A DNA stretch of 64,000 nucleotides from Hyaloraphidium curvatum SAG 235-1. Taxonomy: Eukaryota; Fungi; Monoblepharomycota. The DNA lies in the NCBI GenBank assembly GCA_025558095.1, contig JAIVFI010000027.1, positions 186,001 to 250,000 of the forward strand, given 5' to 3'. Positions 1 through 64,000 of this stretch are shown here, piece after piece. The translations under genes and the position numbers were made by a program. The stretch's first letter is position 1. Each line of letters opens with the position of its first letter. The notes beneath the pieces are model-generated. The model had not been told where the DNA came from. It saw only the letters and a program-made list of their open reading frames with translations, and did not search any database.

Positions 1-966
1 CGAGGCGAAGCTTGGTGCGGCACCGTTCGACACATCGCGGATCCAGGCGTGAGGGTACTTCAAGTGGCTCAGGACCCCCCGCGGCCGGGAAGGAGGCATC
101 GGGAGCATCATGGCACGCAGCCATTCGTTAACACGTTCCGGCTCGGCCGCGTCAAGAACGATCCGGGCGACGGCCGCGGAGCGGGCACGGAAGAGAAGCG
201 GAGGCCCATCCAGGGTGCCGCTCGGCGAAGGAGCAAAGCGGAAAATCTCATCAGGGTGTTGGGCCACGGTGAGACCGAGCATGGTCCGCAGTGCTGGCAC
301 CATATCGTTCGAGGTAGGCACAGCGGAGTAGTTCGATTTGCCGTGCCGCAGGGTGTCGACGATGATGATCCCTCCGAGTCCTCCCAGCACGTCCCGGAGC
401 AGGTCGGCGTAGATAGCAGGGTTGGCATCGATATCGGCCGCCAGCGAGCCTCGAGTAAGGAGCACGTCCTCATAGCCGGAACAAGGCTCTCGGAACAGAA
501 AGGTCGTGAAAAGGGACGTGCGGGTGTCAAGCAACCACTCGGCCGTCCGCGGCTGTCGACCCAGGAAGGCCGCCAACAGGGCGTCTCCCGCGTCCATCGG
601 CAGCCCAGCCTCGTCACGCCACCATTTCAGGAACGAGAGGTTGCCGGCATAGGCCGCCAGCGTCGACGGTTGTATGAGGGAGACGTCGGCGTCCGAATTG
701 GGGTCCGCACGCGCCGCGATGTCAAACTCGAGCCTCCTCGCGGCGTCCAAAAGTCCGGCGGTGTCTAGCAGGCGTGCAGAGCAGGACTCGAGGTGCCCCG
801 ACAAGGTTTGCGGGCCCGGCACCCCTCCTCCGCAGCGGACCGCGCAGGTCGCCGCCGCGGCACACATAGGCAAGTCCAGCCCACGCAGCCGGTAGAGGAG
901 TACACGCAGCGCATCTTCGGCACCCCTCCGAGGCGCCAAGAACTTTGTGACCCCCAGGAAGTGCAT
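1..966 (-). CDS. Hypothetical protein, 3'-truncated by window edge (MHFLGVTKFLAPRRG...DTAGLLDAARRLEFD...)
   Basis: Minus-strand frame is open from ATG 966 to the window start; it is the antisense of ORF 49..768. It may contain an in-frame intron near the 5' end. No family recognised. Confidence 0.6.
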   Translation of the reverse strand, partial: MHFLGVTKFLAPRRGAEDALRVLLYRLRGLDLPMCAAAATCAVRCGGGVPGPQTLSGHLESCSARLLDTAGLLDAARRLEFDIAARADPNSDADVSLIQPSTLAAYAGNLSFLKWWRDEAGLPMDAGDALLAAFLGRQPRTAEWLLDTRTSLFTTFLFREPCSGYEDVLLTRGSLAADIDANPAIYADLLRDVLGGLGGIIIVDTLRHGKSNYSAVPTSNDMVPALRTMLGLTVAQHPDEIFRFAPSPSGTLDGPPLLFRARSAAVARIVLDAAEPERVNEWLRAMMLPMPPSRPRGVLSHLKYPHAWIRDVSNGAAPSFAS

Positions 967-1186
967 TTTCTTTGGGAAGCTACCAACATGTGATACGATG
1001 ACGGACCGCCGATCCCGCCGGCCGCCGATCCGTCGATCCAAAATGCCCGCAATGGTTCATATTCGAGATATGGTACGCTTTAGAATGCTTCGGAATATCA
1101 GAGGGCGTGTCCCAGATTGTGGATGTACACGGTCTTATTGGCAATCAAGGCTACGAGTACAGCATGCTTCTGGTACATGCAGAGAG

Positions 1187-1873
1187 TCAAGCTGCGGGTG
1201 CTTCGACGGCCGCCACTGCTTTCTCCAGCTCTTGCGTCCTGTCCTGTCCAATCTCTTCCGCTATCACCTTGATCGCGGCCTCGTACACCGCCGGGGGTGC
1301 GGCAGCCCGGAACGCAGCCAGGACCGCCGCATTTTCGGCCGTCCTCCTTGCGGGAACGATGTAGCGGAACCACAGGAGCAAAGTATCGGGCGACATCTCC
1401 CCCATGATTCCGATCTGGTGCTGGACGAGCTCGGCGTCCGTAAAGTGCTCCATCATGTGCTTCTCGATCGTGGCTTCCTCGTGGGCCATGTGGAGGAGGT
1501 ATGTGCCGTGATACTCGGCCATGGCGGCTGCGAAAGCGTCGAGGCCGGAGACGGCGGGGTCCGCTGCGGCTGTCTCGGGGTCGAGCGCCTCAAGCTTGGC
1601 CTCGAGGGCGTCCAGCTCCGCTTCGAGAGCGGCGTGGTCATCGTCTGCCCCTGCGGCCACAAGGTGCGGCACTCGATCGGCGAGGGGATTGAGGATCCAC
1701 TTTTCCTCGGTCGCTGCGTGGTCACGGAGGAGTCGGGCAGCGTCGGCGAAGCGGGAGCGGAGGCGGGCGACGTCGGCGGCCGACGACGCCGAGCCCGCAA
1801 GGAGGGAGACTTGGGAGAGAGCGTTGCGCAGGCCGCGGTGCGGCGGGTCGAGCGGGCGGAGCGTGGCGGGCAT
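1187..1873 (-). CDS. Hemerythrin/HHE cation-binding domain protein (bacterial-type, intronless)
   Basis: Metal-ligand pattern H(RGLR)...H-x3-EE (HAATEE)...DH...H-x3-EE (HMAHEE) in a helical protein. Confidence 0.8.
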   Translation of the reverse strand: MPATLRPLDPPHRGLRNALSQVSLLAGSASSAADVARLRSRFADAARLLRDHAATEEKWILNPLADRVPHLVAAGADDDHAALEAELDALEAKLEALDPETAAADPAVSGLDAFAAAMAEYHGTYLLHMAHEEATIEKHMMEHFTDAELVQHQIGIMGEMSPDTLLLWFRYIVPARRTAENAAVLAAFRAAAPPAVYEAAIKVIAEEIGQDRTQELEKAVAAVEAPAA

Positions 1874-2200
1874 GGTTCTGTGTGCTCAGAGGGAGGGGAT
1901 GCAGACTGCTGTTTCGGCGACTCGGATTGCGGGTTCTGTAACGGCCGCCAACAGGGTGCTTTATACTCCTTCCGGAGGCGCAGCGCACAGCTTCTGAGGG
2001 GGTTCCGCCGCAGAAACCCCGGAAGGGGCTCCGCCACGCCGAGAACTCTACCCAACCCTCGTTTTTCGCAAGGTCCCCTACGCAGCGTCCCACGCCAACC
2101 CGAATGCTCGCTTGCGCCGTAGCTATCCAGATGCGCTACAATTAGAACCAAATCACTTCAAATCGATTAAACTATGGATCCATCGCCTGCATTGGGTCCG

Positions 2201-2953
2201 TCACGCCGCCTGCCCGATCTCCGCGAGGTACTCCGTCTTCCGACAGCATCCCACGCCCACTTGGACGTTCGAAAACTCGCTCCAGAATACCAGTTGCCTC
2301 TCCAGCTCCACCTCGCTCTCCGCAACAATCCCCTGGATCAATATCCTCCGCTCCGGCATCTCCCGCGCGACCGCCTCCCGCACGTTCGCCGTCATGCTTT
2401 CGAAAGTGCTGCTTGGTACCGCACCAGGATCCGTCATGACCAACGCGGAACACTTGCAGCCCAGCAAGGCGCAGTACATCCCCATGGCCGTCGGCCTGAC
2501 CGCCTCCACCTTCGGGAAGCGCCCCGCGGCGATCCACAGGGCCAGCGCGCCCTCGGTGCGGTCCACCAGGACGGCCTTCTCGACGCGCGAGAGCCGTGAG
2601 GACGAGTAGACGAGGAATTCCAGGGCCGCGAGGCCGGTTGCGTCCTCGGGAGCGAAGGGGCGCGAGAGGGCGTTCCAAATGCCGCGAGAGAGGACGAGTT
2701 CCCTCGGGCGGGTCTCCGAATCGCGCGGCAAGTCACGCAGATAGGTTTTAGCGCTGTCCAGGTTGCTCGGGGTGATTTCCAGGCAGCGGTGAAGCGCCGG
2801 TTCGGAGACGCGCCACAGGCGTCGGGAGGCGAGCAAGAGGCGCAGGAGGCTGGCGCGGAGCCTTAGCGCCCCGAAAGTCTCGGAGAGAAGCAGTAGAACT
2901 TCGTCCGGGAGGTCGAGCAGGCCGGAGAATGGAGGACAATGCATGGTTGGCAT
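2201..2953 (-). CDS. F-box-like protein
   Basis: N-terminal LLDLPDEVLLLL...LLLASRRLWRVSEPALHRCL is an F-box-like motif. ATG 2953 (or 2944). Confidence 0.6.
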   Translation of the reverse strand: MPTMHCPPFSGLLDLPDEVLLLLSETFGALRLRASLLRLLLASRRLWRVSEPALHRCLEITPSNLDSAKTYLRDLPRDSETRPRELVLSRGIWNALSRPFAPEDATGLAALEFLVYSSSRLSRVEKAVLVDRTEGALALWIAAGRFPKVEAVRPTAMGMYCALLGCKCSALVMTDPGAVPSSTFESMTANVREAVAREMPERRILIQGIVAESEVELERQLVFWSEFSNVQVGVGCCRKTEYLAEIGQAA

Positions 2954-3045
2954 GGTTAACCTTTTATGTGTCGGTGTGCTCGAGAAGCCACCACCCGTCA
3001 AACGCGGCTCGAAGCAAACATCCACGCGAGAGCACCCGCTGTATT

Positions 3046-5823
3046 TCACGGGCTGTGCCCGCCGTCCCTGCTCGAGAGGAGCGAATCTGCGATCCTGCCG
3101 GCCCCAAAAGGCCCTTTTGACAGTTCCTCGTCCACCTCCGACTCCCTGCCGAGATCAAGCGACGCGCTCGCCGACCCCAGCAGCTCCGCCGCATCCGCCT
3201 CGAGCCCCTCCACCAGCGCGGCCAGGTGCACCCCCAGCGCCGCGTCCACGCAGGCCATCAGCCCATTCCGCGAATCCAGCGCGGACCCGTCCCCGACCGC
3301 CCGCCGCACCGACGCCAGGATGGCCCTCGGCCCGTCCCCGGTGAACAGCGCGCGCGACGCCACCACGATCGCGTCCGTCCCCGGGTGCTTCTCCCTCTCC
3401 CCCGCATCTTCCGCCCCCCTCGCGGCGCGGGGCGGCCCGAAAAGCACCAGCTGCCTCCTCGAATCCAGCGCCCCCAGCACCGTGCCCAACCGGAGCACCG
3501 TCCCCGCCCCCGGATCGTCCGCGACGCCCGCCGCCCTCCCCCCCGCCGCGGCATCCGCCCACGCGCTGACGAGCGTCGCCGCCATCCGCAGCCCGGCGCC
3601 CATCCGCGCCACGAGCTCCGGGTTCCTGGGGCCGCGGAACCGCGGCTCGGCCTTGGAAAAGACGATGGCCTGCCCCGCCCTCCGCACGCACGCGTGCACC
3701 GAATCCGCCAGCCCGCCCGCCTCGGCCGCCGCCCGGTCCACCCCGTCCCCCGCGCCCCTCTCGACCCCCGCGCGGACGACCCGCATCCGGAGCACCGCGA
3801 ACGCCAGCGCGTGACCTGCAGCGGCCAGCGCCTGCCCCGCCGCGTCGGCGGCCAGCTTGGGTCCGACGAGGTGGCAGCTCAGCAGGCCCACCAGCGCGCC
3901 CAGGGCCGTCTGGGCAAAGGTCGAGCCGATGTAGGTCGCGTACGGCGGGGAGTTGGGGGGGTACAGGACGTACGAGGAGACGGCAAAGACGGCGACGATG
4001 CCCGCGCCGGCGCCGGCGCCGGGAAGGCGGGCGAGCGCGGCAAAGGGGGCGGCGAGCGCGGCGACGACGCCGAAGCTGGTCCATGCGGCGCGGTAGCCCC
4101 CCGAGGCGGCGAACCCCGCCCAGGAGATGAGCAGGCCCGGGAGCACGGCGGCCACGCGGATGAGGAAGGTCGCGTTGGCCTTGCCCAGCCAGACGGAGGA
4201 AAAGACGAAGGAGGCGCCGATGAAGGCGTTGATGAAGCTGAGGCTGGGGAGGGAGAAGGTCTGCGCGAGGACGAGGACAAAGGTGAAGGAGAGCACGGCG
4301 CGGGCGGCGGTGCGCGCCGATTCGTGCGAGAGGGCACGGCCGGCGATGACCAGGGGGGAGCGGGGGTCGGGCCCGGGGAGGGTGAATGAGAGCGGGGTCG
4401 GAGGGTCCAACGTGGGCGGCCGGCGCAGCGTCCCGAAGTTGGGCAGGCCGTTCCCGGCCGAACCGTTGCCCGTGGAGCCCGTGCCGTTCGTCCGGACCTC
4501 CTCCAAGGGCACACCTTTGTCGCCTTTCCCGCGCCGCCTGCCCATGCAGGCGCACCAGGATCGAGACCCGCCCGCGGCCGCCGTACGCGCGAGCTCCTGC
4601 GCTGCCGAAGCCGCCCAGGCCACGCCGGTGCTGAGCACCAGCAGGGTGCTGGCAAACACCACGCCGGCCTCGGAATCCGTCGCGTCGAACCCGTGCGCGC
4701 GAAGGGAGGCGACAGTTTGCGAGTCCATCTCGCGCACCGCGGAGGATACCTCGGCAGGTTCCGGGGAGGCCGGGTCGCCCGTCCGCCCGAGGATGGCGGA
4801 CCTCGCCGCCCGGAGGTTCATCCTGGCCGTGCGCAGGACCTCCTGCATCGCCCCCGCGACCTCGCCGAGCACCCACTTTTCCGCGCCCTCCCCACCCCGG
4901 TCGAGGGCCGCGACCGCCGCAGCCTGCATGCTCTCGACCTCGAGGAACTGCGCCGCCAGGAGCATCTGGTGCGCCGCGGGTCCCAGCGCCGCCAAGGGCC
5001 CGGGCACGAAGCGGGTTTCGAGGGCAACCATGGAGGCGGTCTCGAGGAGGGCGTCCATGGCGCGGCGGTCGGCGCCGAGGCGCGCGGCGGCCCCGTCGCG
5101 TTCGTCCTTCAGGACGGTGGGGTCCGCGGGCGGGCCGGAGGCGGCGGCGATGCGCGCCGCGCATTTGGCGAGGTTGGCGTCAATGGCGGCGGTGGCGTCG
5201 TCCAGCTGCTGCCGGAAGCGCGAGGCGTTCGAAGGCGTGCCGAGCAGCGGACCGACGAGCAGGCGCCAGAAGATGATGACGCCCACGGCGGCGGAGAGCG
5301 AGCGCAGCAGCGAGACGGGGAACTGCCCCATGGCGTCGAAGGGCGGCCTGAGCGAGAAGCCGACGGCGGTCATTGCGGCCGAGAGCACGAACGCGCCGGC
5401 GAACGAGGCGCCCCACACCGGCGGCACGGCGTTTGCGGCCACGGCCGACAGCGAGCCCGTGGCCAGCACCAGCATGGCGGCGGCGGGCGGGGCGGCCACA
5501 GCGAGGGCCATTCCCGCGAGCCCGAGCGCGGCGGCGACGGCGCCCGCCGCCAGCGTCGCGCCGCACAGGGCGAGAACGATTGCGGGCGAGTATGCGGTGC
5601 CGCGCGGCGAGAAGATCGACGCGGCGCACGCGAGCGGCAGGAGCACCGACGCCGCGCCGAATGCGCCGCGGAGGTCGTCGTACGTCCACAGCGCGAGGCC
5701 CGACGAGACGACGCACGCGTCGACGACCGCGAGGGCGAGCGCCGGCCGCGCCATCTCCACGCCGAGCACCGTCCGCGGCCGCCGCCGCGCGGGCGGGTCG
5801 AGCGGCGGCACGGCGGAGGACAT
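3046..5823 (-). CDS. Polytopic membrane protein, FUSC/ArAE/ALMT-like duplicated architecture
   Basis: Two blocks of 5-6 hydrophobic helices, each followed by a helical soluble domain (e.g. ...ALGALVGLLSCHLVGP..., FSKAEPRFRGP). Likely start MSSAVPP at 5823. Confidence 0.6.
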   Translation of the reverse strand: MSSAVPPLDPPARRRPRTVLGVEMARPALALAVVDACVVSSGLALWTYDDLRGAFGAASVLLPLACAASIFSPRGTAYSPAIVLALCGATLAAGAVAAALGLAGMALAVAAPPAAAMLVLATGSLSAVAANAVPPVWGASFAGAFVLSAAMTAVGFSLRPPFDAMGQFPVSLLRSLSAAVGVIIFWRLLVGPLLGTPSNASRFRQQLDDATAAIDANLAKCAARIAAASGPPADPTVLKDERDGAAARLGADRRAMDALLETASMVALETRFVPGPLAALGPAAHQMLLAAQFLEVESMQAAAVAALDRGGEGAEKWVLGEVAGAMQEVLRTARMNLRAARSAILGRTGDPASPEPAEVSSAVREMDSQTVASLRAHGFDATDSEAGVVFASTLLVLSTGVAWAASAAQELARTAAAGGSRSWCACMGRRRGKGDKGVPLEEVRTNGTGSTGNGSAGNGLPNFGTLRRPPTLDPPTPLSFTLPGPDPRSPLVIAGRALSHESARTAARAVLSFTFVLVLAQTFSLPSLSFINAFIGASFVFSSVWLGKANATFLIRVAAVLPGLLISWAGFAASGGYRAAWTSFGVVAALAAPFAALARLPGAGAGAGIVAVFAVSSYVLYPPNSPPYATYIGSTFAQTALGALVGLLSCHLVGPKLAADAAGQALAAAGHALAFAVLRMRVVRAGVERGAGDGVDRAAAEAGGLADSVHACVRRAGQAIVFSKAEPRFRGPRNPELVARMGAGLRMAATLVSAWADAAAGGRAAGVADDPGAGTVLRLGTVLGALDSRRQLVLFGPPRAARGAEDAGEREKHPGTDAIVVASRALFTGDGPRAILASVRRAVGDGSALDSRNGLMACVDAALGVHLAALVEGLEADAAELLGSASASLDLGRESEVDEELSKGPFGAGRIADSLLSSRDGGHSP

Positions 5824-5966
5824 GGGGCGTCCGGCGTCCGAATCTCCCGGGGCACTCGGGGCGGCGCAAAAGCGCGCCTCTTGGGAGGTCCCAGAACGAA
5901 GCCCCGACACAAATAGCTCCTAGTTCGCTCTGCTCTGGCGCTCTCTCCGCATCTCCGGCATTCGGC

Positions 5967-7080
5967 ATGGCCACCGAGATCATCGCCCTCACCCCCGGCA
6001 GCGGGCGCCGCCCGCCGCTGATCCACACCGTGCGCCTCGAGGCCAAGAGCGCCGGGGCCTGGATCCCCGTCCCGCTCCAGGACATCTCGCAGACGTCGCA
6101 GGACGGCAGCAGGGTCACCGCGTCCGTGGACGTCGTCACCCTGGGCAGCTTGATCCGCGGCGAGGACGGCGAGCCCGGGGAGGGTGCCCGAGAGGCCACG
6201 ATCAGGCTGCTCGCGTGCACAAAGGCCCAAGGGGACGGGGAGTGGGGCCAGGACGGCAGGGCGCGGGTGGTGACCAACGCCTTCGTGGACGGCCGCAAAC
6301 TCCCCCAGAGCTGGAAGGATCCCGGTGAGGAGGCCGTGATCGACTCTGTGCGTGCTCCTCCCCATCGCTCGTTGCTTGCATGCTGACCGTCGCCAGTACG
6401 AGGACCGCAAGGGCACGGAGAAGCCCCTCACGATCGGCTGGGTGGACTACCAGGAGCGCCAGCTGGACCCCGCGCATTACGACGCCGTGCGCAGGGTGTA
6501 CGGCGAGATGGGCACCATCAAGCTGCGCGTGAACGTGTGGAGGCGCGCGGGCGAGCGCATGGTGAAGGCCAGGAAGCCCGCCAAGAAGACCGCCGCCGCC
6601 AGGACGCCGCCCGCCGGCGATGCGCCCGCCGCCGCGCCGGACGCGAAGATGGACGCGGAGCCCCTGCGTGCCATGCGCTCCCGCGGCATCGTGCCCAAGA
6701 AGGGCATGAAGCACTCGCCCTACGCCAGCGCCAGGTACGTGCCGGACAGCTCTTTACCGCGCGGTCGCGCTGATCCCGCGTCTATCGCCAGGTTCGACGA
6801 CGGCGATTCCGCGGACGAGGAGCCCGCCGTCCCCGCCGGCGACGTTCCCGGCGCCGCGACCGAGCCGGAGCCCGCCGCGGACTCCCCTGCCGGGACCAAT
6901 CCCAACGCCGGACCGGACGGGCACGCTCCGCCCAAGGTCAAGGTCTCCGTGGGCTACACCAGCAACTGCCTGGCTTCGTTCGCCATCTACTACGGGCGGG
7001 AACCGCCGGCTCCGCGCATCAAGTTGGGGATGCCCCAGGGGGTGCAGGAGGTGGAGGGGGTGCTCGTGATCGAGGACTAG
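5967..7080 (+). CDS. Hypothetical protein, 2 exons
   Basis: ATG 5967. Phase-0 intron 6348-6396 (GTGCGT...GCTGAC...CAG) joins the end of ORF 5373..6386 to ORF 6352..7080. Confidence 0.7.
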
Positions 7081-7192
7081 TGCGTTCGTTATTGCGTTCC
7101 CGTTATATGTCAAATCAGCAGTGCACCGAATCAATACATGTGTGTGCCCGTCGTGTGGACGAATGCAAACACCATGCCATCGGTCCGTCAGG

Positions 7193-8227
7193 TCACTCTG
7201 CACTGGAAGACCCGCCACCAGAACCTTGATCCCGCTTGGCAGCGTTTCCCTTCCCTGGAGGCGCGCATTGTGCCTTGCGGCGGGGCCAGTCCTCCCGTTG
7301 GCACTCTGGGGAGCAGTAGAATGCCAGGGCGCAGCGCGAGCATCGCCGCAACTCCCGCTGCACGTCCCTCGACGTCTTGCCGCACTTGTGGCACCCCGAA
7401 AGCAGCGTCACGGGCAGGTCCGTCGAATCGGGCGAGCCGTCTTTCTTCATGTACGCGAGCGCGGCCTTGATGACGCCCACCGTGCAGTTCGCGCAGTACG
7501 GGAACGCAAAGATGGTCACGGAGGCCACCCCTCCGGTTCGTGGAACTGGAATGGCTGGAAGTCCTTTGCTTTCCCGCCGCACCGCACGCAATCCGGTTTC
7601 AGGGAAAGGAAGTGCTTGACAGCGAGCTTGAGCCCCTCCGAGTCTCGCGCGATTTTGGAGAGCTCCTCGGGCTGGTCGATGAGCGCGGCGTCGACCTGCA
7701 GCCGAGCGCGGCGCTCGTCCGGGTGGAAACCCGGGGGAGATCCCTTCTGCAGGGAGGAGCAGAACCTGCTAGAGGTCGAGCGGATGCCTGGCACTGCCGT
7801 GCACGGGCTCCGGCCTCCGCGCATCGCCGATCCGCCTCTTGCCCTCCTTGGTCAGATTGGCCTTTGCCTTTGTTTGGCACGCCTCGGATCCGCAGACGAG
7901 CTGCAGCTCCGTGATCGTGATCCCGTGCGGGTTGGTCACCCCCGGGTGATCCCCTTGGGCGACGGTCACGGCCGGCTTCCTACACTGAAAGCATCTTCTC
8001 GAGGACGGCCCCTCGGAGGCCATGTACCTTTTGACCTCAATAGTGGCAAACTCGTCGGCGATGTCCAAGATCAGTCGTTCCACGGTGGTGTCGCGGAGCC
8101 GGGAGACAGGGACGGGAAGCGGGCGCGAGGTCCAGCGATTCTGACGGGTGGCTCCATCGAGGATGTTGAGGTACATGCGGCCCGGCTGCGCATTGGAGAG
8201 GTCGCGCATTGGCTCGGTGGCCGCCAT
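7193..8227 (-). CDS. MYND-type zinc finger protein with an apparent frameshift (pseudogene or sequence error)
   Basis: C-terminal CHKC...CSRC...YCSPECQREDW..K..C is a MYND finger, with two upstream CxxC..C pairs. A 58-nt GTGCAC..CTGCAG intron joins segments 1 and 2. Segments 2 and 3 join only by a 1-nt shift at the C-run 7528-7531. Confidence 0.65.
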
Positions 8228-8313
8228 CTCCAGGGGACCCGGCGGGGCGATCAGTTGGCGGGACCCAGTAAACAAACCGTAAACAATCTCGTACCGTTGA
8301 AATCCTCTAGAAA

Positions 8314-10099
8314 ATGCCGTACTACTCGAAGAAATGGGATCCCTCGCGGCCGGACACGGGCATCGACGGCGACGAAGTGCTGAATCCCTCGGTCCTGCGC
8401 CTGAACCGCGCCGTGGCCAGGTTCAAGGCCCGCGAGATTGCCGCGGACCCTGCGCCAAAGTCCTCGGCTGCCGCGCTCCGCCTGCTTGCCGTCGACAAGC
8501 TCAAGCAGGCGGCGGCGAAGCTCAAGGCCGGCGACTGGGAGCCGACGTCGGACATTGACGCTTCGCCGCTGGCGCTCCTCACCGACTCGTTCCTGATCGA
8601 CGACAAGGCTTACGGGATCCACGTAGACCTCATGCGCGATCTGGACACGATCCTGCGGAAGGAGCGCGTGTTCCGCAACGCTCCCGAATACGGGAGCTCG
8701 GCCTCGAGCGCGGCGCGCGCCGTCAGGGGCGTGCTCGAGGCCGAAGGATGGGACAAGGCGCGGATGGCGGCCGACCACTTTGTGCGGAAGGAAGTCTGCG
8801 CCGCAATGATCTCCAAGGTGTCGCGGGACCTTGCCGGCGGGATCACGCGGCTGCAGAACGCGGTCGAGTTTGTCGACAAGTTCGCCGGCAAGGTCGATCC
8901 CGCGGCGCTGGCTCAGGAGGGTGGACGGGCCCTGCAGCCTCATTTAATTTTGGCGACAAAGGGCCTCCTGCTCGACTACGTGATCGAGCGGCCTGGGGAC
9001 GGACTACCAGGTGGCCCGCAAGGTGCTCGAGGTTGGCACCGTTCTGGCAAAGGACGTGCTCGCCTCGACCTCCAGCGGCATCTCGTCCTCCATCCTCGAC
9101 GATCCGGCGCTCCCCGCTTTCCACTTCTTGCCCCGCGCGAATGCCTACACCGCCCTTGCGGCGTTCCACTTTCGGCGCGCCTACATGTCGGGCTCGCCCG
9201 CGGGAACGGCGGGCAAGGTCGCCTTTTCGGACCACAGCTCCTTCCTTGCCGCGGCCGACAACTACCTGCTTGCGGCGTCGAACTTGCCCGACGACGACCC
9301 CAGCAAGCCGCACCACCTCTACAAGGCTGTGGACCAATACATCCACGCGGGATGGATCCCTTACGGCGCACTGAACCGGCTACAGCAGCTCGCCGAAAAG
9401 CACGAGGCTACCGCGACGATGATGTACGAAAGCGGCCGCGGAGACTTTGAGATGATCAACGCCAGCTTCAAGGCCCTCATGGCCCGTTATGGGCCTCTCA
9501 CAGAGCAGAACCGCGAAAAGGCAAAACCGCCCGCCGGTACACCTGGATCTCTCGCCCGTGGCACGGATGGAGCCGCATAAGCTGGACATGGCGCGGGGCG
9601 TGTCGGCGGAACCGAGGCCCGAAAAGGAGCTTGCCAACCTCCGCAAGGGGCTCGAGGACCTGGAAGCCGGATTTCCCGCCCTCGTGGAGCGCGCAAAGCT
9701 GGCCTCGGCTCCGGTCGTGCCCGTCGCGGCCGTCGGCGGCACGGCTTCAGGGTCCGACCCCGCCGCGGCCGCGGCCCGCCAGAAGCTCATCCGCTGCGCA
9801 AAGTGCAACAAGATCGACACCGACAAGAGCAATTTCAAGCGCTGCTCGCGTTGTCGGTCAGTTCATTACTGCAGCGAGAAATGCCAGAAGGACCACTGGA
9901 AGCTGCACAAGATGGCGTGTTTCACGGATTCGGACCGGCCGACTACCCCTATGGCTTACATCCCCAGTTCTGGCGAGGAGGCGATCGCAATCGGAGGGCC
10001 GGGTGGGGTGAACAGCGTGATCGATCTCTACAAGGCTGGAATCGGGGTGGAACCGAAGCCGCAGGAGGAGGCAGCACCGTGGTTATGTATGGTAAATGA
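8314..10099 (+). CDS. MYND-type zinc finger protein split over three frames (3' end uncertain)
   Basis: ORFs 8314.., 9011.. and 9489.. continue one another. MYND finger CAKC...CSRCRSVHYCSEKCQKDHWKLHKMAC at ~9794-9920. Frame changes at ~8985-9010 and ~9520-9537. Confidence 0.6.
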
Positions 10100-10207
10100 T
10101 CCTTATAACACCCATGTTTTGATTGCCTCGGTTGCTGTACAAGCTTTGGAAGCACGACTCTGCCTGCCTTACCACCTGCACTCCCCTTGCTGTCGTCAAT
10201 GCAGTTA

Positions 10208-11553
10208 TCAATCGTCCTTGGCGTCCACCATCGGCCCCCACTCCAGCACCCGCACCTCGTCCCCCACATGCACCAACCCTCCCCGCTTCTTCGCAAAAGC
10301 GTACACTCCGAAGCACGCCTTGGCCGGGCCAAGCGTCCATATTCCCCGGCGGTGCTTCTGCAGGGTGAGTAGGGGCTGCCGAGTCTGCGAAACGTCCGTC
10401 AGAACTAACTCGCAGGAACAACGCACGAAACTCACCGCCACGCCGCGATCGGGATCCGCCAGGGGCACGGTGCACCGCGTGCAGTTCATCGTGCCCAAGA
10501 ACTCTTCCCCTCCCAGCGCCACCCTCTTGAAACCGTCCTCCTCGAACGCCTCGGCGGGGTCCTGCCCGTTGTCGACCACCACGTTGGCACGGAACCGCCG
10601 CCGGTCCGAGAGGTTGGCGGCCTCGAGAGACTGCCCTTTTTCCGCCGCGTCGGAGGAGAGCATGCGGCCGAGGGCCGCGAACGAGGCCGTGCTGAGGATC
10701 ATGAAGGGGAAGGCGTCCGAGTTGGCGGTCTGCGGCGCGTACGGGTCCGGGAAGGCGGAAGTGGTTTCGAAGGAGGCAGCGGGAGGAGTGTATCGGTCCA
10801 GCGTTGGGCGGACAAAGTCGGGATCCTGTCAGCGGAGGATCCGTGAGCAAAGACCAACGCAGCGCCTGGTTGGAAGTTACCTGAACCATCAGCCGCACTT
10901 CCTTCCCAAGGTACTGCGAGAACCACTTCGCGACCTCGTCGCCTTCGTCGAGTCCCTGCGACGCGGGCAATCAGGACCCTGCGCAACCGTCCGAAAAGCC
11001 AAGATCACGAACCTGGTTGTCGCCGATGAACATGAAGTAGGTTGCCGGCGCGTCGCCGTCCTTCTTTTCCCTGGGGAACCGCACCCTCGCCTCCTGCATC
11101 CCCGGCGCGCGGAGCACGAGGTGGCCGCCGTCCTGGTACCCTCCGACGCCAGGCTTGAGCACCGCATCGTCGAATTCGATCGCAGTTTCGACGAGGGCCA
11201 GCGCAGGCGACTCGCGGAGGGTATGAATCTCCCACGGTTTCTCGGCATTGCCCGTTGCCGTGACGAGGACCCAGTTGCGGTCGAGAGGGAACCCGCAGTC
11301 CGAGATTCTGGCCTCGGAGACATCGATGCCTTGAAAAAGGGTCAGAAACGAGACCGAATCGTTCGCACTGTGCCCAACCTTTGCAGGATTTGACTGGGAA
11401 AATGGTGATGCTGCCAACGCGCCGCGGGATGTCTCGGCGGCGGCGGCGGCTCCCACCGCCGCCCGGCAGAGAGCGGTAAACAAAGTACGCTGCAGCAAGG
11501 CCGGCAGCAACCGCCGCGGCCTTGGCCAGCAGCTGTGCGCGTCCGTCGGCCAT
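10208..11553 (-). CDS. MOSC domain protein (mARC-like molybdoenzyme), ~5 exons
   Basis: N-terminal TM anchor; motifs ITIFPVKSCKG, DRNWVL, SDAFPFMILS, RRFRANVVV, CTRCTVP, FGVY..VHVGDEV. Exons are joined by short GT-AG introns. Confidence 0.9.
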
Positions 11554-11695
11554 GTTTGGGAGACAGTCCGTGGTCGACTCGTCGATCAGCTCGCGGCTGC
11601 GAACACTCTATTCGTCTATCGTTTATCGGTCTATCGGTATCGATGGGGATCGAGTCCAAAGCAAACGCGCGGCATTGATGGTATCGAAAACGGAA

Positions 11696-12940
11696 TCAGG
11701 GGCGCATGGCGTTCTCCACGTCGCGCACGACGTTGGGATCCGCAAAATCCACCGAGAACCTCCCCTGGTAGCCCTTCCTGGCCCTCTGCACGGCATCCAG
11801 GTACGCCTGCGAGTAGAAATAGCCCTTGCCCCTCGACGATGTCGGGAAGGCCTGCTCCTGCACCGGAAGCCAGGCCACGCGGCGGCCGTCAAGGCGGACA
11901 TGGCCGAGCTGCCACGCCCAGGCAACGGCCGCGAATCCGTACTTCGCGATCAGGGGCGCAAGGTCGCGTTCAGAAGCTTCGAGGTAGCCCTGTGCGAGAC
12001 CGACATCAGAGTGCGAAGGCCAGGCGGCCAAACAACCGCCCACCTGCATCGAAGGCGACAAGTACGAGAATCCACGGTTATGGTACAGGACGGCGTGGTG
12101 CCAGCAGTCGGGCGCGTTTGCGAGCATGTCCCTCCCTCCCCATGCGGTCAGCGCCGTGAGCGCGTTGCCAAACTGCCGCGCGATCCCCAAGCCCGGGTGC
12201 GTCTGGCCGGGCAGGCGGGGGCGGGCGGAGGAGAAGGTCCTCCTGGGGTCGCGGAGCTCGAGCCATTCGATCATGAAGACGGCAGCCGGCGTCTTGAACG
12301 CCGTGCAGATGTGCTCGATGTCCTTGTCGATTGTTTCGGGCGGCAGGTCCCATAGCGGAGCCAAGTTGCCCTGCGGCGGGGCTGCTCCGTCGCGGATGCG
12401 CAACAACTCCTGGAAACCCTTCCAGTCATGCACGCTCTTGTCCTGCAGCCGGACGCAGAGGTCCGCCAGAAAGTCGGTCGTGGGCGCCGAGGCCTCCCGG
12501 ACCGTCAGACGGTGCACGAATCCGTCCGTGGGGTGAAAATCGCACGTGAGGTCCTCCAGGTCGATGCCATGCCGAGACAGCGGAGCCGCGAACCCGAAAT
12601 CCGCGGCAATCTTCTTCAAAAAGTCCGCCGAATACGCTCTGAGGAACTTTGACGGCCTTTCCTCGCCCGACTGCAGCGCAAGCTCAATCTCCGCAAGCAG
12701 GTCCTTATCGGCCACAACAGTCCTCGAAGCGCCGGTGATTTCGCGCCGCGCCCGGGCCTGCATGTACGGCGGGAGCTCTTGGTGGCTCCGCAGCGCGCCG
12801 TCGAGCCGTTTGAGCCCGTCGCTGAGCGCTTGAGCGATCCGCGCGATTGTCCCTGGAGCGGAGTCGCGGGCAGGGTCCTCGGCGCACAACCCGTCCAGGG
12901 CACGTCGCGGGTCGGGCGGCGGGGTGCCGGGAGTCTCCAT
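11696..12940 (-). CDS. Conserved hypothetical protein (IEWLELRDP...RPRLPGQTHPGLG...P..WHHAVLY), one in-frame intron
   Basis: Long ORF with an in-frame intron near 11990-12045 (MQ|GTGGGC...CAG|GY). The motif resembles the C-terminal domain of some bacterial deacetylase-family proteins (from recall, unverified). Confidence 0.7.
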   Translation of the reverse strand: METPGTPPPDPRRALDGLCAEDPARDSAPGTIARIAQALSDGLKRLDGALRSHQELPPYMQARARREITGASRTVVADKDLLAEIELALQSGEERPSKFLRAYSADFLKKIAADFGFAAPLSRHGIDLEDLTCDFHPTDGFVHRLTVREASAPTTDFLADLCVRLQDKSVHDWKGFQELLRIRDGAAPPQGNLAPLWDLPPETIDKDIEHICTAFKTPAAVFMIEWLELRDPRRTFSSARPRLPGQTHPGLGIARQFGNALTALTAWGGRDMLANAPDCWHHAVLYHNRGFSYLSPSMQVGGCLAAWPSHSDVGLAQGYLEASERDLAPLIAKYGFAAVAWAWQLGHVRLDGRRVAWLPVQEQAFPTSSRGKGYFYSQAYLDAVQRARKGYQGRFSVDFADPNVVRDVENAMRP

Positions 12941-13089
12941 GGCACGGCACGGGTGCTCAACGGGCCGCTACCAGGGGGCTTAGCGAGGGGAACGGTGCTT
13001 CGGGATGGGCGCGTTCGCCCGCGGACGATTTCACGTGCGGGCCAACCCACATATCTCCGTGGGGGTCTCGCGTCGCGATCGGAGCCACG

Positions 13090-13668
13090 ATGAGCGAATC
13101 CCGCGTCATCGTCCACATGGCCGCCAGCCTGGACGGCTTCATCTCGCGGCGGGACGGCAGTGTCGACTGGATGGAGATTGTCGACGAGTTCGCCGGAGGG
13201 GAGACTCTGACAGCCGCGGCGGCCGCCGCGTTCGTCAAGACGATAGACTGCTACGTCATGGGCTCCCGCACCTACGAGACTGCACTAGACTTCGAGGCCA
13301 AAGGCCTTGGATGGGCGTACGGGGAGACACCGACTCTGGTCCTCACCAACCGGACGTTGCCGAGAACGCGCGACAGCGTCGAGTTCTACAGCGGGTCGCT
13401 TAACCGGCTGCTCGCAGAGCGGCTGAAGCCGCGCTACCGCACCATCTGGGTCGCGGGCGGCGGTGCCGTGGCCGGCAACTTCGTGCGCCACGGACTGGCC
13501 GACGAACTCCAGTACTCGGTTCTGCCCATAGTCATCGGCGACGGCATCCGCTTCTTCGAAGGCCTGGATCGCGACGTCGCGCTCCACCTACTCGAAGTGA
13601 AGGCCTACACGAGCGGCACGGTCGCCCTTCGCTACGACATCCGCCGCACCGCTGCGACGCCGGCTTAG
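13090..13668 (+). CDS. Dihydrofolate reductase-like / RibD C-terminal domain protein (bacterial-type, intronless)
   Basis: VIVHMAASLDGFI...VMGSRTYE...IWVAGGG...LADEL...LPIVIGDGIRFF...SGTVALRY. Confidence 0.92.
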   Translation: MSESRVIVHMAASLDGFISRRDGSVDWMEIVDEFAGGETLTAAAAAAFVKTIDCYVMGSRTYETALDFEAKGLGWAYGETPTLVLTNRTLPRTRDSVEFYSGSLNRLLAERLKPRYRTIWVAGGGAVAGNFVRHGLADELQYSVLPIVIGDGIRFFEGLDRDVALHLLEVKAYTSGTVALRYDIRRTAATPA

Positions 13669-13720
13669 GCGCGGGGCTCTATCGGCCGGTGGTATACCTC
13701 CGAGATCCAAGTTCTCCTCC

Positions 13721-14515
13721 TCAGCCCGGCCGCAGATTGAGCATGTGCTCGTCGTACGTTACCACGGCCTCGAATCCCAGCCGTCGGTACACCGCGATCG
13801 CCGCTGTATTGTCCACGCTGACGTTGAGCCCCACGTAGCAGACCTTTTCCAGGAGCGATCGGCACAGCGCCGCGACGGCCGCGGTGGCGAGACCCTTGCC
13901 GCGCGCCTCGGGCCGCGTCGCGATGTTGCCCAGGGCTGCCACACCGTACTCGGGCGAGTAAACGTGGATGCCCGCAACGCTTGCCAGGGTACCGCCGCGG
14001 CGAACGCCAAAGTACTCGCCCGTGTCGAGCATCCGCGCGTCGAACCAGTTGCCGTCGTAGGCAGCCGAGTAGAGCTCCTCCAGCTCCTTGCAATCGTCCG
14101 GCCCGAGGCGCACCGCATCGGAAATGTCTACGCGGTCGAGCTGCGAGGGATCCGCAAGACGCATCTTGACATAGGCTCCGTGCGGCTCCTCCGCATAGTC
14201 GGCGAGGGCGTCCAGCACGCCGGGGCTCAGATGCGCGTACATTCTTCGCGGCAACAGATGCAACACGTCCTTCAGCAGCAGCTTCATTCTCTCAGGGTCC
14301 TTCGACAGGGCCAGGAGAACGGGGAGCGCGGTATTCGACGCTCCGGCGTACAGCAACGCGACTTCTAGCAGCTCCTCGCCCTCTTCGAGCCCAAACCACA
14401 CCGTGTACGACCAGAAAAAGTCGTCCAAATCGCCAATCTGGTAGTCATAGAGCACCGGGTCGCGCCGGAGGAAGGCCGCGAGCCTCTCACGGTCGTGGAC
14501 CACGACCGCGCGCAT
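13721..14515 (-). CDS. GNAT acetyltransferase (FR47-like C-terminal domain; bacterial-type, intronless)
   Basis: LGNIATRPEARGKGLA (motif A) and LNVSVDNTAAIAVYRRLGF (motif B). Start MRAVVVHD at 14515. Confidence 0.9.
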   Translation of the reverse strand: MRAVVVHDRERLAAFLRRDPVLYDYQIGDLDDFFWSYTVWFGLEEGEELLEVALLYAGASNTALPVLLALSKDPERMKLLLKDVLHLLPRRMYAHLSPGVLDALADYAEEPHGAYVKMRLADPSQLDRVDISDAVRLGPDDCKELEELYSAAYDGNWFDARMLDTGEYFGVRRGGTLASVAGIHVYSPEYGVAALGNIATRPEARGKGLATAAVAALCRSLLEKVCYVGLNVSVDNTAAIAVYRRLGFEAVVTYDEHMLNLRPG

Positions 14516-14788
14516 CGCGCGTCGGCAGCGCGTCTGTTCCTTCCGTGGGCCCGCGAACTGTCTTGCGTTCGTCACAGTGCAGCAAGTCGTTCTTCATGTG
14601 TCGCTATGGACGTCTCCGGCCATGTGGGAGATTCGCCGCAGGAGCCGGCTCGTGAAAAGATTCGACGCAGAATACAACGGCTTCGCCACCGCGCTCAAGC
14701 TCCCAAAACACCACGTCCTTGAAAATCTTCTGTCCAAATCCATGCGGCAGCCTTCGAATCATCGAGTTCCCCATCCAGATTCGCGAAA

Positions 14789-15163
14789 TCACTGAACTCT
14801 CCAGAACTCCAGCTGCATGACAGCTCCAGGTCCCGGCTCGACATGGTGCTTCAGCTTTGGGGGTGTGACCGCAGCTTCTCCGGCCCGCACCGGTACAGAA
14901 ACGTCTCCGCCGCCATCAATGCCTTCGAATACAAAGTCCAAGCTGCCCTCCTGGCACACGAGCCTGCCCCACACGCCCGCCGCCGTTGAGTGGGAACGCT
15001 TGAAGCCTTGCGGCATCGACTCGCCGGTCCACACCGGCATGGTCTTGTAGCAGACGACACCGGGCGGTAGCGAGTAAGGAGGCGGGCCGCAGGTGCCCTG
15101 GTCGGCAGAGGTCGGAGTGGCTTCGGCGCGACCGGAACCCGTCGAGCCAGCGTCGCCTTGCAT
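14789..15163 (-). CDS. DUF1971 / TehB N-terminal-like cupin protein
   Basis: YKTMPVWTGESMPQGFKRSHSTAAGVWGRLVCQEGSL...PP...HHVEP...LEFW matches the DUF1971 pattern. Intronless. Confidence 0.8.
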   Translation of the reverse strand: MQGDAGSTGSGRAEATPTSADQGTCGPPPYSLPPGVVCYKTMPVWTGESMPQGFKRSHSTAAGVWGRLVCQEGSLDFVFEGIDGGGDVSVPVRAGEAAVTPPKLKHHVEPGPGAVMQLEFWRVQ

Positions 15164-15337
15164 GACGGCACGACGGAAGAAACGCGTCTGAATTCAGGCT
15201 GCGTGGAGCGCTGCACGCGTCCGCTGCATGAGCTAGTAGTAGCTGAGCGCTCTGCGAGTGTCGATACGCGGAGTGAGTGGACGCGTCGCGCCGCTTGCAA
15301 ACTCCGTTGCTGTGTCTCCCACTCCCCACTTGCAGCA

Positions 15338-16579
15338 ATGTCGATCCGCCCGGGCCGTACGGTGATCGCCAAGACCGAGGAGGTCGTCTACGGCCAGCCG
15401 GCCGCGTCGGCGGTGCCCGAGCTTGCGCGCCGGCGCGGCGCCAGGCGCGTGCTGGTCATGGCGTCGGGCACCCTCAATCGCACCACCGACGCCGTCAAAC
15501 GCGTCGTCGAGGCGCTGGGTGACATGTACGCCGCGACCTTCGATACGGTTCCCGCGCACACGCCCCGCTCGGCCGTCATTGCGGCCGCCGCGCTCGCCCG
15601 CGAGTTCGGCATTGACACCATCGTGACTGTCGGGGGAGGCTCAGTGACGGACGCGGCCAAGGCCGTCGCGCTCTGTCTCTCCAACGACGTGACCGACGTC
15701 GACGCGATGGACCCCCTCCTCGCCGGCCCGGTCAAGCCTCCTACCGTTCGCTCGATCGCCGTGCCCACCACGCTCTCCGCCGGCGAGTTTTCGGCCATCG
15801 CGGGCGTGACCAACGAGAAGAAGCGCGCCAAGGAGCTCTTCAACCACCCGCTCTGCGCCCCGGCCGCCGTGGTGCTCGACGCCGAGATCACCCTGCACAC
15901 GCCGCAGTGGCTGTTTATCAGCACCGGCATCCGCGCCGTCGATCACTGCGTCGAAGGATATTGCTCCTCCGCACCGTCGCCTTACGCCGACGGCCAAGCT
16001 CTGCACGCTTTGAAGCTGCTTTCTTCCGGCCTGCTGAAGGTCACCCAGAACCCGCAGGACCTGGACGCGCGGCTCCAGTGCCTGATCGGATGCTGGCTGT
16101 CCATGACTGGCGTCGCGACGGGGGTGCCCATGGGTTGCAGCCACGGCATTGGTGCGTGTCCTGCGAGATCGATCTGTCGCAGTTGTGCTGATCGTGAGCT
16201 GCCACTGACAGGATACGTCCTCGGAGGCGCGTTCGACGTCCCGCATGGGCACACCTCCTGCGTCATGCTCCCCGCCGTCATGAAGTGGAACAAGCCCGCC
16301 AACGCCGCCCGCCAGGCCGACATCGTCGCCGCTCTCGGCGGCAAGCCGGGCGACGACGCCGGGGACCTGCTGCACAAGCTGATCGCCGCGCTGGGGATGC
16401 CGAGGAGCCTCAAGGCCGTCGGCGTGGGGAAGGACAAGTTCGCGTTCGTGGCGATGCGGGCGATGAAGACCAACTGGGTGCCCAGGAACCCGAGGAAGGT
16501 GGAGTCGCAGGCGCAGGTGCTGGAGATTCTCGAGATGGTTGCGGATGATGATGCTTGGCCGCCGGCGGCGAAGATCTAG
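15338..16579 (+). CDS. Iron-containing alcohol dehydrogenase (maleylacetate reductase-like)
   Basis: VGGGSVTDAAK, VPTTLSAGE, TGIRAVDHCVE, GCSHGIGY...VPHG. One in-frame 60-nt intron at 16152-16211. Confidence 0.92.
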   Translation: MSIRPGRTVIAKTEEVVYGQPAASAVPELARRRGARRVLVMASGTLNRTTDAVKRVVEALGDMYAATFDTVPAHTPRSAVIAAAALAREFGIDTIVTVGGGSVTDAAKAVALCLSNDVTDVDAMDPLLAGPVKPPTVRSIAVPTTLSAGEFSAIAGVTNEKKRAKELFNHPLCAPAAVVLDAEITLHTPQWLFISTGIRAVDHCVEGYCSSAPSPYADGQALHALKLLSSGLLKVTQNPQDLDARLQCLIGCWLSMTGVATGVPMGCSHGIGACPARSICRSCADRELPLTGYVLGGAFDVPHGHTSCVMLPAVMKWNKPANAARQADIVAALGGKPGDDAGDLLHKLIAALGMPRSLKAVGVGKDKFAFVAMRAMKTNWVPRNPRKVESQAQVLEILEMVADDDAWPPAAKI

Positions 16580-16656
16580 GTGAAGGCACGTTTGCATCTG
16601 CGTTTCAAGTTTGAATCCGCGGCGTGACCGCTCAAATCTTCGCACATCACGCAACA

Positions 16657-17346
16657 ATGCGGACGCGTTTCCGTCGTCTGCTGCTTTGCGTCCTGCTTTT
16701 CATTCCTCTCTCTCTTACGACGCGGGCCCATGTACCGGAAGAGCAACATCCGGTTGCCGGAGACGACGCGTCCCACTTCCTCACCCTCTGGCTTCGGCCT
16801 GCGTCCCCAGACCTCGACGAGTTCCTGTACCGGATCATTGCCAGCGAATGTCGATCGCTGGTGGGCGCGTCGGCGCCCTTCACTCCCCACGTGACGCTCT
16901 TCTCACTCTCGGACGAGGCATTTCGGGACACGCCCGTCGACGACGCGATTGAGACGCTCCGGAAAGCCATTCACGCGTGGCGCGCCCGCATTGGCCGCAC
17001 GGACCCCGGACCATTGGAAATCGTCTCCCTCGGCCCACGTGCCGGCCCCACGGACGACTTTTGGGAATGCGTGATGCTGCTCTTCACGCAATCTCCGGAC
17101 CTCGACGAGCTCCGCGCGGCGGTGCAGGAGTCCTTCGGCGCGGCACGCACACCATTTCAGCCACATTTATCGCTCGTGTATGGGGACTTCACTGCGGAAA
17201 AGCGGGACGCGATCGCGGCTGAGTTGGGTCGGACGGTCGGGAACGATCTTTCGGGGCCCGTGGCCTTCGACAGAGTGGAGCTCTGGCGATGCGGGATTGA
17301 GAAGAGGACTGAGGATTGGATCAAGCTAGGCGAGGTGTTGCTATAG
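16657..17346 (+). CDS. 2H phosphoesterase (cyclic phosphodiesterase/CPDase-like) with possible signal peptide
   Basis: Two HxT/S motifs (FTPHVTL, FQPHLSLVYG), plus LWLRP and a C-terminal W..LGEV. Hydrophobic N-terminus. Confidence 0.85.
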   Translation: MRTRFRRLLLCVLLFIPLSLTTRAHVPEEQHPVAGDDASHFLTLWLRPASPDLDEFLYRIIASECRSLVGASAPFTPHVTLFSLSDEAFRDTPVDDAIETLRKAIHAWRARIGRTDPGPLEIVSLGPRAGPTDDFWECVMLLFTQSPDLDELRAAVQESFGAARTPFQPHLSLVYGDFTAEKRDAIAAELGRTVGNDLSGPVAFDRVELWRCGIEKRTEDWIKLGEVLL

Positions 17347-17444
17347 ACCTTCTTGCCTCCTCCTTTCTTGTCGCAAGCAACGCCACCGCGAGGTCCCTTG
17401 CCCTTTGCCCGCCTGCGCCTGCCCACCCCCCCACGCCGAACGCG

Positions 17445-18444
17445 ATGTCGCTCACCAACGAGCCCTTCAACATCTTCGCCCCCATCGGCGAGGTCCGGCA
17501 GACGGTCGTTCTGCCCATCCCGATGCCACCTGCCCCTGCGGCGCGGCCCCCGCCGAAGCTGGATCCCGAAGTCATCCGGCGGTACCGGGAGGACGGGGTG
17601 GCCGTCCTTCGAGGTGCGATCGACAAACCTTGGATAGACTTTCTTCGGGCTATCGTGGAGAACGCCATGGCGACGAGCCAGGACGGTGGGAGACACCGGC
17701 ACGCAATGCCATTTTGGCTCACCACGGCGAACAGCGAACCTCGGGGCGAACTACACAAAGGAAGGCGGGCCTGGCAAGTTCTATCACGAAATCGATGTTT
17801 GGCGCCGCCTGGCTCCGGCCATGGAGTGGATTCGCGGCGGACCGATGGGCGAGCTGGCTGCCAAGCTCATGGGGAGCAAGTACTCGTGCTTCCTCTACGA
17901 CCAGCTCTTCGTGAAGGAACCCAAGACGGAAGACGAAACGCCCTGGCACCAGGACCGCCCGTACTGGGCAGTCACCGGCGACATGGTGATCTCGTTCTGG
18001 ATTCCCCTGGATCCCGTCGACGCCAAGACTTGCGTCCAATACGTCCGCGGCTCGCACCGCTGGCAGGAGCACAACCCCCGCACCTTCCGCCCCGGGAACG
18101 CCCCGTACCGTGCCGGACTCCCTCTCCTCCCGGACCTGGACTCGCCCGAGGAGCAGAAGAAGCACGAGTTTCTGTCTTGGGACATGGAGCCCGGCGACGT
18201 GATCGTGTTCAACGCGATGACCGTTCACGGCAGCAAGGGCAACCTCAGGTCCGACACCAGGAGGCGCGCGTGGGCGTTCAGGTTCGTGGGCGAGGACCAC
18301 GGATTCTGCGATCAGCCTGGCCGGCAGTGGGGCTGGCCGGTGACGGACATGTGGAAGGAGGGCTACAAGGCCGGCAGCAAGATTGTCGGGCACCGAGATC
18401 ATCCTGTGGTCTACGAGGAGAAGGAAGGCGGGGCCAAGCTGTAG
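17445..18444 (+). CDS. Phytanoyl-CoA dioxygenase (PhyH) family Fe(II)/2OG oxygenase
   Basis: YREDGVAVLRG, TPWHQD, FWIPLD, GSH, MEPGDVIVF...HGS..N...RRA. Intron 17686-17734. Confidence 0.92.
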
Positions 18445-18577
18445 TCGAGTGCGCGGCTGGCTCGTTGTTGGTACAAGTAGCGTGTGTGAATGTCGTTCAA
18501 TCAAATGTGATCTTTGCTATGTACAGGCTCGCTTTCAAGTTTATCCAATTGCCAAGAACGCAGAGCTACCAGCTTGC

Positions 18578-19458
18578 TCAGCACCCTGGCGTCGGAACGG
18601 GCACATCCGGGTTCAGGAGCTTCCAGCCCCTGGAGCACCAGTGGTTGGGGTCGGAGTAGCCGGAAGTCTTCCAAATCCGGTAGTGGAGAGCCCCGCACTC
18701 AAAGTAGGGGGATTTGTCGGTCCCGCTCGCGGCCAGCTTCTCGCAGCAGGATTTCGGGACCCAGATGCAGTCCCAAGAGTTGGTGGCCATGCAGCCGATC
18801 TGCCCGTATTGCGTGCGCTTCACTGGAGTCCAAGCGTCCTTGCCGCTCTCGTCCTGCAGGCAACCCCACGACGAGCCGGGATAGCTGGGGCCGTCTTTGG
18901 GCGCAACGCAAGTAGCGTAAGGGCGCGTGTCGACCGGCAGACGAGGGTAGCTGACGTGATCCGAAGGGCAATTCGGGTTCGGCAGGGGAATGCCACCTCC
19001 GTCCAAGTTGCCGGTGCACGTGGTCGGCGCCGGGTAGCCCAGAATGTAGACATCGTGAACGGTCTTGCACCACCCATCTGTGGGGTCATAGGGGCACGCG
19101 ATGGTCCCGGTAGGCTCGACCGTGCGCGGCCGAGGCCTGGTGCAGGCGTCGTCCAAGAAGAATGTGCATTGCCCCTTCGATCCGGCGCAGCCCAGCTGGT
19201 AGAACTGGAAAGTGCCGAAGAAGAACGCCGCGTCAGAGCACGAGTACATGCACTTCTTTTCGTTCTGTAGGCCTGGACGTCACGGAGTTCACCTGGACAG
19301 CGTCGCGACTCGCTCACCGGATACGAGGTTCGGCGGTGCCGCGAGAAAGAGCCCAACGATGCGCCGTGGGGGCTCGCTGGAGTGTCTACCAGAGGCATAG
19401 CAAAGGTTTCGGTCGCCGCCAGGCAAAGGGCGACGAGGGTGGCGAGAGATGCTCTCAT
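18578..19458 (-). CDS. Secreted cysteine/tryptophan-rich protein, 2 exons
   Basis: Signal peptide MRASLATLVALCLAA. An intron GTGAGC..CTACAG (~19266-19317) joins it in frame to ORF 18578..19249, which is rich in Cys. Confidence 0.8.
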
Positions 19459-20024
19459 TGTTTGGTCGAAGACACGATTGTTTGTCACGGACGGAGCGAT
19501 GGAAAGCAGGTTCGTTGGAGAAACTGAATGCGATGCAGAGTCACGGGACGCAGTCTTATAGTGAGTCGGGGCAGCGCCACGCTCCTGTTTCGGCGCAAGG
19601 GTCCGAACGATCCGCAGTTGTTCGAGCCTCGGAATCGTGGGGTCCTTTGACTCAGACCAGGGTGGCGCAGGCCCTGTCCCCCTTCTGCTGGAGTCTCGTA
19701 AAAAGTTGAGGAGGACGAGAACCTTCTTTCCCTGACTCTGCTACATCAGCGTCGAACCCCGGACCGGGCTGGGTGACTTGGCGTGATGGAATTCCTTGTG
19801 CGAGCATCCTGTCCAGCGGACAAAGGTCGGTATAGAATCAGCGGCCTGTACTTCAATAGCAATAGATCCAGCCCGAGGCCTTCTTTGGCAAGAAACACGA
19901 AGATTTGGGGAGCGAGCCTGCGCGCGTGTCCGGCTGCCGCGTGCGCCGATCCGCAGCGATCCGCAGTCGCCCCCGCTCGATTTCGCTGTTGCGGACCGCG
20001 CCGTCTGCTTCGGACTCGTCAACG

Positions 20025-20305
20025 ATGCTCTGACTATTGTTCTGCGGTGAGCAACCCCGGGGCCGTTCGCGATGCAAGGCCTCTGACCCTCCCCAGGGAT
20101 CGCCTTCGTCGCCGAAAAGGTGTCGAACAAGGTGTCCCGCTCCCGCGCGCAGGCCAAGGCGTGCAGCGGCTCCAAGAAACCCGCCATGGTCACCCTTCCT
20201 GCCCCGCCGAAACCGCGGTCGGCGAGTCTGGACGGCGTCGAACCTCTTCCGGCCTACTCTCTCCAACCAAGGGCCGGAGAAGTTGCGGCTTTGGCTCGGG
20301 CTTGA
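20025..20305 (+). CDS. Candidate 76-aa selenoprotein (MLULLFCGIAFVAEKVSNKVSR...LPAY...), 2 exons, in-frame TGA at 20031-20033
   Basis: ATG 20025 with A at -3; exon 1 20025-20046; canonical 50-nt intron 20047-20096 (GTGAGC/CTGAC/CAG); exon 2 20097-20305 in frame with ORF 20120..20305. A SECIS-like element starts 24 nt after the stop. Confidence 0.7.
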
Positions 20306-20328
20306 GTTTTCGTACGGCCGAGGATAGA

Positions 20329-20400
20329 GCAACGCGCCGCGTCATGATCCGCGCCCGGAAACCTGGGCGGGCTGCGGGGAATCTCCTTGCGACGTGTAGC
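20329..20400 (+). promoter_or_regulatory. Eukaryotic SECIS-like element (type I-like)
   Basis: Pattern ATGA(20344-47)-N11-AA(20359-60)-N18-GA(20379-80). Helix II is CCGC/GCGG plus GCCCG/CGGGC. Helix I pairs 20329-20340 with 20389-20400 at 10/12 positions, with an internal loop between the helices. Folded by eye. Confidence 0.72.
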
Positions 20401-20477
20401 TCGTACCCCTGCCTGTTGTGACGCGAATCGACCCCCTTTTCTGCTCAAAGTCTCCTCCTGTTTGGCGTGATTCTCAT

Positions 20478-22169
20478 CTATGGCTCAGACTCAAACGCTC
20501 CACGGCCATGTCTATGACCTCGCGCGCCAGGACAACGCACCTCCGGACGTTCGTCAGGTCGTGCGGGGAAATCGTGCCCGAGGTAGCTGCGGAGCGCGAA
20601 GCTTGTGGCTGGCAAAGGCAGCCGGTCAAGAGAGGCGAGACGTGGAAGCTCAACAAAGCCGACCTTTGCGAGGAACGCCTCGAGCTCGTTGCGCCAGGCG
20701 CCGCACCAGGATATGACGAGCTCCTTCGCACTTCTATCCAGGCTCTCGATCCAGCCATCGACGGTCACGGGATCCTCGTTTTCTTCGGCCCTGGCCTGCA
20801 GCAATCGCCTCCGGGCAAACTCCAGGAGCTTGTCGTGAGCTCCGCGTGGATGCACGAAGAGGTAGTCCCGCTCCTGCTCGTTGGGCTCCGGGCCGTCGTC
20901 CAAGCCAGCTGGCAACGGCCAGATGCGTACCCGCTCCCCTCCCATCTCATCGTCCTGTTCCCAGACCTCGATGTATGCGCGGTCCGGTCTTTCGGGGTCG
21001 TCCGCGCGGCCAACGAACGGGACAAAACCCCATTCGCAGAATCCCATCACGCTTCCCACGTGGCCGTACCAGTTGAAAACTTGCTGCCCGGCGGCCACGG
21101 CTCCAGGGACGGCGAGGTGATAGCAGCCTGCATGGGGACCCGACGGATGGTAGGTCACCTGTAAATGGGGTGCGGAAGGCGCGGGCAGATGGTTGAGGAA
21201 GTCAGCGCCCGGAACGAGAGCAAAGCTGATGTTGGCATGGTGCGAGGGAAGATTCAGGGAGAATATGCGGGTGTTGACTGAAAGCCAAGCCCAAATGAAA
21301 GAGTCCCAAGGCAAGGCTCTGCCGACATGGCGTGCGCGCTTTCCGGGCCGAGGTCGCGGGCGTTTGTTCGGCGGCCCTTCCGTGGCGTCCTCCGCCAGCC
21401 CGAGCATGGCCGAGCCTTCGACGTCCACCAGAAGGGATTCGAACGAGGGAATGGTTGACGCCAACTCTCCCGCAAGTCGAGAACACATTCGCCAATCCGA
21501 CGCAATGGCTCGTGCCATACTGTCGCGCTTTCGCGCCAGCCTGACGAGCGGATGGTCGTCTCCGGCGGCGTTGATGCTGTTCAGATCTGCAGAGACAACG
21601 CACGAAGGAACACTTAACAATAGAGCGCACCGCTCGTCAGCCTTCTCTGCACCGGCCGGCAGCAGAGGCGAAGATGACCACGACGCAGGAACGCCGGAAT
21701 GGTCTTTTGGCAGGGAGTCGATGTACGGCTTCCACTTTGAACGTTCGCCGAGCGACGCTTCGTAGCAAAGGAAAAGAGCAAGAGCCTGGTGTTCCGACAG
21801 CGCAGGCTCAAAGTCGGTCATTCCCCACGACTCGGCCGCCTTTTGCGCCGTGATCACGAAAGCCCAGGGCACACGCAGCACGCATTCGCCGGGCGCGAGG
21901 GCGCGTTCGGCAACGACGCCGCGCAGAGTCCCTCCGCCTGGCAGCTCAACTATCGCCGGGCGCAGGGGAGAACCCGGAAACGTCCTGAGGAAAGCGCCGA
22001 GCGCGGCCGAGAACTCGGCGTCCGTAGTGGGCACGTTGAGCAGCGTCGAAGAAAGGGCGTCCGAGGAGCTCGACGCGTCCGAACCGTCCATGTCCGACGC
22101 GTCCTCTTCGGCCTCAGGTGAGCCGCTCTCTTCCTCATCTTCGGCGAAAGCGGCGACGTGCGGCTCCAT
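20478..22169 (-). CDS. SET domain protein lysine methyltransferase (Rubisco LSMT/Rkm-like)
   Basis: LRGVVA...VLRVP, SKWKPYIDSLP, FIWAWLSVNTR, ALVPGADFLNH, GQQVFNWYG...WGFV. Possible in-frame intron(s); 3' exon structure uncertain. Confidence 0.88.
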   Translation of the reverse strand: MEPHVAAFAEDEEESGSPEAEEDASDMDGSDASSSSDALSSTLLNVPTTDAEFSAALGAFLRTFPGSPLRPAIVELPGGGTLRGVVAERALAPGECVLRVPWAFVITAQKAAESWGMTDFEPALSEHQALALFLCYEASLGERSKWKPYIDSLPKDHSGVPASWSSSPLLPAGAEKADERCALLLSVPSCVVSADLNSINAAGDDHPLVRLARKRDSMARAIASDWRMCSRLAGELASTIPSFESLLVDVEGSAMLGLAEDATEGPPNKRPRPRPGKRARHVGRALPWDSFIWAWLSVNTRIFSLNLPSHHANISFALVPGADFLNHLPAPSAPHLQVTYHPSGPHAGCYHLAVPGAVAAGQQVFNWYGHVGSVMGFCEWGFVPFVGRADDPERPDRAYIEVWEQDDEMGGERVRIWPLPAGLDDGPEPNEQERDYLFVHPRGAHDKLLEFARRRLLQARAEENEDPVTVDGWIESLDRSAKELVISWCGAWRNELEAFLAKVGFVELPRLASLDRLPLPATSFALRSYLGHDFPARPDERPEVRCPGARGHRHGRGAFESEP

Positions 22170-22336
22170 GATTCGGTACGAGAACGCGTCGCGGGCAGAA
22201 CGGGACGCGGGGACCTTTCACTCACTTTTCAGATCCCCCTTTTCGCGGTCACCTTCAAAGATCCAACTGAAAGGACCAAAGAGAGAAAGTGACATCTTTT
22301 CAAAGACAATGTAATGACTCCATCAACGATTCGCGG

Positions 22337-23219
22337 CTAAATGTTCTCGGAGAGCCTGAAATCGTCGCTTCTTTGCAGCGTTGCTTCGAGGTGATGCGTG
22401 AGCTGAGGCGTGGTCGTCGTCGCCATCGCCATGGTGTAGTGCAGCGACGGCGGGTCGTCTGGACCGGCACCAGGAATCAGCTTGTATACCCTGTGGTTGG
22501 CAGTCGCGTGAGATGGAATCAATTACGGTCAAGTCAAGCAGTCGCGCACCGTTTCGTTGCCGTCACAAACGGAGGCCGGGCCGTCGAAGTCCTCGCTGCG
22601 CCCTTTTCGTCCTTCATCTCTATGGTGAAGCTCTTGGCCTGCGGATCCAGCCGGCCTTCCTCGACCGAAGCGAGGCCTGTCAAAAATCAAGAGATCAGGA
22701 GGGCGACTTGGCCGAGTGTCGACTGCGCACGGACCATTCGGCTGCGCCAGAACGAGCTCCACCTTCGTGCCCCCGTCCGGAGTCGGTCCAAGCACCCTCA
22801 AGAAGCCCGACTCTGCGTGGAAAGGTGCGTTGTTCTTCCCAGGATTCCAGGTGTTCTGACTGGGGCCGATGAGCTCAGAATGCCATCTCGTTTCTTGCGA
22901 ATCCTCACGTGTAGAAGAGATACTTGGCTCCCGGATAGCCCCAAAAGGTTATCTGCTCGACGTAGCTCCGGGGAGGGTCAGCTGCGTCTTCCGCGACACG
23001 GAGTCTCGCCGGATCCCACTCAAAGTCCTTGATAGTCGGGTAAACGCCCTTGCCGTTGCCGCGCCATGTTCCGATGAGCCAGGAAGCGGGCGCTTCGGGG
23101 CTGTAGAGCGCCGGGTTGGCGTGTGTGTGCAGGACTGGGAGCGCCGGTCGCGGAGTCGATTCAGTCGATTCCCGACTCCGGTGGGCGTCCGTGGCGCGGC
23201 GTCACCAACGTGGAGACAT
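22337..23219 (-). CDS. Nitrobindin (THAP4-like/DUF1794 heme-binding beta-barrel), 6 exons
   Basis: Hand-spliced: MSPLLHTHANP..WLIGTWRGNGKGVYPTIKDF.YVEQITF..FHAESGFLR..VELVLAQPNGLASVEEG..ARTSTARPPFV..LHYTMAMATTTTPQLTHHLEATLQR, including the C-terminal heme-ligand His. Not captured as one ORF. Confidence 0.9.
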
Positions 23220-23498
23220 ATGAGAGTCGTTGCTCCCGCGCGGGAGCTTTCAAAGGCTGACCGATGGGCGATTGTTGCCGGGGCCGCGGCTCGGAGGTGA
23301 ATCAGTACTTGGCGCTTCGACTCGCTCGATCCGTCTGACAAAGCCGGTTCCTTCTCGGCCCGGCCTTCGACGGATGCAATCCGGACAGAAGCGAAATATG
23401 ACAAGATCGAATGCTAATTAGACAGATTCCGACGTTCAGGAAACGAAATTCCAACAGATTACGTCCAGCTTCCCAAGGCAAGCGCTTGCGGCCTTCCA

Positions 23499-25269
23499 TT
23501 ACCTCCTCGGCAAGGTCGCCGCGTTGGCCTTGACCTGCGGTGCCAAGTTCACCTGCTCATCCACCGGCGAGCACACGCACTCCCCCGGCGCGTGGCCTTC
23601 CGCGCACACCGCCCGCATCGAGTCGGCAAAGCCCAATACGCCGACCTCGGCGCCCCTGAACACCATGTTGGAGCTCTTCCTGAGCGTGAGCGCCGACGCG
23701 CGCGGCAGGCTCGGCTCCGTCCTGCGGTCGAGGTCCATGACCTGGCTCGCGAGCCGGGTGATCCGGTTGTGCGCCGGGCGGACGGCGGGGGCGTCGGGAG
23801 GGTCGAGGTGCAGCACGCCCACCTCCTTGGGAGCCCCGCCGTCGGCCGCCCCGGGAATCAGCGCCGCGTGCCCTCCGTCTTCGATCACCGCCACCGGATG
23901 CGCCTTGTCCGCAGGGGTTCCGGGCGGCCCCGCTTCGGCGGCCGGGGCGGCGCCCTCCGGGACATTCCCAACAACCGAAGGATCCGAATCCGGGGGCAGG
24001 GGCGTCACCGGTTTGCGCCAAGGCCGCTCCGGCAGCGCCTTGTCAGAGACCTTGTGCCCCATAGTCCATTCCGTCGGGTTGGACTTGATCGAATCGACGA
24101 AGCACTTTTCCTGCTCGTGCATGCCGAACTTTTCGAACTCGAGCAGGTCCTCGTTGATCTGGAGCAGCCAGTCGCGGTATTCCTGTGGGGATATCCGCAT
24201 GAGCCCGTGCATCGATCGCCCAGCGCCCTGTTGACCACGTACCGGGTTGCAGTACTTGAGGATCCACGGATGGTCCATCGCGTCCACCGCCGTCATCCGC
24301 TCCGCCGGGTCCGTCTTCAAACACCGCGAGATGAAGTCCTTCGCCTCGGGCGACACGCTCTCGAACGAGCGGTGGAAGGTCCACCTGCCCTGCTTGACGT
24401 GGTCGTTGAGCAGGTGCGGCGGCGCGGCGAAGAAGGGGTTGATCCCGCTCAGGAGCGTGTAGACCACCACGCCGAGCGAGTAGACGTCGGCGGGCTTGCC
24501 GAGGTAGGGCTTCTTGGCCACGATTTCTGTCCACGGCCCGTCAGTGAGGGCGACTCCGACCGGAATGAGCATGTCACGCACCCGGCGCCTGGTAGTAGAG
24601 CGTCCCGACCCGCCAGTCCTCTTCCTTCTGGAACGACGACCTGGCGACTCCGAAATCGACGAGGAGCAGCTCCGACATGACCGTCTTGTCCTTGAACAGG
24701 ATGTTGGCCGTCTTGATGTCCAGATGCGCGACGTCGTGGCAGTGCATGAAGGCCACGGCACCAAAGAGCGTGGCGGCAATGGCCGCGGCATCGCTCTCGG
24801 TGTAGCGGCCCTTCCTGACCAGGCGCTCGAGGAGCTCCCCGCCCGTGGCTGCCAAACTCCGTGAGCATCCTCGAAGGCCGGTCTGGAGGCCGGACAAACA
24901 CCGACCGAGCTCGAACACCATGTGGTACGAAGACTTGGTGTAGAACCAGTCCACCAGCTGCACGATGTTGGGATGCTGCAGCCCGCGGAGCACCTCGAGC
25001 TCCCTGGGTCTCGAGGACCCGCAACGCCGCGGCGCCGTCTTGAGCGCGTAGTGCCGGCCCGTGGGCACGTGCTCGACCTCGACGACGGTGCCCTGCGCGC
25101 CGTCGCCCAGCGCGCGCACGGCGCGGTACTCGGCGGCGCGGTGCGGGCCGTGTTCGGCGTCGTCGGGGTCCGGCGGGAGCGACGAGACGGACGAGCTGGT
25201 GCCGCGCCGGGGGAGGCCGGCCTGCGGTTGCGACGGGCGCCGCGTGAATATCCTGTCCAGGATACCCAT
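23499..25269 (-). CDS. CAMK-group Ser/Thr protein kinase, multi-exon
   Basis: LGDGAQGTV, YALK, HPNIV, GGEL, HLDIKTANIL, DFG, GTLYYQAPE, DVYSLGV, SPEAKDFISRCL..DPAERMT. Confidence 0.92.
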
Positions 25270-25597
25270 TCCGCCGGGCCGGGCGCCGTTTCCGGGCTCG
25301 ACGAGGGGGTGTCGGGCACAGTCACCGCGCGCGGGTTTAAGGACGGAATCCCGGACCTTTCTCGGGGGCAAATCCGCATCCCCATCAGCTCCCTGTGGCG
25401 AGATCGGAGCCTTTCGGAACCGATGGCATACCGCATCGGATCAGGCTTCATTGATCCGCGCCTTTCTGGCGCCGCAGGAGCTGTATTCCTGGAGCAGATC
25501 AGTCTCTGCCAGAAGCGACGGCCGACGCGCCAAAGCTGCTCGCCCGACGCTCTAGTGCCCTCTTACATCCGATCGGAAACATTGACCCGCTCAGCGA

Positions 25598-26410
25598 TCA
25601 GGACGGCATCATGTCCTTCCCCCACCCCTGCATGCCCACGACGTCCTCCCAGTGCGGGAACAGCCTCCCCATCTTGAGCGGCTCCATCTCGGGCCAGGTG
25701 CCCAGCACGCACGCCTTGACCAGCTGCCCCACGCGCTCCTCGCCCTGCGGCGTGAAGTGCAAGCCATCGTCCAGGAATTTCGGCCCCCACACATCCGGGG
25801 GGATCTCCCTGCCCAGCGGGTCGCGTTGCAGCTCGGTCCACAGGTCCAGCACGGCGGCGCCCTCCTCCTTTGCCACCCTTATGCAGGCTTCGGAGTAGAC
25901 GCGGGTGGCGGCGTTGCGCCTGTCCAGCGAGCCCTCGGGGAGCGAGCGGAACTCGCGCTCGCCGGCGCGGAGGAGCAGCTGCGCCAGCCGCGTGGGTTCG
26001 TGGACCGGCGGCGGGGAGAGCAGCAGGATCCGCGCGCCGGGCTGAGCGGCGCGCACGATGCCGACCAGTCTGCGCAGGTTCTCCGCGAACTCGGCGGCCG
26101 GCACGTGCTGCCGCGCGGAATGCGGGGTGCCGCGCTCGGCCTCGGGCAGCGCCGAGTCGTTTGCGCCGAACCACACCACCGCGAGCGCGAGCTCCGGCGC
26201 GCCCTGGGCGGCGTACGGCGCGAGGATCGCCGGCGCCGCGTCGAGCGCGTTGCGCGTGTTGTACCCGCCGAACCCGCGGATCACGACGTCGGCACGCCGC
26301 GCGTAGAGCAGCGCAAGCCGCGAGCCCCAGCCGTGCGTGCCCCGCTCCGTCAGCGAGTCGCCGAAGAGCAGGATGTGCGGCACCCGCGGGACCACCGGGA
26401 ACAGCGGCAT
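25598..26410 (-). CDS. SGNH/GDSL hydrolase, IAH1-like esterase
   Basis: LLFGDSLT, RGFGGYNT, WFGANDS, DGLHF..G, FPHW. Confidence 0.92.
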   Translation of the reverse strand: MPLFPVVPRVPHILLFGDSLTERGTHGWGSRLALLYARRADVVIRGFGGYNTRNALDAAPAILAPYAAQGAPELALAVVWFGANDSALPEAERGTPHSARQHVPAAEFAENLRRLVGIVRAAQPGARILLLSPPPVHEPTRLAQLLLRAGEREFRSLPEGSLDRRNAATRVYSEACIRVAKEEGAAVLDLWTELQRDPLGREIPPDVWGPKFLDDGLHFTPQGEERVGQLVKACVLGTWPEMEPLKMGRLFPHWEDVVGMQGWGKDMMPS

Positions 26411-26900
26411 CGCGGGAGATGGGAGGTGGAGTTTGATCCGGGTGAAGGCAAGGTCCCGTCGGCCCGGCACGATTCCGCCCGCTGTTCCATCTTTCCAGCG
26501 AACCTTCTTTCGAACAGGCAAACTGTGGCAACTCGAGTCGGGTGGTGGCGAACAGTAGGAATGCTGAACATTCCGACACGTCGCTGGATGCTGCGTTGTC
26601 TTCCCGCATCAGCTCTTCAGGGCAGGCGCCGACGAAGTCCACGTCATGGTGAAGACAGGCCATCCCGACAGCCCGTCGCAATCAAATAAGAACCATCACG
26701 GCTATTGGGAAGGAGACGATGCTCAAAATGATGGATCGAGATTCGGTAGGCTGGAAATCCGGTCCATGCGGGCGGTCGATCGCGCTGCTGTGGAGGACGA
26801 GACCTTCCGCTGTCGTTCCGCGTCCTCCGACTCGAATCTCGAAACCACTCTCCGACGCCGCACCGCGTTCCCGGCCCTCAAACCCGACACCCGCTTCCCG

Positions 26901-27737
26901 ATGCTCCCCGTCCCCGGCGAGCCCTTCCCCGACATCGAGCTCCCCGACTCCCGCGGCATCGCTACGCGCCTGTCGTCCCTCACGCGCCCCGGCGCGGTCG
27001 ACGAGCGCGTCGGGTTCACCGACGGATATCCCCTCATTCTGATCTTCTACCGCGGGTTCTTTTGCCCGCGGGATCAGCAGCAGATGCGCAACCTGGTCGC
27101 CGCGCAGGCCGAGTTCGCGCTGTCTAGCTGCAAGATCGCCGCAATCAGCGTCGACCCGCCCCCGGTGGCTGCCGCCTTCCGCGCCGGCCTCGGCGCCACC
27201 TGGACCTTCCTCTCGGACCCGGACCGCGCCGCGATCAAACGATTCGGCATCCTGGACGCCACCGAGGGCGAGTACCCAGACGTCTCGCGGCCCTTCACCC
27301 TCGTCCTCTCGCCCGGCCTGGCCGTGCGCAGGGTGTGGGACGGGTGGTGGTTTGCCGGCCGGCCGACGGTGGAGGAGCTCCGGATGGAGGTGCGCAAGGC
27401 GATGGAGCCGCTTTCCAACTACGGCTACGCGGCGTGGGACAAGGAGGCGGTGAGCAAGATCAGGATCCCCGCGCGCGAGTGGGCGGCGGGGCTTCCGGAG
27501 CTGGGAAAGTCGGGGCTGCCCGTGGCCAGGGGCACCGTGTCGGCGTTCGATCTTGGCACGGGGAACGGGACGATCGCGAGGCGGGACGGGGGCGGCGAGG
27601 TGTTCTTCAACTTCACGGCGATCCCGGGGACGGGGTACCGCACCGTGCGCGCGGGGGACAGGGTGGTGTTCGAGGTCGTGGAGAACGCGACGGGGCCGAC
27701 GGCGAGGAATGTTCGGGCGGACAAGGATGGGGCGTGA
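26901..27737 (+). CDS. AhpC/TSA redoxin fused to a C-terminal cold-shock domain
   Basis: PGEPFPDIELPD...FYRGFFCPRD...AISVD...FLSD, followed by GTVSAFD..GNGTI...EVFFNFTAI...YRTV..GDRVVFEV....GPTARNV (CSD). Intronless. Confidence 0.88.
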   Translation: MLPVPGEPFPDIELPDSRGIATRLSSLTRPGAVDERVGFTDGYPLILIFYRGFFCPRDQQQMRNLVAAQAEFALSSCKIAAISVDPPPVAAAFRAGLGATWTFLSDPDRAAIKRFGILDATEGEYPDVSRPFTLVLSPGLAVRRVWDGWWFAGRPTVEELRMEVRKAMEPLSNYGYAAWDKEAVSKIRIPAREWAAGLPELGKSGLPVARGTVSAFDLGTGNGTIARRDGGGEVFFNFTAIPGTGYRTVRAGDRVVFEVVENATGPTARNVRADKDGA

Positions 27738-28141
27738 AGGGTGTCGCTGGTGGGGATGGCGACAACCCGCTCGCATCGAACACAGCGAGTACTGGAGTTT
27801 CTTTGCCATCGGTGGACGTGCCCTCTTCTCTGCAGTCATTTTGAAGGGGTGGATTGCCCACCGGCATGCCGAAATCGCTCACGGATCGCCAATCGTTCGC
27901 TCCTCGGTTCCGGGGTGGTAGAAGCGCCCATTGGGGGGCTTCCGACCGCAAATCCCCTGCGCTATCAAAAAGGAAAGAATCGATCGGGTCTGTGGACGAC
28001 GCATCAAGCATTTTCCGGCCACATCGGCGGCGGAGATAGGCCCGGCTTGTGTTCGGCAGCTGTGCGGGTCCCGGCGCCATTCCGCTGCACCCGTCGATTT
28101 CGCGACCAGTCCTCCCCCACGGCCGAGCGCCCTGCCCGGCG

Positions 28142-29897
28142 ATGTCGTACTACTCCGTGCCGGCGGACGCGGCGGTTGTTGCGCCCGACGACTTTGACCT
28201 CGGCACAGCGCGGCCGGTCGACCCGGCACGCAAGAAGAAGAAGAAGCGGCGGCCGGGCGCCATCGACACGTCGCCGGCCGACCCGTTCGGCGAGTCGCCG
28301 TACGCGGGCGCGGGCGGCGGCGGGTACGGCTCGCCCGTCTACGGGGCGCCGCCGCGCCAGTCGACGTCGTCGTCGTTCGACATGAACGAGGCCACGCGCT
28401 CGCTGCGCGACCCGCGTGCGTACGCCGCGCCGCCGCCCGGCTACGTGCCGTCGTACCGCGCGGAGCCCGGCGACTCGGAGGACCTGCTGGACCCGAACGC
28501 AGACTGGGACCGCCCAAAGAAGGGCCGCCGATCGGGCAGGCCGTCCACGTCGTACGACTCGCTGCTGCCGAAGGCCGGCGCGCAGGGCATCTACGACTCG
28601 GAGGGCGGCCTGCGTGAGCAGCCGCGCAGGAGGAAGCGCCGCAGGGAGTCCAGGCCGTGCTGCTGCGGAAGGTGCACCACGGGGCAGTTCTGGGCCTGGT
28701 TCCTCATCGTCGCCGGCCTGCTCCTCATCGCCCTCGGCATCGCGCTGTACTTCTGCTGGCCGCGCGTGGGCGAAGTCACGGTGCGCATCCTCCGCCCGCC
28801 GGCCGCCGATCCGATGCTGATGCGCCTTCCGATCGCAGGTCGTCTCGCTGCAGCCCGCCTCCGGCACCCCGCCCACCGTCGCCCTCGAAGGGGGCGGCGT
28901 CCGCCTGCGCGGCGGCATGTCGCTCAACGTCTCGGTGGACCTCCGCAGCAACCTCATCCCGATCTCGCTGTCCTCGCTGTCCCTGGAGATCTTTGCCGCG
29001 GACCGGCGGATCGGCGCGGGCAGGAAGGACGGCGTGTACCTGGAAAAGGGCCAGGTGGACACCGTGGGCATCGACCTGGCGTTCGACTACGTCGCGGGCG
29101 GGGATCGGTCCCCGGCGGCCGCGAAAGCGACGCAGGCGGCGGCGCCGGCGGTCCCGACGAGCTACGTGATCCCGACCGAGCTCGCGGCCCCCGCTCCCCC
29201 GCCGCCTCCGCCTCCTGCGCCCGCACCGGCCCCCGCACCGGCACCGGCGCCCGCCCCCGCAGCCCCCGCCCCGCCCCCGCCCCCGCCGACTGCGCCGCCG
29301 GAGGAGGATCAGGCCGACGAGGGCGGCGACGACGGGGGCGAGGGCGATCAGCCCGCGGAAGACCAACCCCCCGCCGACCAACCGCCCCCCGCGTCCCCTC
29401 CCCCCGCCGACAACCCACCTCTCCCGCAAGACTCGGACGAAGGCGACGCGGGCGACGACGACGGCCCCGACGACCCCGAAGGCACGCAGCGCCTCCTCCG
29501 TCGCCAATCCGCCCTCGCGGACCCCGTCGCCGCGCTGCTCTCGCAGCGCTGCGCGCAGCCCAACGGCACCTTCCCCGTGCGCTACGCCGCCGTCGCCACC
29601 CTCGCCGTGATCCCGGTCCCGCTGCGGTTCGGCGGCACGCGGGAGGTGCCGTGCCCCGATCTCGGGCCGCTGCAGGCGCTGCTGCAGGCCGCGAGCGGGC
29701 AGGGGGAGCTCGGGAAGCTGGCCGAGGGGGTGAAGAAGGGGCTGGACAAGGGCGGGTTCGCGGGCGCCGCGGAGGGGTTCGGGAATCTGCTGGATATGCT
29801 CAAGGAGCTGGCGGCGACGAGCACGGCGGGGGGCGCGGAGCCGACGGGGTCGGCGGTCAGGGGGAGGGAGAAGGTGGCGGCGCCGCCGCCAGAGTAG
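28142..29897 (+). CDS. Single-pass membrane protein with LEA_2-like domain and a Pro/Asp-rich insertion
   Basis: Basic and Cys-rich juxtamembrane stretch (RPCCCGRC), TM ending FCWPR, intron ~28766-28838, beta-rich LEA2-like segment, PA repeats. Confidence 0.7.
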
Positions 29898-30087
29898 GAT
29901 GTAACGGCGTTGGAAATCGGATTGGTATCTGCCGAACTGAGTGATTGCTGATCCGGACCGCGATCACGTCCAAAGGGCCGATTGATGAAAGAGCGAGGGA
30001 TATTCCAAACACCGATACACGCGGTACGACTCGCAGCGCACGAAAATAATCTACACCCGCCCCGCACCGGCGGCGGCGGAATAAGCA

Positions 30088-31478
30088 TCAGAGCATGTGG
30101 TACTCGGCCCCCAGCAACCCGGCCTCGAGCGCCTCCACCTCTGCGCGGGCCTCCTCCTCCGGCAGGAGCATCTCCTCCCCCCCTTGCTGCTGCTGCACCG
30201 GCGGCGGGAACATGCCCGGCATGCCGAGGTGCAGGTAGTGGTGGTGCTCGGCAAACAGCGAGGGGAAGAGGTACGGGTGGAAGGAGGGCCACGAGGCGGC
30301 GCGGGGGAGGAGGGGGGAGGGGTGCGGGTACGGCAGGGAGAGCGGGTTGGGCGGCATGAAGGCCGGGGGGTACGAGTAGGCTGTTGCCGCGGCGGCGGCG
30401 GCGGCGGCGGCCGAGGGGTCGAGCAGGGAGAGGGGGTCGAAGGCGGCGCGGTCGGCGACGGCGCGGTCAAAGGCGGCGCGGTAGCTCTCGAAGACGGCGT
30501 CGGGGAGTTCGGGCGCGCCGGCGGGGAAGGGCGGGGCGGAGAGCGGCGCGGGGGTGTCGGGGGCCGAGGACGAGGCGGGGGAGCCGTCGGGGTCGGGCTT
30601 GACCCCGGGCTCGGTCCGCGAGCGCGCGCGCGGGCGGGGTTTGGCGGGGGACGCGCCGCGGGGGAGGGCGGCGCGGCGCTGGCGCTCGAGGTACTCCTCG
30701 GGGCTGATTTCCCAGGAGCCCTTCTGGCCGGCCTTTTTGCGCGTGGTGCGGAGGCACGGGATGCCCTTTGCGCGGCAGCGCGAGCACGGCGCGGAGCCGT
30801 CGCACCCGCGCCTGGAGGAGGGAAGAGCAGCGTGAGCGAGGGCGGGCGGGGGAGGCGGCGGCGGACGCGTACCTCGCGAGCCTGCACGACTCGCACGACG
30901 AGCGCATGGGCGCCTGCATCGGCATCCGCTTCTTGCCGCCGCCGGCGACCAGCGCGGGCATCGACGCGGTGCGCATGTGGCCGACGGACGTGAGCAGCGG
31001 CGACGGCGGCTCCAGCTTGATGCAGGCGTCTTTGCGGGGGTCAGCGGGGGGGCAGAAAAAGGGGGACGGGGGACCCACCGTGGGCGGTGTCGGCGGACGA
31101 GGCGGCGCCGTCCGACGCGGCGCAGTGCCACGCCAAGTCGTCGATCATCCACGTGGCGTCGGTTGCGGCGGGCGAGACGGGCTCGTTTTCGAGGGGCGGC
31201 GCGGGGGGCAGTGCGGCTGCCGGGCGGGCCATCTGCCGTTGGGCGGCGGGGGGCGGGGCGGGGCCGATCGCGGGGGCGATCGGGGCGGGTGACGTGGCGC
31301 CCTCGTCCGCGGGCGGCGGCGGCGCGTCGGGCGAGGCCGGCGGCGTGGGGGGCGCGCGGGGGACCGTGGCGGGCGAGGCCGTGTCGAGCTGGGCGGGGGC
31401 GCGTCGGGCGGGCCGCGGCGCGCGGGGTTTCTCGGCGGGCACTTTGTGCTGCTTCTGCGGGGGTGCCGCGCGCGCCAT
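30088..31478 (-). CDS. Zn(II)2Cys6 fungal transcription factor, 3 exons
   Basis: Spliced zinc cluster RSSCESCRLAR|VRCDGSAPCSRCRAKGIPC. Start MARAAPP at 31478. Confidence 0.85.
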
Positions 31479-32650
31479 CGCTGCTATATAGCACGCGGGA
31501 ACCGTGGAAACGGGGCGGGGGCCACAGCGGGCGAGGCAAAGCCCCAGCCACCCTTCCGGGTCCAAGCCCTTCTTCCATTCGAACCCGCGCTATGTCGTCG
31601 CCCCAGGGGCCGCCACACGACGTCAGGGGCCCCTGCGCCGCACAGCGCGCTTGGCAACCTCCGTGCCGACCCGGAGAAAATTGGGCACGGGCCCCGGGAC
31701 GCCCCCGGGCGGCCCCCGCTGTCGGCCGTTCGCGCCCTTCCAGGCCGCCCGGGATTGGAAGCGATAGACGGCGGCCCATCGGAAATCGCATCCGCCGCCG
31801 CATCCGACTGCGGAAACCTCTCCATCGATGTTACATCGCACCTCAATCCGCGCGTCGGGCGCGGGAGCATGCATCCCGCGCTCCCACGAAGGACCGACAT
31901 GGTCGAGGTTGCCGCACGGTGACGTACGTCGCATCCAGGCCCCGCAGGGCCGCCGGGCCGCCCGACGCCGCCGGTCGCCGCCGGCCCGCGCCCCGCAGCC
32001 CCGCGCGCGCGCTGCCCCTCCGAGGCCGCCGTTCGCGGGAGCCGCGGAGGTTCCCTACGGTTCCCGGGGCCTCCCACCGCGGGAGGCGGTCCCTGTGCAC
32101 GGCCGGCGCAAGGGCCCCCGCCGCCCCCGAACCGGCCAAAGCACGCACCAACCATGCCGCTGTGCTCGATTGGCCGCCGATCCGCATTCCCGGACCGACC
32201 CTTTGCCCGTGCGCACCGCCGTCCTTCACATCCCCTCGAACAGTCCCCCCCGTCCGCTCCGTACGGCCCCGCCGTACGCCTCGGCAAAAGCCCCTCCTTA
32301 GGCACCATCCAACAACCGCGCGGCTTTCATTTCCCCCCCGACGCGCGCGAAAATCGATCGCGAGGGAGTCGGGGACGGCGATGACCCCGGATGACGGGGA
32401 CGCGGTGACGGACGCGTGGTGCGGCATGGGTTGCCGTATGGGGCGGTGCTCCGGCGGCCACCGTCGTCTCGGGGCTACCGGACGGGAGGATGGAGGAGTC
32501 GGCGGAGCGGATGGTCTCTGCTCGATTGCATGTCTGCCGTGCGACGGCGACTCCCCCGACTGCCCATCGAAGTCCTCGGTCCATGCAGCAGTGGATGGCC
32601 GTACAGGGTTGCACAGCTCCCACAGCGTCTCGTCAAGGACCGGACCCGCG

Positions 32651-33592
32651 ATGCCCGGGTCGACCAGGGCCCCGCTCGCCATCCGCGTGGTATCGCACAA
32701 CATCCGCTTCGTCCCCCCCGAGGCCGTCGGCCGGCCGCCGCTCGCGCACGCCTCGGCGGCCCTGCACGAGCCGGACTGGACGGCGCGGCTGCCGCTGCTC
32801 GCGAAGCAGTTCCGGTTCCTGGCGCGCCACCCGTGGGCGACGTTCCTGTGCCTGCAGGAGGTCATGCGGCACCAGCTCGACGCGCTGCTGGCGGGATTGG
32901 ACGCGGACGGGGACGCGTGGGCCGCCGTCGGCCTCGGCGCGGAGGGCGGCGAGCACGTCCCGGTCCTGTACCGCCCTGCGGAGTTCGACCCCGCGTGGCA
33001 CCGCACGCTGTGGCTCTCCGAGACCCCCGCGGTGCCCGGCTCGCGGGGCTGGGACGCAAAGTACCCGCGGGTCCTCACCTGCGCAGGGTTCGCGCACCGC
33101 GCGACGGGCAGGCACGTCGCGGTGCTGGCGACACATCTGGACCACAGGGGCAAGCTGGCGAGGGAGATGTCGGCGCGGATGATCGGTGCGGTGGTGCGGG
33201 AGCTCTCGGCCCCGGGGCAGGGAGGCGTCCTGTCGGACGACCCGGCGGTGCGCGCCTGGCTGCCGGCGGACATCGTGCTGGTCGCAGGCGACCTCAACTC
33301 CTTCGAGCCCGACGACCGGTCCTATCCGACCCTGGCCTCCCCCTCCTCCTCGGTCCGCGACGTGCGCACCGCCGTCCCCGAGGCGGACCGCTTCGGCCCC
33401 GCGCGTTCGTGGACGGACTTCCCGCCCGCCCATACCGAGGGCGGCTCCCTCATTGACTTTGTCTTTGCGGGGCCGGCGGAAGGGCTGGGGAAGGCGTGGA
33501 GGGCGGACGGGTACGGCGTCGTGGAGAGCTGGGTGGACGGCGTCTGGTGCAGCGACCACCGGGCCGTGGTGGCGGACGTGACGGTGCTTTGA
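32651..33592 (+). CDS. Endonuclease/exonuclease/phosphatase family protein
   Basis: SHNIR, LCLQE, GEH.PVLY, WLSETP..PGS.GWDA, THLDH, GDLNS, IDFVF, SDHR.V. Confidence 0.92.
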   Translation: MPGSTRAPLAIRVVSHNIRFVPPEAVGRPPLAHASAALHEPDWTARLPLLAKQFRFLARHPWATFLCLQEVMRHQLDALLAGLDADGDAWAAVGLGAEGGEHVPVLYRPAEFDPAWHRTLWLSETPAVPGSRGWDAKYPRVLTCAGFAHRATGRHVAVLATHLDHRGKLAREMSARMIGAVVRELSAPGQGGVLSDDPAVRAWLPADIVLVAGDLNSFEPDDRSYPTLASPSSSVRDVRTAVPEADRFGPARSWTDFPPAHTEGGSLIDFVFAGPAEGLGKAWRADGYGVVESWVDGVWCSDHRAVVADVTVL

Positions 33593-34094
33593 ACCGCCGA
33601 TCGGAAGTAGGCGCGGCTTCGCGGGCGCGATCGGTTGTCCTCTGCGCCGCGATCGCCAGAGCGGCGTCGGCCGGCTCAAGCGAGCCCCTGGGGTCCACGG
33701 CAGACGGGGGGCTCGCAAAAGTCGACGAAGACTATACTTGGCGTCGTTCCTTCGGCGATCGGTGGGCCTGCCGATGCTTTAGTGGGCGGTAGACGGTGAA
33801 GAAGGGCGCGGAAACTCTTGAGAACTGAGGCGAAACCGACCGAGTTCAGCACCGACCCGACCCGCCTAGATCGCAATCAGCGGCGCCGGTAGCTTAAACA
33901 GCTTCAACGGGGTGCTTGATGGTGCGATCGCGCGGCAGAGCCGCTTATCGGCTTTGGAAAGGAGGTGAAAGGCGGCGGGCGTTTTGTGGCAAACACGAGG
34001 TGTTTGGCGATCGCCGCGCCCTGCAATCGTCTGCCGCCCTTGCAACGAACCACCGTCTCCCCCGCACGCCCGAGCAGCCCGAGAGACAGCAGCC

Positions 34095-36211
34095 ATGGCC
34101 GCCGTGAGTGTCGCGACGAGGAGGACGCGGCGGACGCGGACGGGCGCGGAGGGGCGCGGCGGGCGCGCGGGGTGCCGTGGGAGACGGCGGCGGGAATCAC
34201 TCGGCCGCATCCGCGCGCGCCCGCGGCATCCGCGCCGCCGCCGCCCGCCGCGCGCGTCCGATTGCATGGCGTCCGGTCTGTGGCCGGCGTCGAGGGCGCA
34301 GGGCGGCCCGGGAACGGCCCCCCGCTCGCCCGCCTCGCGCTGCCGCCGCCCGCTCCGCCTGCCCGAGGCCCCGGCTGACCGCTGACCGCCACGCGCAGTT
34401 CAACGACATTGTTGAGATCGACCTCAACGGGACCAAGACGCCCATCCACACCGGGCTCTTCATCAACGGCCAGTTCGTCAAGTCCAAGAGCGGCAAGACC
34501 TTCCCGACCATCAACCCCGCCACCGGCGACATCAACGCCGAGGTGCAGGAGGCCGACAAGGAGGACGTCGACGCCGCCGTCGCCGCCTCCAAGGCCGCCC
34601 TCAAGGGCTGGTCCAAGGTCTCGGGCGCCGAGAGGGGCAAGCTGCTGTGGAAGCTCGCCGACCTCATCGAGCGCGACGTCGCCAAGCTCTCGGCCCTCGA
34701 GTCGCTCGACAACGGCGCCCACGCCAGCCTCGGTGCCGCCCTCGTCGGCGGTGCCCCGGCCTGCCTGCGCTACTTCGCCGGCTGGGCGGACAAGATCCAC
34801 GGCAAGGTCATGATGGACGAGCCCGGCTTCATGGTGCGTGCCGATGCTTCGCGTGCACGTCCCACACAGCCTCACCCCTCGCCCGCCAGAACTTCACCCG
34901 CCACGAGCCCTACGGCGTCTGCGGTGCCATCATCCCGTGGAACGCCCCCCTGCTGTGGGTTTCGTGCACCGTCGCCGCCGCCCGGCGCCGTTTCTCACCG
35001 CTTCGGCGCACAGCATGCTCATCTGGAAGCTCGGCCCCGCCCTCGCCTGCGGCAACTGCATCACCGTCAAGTCCTCCGAGAAGACCCCCCTGACCGCGCT
35101 CCAGGTCGCCGCCCTCGTCAAGGAGGCCGGCATCCCCGACGGTGTCGTCAACATCATCAGCGGATACGGCCCGACCGCCGGCCAGGCCATCATCATGCAC
35201 CCTGACATCCACAAGGGTGCGTCCGCATCCGCTGGTCCCGTCGGCGCGGCCTTTGATGACCCGCCGCTCCGCAGTCGCCTTCACCGGCTCCGGCCGCACC
35301 GGACGGCGCCTCCTCGAGGCCTCGGCCGCGTCCAACCTCAAGAAGGTCTCGCTCGAGCTCGGGGGCAAGTCGCCCTCGATCGTCTTCGCCGACGCCGACC
35401 TCGACGCCGCGGTCCAGTGGACCAACATGGTACGCTCCCCGCCGCCCGCACCCAATGCGTCGAATCTCACCGCCGTTGTCCAGGGCATGTTCGCGCACAA
35501 CGGCCAGATCTGCGTCGCCAGCACCCGCGTCTACGTCGAGGAGAGCATCGCCGACAAGTTCCTCGAGAAGTACAAGGCCATGACCGCCGCCCAGAGGCCC
35601 GGCAACCAGTTCGACTCGACCTCGGCCCACGGCTCGATCGTCGACGAGATCCAGTTCAACAACGTGATGAAGTACATCGAGACCGGCAAGACCGAGGCCA
35701 AGCTCATCCAGGGCGGCAACCGCGTCGGCGAGAAGGGCTTCTTCATTGAGCCCACCATCTTCACCGAGGTGCCCGAGACCGCCAAGATCATGCGCGAGGA
35801 GATCTTCGGCCCCGTCGTGGCCATCAACACCTTCAAGACCGAGGAGGACGCCCTGGAGCGCGCCAACAACACCAACTGTGGGTGCCGGGCCGCCGGGGCC
35901 GCTTCTTCGGACTCTCGCTCACGTTTTCGATGCAGACGGTCTCGGTGCCGCCGTGTTCACCCGCGACATCAACAAGGCCATCCGCGTCTCGGCCGGCCTC
36001 CAGGCCGGCACCGTGTGGGTCAACTGCTACCAGGTCGTCAACAACAGCACGCCCTTCGGTTGGTTCCGCTTCGGCCCCGACCCTCGGGACGCTGCTAACC
36101 GTGTTTTTGCTGGCAGGCGGCTACAAGGAGTCCGGCCAGGGCCGCGAGCTCGGCGAGTACGCCCTCGAGCTCTGGACCCAGGTCAAGGCCGTCAAGATCA
36201 ACCTCTCTTAG
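34095..36211 (+). CDS. Aldehyde dehydrogenase (ALDH1/2-like), ~8 exons
   Basis: [68 protein letters not shown]. The first exon is 9 nt (34095-34103), followed by a 295-nt intron. Confidence 0.95.
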
Positions 36212-36425
36212 ATGGAGCAGGGTCGCAGTTGGAGTCGTTTGCTGTAAAGGATGGTCGTTTGAATCCAAGTGATCGCAATGTTGACGGGAGTGAGCGAGTC
36301 CTGTGCGCGGAGCAACGCCTCCCGCGGCCGCGTCGCGGACCAACGGAGTTTTCCCCCGAAGCACAAAAGCCCATTCCGCCTGCATCTCGACAGCGACTTC
36401 CGGAGCGACGAAAAGCACTCTCGAA

Positions 36426-37619
36426 ATGGCCTCCAGTCGGCCCGCGGACCCGTTCGACGCGGCCTTTCCCCTCAACCCCCTCGCTCCGTCCGGGAACGTC
36501 TCGCGCTTCGAGTGCGTCGCCCCCGCGGAAATGGCCGGTGGCGGCGTGGGATTCGCCTTCATGTACGGAGGCTACCTCAATGCGCTGGTGCTCAAGGCGG
36601 CAATGAGCGTCACGCGGCCGATGGGCTTCCCGCACCCGCTCCAGCTGAACATTGATTTCATCTCGGGTGTCAAGAAGGGCGAACGAATGGGTGCGGGCCC
36701 CAGCTTCGTTTTCGAGGAGTCTTGTCCATCCAGACTGACCGCTCGCCCTCATCGTGCAGAGATCGCCATCGAGATCACAAAGTCGACCCGGCGTCTCTGC
36801 TTTGTCCGAGCGACGCTCCGCTCCGGGTCCCCCTCCTCCGCGGATCCGCCCCTGGTGCTCACCGCCTCGGGCCTCTTTGGCACCCTCTCCTCGGGCGACC
36901 CCGCGCGCGACGCCCCCACGCTGCTCGAGGGCCGGTACCGCCTCCCCGATCACCTCGCGCTGGTCCCCAGCCTGCGCTATCCGGACGCGATGAGGGGTGA
37001 CCTGCTCGAAGAGGGCGTGGCGGCGATGCCTGGCAGGAAGGTGGCGCTGGGTGGCGTACCGGCGCTGAAGTACATGGACTTTTTCCGGGTCGGCTACTCG
37101 GACGAGGCGGTGCGTGCGGTCGGGAGGAGGGTGAGGGAGGGAGGGCTGCGGAGCGAGTCGTGGGAGGAGGTGCACCGCATGCCGTATATCGTCGGTGAGC
37201 ACGCCTCGCTCCGTCAGCTTAGGTTGCGCTCATAAGGTCTGCGTCTCCCTTCCTTCGCAGCGCATCCGTCGGGCAGGAAGCCGGACCTCCTGTCGGCAGC
37301 GTTCTACTGCGACCTCTTCCCTGCCGCAAAACATCTCTCCATCGGCCTCGGTCCCACCCTGCCGAGCGTCACCATCTCCCTCACCGTGCATTTCTGCAAG
37401 CCCGTCGACCCCGGCAGCCGCTTCTTGTACATGTGCAGCGGGGTGCCGTACGCGGACCGGGCGACGAGGGAGGCAGCGGCGGACGGGTACGTGGAGGGCT
37501 TCGAAAGCACGGTGTGGGGCGAGAAGGGGGAGCTGGTGTGCCTGCACCGGCAGCAGAGGCTGGTGACAGGGCGCGAGGTGGAGAGCAGGTTCGAGCAGCT
37601 GCAGAAAGCCTCCTTGTAG
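36426..37619 (+). CDS. Thioesterase-like (double hot-dog fold) protein, 3 exons
   Basis: [18 protein letters not shown]-containing second-domain motif, [14 protein letters not shown]....VWGEKGELV...RQ. Confidence 0.7.
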
Positions 37620-37895
37620 ACGACACATGCGATGCGCAATGAAAGAAGGAGTCAAAGTCTCTCACACGAGACGGATAGAACCAAGTCTCTCTCACCACCG
37701 CACTCGCGCATGTATCGCCCCTGAAACCAAGAAGACAATGTACTGAAATTGTGTCGAACGATTCTCGAGTCTGCGATCTCGGGACGATCCCCAGCTAGTG
37801 AATCCGAGCGAATGGGTCGAATGGGACGCTGGTCCGATCGCGCCGCCCCCCATGCACCGCCAGACCGCTTGCCTGCGGCCCAGTCGAACACGGCG

Positions 37896-40463
37896 ATGGC
37901 GAACATCGCAGAGCCGTTCGATGACGATGGCTTGGAGCCGCCGCCCCCGGCTGCTTTGGATGAGGGGTGGCAGGAGCCCGAAGACCCGGACCAACCGGAG
38001 GCAGAGGAAGACTGGGACGCGACGCCTGTCGACCTGTCAACGGCAGCGGCGCAGCCCGATTCCCCACTCTTCAAGCTCCCACCCGAAGTGCTCGTGCGCC
38101 TGACCGGCTGGCTCGGACCCCGTGTTTCGCCTGGCCACATCGGCTGGTCCGCGGCCAACTTCTTCTACGCCTGCAAGGCACTCGCCGAGCTAGGCCGCGA
38201 CGTTACCGTGCAAACTGAATTCCTTGTAGGCGCCTATGGATTGCCGGATGCGGTCCTGGGCCTCGGCTCCTGGCTGAGGATGGCGTCGCCGGCCCTGTTT
38301 TGGGCCATCGCCCGCCGAGCCGGCACGGTGCCCCGTTACCTGCTTCAGAGGCTCGTCCGGCGCCTTTTCTTTGCCAGCCGGACGGACTTGCTCGCCGCCG
38401 CCTCGGCATTCCTGGCCGAAACCTATCCTTCGCGGTCTTTGACGCCCAGCCGGAGCCGCTTCAAGACGGACGACGAGCTCTTTCGACACATTGCCGTGAC
38501 CGGCATGGTGCCTCTGCCACATCTGATCAGGGAAGGGGAGGCCGCGGGCTGGGCGGTGGAGAGCGACCCGGCGCTTACGGCCATGCTCACGCTGAAGCTG
38601 CGCTACGGCGTGCCCGTTGCCCTCGGACCCGGCGCGCCGTCGGCGGCATCCCTGGGTGTGTTCGGGAGACTCGAGAACGAAAACCTGGTGGAATGGCATC
38701 CTGCAGAGGATGGGCTCGTACCTGGTCTTGACATCAACCACGCACTCCTCCTCCATATGATCTTTACGGGGAGGAACGACGCGGTCCGCCGGCTGCTCGA
38801 GGTTGGCGTACACACGACACCGGACCAGCACAGGACCGGCTGGGTGTGGGAGGCCGCACGCAGCATCGGGCTCTGGGATCCGCAATCGCACGACGGCGAT
38901 GACCCACCCGAGCACGGTGTAGAGCAGGAGCAGGAAGATGGCACGGAGTGGCTGGATCCGGAAGCTGCCGTTGCAAGGATCGTCATTCCCGGCCGTAACC
39001 TCCTTCGGGGCGTTCGGTCGCGAGGAAAGGTCCCTGCTCACTTGATCGAGGACATTATACGTACCCTTTGCGATGCTTCGGACAATCATAAGGTCTACAT
39101 GTACGACGTGGAAAGCTTGGACGATGATTCTGCAGTGAGTCGCACGCGCCGACGGGCTGTGACGGATGCAACCGAGGTGGCGGTCTTTTGTGCGAACCTC
39201 GAGCTCACAAGACTGCTCTTGAAGCACGAGCAAGAGACACGGGACCGATGGCGGACCCCGGACGGGAAAGCATGCCTCAGGAGGTGCCTCAGGCACGCCC
39301 GGAACAACGTCGAGCTGTACAAGATCGTCGAAAGCTACGCAGCGGATGTGGACGGTGATCGGTCGGTCGATCTGCTCGCAGCGTTCATGGCTCGGGATGC
39401 GGAAAAGGCCAAGGAGCTGGCCGGGCAGGGGGTCACTTTGTCTGTGTCTCAATTGGTGGGTGTGCCGCTCTTGGGACCTTGGCTCTGCACGGCCGTTGAC
39501 GGAACGCTGCAGCTTCTCATCCTGAAGGATGGAGACCTGGCTTCCATGCACAAGCACGCCATCCTTCTCGTGCATTTGAAGCCGCCGCAGTTGGAGCGCG
39601 TGCTCGAACAGCTGCTGGAGTGTGCCAACCATAACGGCCACGAGCTCCCACCCGAAGGCGTGGACCGCCATCCCGCCGCAAGGCTTCTGCTCAGGGCATA
39701 CTCTGCGCTCTGGGAAAGGCCGGGTGGCCGCCATCTGCTTCTTCGGCTCTGGGGGAACGGGAGGTCCCCGCTGTCCTCGAGGATCTGCAGGACTTCTTTG
39801 TTGAGGCCACACCTGGGCGATCGACGGGAACATCAGCCGCGCGGACCGGTGCTGCCGTTTGATTTGGAAATGGCGGTGCGCACCAACGACTTGGAGGTAG
39901 GTGGTTGCCCGGAAGCAATGGCACATGATTGCCCAATGACTTTCGTCCAGGTCGCAAAGGAGCTCGTCGACATGGGAGTCAAGCTTTCGTCGTCCTGGTA
40001 CCGATCAGGGGGTGTGCAGATGCTCAATGCCAGCACTTCCGACACCATGACGCGGTTTGTTGCGGACAATGACCTGGTCGCCCCTTATCTGGTCATCAAG
40101 CACTGCGTCGAGCGTGGGCTGGTCGACATTGCAAAGGTCGCCATTGAAAAGGCCGTGCAGCGGGCCAACCACTACGGCCACGCCTCCGTGGTCCTCAACA
40201 CCATCCCCGGCGGACCCGTGGCCCCGGAGCTCCGCGACGCCGTCGTGGACCTCTTCCGCTTCGCATTGCGGACCGTGCCGCACGTCCCTCTCCAGCTTCA
40301 TGGAATCGCCGAGCGGGCAGAGGCGGCTGGCGAGCCCTGGGTGTCCATATGGGGGGAGTATGAGCAGGCGAGGCGGCATGCTGCGCTGCAGAAATTGGAA
40401 TCGCAATCGGCTCCACGGCAGTACCCGAGCGCGGTGGTCCCGAGCATATCTGATTCGACGTAG
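37896..40463 (+). CDS. F-box-like/helical-repeat hypothetical protein (in-frame introns likely)
   Basis: SPLFKLPPEVLVRL F-box-like motif; ankyrin-like helical segments; intron-like in-frame segments near 39456-39512 and 39897-39950. Confidence 0.65.
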   Translation: MANIAEPFDDDGLEPPPPAALDEGWQEPEDPDQPEAEEDWDATPVDLSTAAAQPDSPLFKLPPEVLVRLTGWLGPRVSPGHIGWSAANFFYACKALAELGRDVTVQTEFLVGAYGLPDAVLGLGSWLRMASPALFWAIARRAGTVPRYLLQRLVRRLFFASRTDLLAAASAFLAETYPSRSLTPSRSRFKTDDELFRHIAVTGMVPLPHLIREGEAAGWAVESDPALTAMLTLKLRYGVPVALGPGAPSAASLGVFGRLENENLVEWHPAEDGLVPGLDINHALLLHMIFTGRNDAVRRLLEVGVHTTPDQHRTGWVWEAARSIGLWDPQSHDGDDPPEHGVEQEQEDGTEWLDPEAAVARIVIPGRNLLRGVRSRGKVPAHLIEDIIRTLCDASDNHKVYMYDVESLDDDSAVSRTRRRAVTDATEVAVFCANLELTRLLLKHEQETRDRWRTPDGKACLRRCLRHARNNVELYKIVESYAADVDGDRSVDLLAAFMARDAEKAKELAGQGVTLSVSQLVGVPLLGPWLCTAVDGTLQLLILKDGDLASMHKHAILLVHLKPPQLERVLEQLLECANHNGHELPPEGVDRHPAARLLLRAYSALWERPGGRHLLLRLWGNGRSPLSSRICRTSLLRPHLGDRREHQPRGPVLPFDLEMAVRTNDLEVGGCPEAMAHDCPMTFVQVAKELVDMGVKLSSSWYRSGGVQMLNASTSDTMTRFVADNDLVAPYLVIKHCVERGLVDIAKVAIEKAVQRANHYGHASVVLNTIPGGPVAPELRDAVVDLFRFALRTVPHVPLQLHGIAERAEAAGEPWVSIWGEYEQARRHAALQKLESQSAPRQYPSAVVPSISDST

Positions 40464-40677
40464 GGACTTGTCGGAGAGAGGGCACGGCACTGATTCTTTG
40501 TCTTTCTCGTGTTTTGGCAATGAAGTGATCGTGCGATAGCAGCAACGGTCATCGGCTTTTGCACCGGTGCAATCGAAACTTCCATCTATTCCAACCATGG
40601 CAGGCAGACGTCGCCGCAACTCCAGAAGGAAGCCAAGGGGAACGAAAGAACAACCCATGCACCAGAACACCGATCCC

Positions 40678-41505
40678 TCAATCGCTGTCGCCCACGTTCT
40701 GAAAGCTCACGCTCCTGGTGCGCCTCCGAGCCGACGGCGCTCCCCCAGTCGCCTCGCTCAGGTTCCCGCCACGGCCGTGCTTCAGCGCGCTTCGCGCCGG
40801 CTCCCTCCTCGGCCGCGCCTCGAACTCGGGTGGCACGAAGGTCTGTGGGGTCCTCGGCAGGCCGAAAATCTCCTGGATCGCGTAGTTGTGACGGAAGATG
40901 AAGCGGTAGAGGAGGTACCACGCCGCGGCGACGGAGCCGACGACGAGGCCAAAGGAGGAAAGCACGGCGACGCCGACGCCGGCCGCGGCCTCGGCAATCT
41001 CGGCCAAGGTCAGCTCCGGATCCGCATCCGGTTCGCTGGACAAAACCTTTCCGGCCGCGGAAAAGGGCGGCGATTGGGACGCGCGGTCCCGGGGCGGCAG
41101 GTCTGTCCGTTGTGCCCCGCCGGCCGATCCCTCCACGGTGGCTGCCGGCACATGATCCACCGTGACTGTTTCTGTCACGGTGACGACGGCTGGAGGCGCA
41201 GGTGCCCCGGGGGACACGTCCTCGGGCTGTCGCGCAACCCCCCCGTCGTCGTCCACGCCAAAATCAATGTCAAAGGTCTCGGCCCCCTCGAAATCCACCG
41301 ACACAAAGCGTTGCAGCTTCTCGTCGTCCGATTCGGCGGCCTCGAGGCCGCCGTCGCGCGGTATCTCGCTTTCCGAGACAGCTCCGTCCGAAACCGCGTG
41401 CGCGCCGCTTTCGGGCCCGTGCAGCGCTCTGGCGCCGGCAAACGCGCATGCCAGGAGAAGGAGGCAAAACGCGAGCAAGAACCGCGCCCGGACGCGCCGG
41501 GCCAT
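40678..41505 (-). CDS. Type I membrane hypothetical protein (signal peptide plus one C-terminal TM)
   Basis: Signal RFLLAFCLLLLACAFAGARA; acidic/Thr-rich ectodomain; TM VGVAVLSSFGLVVGSVAAAWYLLYRFIF. Confidence 0.7.
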   Translation of the reverse strand: MARRVRARFLLAFCLLLLACAFAGARALHGPESGAHAVSDGAVSESEIPRDGGLEAAESDDEKLQRFVSVDFEGAETFDIDFGVDDDGGVARQPEDVSPGAPAPPAVVTVTETVTVDHVPAATVEGSAGGAQRTDLPPRDRASQSPPFSAAGKVLSSEPDADPELTLAEIAEAAAGVGVAVLSSFGLVVGSVAAAWYLLYRFIFRHNYAIQEIFGLPRTPQTFVPPEFEARPRREPARSALKHGRGGNLSEATGGAPSARRRTRSVSFQNVGDSD

Positions 41506-41711
41506 GGTCCGCCGGCGGGACCCTCGAAGCGTCGAACGCGGCCGGAGCGCTGATCTCTGTCACTCGTTCAAAGTTTGTCGGCGCATCGTCGCCCACCGCA
41601 CACGAGTCTCTGCCGCCGTCCGACGTCGCCCGGCGCGGCTTCGAGCTCTTCAGGCCACCTCTCCTAAACCGCGCCCTTCGGCCCCGCCGCCGGCCCGGGC
41701 CCCGCGCCGCG

Positions 41712-42733
41712 ATGGCCGACATCGACCTCTCCCAGACGACGCCCTTTGCGTCCAAATCGTCCGATGCGCCGCCCGGCATGGTCTGCGACGGCGACGTGTG
41801 CTACTTTCCCGATGAGGCGCCGCAGGCGGACGACGACGACGGCCCGCCGCCGCTGCTGAACCCGTCGGGCGAGGCCGTGCCGGTGCCGGAAAAGGTGCCG
41901 GTCAAGGTCCGCGAGTTCCCCCTGCCTGGCCTCTTGGCCAAGGTCACGGACCTGGTGGATAGCGATGGGAAGCCGGTGCCCAAGGACGTCTTGCTGTCCC
42001 TGCCGGACAAGGTCATCGGGTGGGCGCTGCACGCAGGCGGAAGACCGTTCCTCGATCTGACCGTGTTCCTTGGGGACCGGTATGGGACAGCCTCTACTTT
42101 TCCGCCGCATGGTGCCCGCCGTGCAAGCAGTTTTCTCCCCGTGGGTACCTGAAGGCCGCCTCCGTGCCCCGATCGGGTGCTGAACACCCCGCACGTGCAG
42201 ACCTCGCCGAGTTCGTCAAGTCCAACTCGTCCAGCTTTGCCATCATCTACGTCTCTGCGGACCGGTCGCAGGCCGAGTACCTCAAGAACCTCCAGGGCAA
42301 GCCCTTCTTCGCCGTGCCCTTTGGCGCCGAATCGGTCCGCCAGGCGCTCTCGTCGCAGCTCGGCGTGAGCACCATCCCCACCCTCGTCATCCTCAAGCCC
42401 GAGACGTGCGAGGTCGTCTCGAAAGCGGGCCGGATGGCCGTCATGAACCACCTCCAGGGGGACGAGAACCCCGTCGCGGGCTGGCGCGAGGGCCGGTGCA
42501 AGGCGCAGGAGGCCGGCGGCGAGGGCGGAATCGCGAGCGTGCTGTGGAACTCGATCCGGGGCGTGCTGCCCTACCTGATCATGTGGTTTGTGTGGGCCAT
42601 GTGGGTCAAACCGTACCTGGGCCTGCAGCCGGGCGTGGGCAAGGCGGAGAAGAAGGCGGCGCGGGTCGTGGCCAAGACGGCGGGGCTGGACCTGGGGGAG
42701 GACGAGGAGGAGGAGGAGGAGGAGGATGATTGA
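41712..42733 (+). CDS. Nucleoredoxin/tryparedoxin-like thioredoxin with a C-terminal TM, 3 exons
   Basis: KVIG|LYFSAAWCPPCKQFSP|DL..F..IIYVSADRS...AVPF...GVSTIPTLVIL; C-terminal hydrophobic helix and acidic tail. Confidence 0.9.
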
Positions 42734-42976
42734 TTGAATGGGGGGTTGGGGGGGAGGATGCTTTCGGCGCGAAGGCTGGAAGGGTACGCTGCGTTGTTTG
42801 CTCGACAGAATGGAACGGTGGTCGCCTGCGAGGGGATTTCGCGATGGATTGGAGCGTCCGGGTGCGTGACGGTGGTGTGGAGGGGCAGGAGGGGGTGAGG
42901 GGAGGAGAGGTACAACACGTGGATCGCTTTGGTGGGCGATCATGGAACCATTCTATGCTCTCTACATCTCGGATAC

Positions 42977-44744
42977 TTAAGTCATCTTAGCGTTGATGTG
43001 CAGGTATACCTGCGCAGCGGTGTTGAGCATGCTGTCCGAGCTCCGACGCGGGCGTTTGGCCTCCGGGGTCGCGGCGGCGCCTCCGTCATCATCCTGCTCC
43101 CGAACCCGCTTCTTCGGACGACGGCGTTTGGCCTCCGGGGCCGCGGCCGCGCCGCCCTCGTCATTCCGCCCCCGAATCCGCTTCCTCGGACGAGGGTGGT
43201 TGGTCTCCGGGGCCGTGACCGCGACGCCCTGAGTATCCCCATCCCGAACCCGCTTCGTCGCACCGGCCTCCTTCGCAGCCAGCTGGATGCTCTCGACATT
43301 CATGGCTTTGATCGACTTGTCCGCCCGAGCAAGGCGCGCGAGAAACACCTGCGCCCGGAAGCGCTCGGCCGGAGGCAAGCGGAGCACGGATGCCGACAGA
43401 TCCGAGGCGTTGGGCGTCTCTCTTCCTTCGATGGTGTCGGCCACAGCGAGCTTCAAGTCCGCCGGCGTCCAGGAGCGGCTAGTGGCGGTGGTGCGGCCGA
43501 CCGTTTCGTAGAACAGCTTGTGCTTCTCGAGTCGCTTGCCGGCGAGTGAGTCCGGGTGGTGTTTCGGCGGGACTGGTCTCATGCATATGCCGGAATTGTG
43601 GAGCGCTTCCTTCAGGCGCTGCTTTCCCACGGCGATGATCTGATCGTACACTCCAAAAACCGAGGTCGGAAATGTTGACAGATCGAGGCGGCTTCGAGAG
43701 GGCTTGCGCTTGCCGGAGCCGTCTGGGCAACCGTGATGATGCTCGATTCCGATCATCAGCCCTCCCCCAGCCTTGTTGGCGTCGCCAAAGAATCGGCGCA
43801 GGAGGCCCAACCGATCGAGGAAGAAGAGGTGCTGGCCTTGGCCAAGTGAAGATGAAACTCCCGTACGCCGATTCTCCAGTATCGCGCATTCATCACCCTT
43901 CAACTCGCAGGTGAGGTACACTGTGCAAGGCCACTCCTTCGCGAGCACGGGGTGCTCGGCACAGAGTTGGGAGGGGGTGCGGAGGAGGTGGTCGATGTCG
44001 TGGTTGTCCGCGGGATCGTGGGCGGCTCGCGACTCCGTCCGCATGGTGATGCTCTTCTGAGTGTTCACTGAAAGCAGAAACTTCAGCTGTTAAAATTTCG
44101 GCGAGGCCAGATAGACCCACAATGATGCGAGTTCTTGATGCCTGATGCCGTCACCCACGACACTTTTTCTTGCTGTCCCGTGCGCGGATTGAACACATCG
44201 ACTTTCCTCTTGACCTGGAAGCGTCGCGCAGATGAGCTACGATGGAGAGGAGGAGTCCTCCCACTCTGTGATCTCACCTCGTCACGCTGACGATCTGCAC
44301 TCCCCGGCGCAAGATTGCTTGCCAAACCTGCCGCTTGCGAATGCGTCAGGGTAAGCTTGCCGTCGGGCGAAGTGGCGACGATGGAGTTGGCCTGGAAGGG
44401 GTGGAGGATCGTGTCAGGACGCGATCACCGTCAAGGCTCGCAACGAAGCTCACGATCCGCGACTGGGCTTCGGAAAGCACCTCTCGGAGCACAATTCCGT
44501 GGCCGTTGAGCTTCCTTCCGAACTCTGCGGTCCCCATGCGGTCCGACATCTCGAGGAGGACGGGATGAAGCTTCCCGTACTCGAACCTGTTTGACTTTGG
44601 CGATTGATACGTGCGCTGGAGCTCTCGCAGGGCTTCCGCGGTCATGGCGGGCTCGGACGCTCTTCCCGTCGAGCCATCCTCGCCATCACTAGATTCAACA
44701 GGAGGCAGGGTATCCGGTGCCGCGTCAGGCCCGATGCCGCACAT
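42977..44744 (-). CDS. Hypothetical protein, 4 exons, with C-terminal basic tandem repeats
   Basis: Three canonical introns (GTGAGC..CAG, GTGAGA..CAG, GTGGGT..CAG) join ORFs 44346..44744, 44083..44325 and 42977..44068 with matching phases. Confidence 0.7.
43052..43260. repeat. ~72-bp imperfect tandem repeat x3 (coding; PE(A/T)KR.R..KRVR units)
   Basis: GCGTTTGGCCTCCGGGG recurs at 43052 and 43124, with a degenerate copy at ~43196. Confidence 0.85.
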
Positions 44745-46074
44745 GGCTTCGAGTGTCGATCACGAGAGGCGCCTCGAAACGAAGCGGTCGAAACCCCTAT
44801 GACACAGCAAGGGAAGTCATCAGCGTCGTCATGAGGCATATCCGGCGCTCGATGCGCACCTTGAGCAGAGCCAACGGGAAGTCAAAACGCGACCTGGGCG
44901 GGGACAGCCAGGGGCTGTAAGTGAGGGAGGAAGCCCCCGTCCCGACGCGGTTCGAGGATTGATGGTTTCAGGACGACCGCGTGTAGAGGTTCTTTCCGGT
45001 GAATGAATAAGCCGGACGTCAACTGCCCCTCGGAAGAAAAGCGTGTTTTCGGCGCGTCGGAGCAAGCGTCTCGCCAAACAACACGCTCCAGGAGGCGCAC
45101 CCCGGAAATGCCGCCGAACAAGCCTAGTGCTCTGGGGCTCAAAAGCCAAGGCGCCTAGCGTCTTTGCCCGACCATGCCGGGCCGCCTTCGCGTCGCGAGC
45201 GGTCGCGACGGGAGGCCGAAGTCGGCGACCAGCGGGCGCCCATCGTCGCGTAGAACGGGCTCGGTTGGCCCCGGCGAACACCGAAACCCGCGGAGCTTGT
45301 CGGTTCCGCGGGGCTCATGAGGTCCGTCGGGGTCACTGAGGTTCCTTTGGGTGTTCCGAACCGGTGACTGTGCCAGGGAGCCGCGATCTCGAAGGCGCGG
45401 AAAACTTCGGCCTGCGGGGGTTTTTGGACCGCGAAACACGTCTGCAAAGCTATGAGTGCCATTGCTGCTTGGAGGAAAGCTCATTGGGACTTTATGACGC
45501 GTGTGGCCGCTCTGGTTTCGCCGAACTGGTTGACATGTCGCCGACGACCAGTCCGGCGTCAAAGACGACGGAAAAGCTCCTCAAGAAAGCTCGTTGGATG
45601 CTTTAGCAAGACGTCTTCATTGGATTGCTCTCGGTTTCGCAGTGCGCGTGGCGGCATTGGGGACTTCCGATGCTGCTCCGAGTTCTGCGTCGCCGAAACG
45701 ACTTGGAGGTGTTCGAGAGCAATTGCATCGCCTCATCAGAGGGGATCATCCTTGAAGGATCGCGTCGGGTAGCGCTCCCTGCCACGACCTTCGGCGGCGT
45801 GTTTGCCGAGCCCGACACCCCGATCGAGGCCCGCGAGACTATCCCCAGTGATCATGAACCGAGAACGACGACATTGTAGCTCGCTCTAGCGAGTGCAAGT
45901 TGTCTGCGCCCCATTCCGGTCTCAGGTGCAGAAAAGATGAGCGCTGGTGGAGGTGGGGCTCGTTCCCCGGGCCGTCGATGGTCGGCGTGCCATGCGCCCA
46001 GCAGCTTCGCACACGACTTTAGGGCAACCCTCGGACCTGTACCAGGCAAAACGGAGAGTGCCTGTCGTTGCCAG

Positions 46075-46155
46075 TGCTGGAGGTGGGGCTCGAACCCACG
46101 CGCCTTTCGGCAGGAGGACTTAAATCTCCCGAATTGACCACTCTTCCACTCCAGC
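46075..46155 (-). tRNA. tRNA-Leu(UAA)
   Basis: Acceptor stem GCTGGAG/CTCCAGC with discriminator A; D-arm GAA-GAGTGGTCAA-TTC; anticodon loop TT-TAA-GT; long variable arm GCC-GAAA-GGC; T-arm GTGGG-TTCGAGC-CCCAC; downstream TTTT. Confidence 0.9.
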
Positions 46156-46612
46156 AGACTTCCAATCCCTTGCGAGTGCGCGTTGTCAAGTGGGGATCGC
46201 CCACGAAATCCGGGGAATCGGTCACCTTGAAGTGCGCTCGGTACTCGAATACGGCCCCTATGTCGTTATCAGAGCTCGCTAGAAGCATGCAGATGTACTG
46301 TTGAATTGCCCACCTTCCCCTCCGATGGAGGAGGACACCCACCCAAGAGCCTGGAGCCCCTCCCAAACCCGTCCTCTTCCGACCCGGACCTCTCGCAACA
46401 CCCCATCCTTCCATCCAACGTAGCTCCATGCCATTAGCCGACAACACGTGCACCATTGCCACAAACACGACCGCCGGGTATCCGATCCGGTCATCCGATC
46501 CGGGTATCTCCAAGCCCTGCCCTCCGCCTGCCCTCGGCCCTCCCTCGCCTCCTCCTCCGTTCTCCCTCGGTCCCTCCGTCCCTCGTCTGCCAACCCACCC
46601 CATGCCACCCCG

Positions 46613-47403
46613 CTAGTCATCTCCGGCAGGAACCTGCGGAGGGCGCGCCTCGAAATCAGCCGAGGCATTTCGCTCTCCCTCGCCGCCATTGCCCACCTCC
46701 TCCTCCAGTACCCTGACGAGCTTGACCCTCATCTCGGTCGTGTCGTCGCCCCGCAGCGTGTCCGAGACAAAGTTGCACTCGACCTGCAGCTGGACCATCT
46801 CGCAGGCCCCGCGCACGACCCCGCACAGCAGGTTCGAGTACCACAGCCCCTCCTTGACCGCGTCCTCGGGCAGCTCCACGAACTCGGCCAGCGGATTGGA
46901 CGTCCCCGTCGCGGGATCGTCCAGCAGGATGGAAAACTCCTTCATGTCGGCCGACCAGTTGGCGACCGGGGGCGAGATGCCGAGGAAGAGCTTGAACCCC
47001 ATCTGCGGCCACCCGGTCCTTCAGCGGTCCGCACACCCTCCCGCACGCCACCCATCGTTACCTTGGCGATGACCTCGGCGGTCTCGCGCAGGTCCGCGCA
47101 GCGCCCGAGGTTCGTCCGCGCGAGAAAGTCCTCGATGAGCCGCGTCCCGATGTTGTACCCCATCTTTTCCAGCTGCTTGTTGACCTCGCCGTATTCTTCG
47201 TAGTCCCGCATCAGTTGCACGACGACGGAGCCGTACGTGAGCGTAAAGAGCTCCGCGTTCTGGGCCCCGGCGGCGGCGGCGTGCGGACTACGCGTCAGAC
47301 CGGCGCTCGGGAAGCGGAACACGCCGCAGCTCACGATCTTCTCGACCTTTGTCTTCCAAAGATCGTCTGCCTGGCGCTGGAATGATTGCTTGCTGGCCGC
47401 CAT
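46613..47403 (-). CDS. BET3: TRAPP complex subunit Bet3/TRAPPC3, 3 exons
   Basis: KVEKI|[41 protein letters not shown]...[29 protein letters not shown]. Confidence 0.97.
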
Positions 47404-47587
47404 ATCGTTGAGGGCCGAGCGACGACAACGTTGACCGATCGCGCGACGGTCCGCGCGATCACGGCGTGAACCCGGCCGGAGTTGCGGTTGTACTCCTTCC
47501 GGGTCCCTGCAGACGGTGTAGATTCCCTCGAACACGGACGAGGAGGATTCCTGTGGCCAGTTCCGGCCCGAGAACCGCGGCGGACGG

Positions 47588-48052
47588 ATGTCGGAGCGGA
47601 GCCTCATCAAGTTTGTCTTGAAGGACCAGTTCGATGCCACCCACGCGAGGGAGGACTACCTCGGCAGCGTTCTGATCGTTCTCGGAGGGGATCGGGAGGG
47701 CTCCAAGCACACGGCAGTGATAGCGAGGGCGATTCTTGCGGAACTGGACAAGAATCCGGACGCGGCCGCGCTGAAGGACAAGCTGAAGTGGCTCCCCGTG
47801 GCGGACCTCCGCATCGTCCCGAGCCTTCTTCGCTGGGCCGTCAAGGCCTTTTTGCCCTCGAATCCGGCCGAGAAAGTCGCCTTGGACTGGTCGGGCGTCT
47901 TCCACGCGGCCTACCAGTGGAAGGACTCGCTGGCGAACGCCATGATCTTTGGCAAGGACGGTCGCCTGCTATACAGCAACGCCTTGGCGGAGCTGAGCGA
48001 CGAAGAGCGGGACAAGATGGTCGCGATCATCGTCGAGGCACTTAGAGCTTGA
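47588..48052 (+). CDS. Thioredoxin-like fold protein lacking Cys (YtfJ/ATP10-like; bacterial-type, intronless)
   Basis: F.LKDQFD..H...VLIV.GDREGS...VADL..VP....LDWSG...IFGKDGRLLY. Confidence 0.65.
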   Translation: MSERSLIKFVLKDQFDATHAREDYLGSVLIVLGGDREGSKHTAVIARAILAELDKNPDAAALKDKLKWLPVADLRIVPSLLRWAVKAFLPSNPAEKVALDWSGVFHAAYQWKDSLANAMIFGKDGRLLYSNALAELSDEERDKMVAIIVEALRA

Positions 48053-48539
48053 CTCGTCGCGCAACCAGCTCGGACGAGGCTCGCGTACATCTTCATTGAT
48101 TATGTACATCTAGAAGGGTGCGTTGCCAGTCATTTTTCACTTGCCCTGGACGGGGTGTGGGGAGATTCAGCTCGTCCGACATGCCTTGCCCCCCAGGGAT
48201 CGTCCGGCACCCGCCCTCAGTCAGTTGAGAAGACCGGAGGGCCCCAAGCCGTGCCCTCCACACCGGCTTGCCGCCCGCGTCACTGCCAGACGACTGCTCT
48301 CTATCCTCCGGCTCGATGGCAGGTGCGTTTCGGCCAGAACCCCCGGCGCCGGGGCCAGTAGAGGGTGACCGAGGTCGCGGCGGGAACCGGCTTCGCACCG
48401 CCCAAACGGCGCCGAACCACCGTCTGCGGCCGCAAGCCGGCTCTTTGGATTAAGCGTCAGAGGAAAGCGGCGTCGGGTTCATTGTTGGCGGTCGTCGTGT
48501 TCTGCGGGACTGCGGAGGCGAACCGGGCCAGACACGGCG

Positions 48540-50141
48540 ATGCCGCTTTCCTCCGACACGCCAGCCAAAGACCCGCTGCTTTGGTCGGGCACTCGGTGCT
48601 CGTTTGATCTGCGCGTGAGCCACCCTGACGGACCATTTTCTCCCCCAGAAGATGCGGCGGAGTTGGTTCCTCCCGGCGCTCCCCAGGATCCGGCGTGGGC
48701 AGCAGGCGCAGGAGATCTGCCCAACCTCGGCGCTCAAGGGCTTCCCGAGGGACCAGACGGTGCGCCCGGAGCGACGGGGATTGCGGGGAAAGGGAAACGC
48801 AGGGTTGTCGACCCCGAGGCTTCGGATGTGCGACCTGGGGCCGTGGGTGCCAGCCTCTTGCCTCGCCTTCCAAGTTCTCATCCCTTCGCTTCTCTTGCTT
48901 CATAATGGCCGTTGCAGTCGCCGAAGAGGGTTCGTTCGGCTTCGCCTTTGCCGCGGGACCTTTCGGAAGACGTGCAGATCCCGCCGAATGCCGGACCGCT
49001 GCTGGACGTCTCGGGTGCTGCTTCCGCTGCTTCGGACGAGAGCCACGTGAATGACTTGACCGGTTCGACGCCGGATCGGCCAGTTCGAGGCAAGCAAACC
49101 CGCCGCAGCGAAAGGCGCAAGGGTCGTGGTCTTGCAACCCATGCTGGTCCTGCGTCACTGGATCTGACGGGTGATTCGAACGCGGCCAGCTCGAGTGGAC
49201 CAGCGGTCGAAGAGGATTTGCCGCTGGCGACCCGTCGATCGAGACAGCCGGCTGCCCGGATCCGCATTCGACCACCCGCGGCCTCCGCCGCTTCCTCGGC
49301 ACTTCCGCAGCATGCCGGTGGCCCGGAGGCCGGAGCAGCGGCAGCGCAATTGCCTCCACCGGCACCGGGAAGTCGAAGGCAGGAGCCTGCGGGCCAGGTG
49401 GTCGTTGATCTCGACTCGGACGTCGAAGAGCAGGGAGGCGGACTTCCGGAACCGGGGCACCGCTCGGCGAGCGTGGGCCAGCGCCAAGACTTGTCGAGAC
49501 GGCAGCAAGTACGGCCGCAGATCGGGACTGTGGACCTCACTGCGATCGAGAGCGACGAGGAATCCGACGGAGGAACCGGGGGCGGGCAGGGACCAAACAC
49601 CATGATGCAGGATACCCGGAACGCGACCCTGGACCGCATAGCCAGCACGTTCACGAGCATCTTGTCCAACGTGTTGGGAGGCAATCGGCGTGCGGCAAGC
49701 GTGCTGCCCGGAACCAACGTCGGAAACGGCGGCAACCAGGTGGTCGTGATCGACGACAACGAAGATGACGAGATCGAGATCACCTCGATCCGGATCGCGC
49801 AGCCCCGCTCGAGGCCTGCGGCCAGGCTACCGCCGGTCGCGGCGCCAGCGCCGGCACGGACGGCATCCGTACCCCCTCCCCGAGTCTCGGAGAACTTGCT
49901 CGCACAGATACAGGCCCTCGCTGCCGAGGAAAAGGCGGCAAACAGGGTCGAGCTGCGTTGCGCGATCTGCCTGTCGCTGCCCAGCGAGGGGACGCAGCTC
50001 TCGTCGACCGTGTGCGGACACATCTTCTGCGAGGATTGCATCAAGGGAGCGCTCACGGCCAAGGGGGCAGCCGGGAAGAAGTGTCCGGTCTGCCGGAAGA
50101 GCATCGCAGCGAAGAACGCGGTACACCGTCTCTACTTGTAG
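48540..50141 (+). CDS. SUMO-targeted ubiquitin ligase-like RING protein (RNF4/Rfp/Slx8-like)
   Basis: C-terminal C3HC4 RING (CAIC..CGHIFCEDC..CPVC..RLYL). Multiple SIMs (SLDLT, VVVDLDSD, TVDLT, VVVIDD, EIEIT). An intron ~48828-48917 joins ORF 48540.. to 48912..; start uncertain. Confidence 0.82.
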
Positions 50142-50317
50142 GCTGACGTCATTACATTTCTGAGCGTGCTTTGCCATTTTCCAGGATGCCTTCTTGTCCA
50201 GGTCTTGCAGTTCAAGTATTCAGGCAACGAGAAAGACAATGCGATTATCGCCAAAGATGGTACATCCGGGTATGACAGTCAAGGCCACGTATCAAAGGTT
50301 TCAAACGCAAAACATCC

Positions 50318-51064
50318 TCAGCCACTGGGCGAAGGAAGCCGGACTCCCTGTTCCCCTTCCACCTCAACATCGTGTGCTCCCTTCAGCGCCCCGTGCTCAT
50401 GCTTTCCGTCTAGTTCTCCGGCAGATGATCGAATTCGAACCATCTTGATCCGATTGATTTGGTTCGGGTCACCCTCCCACGTCCGCACGAAGGCCAAGTT
50501 CTTCACGTCGGTGAAATCGGGCACCTCTGGAGGCAACGAGTGAGACAGCCGTCGAGCTGGTGAGGAATGCAAGACTCGCACCGACTCCAACGTTGTACTC
50601 GTCCAGCTCCGATTGTCTGAGTGCCTCCAAGTTCGCGAGCTTCGACGGTTTCGGGCGCCCTTTCCGGAGCTGCTTCGTCAAGGCCTCAATCTGATCATCG
50701 TTCCTGGCTATGTACCTGGATGAAATGCGACGTTAGCAAGTCCCGGGGATCGCCTCGCCGAACGAACATTGCAATCAGCTCGTGGAGGTCTCCCCTGGAC
50801 GCAACCGCAACCTCGTCCGGCAACGCAAACTTGAACCAAACCAGGCGCTCGGCAGCCTTGCTGCGCTGCTTGCTGGCCATTGCTGCCTGCTTGGCTATCT
50901 TCTCCGTGCGCAGGGTAGCCCTTGCCAGCTGCGTTGCTTTCCGGGAATACGGGTGGGCCTGCTCGGGATTCTTGACATTCTTGGGGTTCTTGATGGCATT
51001 GTTGGGCTGCAACAAGGTGCCTCGTCAGGATACAGGGCCCATGGAGCCACAGAGCACGCACCAT
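50318..51064 (-). CDS. TMA16: Translation machinery-associated protein 16, 4 exons
   Basis: HPYSRKATQLARA.LR, RLVWFK, YIARND..I..L, EY..G..VPD, W.GD. The first coding exon is ATG only. Confidence 0.9.
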
Positions 51065-51290
51065 CTTGGGAACCAGCTGTTAGTGATTATTTGTTTGGAC
51101 CCGCGCCGCTCCCGCCACGTTCGCGCGTTGTCGCCGCCTTCTTGCCCGGTTCAAACCTGGCAGAAGCCGACACCTGCCACGGCCCCCTACGGCATGATTA
51201 GCATTTAATTGGACGCCTTGCCGCGAGGAACGCTCCCTTTTGGGGCACCAACCCAGACGTGCCCAACTCCGCCGAGCGCGGTCGCCCGAA

Positions 51291-54200
51291 ATGAGTGACG
51301 ACAGTTCCCTCCGCCGCCGCCGCGGAGGCACACCCGCCCCCGCGACGCCGACAGGGAAACGCACGAATGCCCCGGAACTGGTCGGTTGGGGTGTACGGAA
51401 GTGCTGGGCAACGCTGACGCGAGACGCGTCTGAGCAGAAGGTTGCTCCCAAGCCGGTGCCAAAGACCTGGTGGAACTCGCAAACCGAGGCTCTGCGGTGG
51501 AATATCATACTTCTCGTGTTCCTTTTCTTTGGCGTCGGAACTCGTTTCTGGAAGATTGGCCTGCCCCAGGAGGTCGTGTGAGTTCGAACGTGGAGTCACG
51601 CAGCGTTCGCTGCTGACTTCCCTCTCACGGAAAGCTTCGACGAGGTGCACTTCGGCAAGTTCGCCTCCTACTACCTCCGGCGAACCTACTTCTTCGATGT
51701 CCACCCGCCTCTGGGCAAGATGCTGATCGCTCTCGTGGGCTGGATGGTCGGATACAACGGCCACTTTGATTTCGACAATATCGGGGACGACTACGTCAAG
51801 AACAACGTGCCCTACGTTGCCCTCCGAAGTCTGTCTGCCATTCTCGGTGGCCTGCTGGTGCCGCTGGTGGTGGACCTCGGCCGGCGCCTTGGATTTGGGA
51901 TGGGAGCCAGCGTGCTCGCCGGAGCCATGGTCCTTTTCGGTGAGCCGATTCGTTGGACATCCTTTTCTGCCATGGTTGATCGCTCGTTTGCTCCAGACAA
52001 CGCCCTGATTTCCCAGTCGAGGCTCATTCTTCTCGACTCGATGCTCATCTTCAATACCATCTTGGCCGCGTACTGCTGGGTCCGGTTCTTCAACGAACGT
52101 CACAGGTATGTCTAGCTATCTCACGCTCGGCAAGCAGATGCTGAACGCACACGGTTTCGTTCAGTCCCTACAGCAAGAAGTGGTGGGGCTGGATTTTCGC
52201 CACCGGATTCATGCTGGCTGCGGCGATGGGGTTGGTATCGCGCCGCATTTGTTTCTTGCACCCTTGCTGAGTCAATCGTTCCGCAGAATCAAGATGGTCG
52301 GGCTCTTTGTTGTCGCTCTCGTCGGGATTGCCACGCTCGTCGATCTGTGGCGTCTGCTGGACTGGCGGCGCGGCATGAGCATCGTATGTTGGAAGCTGAA
52401 CTGTGGCGTTTCCTGGGTCTCACATAGCTGCGTTCCGCAGAACGCGTTCGTCGGTCACTTCATGGCACGAGCCCTCGGCCTCATCGTCGTACCGCTGTTC
52501 TTTTACATGTTTTGGTTCTGGCTCCACTTTACCATTCTCATCCGAAGCGGGCCCGGGGACGCTTTCATGAGCCATCGCTTCCAGTCTGAGCTCAAGGGCG
52601 GATCGGCCGTCAGCAACAGCTATCCCGTCCCGTACTACACCAACGTCACCATCCGACACCTGACCACATCGGTCTTCCTCCACTCTCACCTGGACCGTTA
52701 CCCCCTGCGCTATGACGACGGCCGGGTGTCGTCGGCAGGCCAGCAGGTGACAGGCTACCCGCACAAGGACATGAACAACATCTGGATCATGGAGCCCGCG
52801 GATCCGCTCATCTACCACAACGCGACCAAGATCCATCCGGATGACGAGAAGTCCGGCGTACGTTTCGTGCGGAACGGGGACATCGTGCGGTTGCTGCACC
52901 TCATGACCGGCTCGCGGCTCATCACGCACGACGTTGCTAGCCCGCTCATGTCCACGCACATGGAAATGACCACCATACCCGCAGAGGACGATCCGCGCCG
53001 TTACGAGGAAACCCTATGGAGGGTCGAGGCCGAAAACCTTGCCAAGGGGAACCGGATCCGGAGCGTGAGCATGTACGTAAAGCTCGTCAACGTCTTCCAC
53101 AAGGTCGCCGTGCACACCCACACGGGCGCCCTCCCTCCGTGGGGTTTTGGACAGCAGGAGATCAACGGGAACAAGAACCTGAATGAGAGGGCGAACCAGT
53201 GGTTCGTCGAGGACGTTCAAGTCGATTACGAGGACGACAAGCCGCAGCAGCGTGTTGCGCGGTCGGTCGGAATCTTTGCCGAAGCCGCCGAGGTCGGCGA
53301 GGAAGAGGTGGAGGAGGAAGAAGATTGGAAGCCCGATGAGGACAGCGAGTACGATCCGAAGACGCTGGTGCACACCCCCGCGACGGCAACCGGGGCTCCC
53401 AAGGCCGCCGGAACGCAGAGCTCGCAGCTCGACACGGCAACGTACGCGGAGGAGGCGGCTGACCCGAACGCGATCCGGATGCGGTCGGAAGTCATCATCA
53501 AGCACGTCAGGACGAACGGCTTCCTGCACTCGCACAATGAGCGGTACCCCCTCCGCTACGAGGACGGGCGCGTTTCCTCCCAGGGACAGCAAGTCACGGG
53601 CTACCTGCATCGCGACGATCCCAACAACAGGTGGCAGATCGTTCCCGTCACGGCGCCGTTCCCGAACGCGCCGGGTTGGCACCCCGCGGACGTGGAGGCG
53701 AGGAAGCGTATGCTGCGCGACGGCGATCTCGTCCGCCTCCGCCACGTATCTTCGGACTCGTACCTGATCACGCACGACGTGGCGTCGCCCTCGATGAAGA
53801 CCAACATGGAGATGACGGTGGCGAAGGACCCCGAGGCGCAGGCGCGCTTTGCCGAAACCGTCTGGCGGGTCGAGGTGATTCCGACCAAGCTGACTCCCGG
53901 CGGGAAGCCAGTGGTGTGGAAGTCGACCCGCCAGCGGGTGCGGAGCGGAGTCGGACAGCAGATCCGGCTGGTGAACGCGAATCACAAGGTCGCAATCTTC
54001 TCGCACGCCAAGGTGTTGCCCAAGTGGGGTTTCGGACAGTTCGAGATGAACGGGAACAAAGAAGTGCAGGACGCAGGCGGGAACGCGTTCACGGTGGAGG
54101 ATGTGTTTGCATCCTCCATGGCCGACGAGGATCAGGAAGGTGAGGCTGCGATATAGTTCAGCTGCTTCGGCGGGGGCTGACAGTTTGTTCAGTGGTGCCC

Positions 54201-55034
54201 AAGGAACCAGCGCCGTTGGTCGATCAAGGTCCCAAGATTCCACGTGTCAAGATCAACCGGGCTGCGCTCAAGGAAACAATGAAGTCAAAGCCTGTGGCCA
54301 AGATGGGCTTCCTGGCCAAGTTCTTGGAGTTGCAGTCGCTCATGATCCATCACAACGCGGGGCTCACAAAGGCCCACCCGTACCAATCGACTCCCATCAC
54401 CTGGCCGACGTTGTACCGTGGCATCAGCTTCTGGGAGCGCAAGGGCCCGCCGACGTGGCGGCAGATCTACTTGCTCGGGAACCCGCTGGCGTGGTGGATG
54501 GCGATCGCGGGCGTCGGCTTGTTTGCGCTCGTTTGGCTGCTGGATCAGATCCTGCTGCGCAAGGGCGTCGACGAGTTTGGCTACGTAGCCCGGAGGTTCT
54601 TCAACCGGAGTGTCGGCTACGTGGCCCTCGGCTGGGCGCTCCACTACCTCCCGTTCTACATCATGGGCCGCTCGCTTTTCCTCCACCACTACCTCCCGGC
54701 CTACGTCTTCAGCTGCCTCACGACGGCCGGCACGATCGAGTTCCTCATCAACGTCGTGCCCAAGATGCCTCAGGTCGTTTTCGGCGACGATGGCGTGAAG
54801 CCTACCGAGGACGAGTGCCGAAAGCAGTGGGAGGACGATCGGCGGCTGGAATCCGTGCGCCGCATTCCCTGGCGCACGGGCCGCAGCTGGTGGATCGCCG
54901 TCTGGGTTCTGTCGGCAGTGTTTGCCCTGACGTTCTGGCACTTTGCGATGGTCACGTACGGTGACCCCGTGACGGACGTTGAGTTGATCAAGAAGCGGCA
55001 GTGGTTGACCAGCTGGGATCTTCAGTTCATCTGA
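51291..55034 (+). CDS. PMT4: Dolichyl-phosphate-mannose protein O-mannosyltransferase, PMT4 subfamily, with duplicated MIR domain
   Basis: VVFDEVHFGKFASYYL.RTYFFDVHPPLGK; SRLILLD; K.VGLF; SGPGDAFMS; LHSH..RYPLRY(D/E)DGRVSS.GQQVTGY occurs twice; HPYQS.P..WP; QIYLLGNP; HYLPF..MGR.LFLHHYLPA. Confidence 0.93.
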
Positions 55035-55154
55035 GGACGCGGCCAGCTCTGTGCGCACGCTGAATACAGCTGGATGCTGTGCTAGTGTCTAGCGTCCGCT
55101 TGTGATGAGTCTGCCACTACTGGGGAGCGCGAGCGCCATCTCCCAACGGACGCG

Positions 55155-55984
55155 ATGCAGCGCCTCGGCATCGTGTGCCGCGCGGCGAGCGCATGCAGGC
55201 CGTCGCCGGCGGCGGTTCGCGGCCTCTCCGCGACCGCGGCTGCACGCGCCGCCGCGCCCCCGTCGAAGCCGGCCCCGCGCTTCGTCAACCCGGTGCGCCG
55301 AGCCGCATCCCCCTTCCGGAGCTTTCCTGAGCCGTTAACGCTCGCAGGCCTTTGTTCCCGAGCCCGACCGGGACAACATCGAGACGCACACCGGCCCGCT
55401 CGACATCCGGCCGCCGCCCCGCGCCGTGACCAAGGAGGCAAACAACACCGGCTACGAGGGCACGTGGCGGAAGCCCATTCTCGACGTCCTGAAGAAGGAT
55501 TCGCCGCTGGGATCGTACCCGCGGTCGGATGTGGAGCCCCACCAGTTCCGCTCGCCCTTGGCCTACAAGTACGACAAGCAGGACCGGCGCGAGTTCGGCC
55601 AGTACATCCAGGACGAGGACGAGATTCTTAACATGTTCGGGCCCAACGTGCGCCAGGCGTTGTGGCGGCAGAACATCTGGATCGGCGTCGCGCTGGCGGG
55701 CGTGTTCTCGTACTGGGCGTTCTGGTACAGGTTGGTGGACGAGTCCCGGTTGCCACCACCCGCTGTGCTCATGCTTCTGAAGCGCGGTCAACCCCGAGGG
55801 ACGGGGAAATCTCGGCACTTCGCCGCCCGAGTACCCGTTCGATGGCCTCATCCGCGAGCTTGGCGGGGATCCCGACAACCCAGACGATGCCCACCTTGCT
55901 GCGTTCTACCACGGCGACAAGCGACCGTTCCGAACCGTCGGCTTCGACGGGGCGCTGCGTTCGGAGGGCAAAGTGTGGAACTGA
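55155..55984 (+). CDS. NDUFB8: NADH:ubiquinone oxidoreductase subunit NDUFB8/ASHI, 3 exons
   Basis: Mitochondrial presequence; LGSYP..Q.RSP..YDKQDRREFG..DE.LNMFGP; TM. Intron 55731-55782 leads to EYPFDGLIRELGG and a stop at 55982-55984. Confidence 0.82.
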
Positions 55985-56072
55985 ACATGGGAGTGTACGG
56001 CGACGAAGAAATTGACATCAATTTGCAATCCGAAACATCCTCTATCATCGCGTCCTCGGCACCCCGCTCGAC

Positions 56073-56232
56073 GCCTAAACTCCCGTGTCCTTGTGGTGGA
56101 ACTCTATCAACGACCCTGATTGAGAGTGCAACGAGTTGCCCAGAACGGAAAGCCTAAACTCCCGTGTCCTTGTGGTGGAACTCTATCAGCGACCCTGATT
56201 GAGAGTGCAACAAGTTGCCCAGAACGCTAAGC
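56073..56232. repeat. 79-bp direct tandem duplication
   Basis: GCCTAAACTCCCGTGTCCTTGTGGTGGAACTCTATC... occurs at 56073 and 56152 with only a few substitutions. Confidence 0.95.
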
Positions 56233-58614
56233 GCGTAGGCCCACAAAGCAATGTTGAAGAGAGAGTAGTAGGTCCTTTGCACCAACAGTCAGCAACGCGA
56301 AAAGTCGCTGGCGGGTAAGGCATACCAGAACTGCCACGAACGAGGCGTCGACGGGAAGTAGTCTCCAAATCCCGTAGTGGAGATGGTGACGAAGCAAAAC
56401 CAAACAGACCTAACGAACGAGAAGATGTCAGGGAGTGTCGCAGGCCCTGCTAGACCGCGATCCTTACTCGAGGTAGTCCCAATCAGGCTCCATCGCCATG
56501 AAAACGGCCGCGCCTTCGATGACGGGTCAGCGTAGGCAACTCGGCATGTCGTCCCGAACCCACCAAAAAGCCAATAAGCGATGCACGTTAACGCCATGGC
56601 AATAGCGATGGAGCGGTCCGTCCAGACCTGTATTTTCTCCTCCTCTTTGAACGCATCGCCGGCCTCCATGAGCCAGATAGATCGCCGTCGCTGCAATTCC
56701 AAGCCACGGTTCACCGTTCGGGTCGATTTCCCGCCGGCCGACATTGTCCGTGGCACTGTCCAGCCCCCGATCGACATGGTCCGATTGAATCCGTACCCGC
56801 CGACGGAAGTCGTGCCCATGGAGTACAAACTGCCGCCGTCGTCAAAGGTTTCCTCCCGTCCGGCCGGAGGATTGCGGCCCGCGGGCAGATTACCCCACTG
56901 CAGTCCCCCCCCTTTGGGGGCATCAGATGATTCCCCAGGGAGATTGCCCCACTGTAAGCCGCCGCCCTTGGGGACATCAATAGCGTCCGCGGCCGCAGGC
57001 GCGCCGTTCGACGGCGGGGAGACTTCCCCCAAGCTACCGTCATGGGTGACCTCGTCGGCCACCGGTGGCCTGGGAACCTCTTCGTCCAAAAATGAGCGGG
57101 AGCGCTGCGATCCCGCCCTCTGGTTCGTGGTGTCGAAGCTGTCCCGCCGCGTGCTCATCTGTCTCGCCGAATCCACCATTATTCCCAGCGGTACGTTGTC
57201 AGGATCGACCGAATTGCTCCTGGTCCGCTGGAAAGGTATCGAGTACGTCCTCGACACAGACGACTGCGTGCGTTGCAACGGGTACGAAGTGGCATCCACG
57301 CCTCCGCCTCCGCCCATCGTCACCGTGCTCATTCGCCGCACGTCTCGCGTTGTTGCACCGTCTCGCTTCCCTGACCGACGCCGCACCCATTCCTCAACCC
57401 ATGGACGGATTGAGATCTCGATCCTGTTTGCGAACGATGAGGAATGTGAAGGATAAAGAAGGGAGCGATTTCATTACCATTCAATCACTGCATGAGCGAA
57501 GCAGCGACGAAAGTTAGTTGTACACAATGTGGAATAGCGAGGAGAGAAGCTGAACCCACTTACTGCACGGATCGCAAAGAGAACTGTGTGCGGACGACGG
57601 TCAGTAAAAGAAAGCACGATCTCGTCGCGACCCACGGTTCACCGTCATCGTGATGCCGAAGATGCCCTGTCAAACAAGAACGCTCGTGAAGCACTCGCAA
57701 TGATAAACAACGTCAACTCACGTAGAAGATGCTGAAGACGTAACCGCCTCGGGTCTTCACGTTCAAGTGCCCATAGCCGATTGTGGTGAGAAACACGATA
57801 CAGAAGTAGAAGCTCTCGTGATACTTCCATCCTTCCATGGCTTCGTAAACTGCGCCTCCCACGAGGTACGTTGTCATGGCCAGGAGTGTGGCTAGCAACA
57901 TATCCCGCTTCGGAAGAGAGACCATGTCGTTGGGGCAGCCCAGAGAGGCGTCGATGATGTGCAGAGGCAGGGAACACGCCGCGCACACGATGGTGATCAA
58001 GGCGGAGATGTACCCTGGGGCAGCGCCGTGTCCAAGGTGCGTTCGTCACGATGGGGACGCTTTCCTCAGATGCGGCGGACCAACCTTCTGCTGCCTCCAT
58101 GGGAATTAGAATCTTCTTGTCCCTTAGTGAGCTCATGAACATCCCGTAGCAGACCGACGTGAACACCAGCTGGCCGAAGACGAAAAAAATGGCCAGATGG
58201 GATCCGATCTTGACGAACCGGTTCGTCGCACGCAGAGCGATGAGAATCCTGGAGATTGGAAACGTCCCGCTTGAGAACGGCAAGAGACCTCCGAAGCCGC
58301 GGTCGACCCAACCACTTTGCGATTCCGCACGCCATGCCGACGTAAAGAAGGACCCGCTCCGTGTACGTCAACTCGACGTGGTAAGTCTCCGCACCCCAAC
58401 CCCCATCTAGGCCCGCAGGAACCAGCCACACAGGCTCCGCGGCGGCCTGCACCATGGAGACCAAAGTGATCGCGTCGAAGAGGCCCGCCATGAACCACCA
58501 GACCCCGCAGGACTGGTCGTCCCGATCGAAGTACTTTCGACCCCATCCTTTGAAAGACTCCCAGCAGTTGGCGAGCCGGCCGAAGCGTCCATCTTTGTCC
58601 GGGGCCGCGCTCAT
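56154..58614 (-). CDS. Two-pore-domain outward-rectifier K+ channel (TOK1-like), multi-exon
   Basis: Two pore loops (YFCIVFLTTIGYG; WFCFVTISTTGFGDYFP) preceded by about 4 extra N-terminal TMs. Confidence 0.85.
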
Positions 58615-58989
58615 GGTGCCTCCCGTGCCTCCCAGAAGTTGGAGAGCCGGCCCCGGCGTTCGCACTTGTCCGATCCGCAGCGCTCACAGCTCAGCAACTT
58701 CAGGGTGCGGCATAAGCTCCGAATACCCCGCTCAAGGCGACGAAGCGCCGGGGGTCGTGGACCCCGCGCGCGGTGATCGAGCCCTTTCCGCGTGGTCCCG
58801 CTTCCTCGGTCACGTGAGGGGGCCAAACACCGGGGTTGCGCCGAATCTCTAGCACTTCTATAGCAAGGAGCTACCGTGGCCGACCCTGCCTCGACTAGGA
58901 ACAGCTCGCGTTTTCTGTGCAGTCGTTGGAACCTCGGCCTCAGCTCCGGCCTCGCCGCTAGACTCCACCAACTTTTCGCCGGCAAAACG

Positions 58990-59766
58990 ATGGCTACCAA
59001 CAAGGTGAGCCTCGCCGGCCAGATTGTCATGTTGCCTTTGCGTGTTCTCGATGTCGGGACTGACCCAGGCACCTCGCTGTTTCACAGCGTCCAAGGACCG
59101 GAAGGTGGATGTCGGGCCTCGAATCCTCCATGGCAGTCGCTGAGACCTCTTGGCATCGACTTACTCACCTTTTGTTCAACGTAGTGACAATGTGGGCACG
59201 GAGACGCTCTATGTGTACTCGGCGGGCTCTGCGAGCGTGCCGACCGGGGCTGCCCCGCGTACCGGGCCGACTCCGCCCATTCCGGCGTCGGATCTCGGCA
59301 AGCTGAACAAAAAGGAGAGCCACAAGGAAGTGGAGAGGCGCAGACGGGAAGTCATCAACACCAACATGGAGCAGTTGGCTGCAATAGTGCCGGAGACGGG
59401 GGACAAGAGCAAGGGCCAGGTGCTGGCAGGCGCGATCGAGTACATCGCCAAGCTCAGGGCCGAGCTGAAGCAGAAGGACGTGGAGCTTGCGAGAAAAGAT
59501 AAGACGTATGGAACTGGCGGGATACGCGCTCATTTTGATCTCATCGGCCTTGACCGCCACTCTGCCACAGGATCGAGGATTTACAGCTGGAGATAGCCCA
59601 GCTGAACGAAACAAATGCCGCGCTTGAAGCCGAGCTCGAGAACGCGCACGACTTTGACGTTGACGGGTACCACGACGAGTGGGTTGCATCCTGTCTGGCT
59701 TCGCCTTCGGCAAAACTCACACACAACACCCTCCCGCCGTCTTGACCCCGTTACAGGCCATCGTGA
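58990..59766 (+). CDS. bHLH-leucine zipper transcription factor (Cbf1-like), 5 exons
   Basis: KKESHKEVERRRREVIN..M.QLA.IVP....SKG.VL..AIEYI followed by a coiled coil. Small 5' exons MATNK|RPRTGS are joined by canonical introns. Confidence 0.82.
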
Positions 59767-60324
59767 CCTTTCCATAGCTATCAAGTGCTGCCGAATTCGT
59801 TTGGCGGATTGCTTTGCCACGGTAGCCGTTTCGTAGAAGTGAACTTTGTCGGCGGTTTGAAAATGCATGGTTGATCGGCTGATGGCATGGTCCAGCTGGA
59901 ATGGTGGTGCTCCTTTTGGCTTGGGACACCCCTGGCTGTCGGTTCGGGCGTCCAGGGCCGGTTGGTCGCGTGTGGGTCGCGACTTGGTCGCGACGGGCAC
60001 CTCCACCCACCGCTTTCAAATCCCGAAGCCGTGGGAAGACACCTCCGCCGCACGAGCCATCGTCGGCACAGAATGCCACGCCCAGCAACCTAGCCGCGAG
60101 CCTGGTCCAGCACTCGCGCTCCGCCGCGCCCTGTCGGGGCCGTGTTCCGCCATACCCCGGACGGTAGCCCTCGACAACAAGCTCACCTCAGCTAGACACA
60201 CTGTCGTGGGTGGCTCCGGCGCAGTGGATCTTCTCCCCATTAATCGTCCGAGTTGCCCTCCGCTTCGCGCCGCCTGCGCTTCGCAGGCAGTTAGATTCGC
60301 ACCGCAGCTTCCACCGCCCGCGCG

Positions 60325-62157
60325 ATGCCCGGGAAAGCGGAGGCGAGCGCTGCCGACAAGGAGAACCGGCAACCGGAAAGCGCCAACGAATCATGGACTC
60401 CTGGCAAGCGCAAGGCCGAGGAGCTGGAACCCGCGGCGGGGAGCAAGGTGCCCAGGGCGCTCGCCGCGGACAGTCGAGGTCCCAAGGACTCGACCTCGCA
60501 GCTCCCTCCGGTCGGCACTGTCTCTTACATCGAGTTGACGGTCATGAGCAACAAGATCGTGAAGGAGCCTGCCGCACAGACTGTACCGGCAGCAAGGAGC
60601 GCGCATTCGCCGACGTCGGCCGTCAACCTGCTTAGCAGCGGCATGGAACTCCTCAACGTCAGCACAGTTTCGACCGGTCGAACGGAGGTATGCAGGCTGC
60701 GGCATCCATGTGTTCGCGGATGTTCTCTGACTGGCGGATGGACGCCGCAGTTTGACGGTCTCGATAGAAGGTCGAAGGTTGGACCTCCCAATTCTGCACT
60801 CGCCCAAAGCGCTTACCATTCTTGGGGTGCCGATTTCAGAAAAGCAACTCGCTCGCCCTACAGCTGCCGCCAACGCCGGGTGAACCGGAGCAGCCGAGTG
60901 CATCTTCTCTCGGGGACGAGTGGTCTTTCGGAGCTTCGTCCGGCACCGAGGACGTCTACCCGACACCGTCACCTACATACTCGCCCAGAGAGCTCTTCTT
61001 TGGCTCGAACCGTGTCGAGGCTTCGGGCTGGTACAGAATCCGCGGTTCGGAAGAGGACGGCGAACCGTCGGTGGACGACCTCGACCGAGCTCAGGATCCA
61101 GATCCCCTTCACCTCCGCGAATACGCAGAAGAAATCCACCGCTACCTCAAGGACCTGGAATTGAAATCCAAGGTAGAGAAGTCGGCTCCCTCGTTCGCAC
61201 TAGCGCACGGAGGCTTACGTTCTCCTATAGGTCAAGCGGGACTACCTCGACACGCAACCGTTCATCACCTGGGAGATGCGGAACGACCTGATTGATTGGC
61301 TCATGGACGTTGCGCAACACCTTCGCTTCCACGCCGAGACAGTGCACCACACCTGCGTCCTCCTCGATCTCTACCTCTCTACATCCACGCGGCACGTGGA
61401 CCCCATACACTTCCAGCTCCTCGGAACTGCGTGCTTCCTCCTAGCCGCCAAGGTCGAGGAGATCGAGCCGCCGACGCTCAGCTGGCTCGTCGCCTGCGGG
61501 GATGGCGCCTTCGACCGCGAGTCTCTGAAGATCGCCGAAATCAACGTGCTCGATACCCTGGGGTGGAACGTCGGCGGCTTTACGAACATTTCCCACTTTC
61601 TTGCTCGCGCCTGCCGTGCCGAGGCCCTGGGCAAGACCAAGCACATCGCGGCGTACATAGTCGAGCTCGCTCTCTTCGAGAGGAAGCTCCTCGGCGAGAA
61701 TCCCTCCCTGGTGTGCGCAGCTGCGGTGTGGATTGCGCGAAAGGTCGCAGGAAAGAAGGCTTGCTGGGTGCGTCCGATGTCTCTCGCCGCATTCTCCGCC
61801 GCTAAGCATGCCCTTCAGACCCCGTCTCTCGAGTACCATCTGGACCAGTCGCCCGCCTCTGCTCCTTTCCACCACTGCGTTCGAGTTCTCTTTGACCGGT
61901 TGCGCCAAGGATCGCCGAGCCAGACGCTCTTGCTCCGACACCCGGGCACCTGGCTCGTTGTGCAAAAGTGGGCCAAGGTCGTCCCCCATGCGGAGCTCGA
62001 ACGGATGCTCCGGTCTTCAGCCGCCAAGTTTGCCGTCGAGCCGCCTTCGCCGTCTCCCACGCCTGTGGTCAGCTCTAGGTCGGGAGGCTTGATGGCTCGA
62101 TCGATGGCGCTCCCGCCCCCGCCCAAGCTCCGGCTCAACTTCCTGTCGTTCCCATAA
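60325..62157 (+). CDS. A/B-type cyclin, multi-exon
   Basis: N-terminal KEN box; EYAEEIHRYL; MRNDLIDWL..ET..LLD.YLS..QLLGTACFLLAAKVEEI.PP. Confidence 0.88.
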
Positions 62158-62458
62158 CATATCTCTGAACTCTGGCTACGTATCGTTAGTTAGGTCCTAT
62201 TGATGTATCTGGTTGACTAGGTTGACTAAAGTGTCTATGCTGCAAGGTGTGCAGCTGCATCCGCAATCCACAAGCTGGATTACGATCGCCGGTACTCTCA
62301 AGAGCTATTGCACTTAGCTTTCATTCGGGTTGTCTTCCATTCAGTAGTCCAGGCCGGAGTCAGAGGAGGGCAAGGTCGTGCCTGGGTCGCGCTCGTCGCC
62401 ACATTTCCGAGACCCCGAAAAGGCATCCTCCGCTGCCCGAATCGCGCCTGGTGGCACC

Positions 62459-64000
62459 ATGAGGCAGAAAACTAAGCCGACGCGAGCCGCGGACAACCTC
62501 GGCGTCGTGTCGCCGACGGCGCCGGCAGCGGCCGAGGTCCCGGACGTTGCCCGACAGCCGGTGAGCCTCTGCCGCTTTTCGTATCCCACCGGGGTGACTA
62601 ACTGTCCATCGCGGCCGCCGCGGCGCAGGATGCGAAGCGAGTGCACGGGTTGTCTGAGAATGTCCCGGCGACGCCCACCGTGACGGACCACTCGGACGAG
62701 GACGGGGGACCAAACAAGCGACCGCGCACGGACGAGGCCGCTCCCGGCAGCGCCGCGATGGCATCGCTGGACCGCGTCTCCATGCGAATCGATTTCGATG
62801 CCATCGCGTCGCCATCGGCCATCAAGATGGAGTCCCCCGCCGGCGCGATGTCGGCTCCGTATGAGGGGAAGGAGGTCCCGTCAACCCAGTCGTTCCGCGA
62901 CAACCCCGAGATGCCCGGCCGGACCTCGCGCTACCGGGAGGATGTGCCCTTCAAGCCGCAGTTCTATCCGCCGAGCTACGATTTGAAGCAGGCGGAAGCC
63001 CGGAGCAGGGTCTTCGGTATCGAGCACGTGCCGGTTCTGCGCCCCACGGTGGAGCAGTTCAACGATCCTCTTTCGTACATCGAGAGCCTTCGGGAGATTG
63101 GCGAGCGATATGGTGCAGTCAAAATTGTTCCCCCTCCTGGTTGGTCGCCTCCGTGTGCCATCGATCCCGAGGTACTGTCAACTCGCCACTACCGTTTCGA
63201 GCTTGCGCTCATTTTGGCTGCCCATGTTTCAGAAATTTCGGGTGGCAACTCGCCTGCAGCGTCTGAACCAGATGAACGGCCGCACCCGGTCCACCGTGAA
63301 CTACATGGAGTCTCTGATGACCTTCCACGAACAGCAGGGACAGGTCTTCACCGACCTGCCGAGCATCAACCAGCGCCCGATTGACCTGTTCAAGCTGAAG
63401 AAGGAAGTCGCTGGCATGGGTGGATTCGATGCCGTAACCCAAGACAAACGTTGGGGCGACATCGGCGCCAAGCTGGGCTTCAACCACTCCCACGCTCCGT
63501 CCCTGGCGAATCAGGTCAAGACTGCGTACCGGAAATGGATTCTGCCTTTCGAGGAGCACATTCAGCGGAGCTTGGCCAATGCCGCGCGAAAGAAGAAGGC
63601 TGCAGAGCAGCAGCGCAGCCAGCGGAGGGAGCGCCGGGCGCGCGACGATGATTCCGACACCGAGCAACCCGCTGATTCTGCAAAGGGGCAATCCGTCGAG
63701 GGCACGCTGTGCAGCGTCTGCGAAGAGGCGTGTGTGGAGACCGGTGCTGCGAGGGATGACACGATCACCTGTGACTGCTGCTCCGGGGTTTACCACATTG
63801 CGTGCCTCGATCCGCCGCCGAAGGTTTGGAGGCAGGACTGGTTCTGCGCAAAGTGTCTTGCCGATAGCGTCGAGAACTTTGGCTTCGAGGACGGTGGCGA
63901 ATACTCTCTTCTCGAGTTTGCGCACACCGCCAACCGCTGGAAGGAGCACTACTTCGACATGGACTTGCCCGGCGGTGGGCCTGCGGGCGTCTCGGAGGAC
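62459..64000 (+). CDS. KDM5/JARID1-like histone demethylase (JmjN, ARID, PHD1), truncated by window edge
   Basis: JmjN PVLRPTVEQFNDPLSYI..YGAVKIVPP; ARID PIDLFKLKKEV..GGFD.V....W..I; PHD CSVC..CDCC...YH..CL.PP....W.C..C; FGFEDG.EYSL..F. Confidence 0.93.

Follow-up and report, generated by a model that had tools for sequence, protein, structure and literature searches.

A probable selenoprotein gene of the fungus Hyaloraphidium curvatum, without detected homologue and with a UGA at codon 3

We analysed a stretch of 64,000 nucleotides of the genome of Hyaloraphidium curvatum SAG 235-1 (contig JAIVFI010000027.1, positions 186,001 to 250,000; hereafter the window), in which a short, spliced plus-strand frame with an in-frame TGA lies between two genes of the opposite strand. 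The features of the locus, in window coordinates, are as follows.

18578-19458, minus strand: divergent neighbour encoding a secreted, Cys-rich protein
20022-20027, plus strand: start codon (ATG at 20025) with A at -3, in a context like that of the starts of the neighbouring genes
20025-20046, plus strand: coding part of exon 1, seven codons and 1 nt (M-L-UGA-L-L-F-C), followed by a phase-1 intron
20031-20033, plus strand: in-frame TGA, the proposed selenocysteine (Sec) codon, residue 3; identical in genome contigs C27 and C50 and in an RNA-type contig
20047-20096, plus strand: intron of 50 nt, GT..AG, with a CTGAC branch site; spliced in the RNA-type contig
20097-20305, plus strand: coding part of exon 2 to the stop TGA at 20303-20305, with Met38 at 20186; layout of a basic helix followed by a Pro-rich disordered tail
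20246-20257, plus strand: LPAY, a PY-type motif (residues 58-61) with WW binding as its putative function
20330-20396, plus strand: SECIS element (helix I, core, helix II, apical AAA), recognized by pattern, fold and a covariance model from the same genome
20478-22169, minus strand: SET-domain gene, KAI9012287.1, 450 aa

Each of the two neighbours matches an H. curvatum protein at NCBI at 100%. Both are on the minus strand, in agreement with the original prediction that no plus-strand neighbour could own the SECIS-like element. The model of KAI9012287.1 skips internal stretches that an RNA contig (20664-22300) covers unspliced, and it probably contains false introns; in addition, RNA shows partial retention of a true intron of this gene near 20609-20663. 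Homologues of the secreted Cys-rich protein were found in H. curvatum only, where there are two paralogues. The sequence GATCCGCAG occurs three times (at 19609, 19948 and 19958) in the 570-nt divergent promoter and six times in the whole window, and is possibly a regulatory motif.

The spliced frame comprises 76 codons, from ATG 20025 to the stop at 20303-20305, and no other in-frame ATG lies between the upstream stop and Met38. A public RNA-type contig skips exactly the 50 nt of 20047-20096 (GT..AG), one of four introns skipped by contigs of this type in the region, and agrees with the genome over 19318-20045 and 20096-20610 with no differing letters and no gaps, TGA included. The label of RNA given to this public run is a guess. 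Its contigs are unstranded, and the one in question, which covers 20096-20610, also spans the divergent secreted-protein gene and meets the 3' end of the SET gene; it therefore gives no measure of expression level or transcript ends. The RNA evidence shows the modelled gene to be transcribed and its intron to be removed. The 76-aa spliced ORF with UGA at codon 3 and an intron at 20047-20096, as originally proposed, was recovered at the same coordinates, with both the junction and the TGA in the RNA-type contig. The TGA of contig C50 is not independent support, because C50 duplicates the region at 99.7%. The duplication extends over positions 1-9500 of this 25.7-kb contig, which align with window positions 13916-23423 at 99.7% with 14 gaps, and C50 is likely an unmerged haplotig or a poorly polished duplicate. 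The proposed Sec codon sits within CTGAC (20030-20034), the pentamer that also forms the branch site of the intron that follows; the RNA-type contigs, which drop rare forms, gave no sign of splicing through this upstream CTGAC.

To score coding potential, we used a 3-periodic model for which 53 kb of H. curvatum coding sequence served as training set. The part of exon 2 before Met38 scored 9.4 bits/90 nt in the UGA frame, close to the median of real coding sequences (9.6) and attained in 0.6% of windows taken off-frame or antisense, and -18.6 and -13.8 bits/90 nt in the two other frames. Sequence before Met38 therefore appears to be translated, which would require reading through the UGA or starting at a near-cognate codon. 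After Met38 the UGA frame scored -7.3 bits/90 nt, a codon use like that of non-coding DNA in the C-terminal half, which speaks against the tail being under strong constraint. The two exons had been predicted to form one coherent hydrophobic helix only in the frame containing the UGA. The frame preference stands, with coding bias before Met38 in that frame only; the hydrophobic stretch, at 13 residues, is short for a true transmembrane helix.

The H. curvatum assembly (31.93 Mb in 55 contigs) encodes Sec machinery. Genome searches returned tRNA-Sec (78 bits), SepSecS (199 bits), eEFSec domain 4, a weak PSTK match (E 6e-4) and an SPS gene that has both a TGA in frame and a SECIS of its own. Absence of the machinery, which would have spoken against Sec decoding, is thereby dismissed. 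The genome holds at least seven other genes with UGA and SECIS, on contigs C2, C30, C3 (two), C41, C22 and C15. SPS (NCBIfam), a DI-like protein and SelK (both Pfam) and thioredoxin reductase (TrxR, with Gly-Cys-UGA-Gly) are profile-supported, and the SelW-, SelH- and AhpC/PRXL2-like genes were recognized by eye only. SelK and SelW are absent from the fungal list of a 2018 preprint (bioRxiv 10.1101/314781).

The element behind the candidate frame contains AUGA (20344-20347), N11, AAA (20359-20361), N17 and GA (20379-20380), so that the predicted same-strand SECIS-like element, with its helices, was found at 20330-20396. Its core, UGAU/GGAA, fits the published UGAN/KGAW (PMC3753652). Helix II comprises 9-10 bp at -17.3 kcal/mol, helix I is 8-9 bp long, and the minimum free energy fold adds a 4-bp stem. 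The overall fold is no stabler than that of shuffled sequences (z -0.9 and -1.1) and is not unusual for the local G+C. The core lies 38 nt behind the stop, in agreement with the short spacing in other selenoprotein genes of the genome, and 261 nt from the UGA on the spliced mRNA, a distance larger than the 51-nt minimum between UGA and SECIS (PMC3737529).

Scanning of the locus and the genome with the Rfam SECIS_1 model, a check suggested with the original prediction, did not report the candidate element, which did not reach the cut-off. We therefore describe it relative to the SECIS elements of its own genome, for which the SPS element and five hits of the Rfam model, behind the UGA-containing DI-like, SelK, SelW-, SelH- and AhpC/PRXL2-like genes, served as reference. 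These six read C-AUGA-N12/13-AAA...GA and the candidate reads C-AUGA-N11-AAA-N17-GA; with N11 and no mini-helix, it is shorter than all of them. A covariance model (R2) was built from these six, with the candidate and the TrxR SECIS held out. It gave the candidate 21.0 bits (E 0.009), the top match in the window, and the held-out TrxR SECIS 21.9 bits; unrelated sites in the genome scored 19-21 bits. The candidate thus scores like a true SECIS, with a score that reaches significance for the locus but not for the genome as a whole. An earlier model from two sequences (R1) was overfitted, missing the candidate and SelH and barely finding SPS, and was set aside, as was the plain AUGA-AA-GA pattern, which with 723 matches was uninformative.

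A tighter scan combined the species-consensus pattern, which was chosen with knowledge of the candidate and is therefore somewhat optimistic, with a requirement for helix II in register at -15 kcal/mol or lower. Genome-wide, 34 pattern matches were reduced to five SECIS elements of known type, the candidate and one hairpin within RecQ helicase coding sequence; a near miss lay antisense to coding sequence, and the SelH and TrxR elements narrowly failed the fold filter. By pattern and fold across the genome, the candidate is the only passing 3' UTR element that is not behind a selenoprotein of known type. The RecQ hairpin (contig C38:159540) is strong, at -22.9 kcal/mol, and was taken as chance. 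With a looser descriptor, the candidate was the sole match in 128 kb of window, and 1-4 comparable matches arose per 6 Mb of simulated Markov background. From about 2 chance cases per 64 Mb of real genome for the tight pattern and 0.2-0.7 per Mb in simulation, a given short 3' UTR would carry such an element by chance with a probability of about 1e-5 to 1e-4.

Searches for relatives of the protein were made exon by exon, which reduced their sensitivity, since a conserved N-terminal motif would likely span the junction. For exon 2, a word-indexed protein search gave no real homologue, a phmmer search against 1.8 billion representatives matched only two repeat proteins (spurious), the ESM Atlas gave scores of 0.76-0.82 and no real relative, a metagenome scan gave no homologue, and Pfam, NCBIfam and the PDB gave no match. 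A pattern search with exon 1 returned 15 matches and no paralogue. In the organism's own genome there was no paralogue either, the hits besides the C50 duplicate being off-frame chance matches. No homologue with Cys or UGA was found in these exon-by-exon searches of protein collections and genome, and the search for orthologues with a conserved TGA and SECIS, or for Cys homologues, that had been suggested as a check came back empty on the same terms. Two sets of fungal contigs (Logan SRR26194948 and ENA ERZ28593542; 52% G+C) are partly syntenic with the region; the shared arrangements are SET, MOSC and Fe-ADH genes, and a SET gene adjoining a gene of the 11696-12940 family. Neither has an orthologue or a SECIS beside the SET gene. 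Two further loci lay at too great a distance to serve in this comparison. These two relatives are distant (SET protein identity 41-44%), and this distance, together with the exon-wise searching, gives the blank result little weight. Some small fungal proteins presumably share the layout of a hydrophobic start, AEK, a basic run and LPxY. A literature search for Hyaloraphidium and selenoprotein found no description of the gene.

The predicted protein starts with 13 hydrophobic residues (mean Kyte-Doolittle value 2.75 over 13 residues and 1.41 over 19), followed by a net charge of +6 over residues 14-40. Sec and Cys occupy residues 3, 7 and 30, giving a U-x3-C spacing and no CxxU or UxxC motif. 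AlphaFold, applied to exon 2 alone, modelled a helix over exon-2 residues 2-22 and then coil, at low confidence (pTM 0.15) and with no beta core. There is neither a thioredoxin fold nor a CxxU motif to speak for a redox role.

Comparison with known selenoproteins places the candidate apart. Early-diverging fungi such as Gonapodya prolifera, a relative of the monoblepharid H. curvatum, have SPS, AhpC, MsrA, DI-like, TR, SelenoU and SelenoH selenoproteins; the survey that listed them kept only known or predicted oxidoreductases of known families and discarded its novel-family candidates (bioRxiv 10.1101/314781). The candidate shares with the selenoproteins of this sister lineage (Monoblepharidomycetes) the decoding system and a SECIS close behind the stop, but differs in having no homologue, no thioredoxin fold and Sec at residue 3. 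It resembles SelenoK and SelenoS in being small, with a membrane-associated N-terminal part (putative in the candidate), a basic and Pro-rich disordered tail, one Sec and no thioredoxin fold; in these, however, Sec is near the C-terminus, whereas the candidate has its UGA at codon 3. It does not match PF10961 (SelK_SelG), a profile that hits the genome's separate, real SelK. SelW of Euplotes (PMC3737529) is of similar size, about 8 kDa, and likewise carries its Sec close to the N-terminus, at position 9, but SelW has a thioredoxin-like CxxU, whereas the candidate has U-x3-C in a hydrophobic helix and no predicted beta core. With no Pfam, NCBIfam or PDB match, it does not belong to the thioredoxin-fold families (SelW/H/T, AhpC, DI-like). 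MSP and the Ostreococcus hypothetical selenoproteins 1-2 (PMC2375036) are also lineage-restricted and of unknown function, and MSP is hydrophobic; but MSP is a multi-pass membrane protein of about 180-230 aa with an internal GSUCWP and the Ostreococcus proteins have a C-terminal CUG (PMC2375036), and comparison by eye with the published alignment revealed no resemblance of the candidate to any of them. The candidate would thus work like a standard eukaryotic selenoprotein gene while standing outside the thioredoxin-fold, SelK/SelS and MSP families, and the original claim that it is unlike known selenoprotein families held against profiles and family features alike.

We consider it fairly likely that the locus is a previously undescribed, orphan selenoprotein gene of non-thioredoxin type with Sec at residue 3. 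This reading is based on the splice and the TGA in RNA, the bias of the UGA frame, a SECIS of the type found in this genome and the decoding machinery. An alternative would be a recently broken ordinary gene, in which a nonsense change struck codon 3 of a transcribed orphan and a SECIS look-alike stands behind it by chance. The searches that found no conservation, the overlap of the SECIS score with genome-wide noise (19-21 bits) and the weak codon bias of the C-terminal half would all suit such a gene, but an element of this quality is expected by chance in only about 1e-5 to 1e-4 of short 3' UTRs, and the chance cases that we found sit in or antisense to coding sequence; we regard a broken gene as unlikely. 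There is a small chance, too, that AUG-CUC-UGA is a minimal uORF followed by re-initiation or leaky scanning at the near-cognate UUG codon 5 or at Met38, with the SECIS as a relic or as a read-through modulator, a switch without functional Sec. Start-proximal stops are generally known to permit re-initiation, an in-frame TTG lies two codons downstream, and Sec so near the start is without precedent in PMC3737529, where the earliest natural case is position 9. However, a start at Met38 would leave the best coding-biased stretch untranslated, ATG 20025 has a typical start context, and an intact SECIS in a Sec-using genome most simply means Sec use.

That the true ORF is an overlapping plus-strand frame from ATG 19786 (211 aa unspliced, 163 aa spliced), with an incidental hairpin, is very unlikely. 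The exact 211-aa sequence is in NCBI/nr, where its contig has the length of C50, and the RNA contig is continuous through 19786, but the unspliced model reads through the 50-nt intron that RNA removes, the frame scores -8.9 bits/90 nt, like off-frame sequence, and it has no convincing family match, forming a cluster of one. We rejected the 211-aa ORF because it crosses the spliced intron and has this score. That the UGA is spliced out in another transcript form, or reflects an assembly error, is most improbable. CTGAC at 20030-20034 does resemble a branch consensus and the duplicate contig C50 has indel differences nearby, yet the TGA is present in both genome contigs and in the RNA contig, there is no donor between ATG and TGA, and no joint occurs over 19318-20045 in contigs that drop rare forms.

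If the locus is a selenoprotein gene, established eukaryotic Sec biology suggests that SBP2 would bind the SECIS kink-turn and that eEFSec with Sec-tRNA would decode UGA3 as Sec, yielding the 76-aa protein. A shortage of Sec-tRNA would make the ribosome halt after Met-Leu, so that output would track selenium supply. Because the UGA adjoins the AUG and lies 13 nt before the sole junction, the mRNA should escape junction-dependent decay. A point against Sec at residue 3 is that insertion may be position-dependent, and in PMC3737529 no natural case lies nearer the N-terminus than position 9. In the protein, the 13-residue hydrophobic N-terminus and the +6 basic helix would tether it to a membrane; Sec3 and Cys7 (i, i+4), on one face of a helix, may form a lipid-proximal redox, acylation or metal site; and the tail would present LPAY to a WW ligase of the Rsp5/Nedd4 type. 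Granted a real gene, we put forward this combination of tether, lipid-proximal U-x3-C site and ligase contact only tentatively. The wider proposal, that it founds a non-oxidoreductase family with Sec3 in a membrane anchor, U-x3-C, a PY-motif tail acting as ubiquitin-ligase adaptor and a start-proximal UGA as an all-or-none selenium sensor, is speculative and rather doubtful.

New families of eukaryotic selenoproteins are rare. Homology-based finders such as Seblastian require a Cys homologue, so that an orphan like this candidate is invisible to them. If real, the gene would show Sec decoding two codons past initiation, a place at which stopping is nearly free of cost, and would offer a small, testable case of Sec outside the thioredoxin fold.
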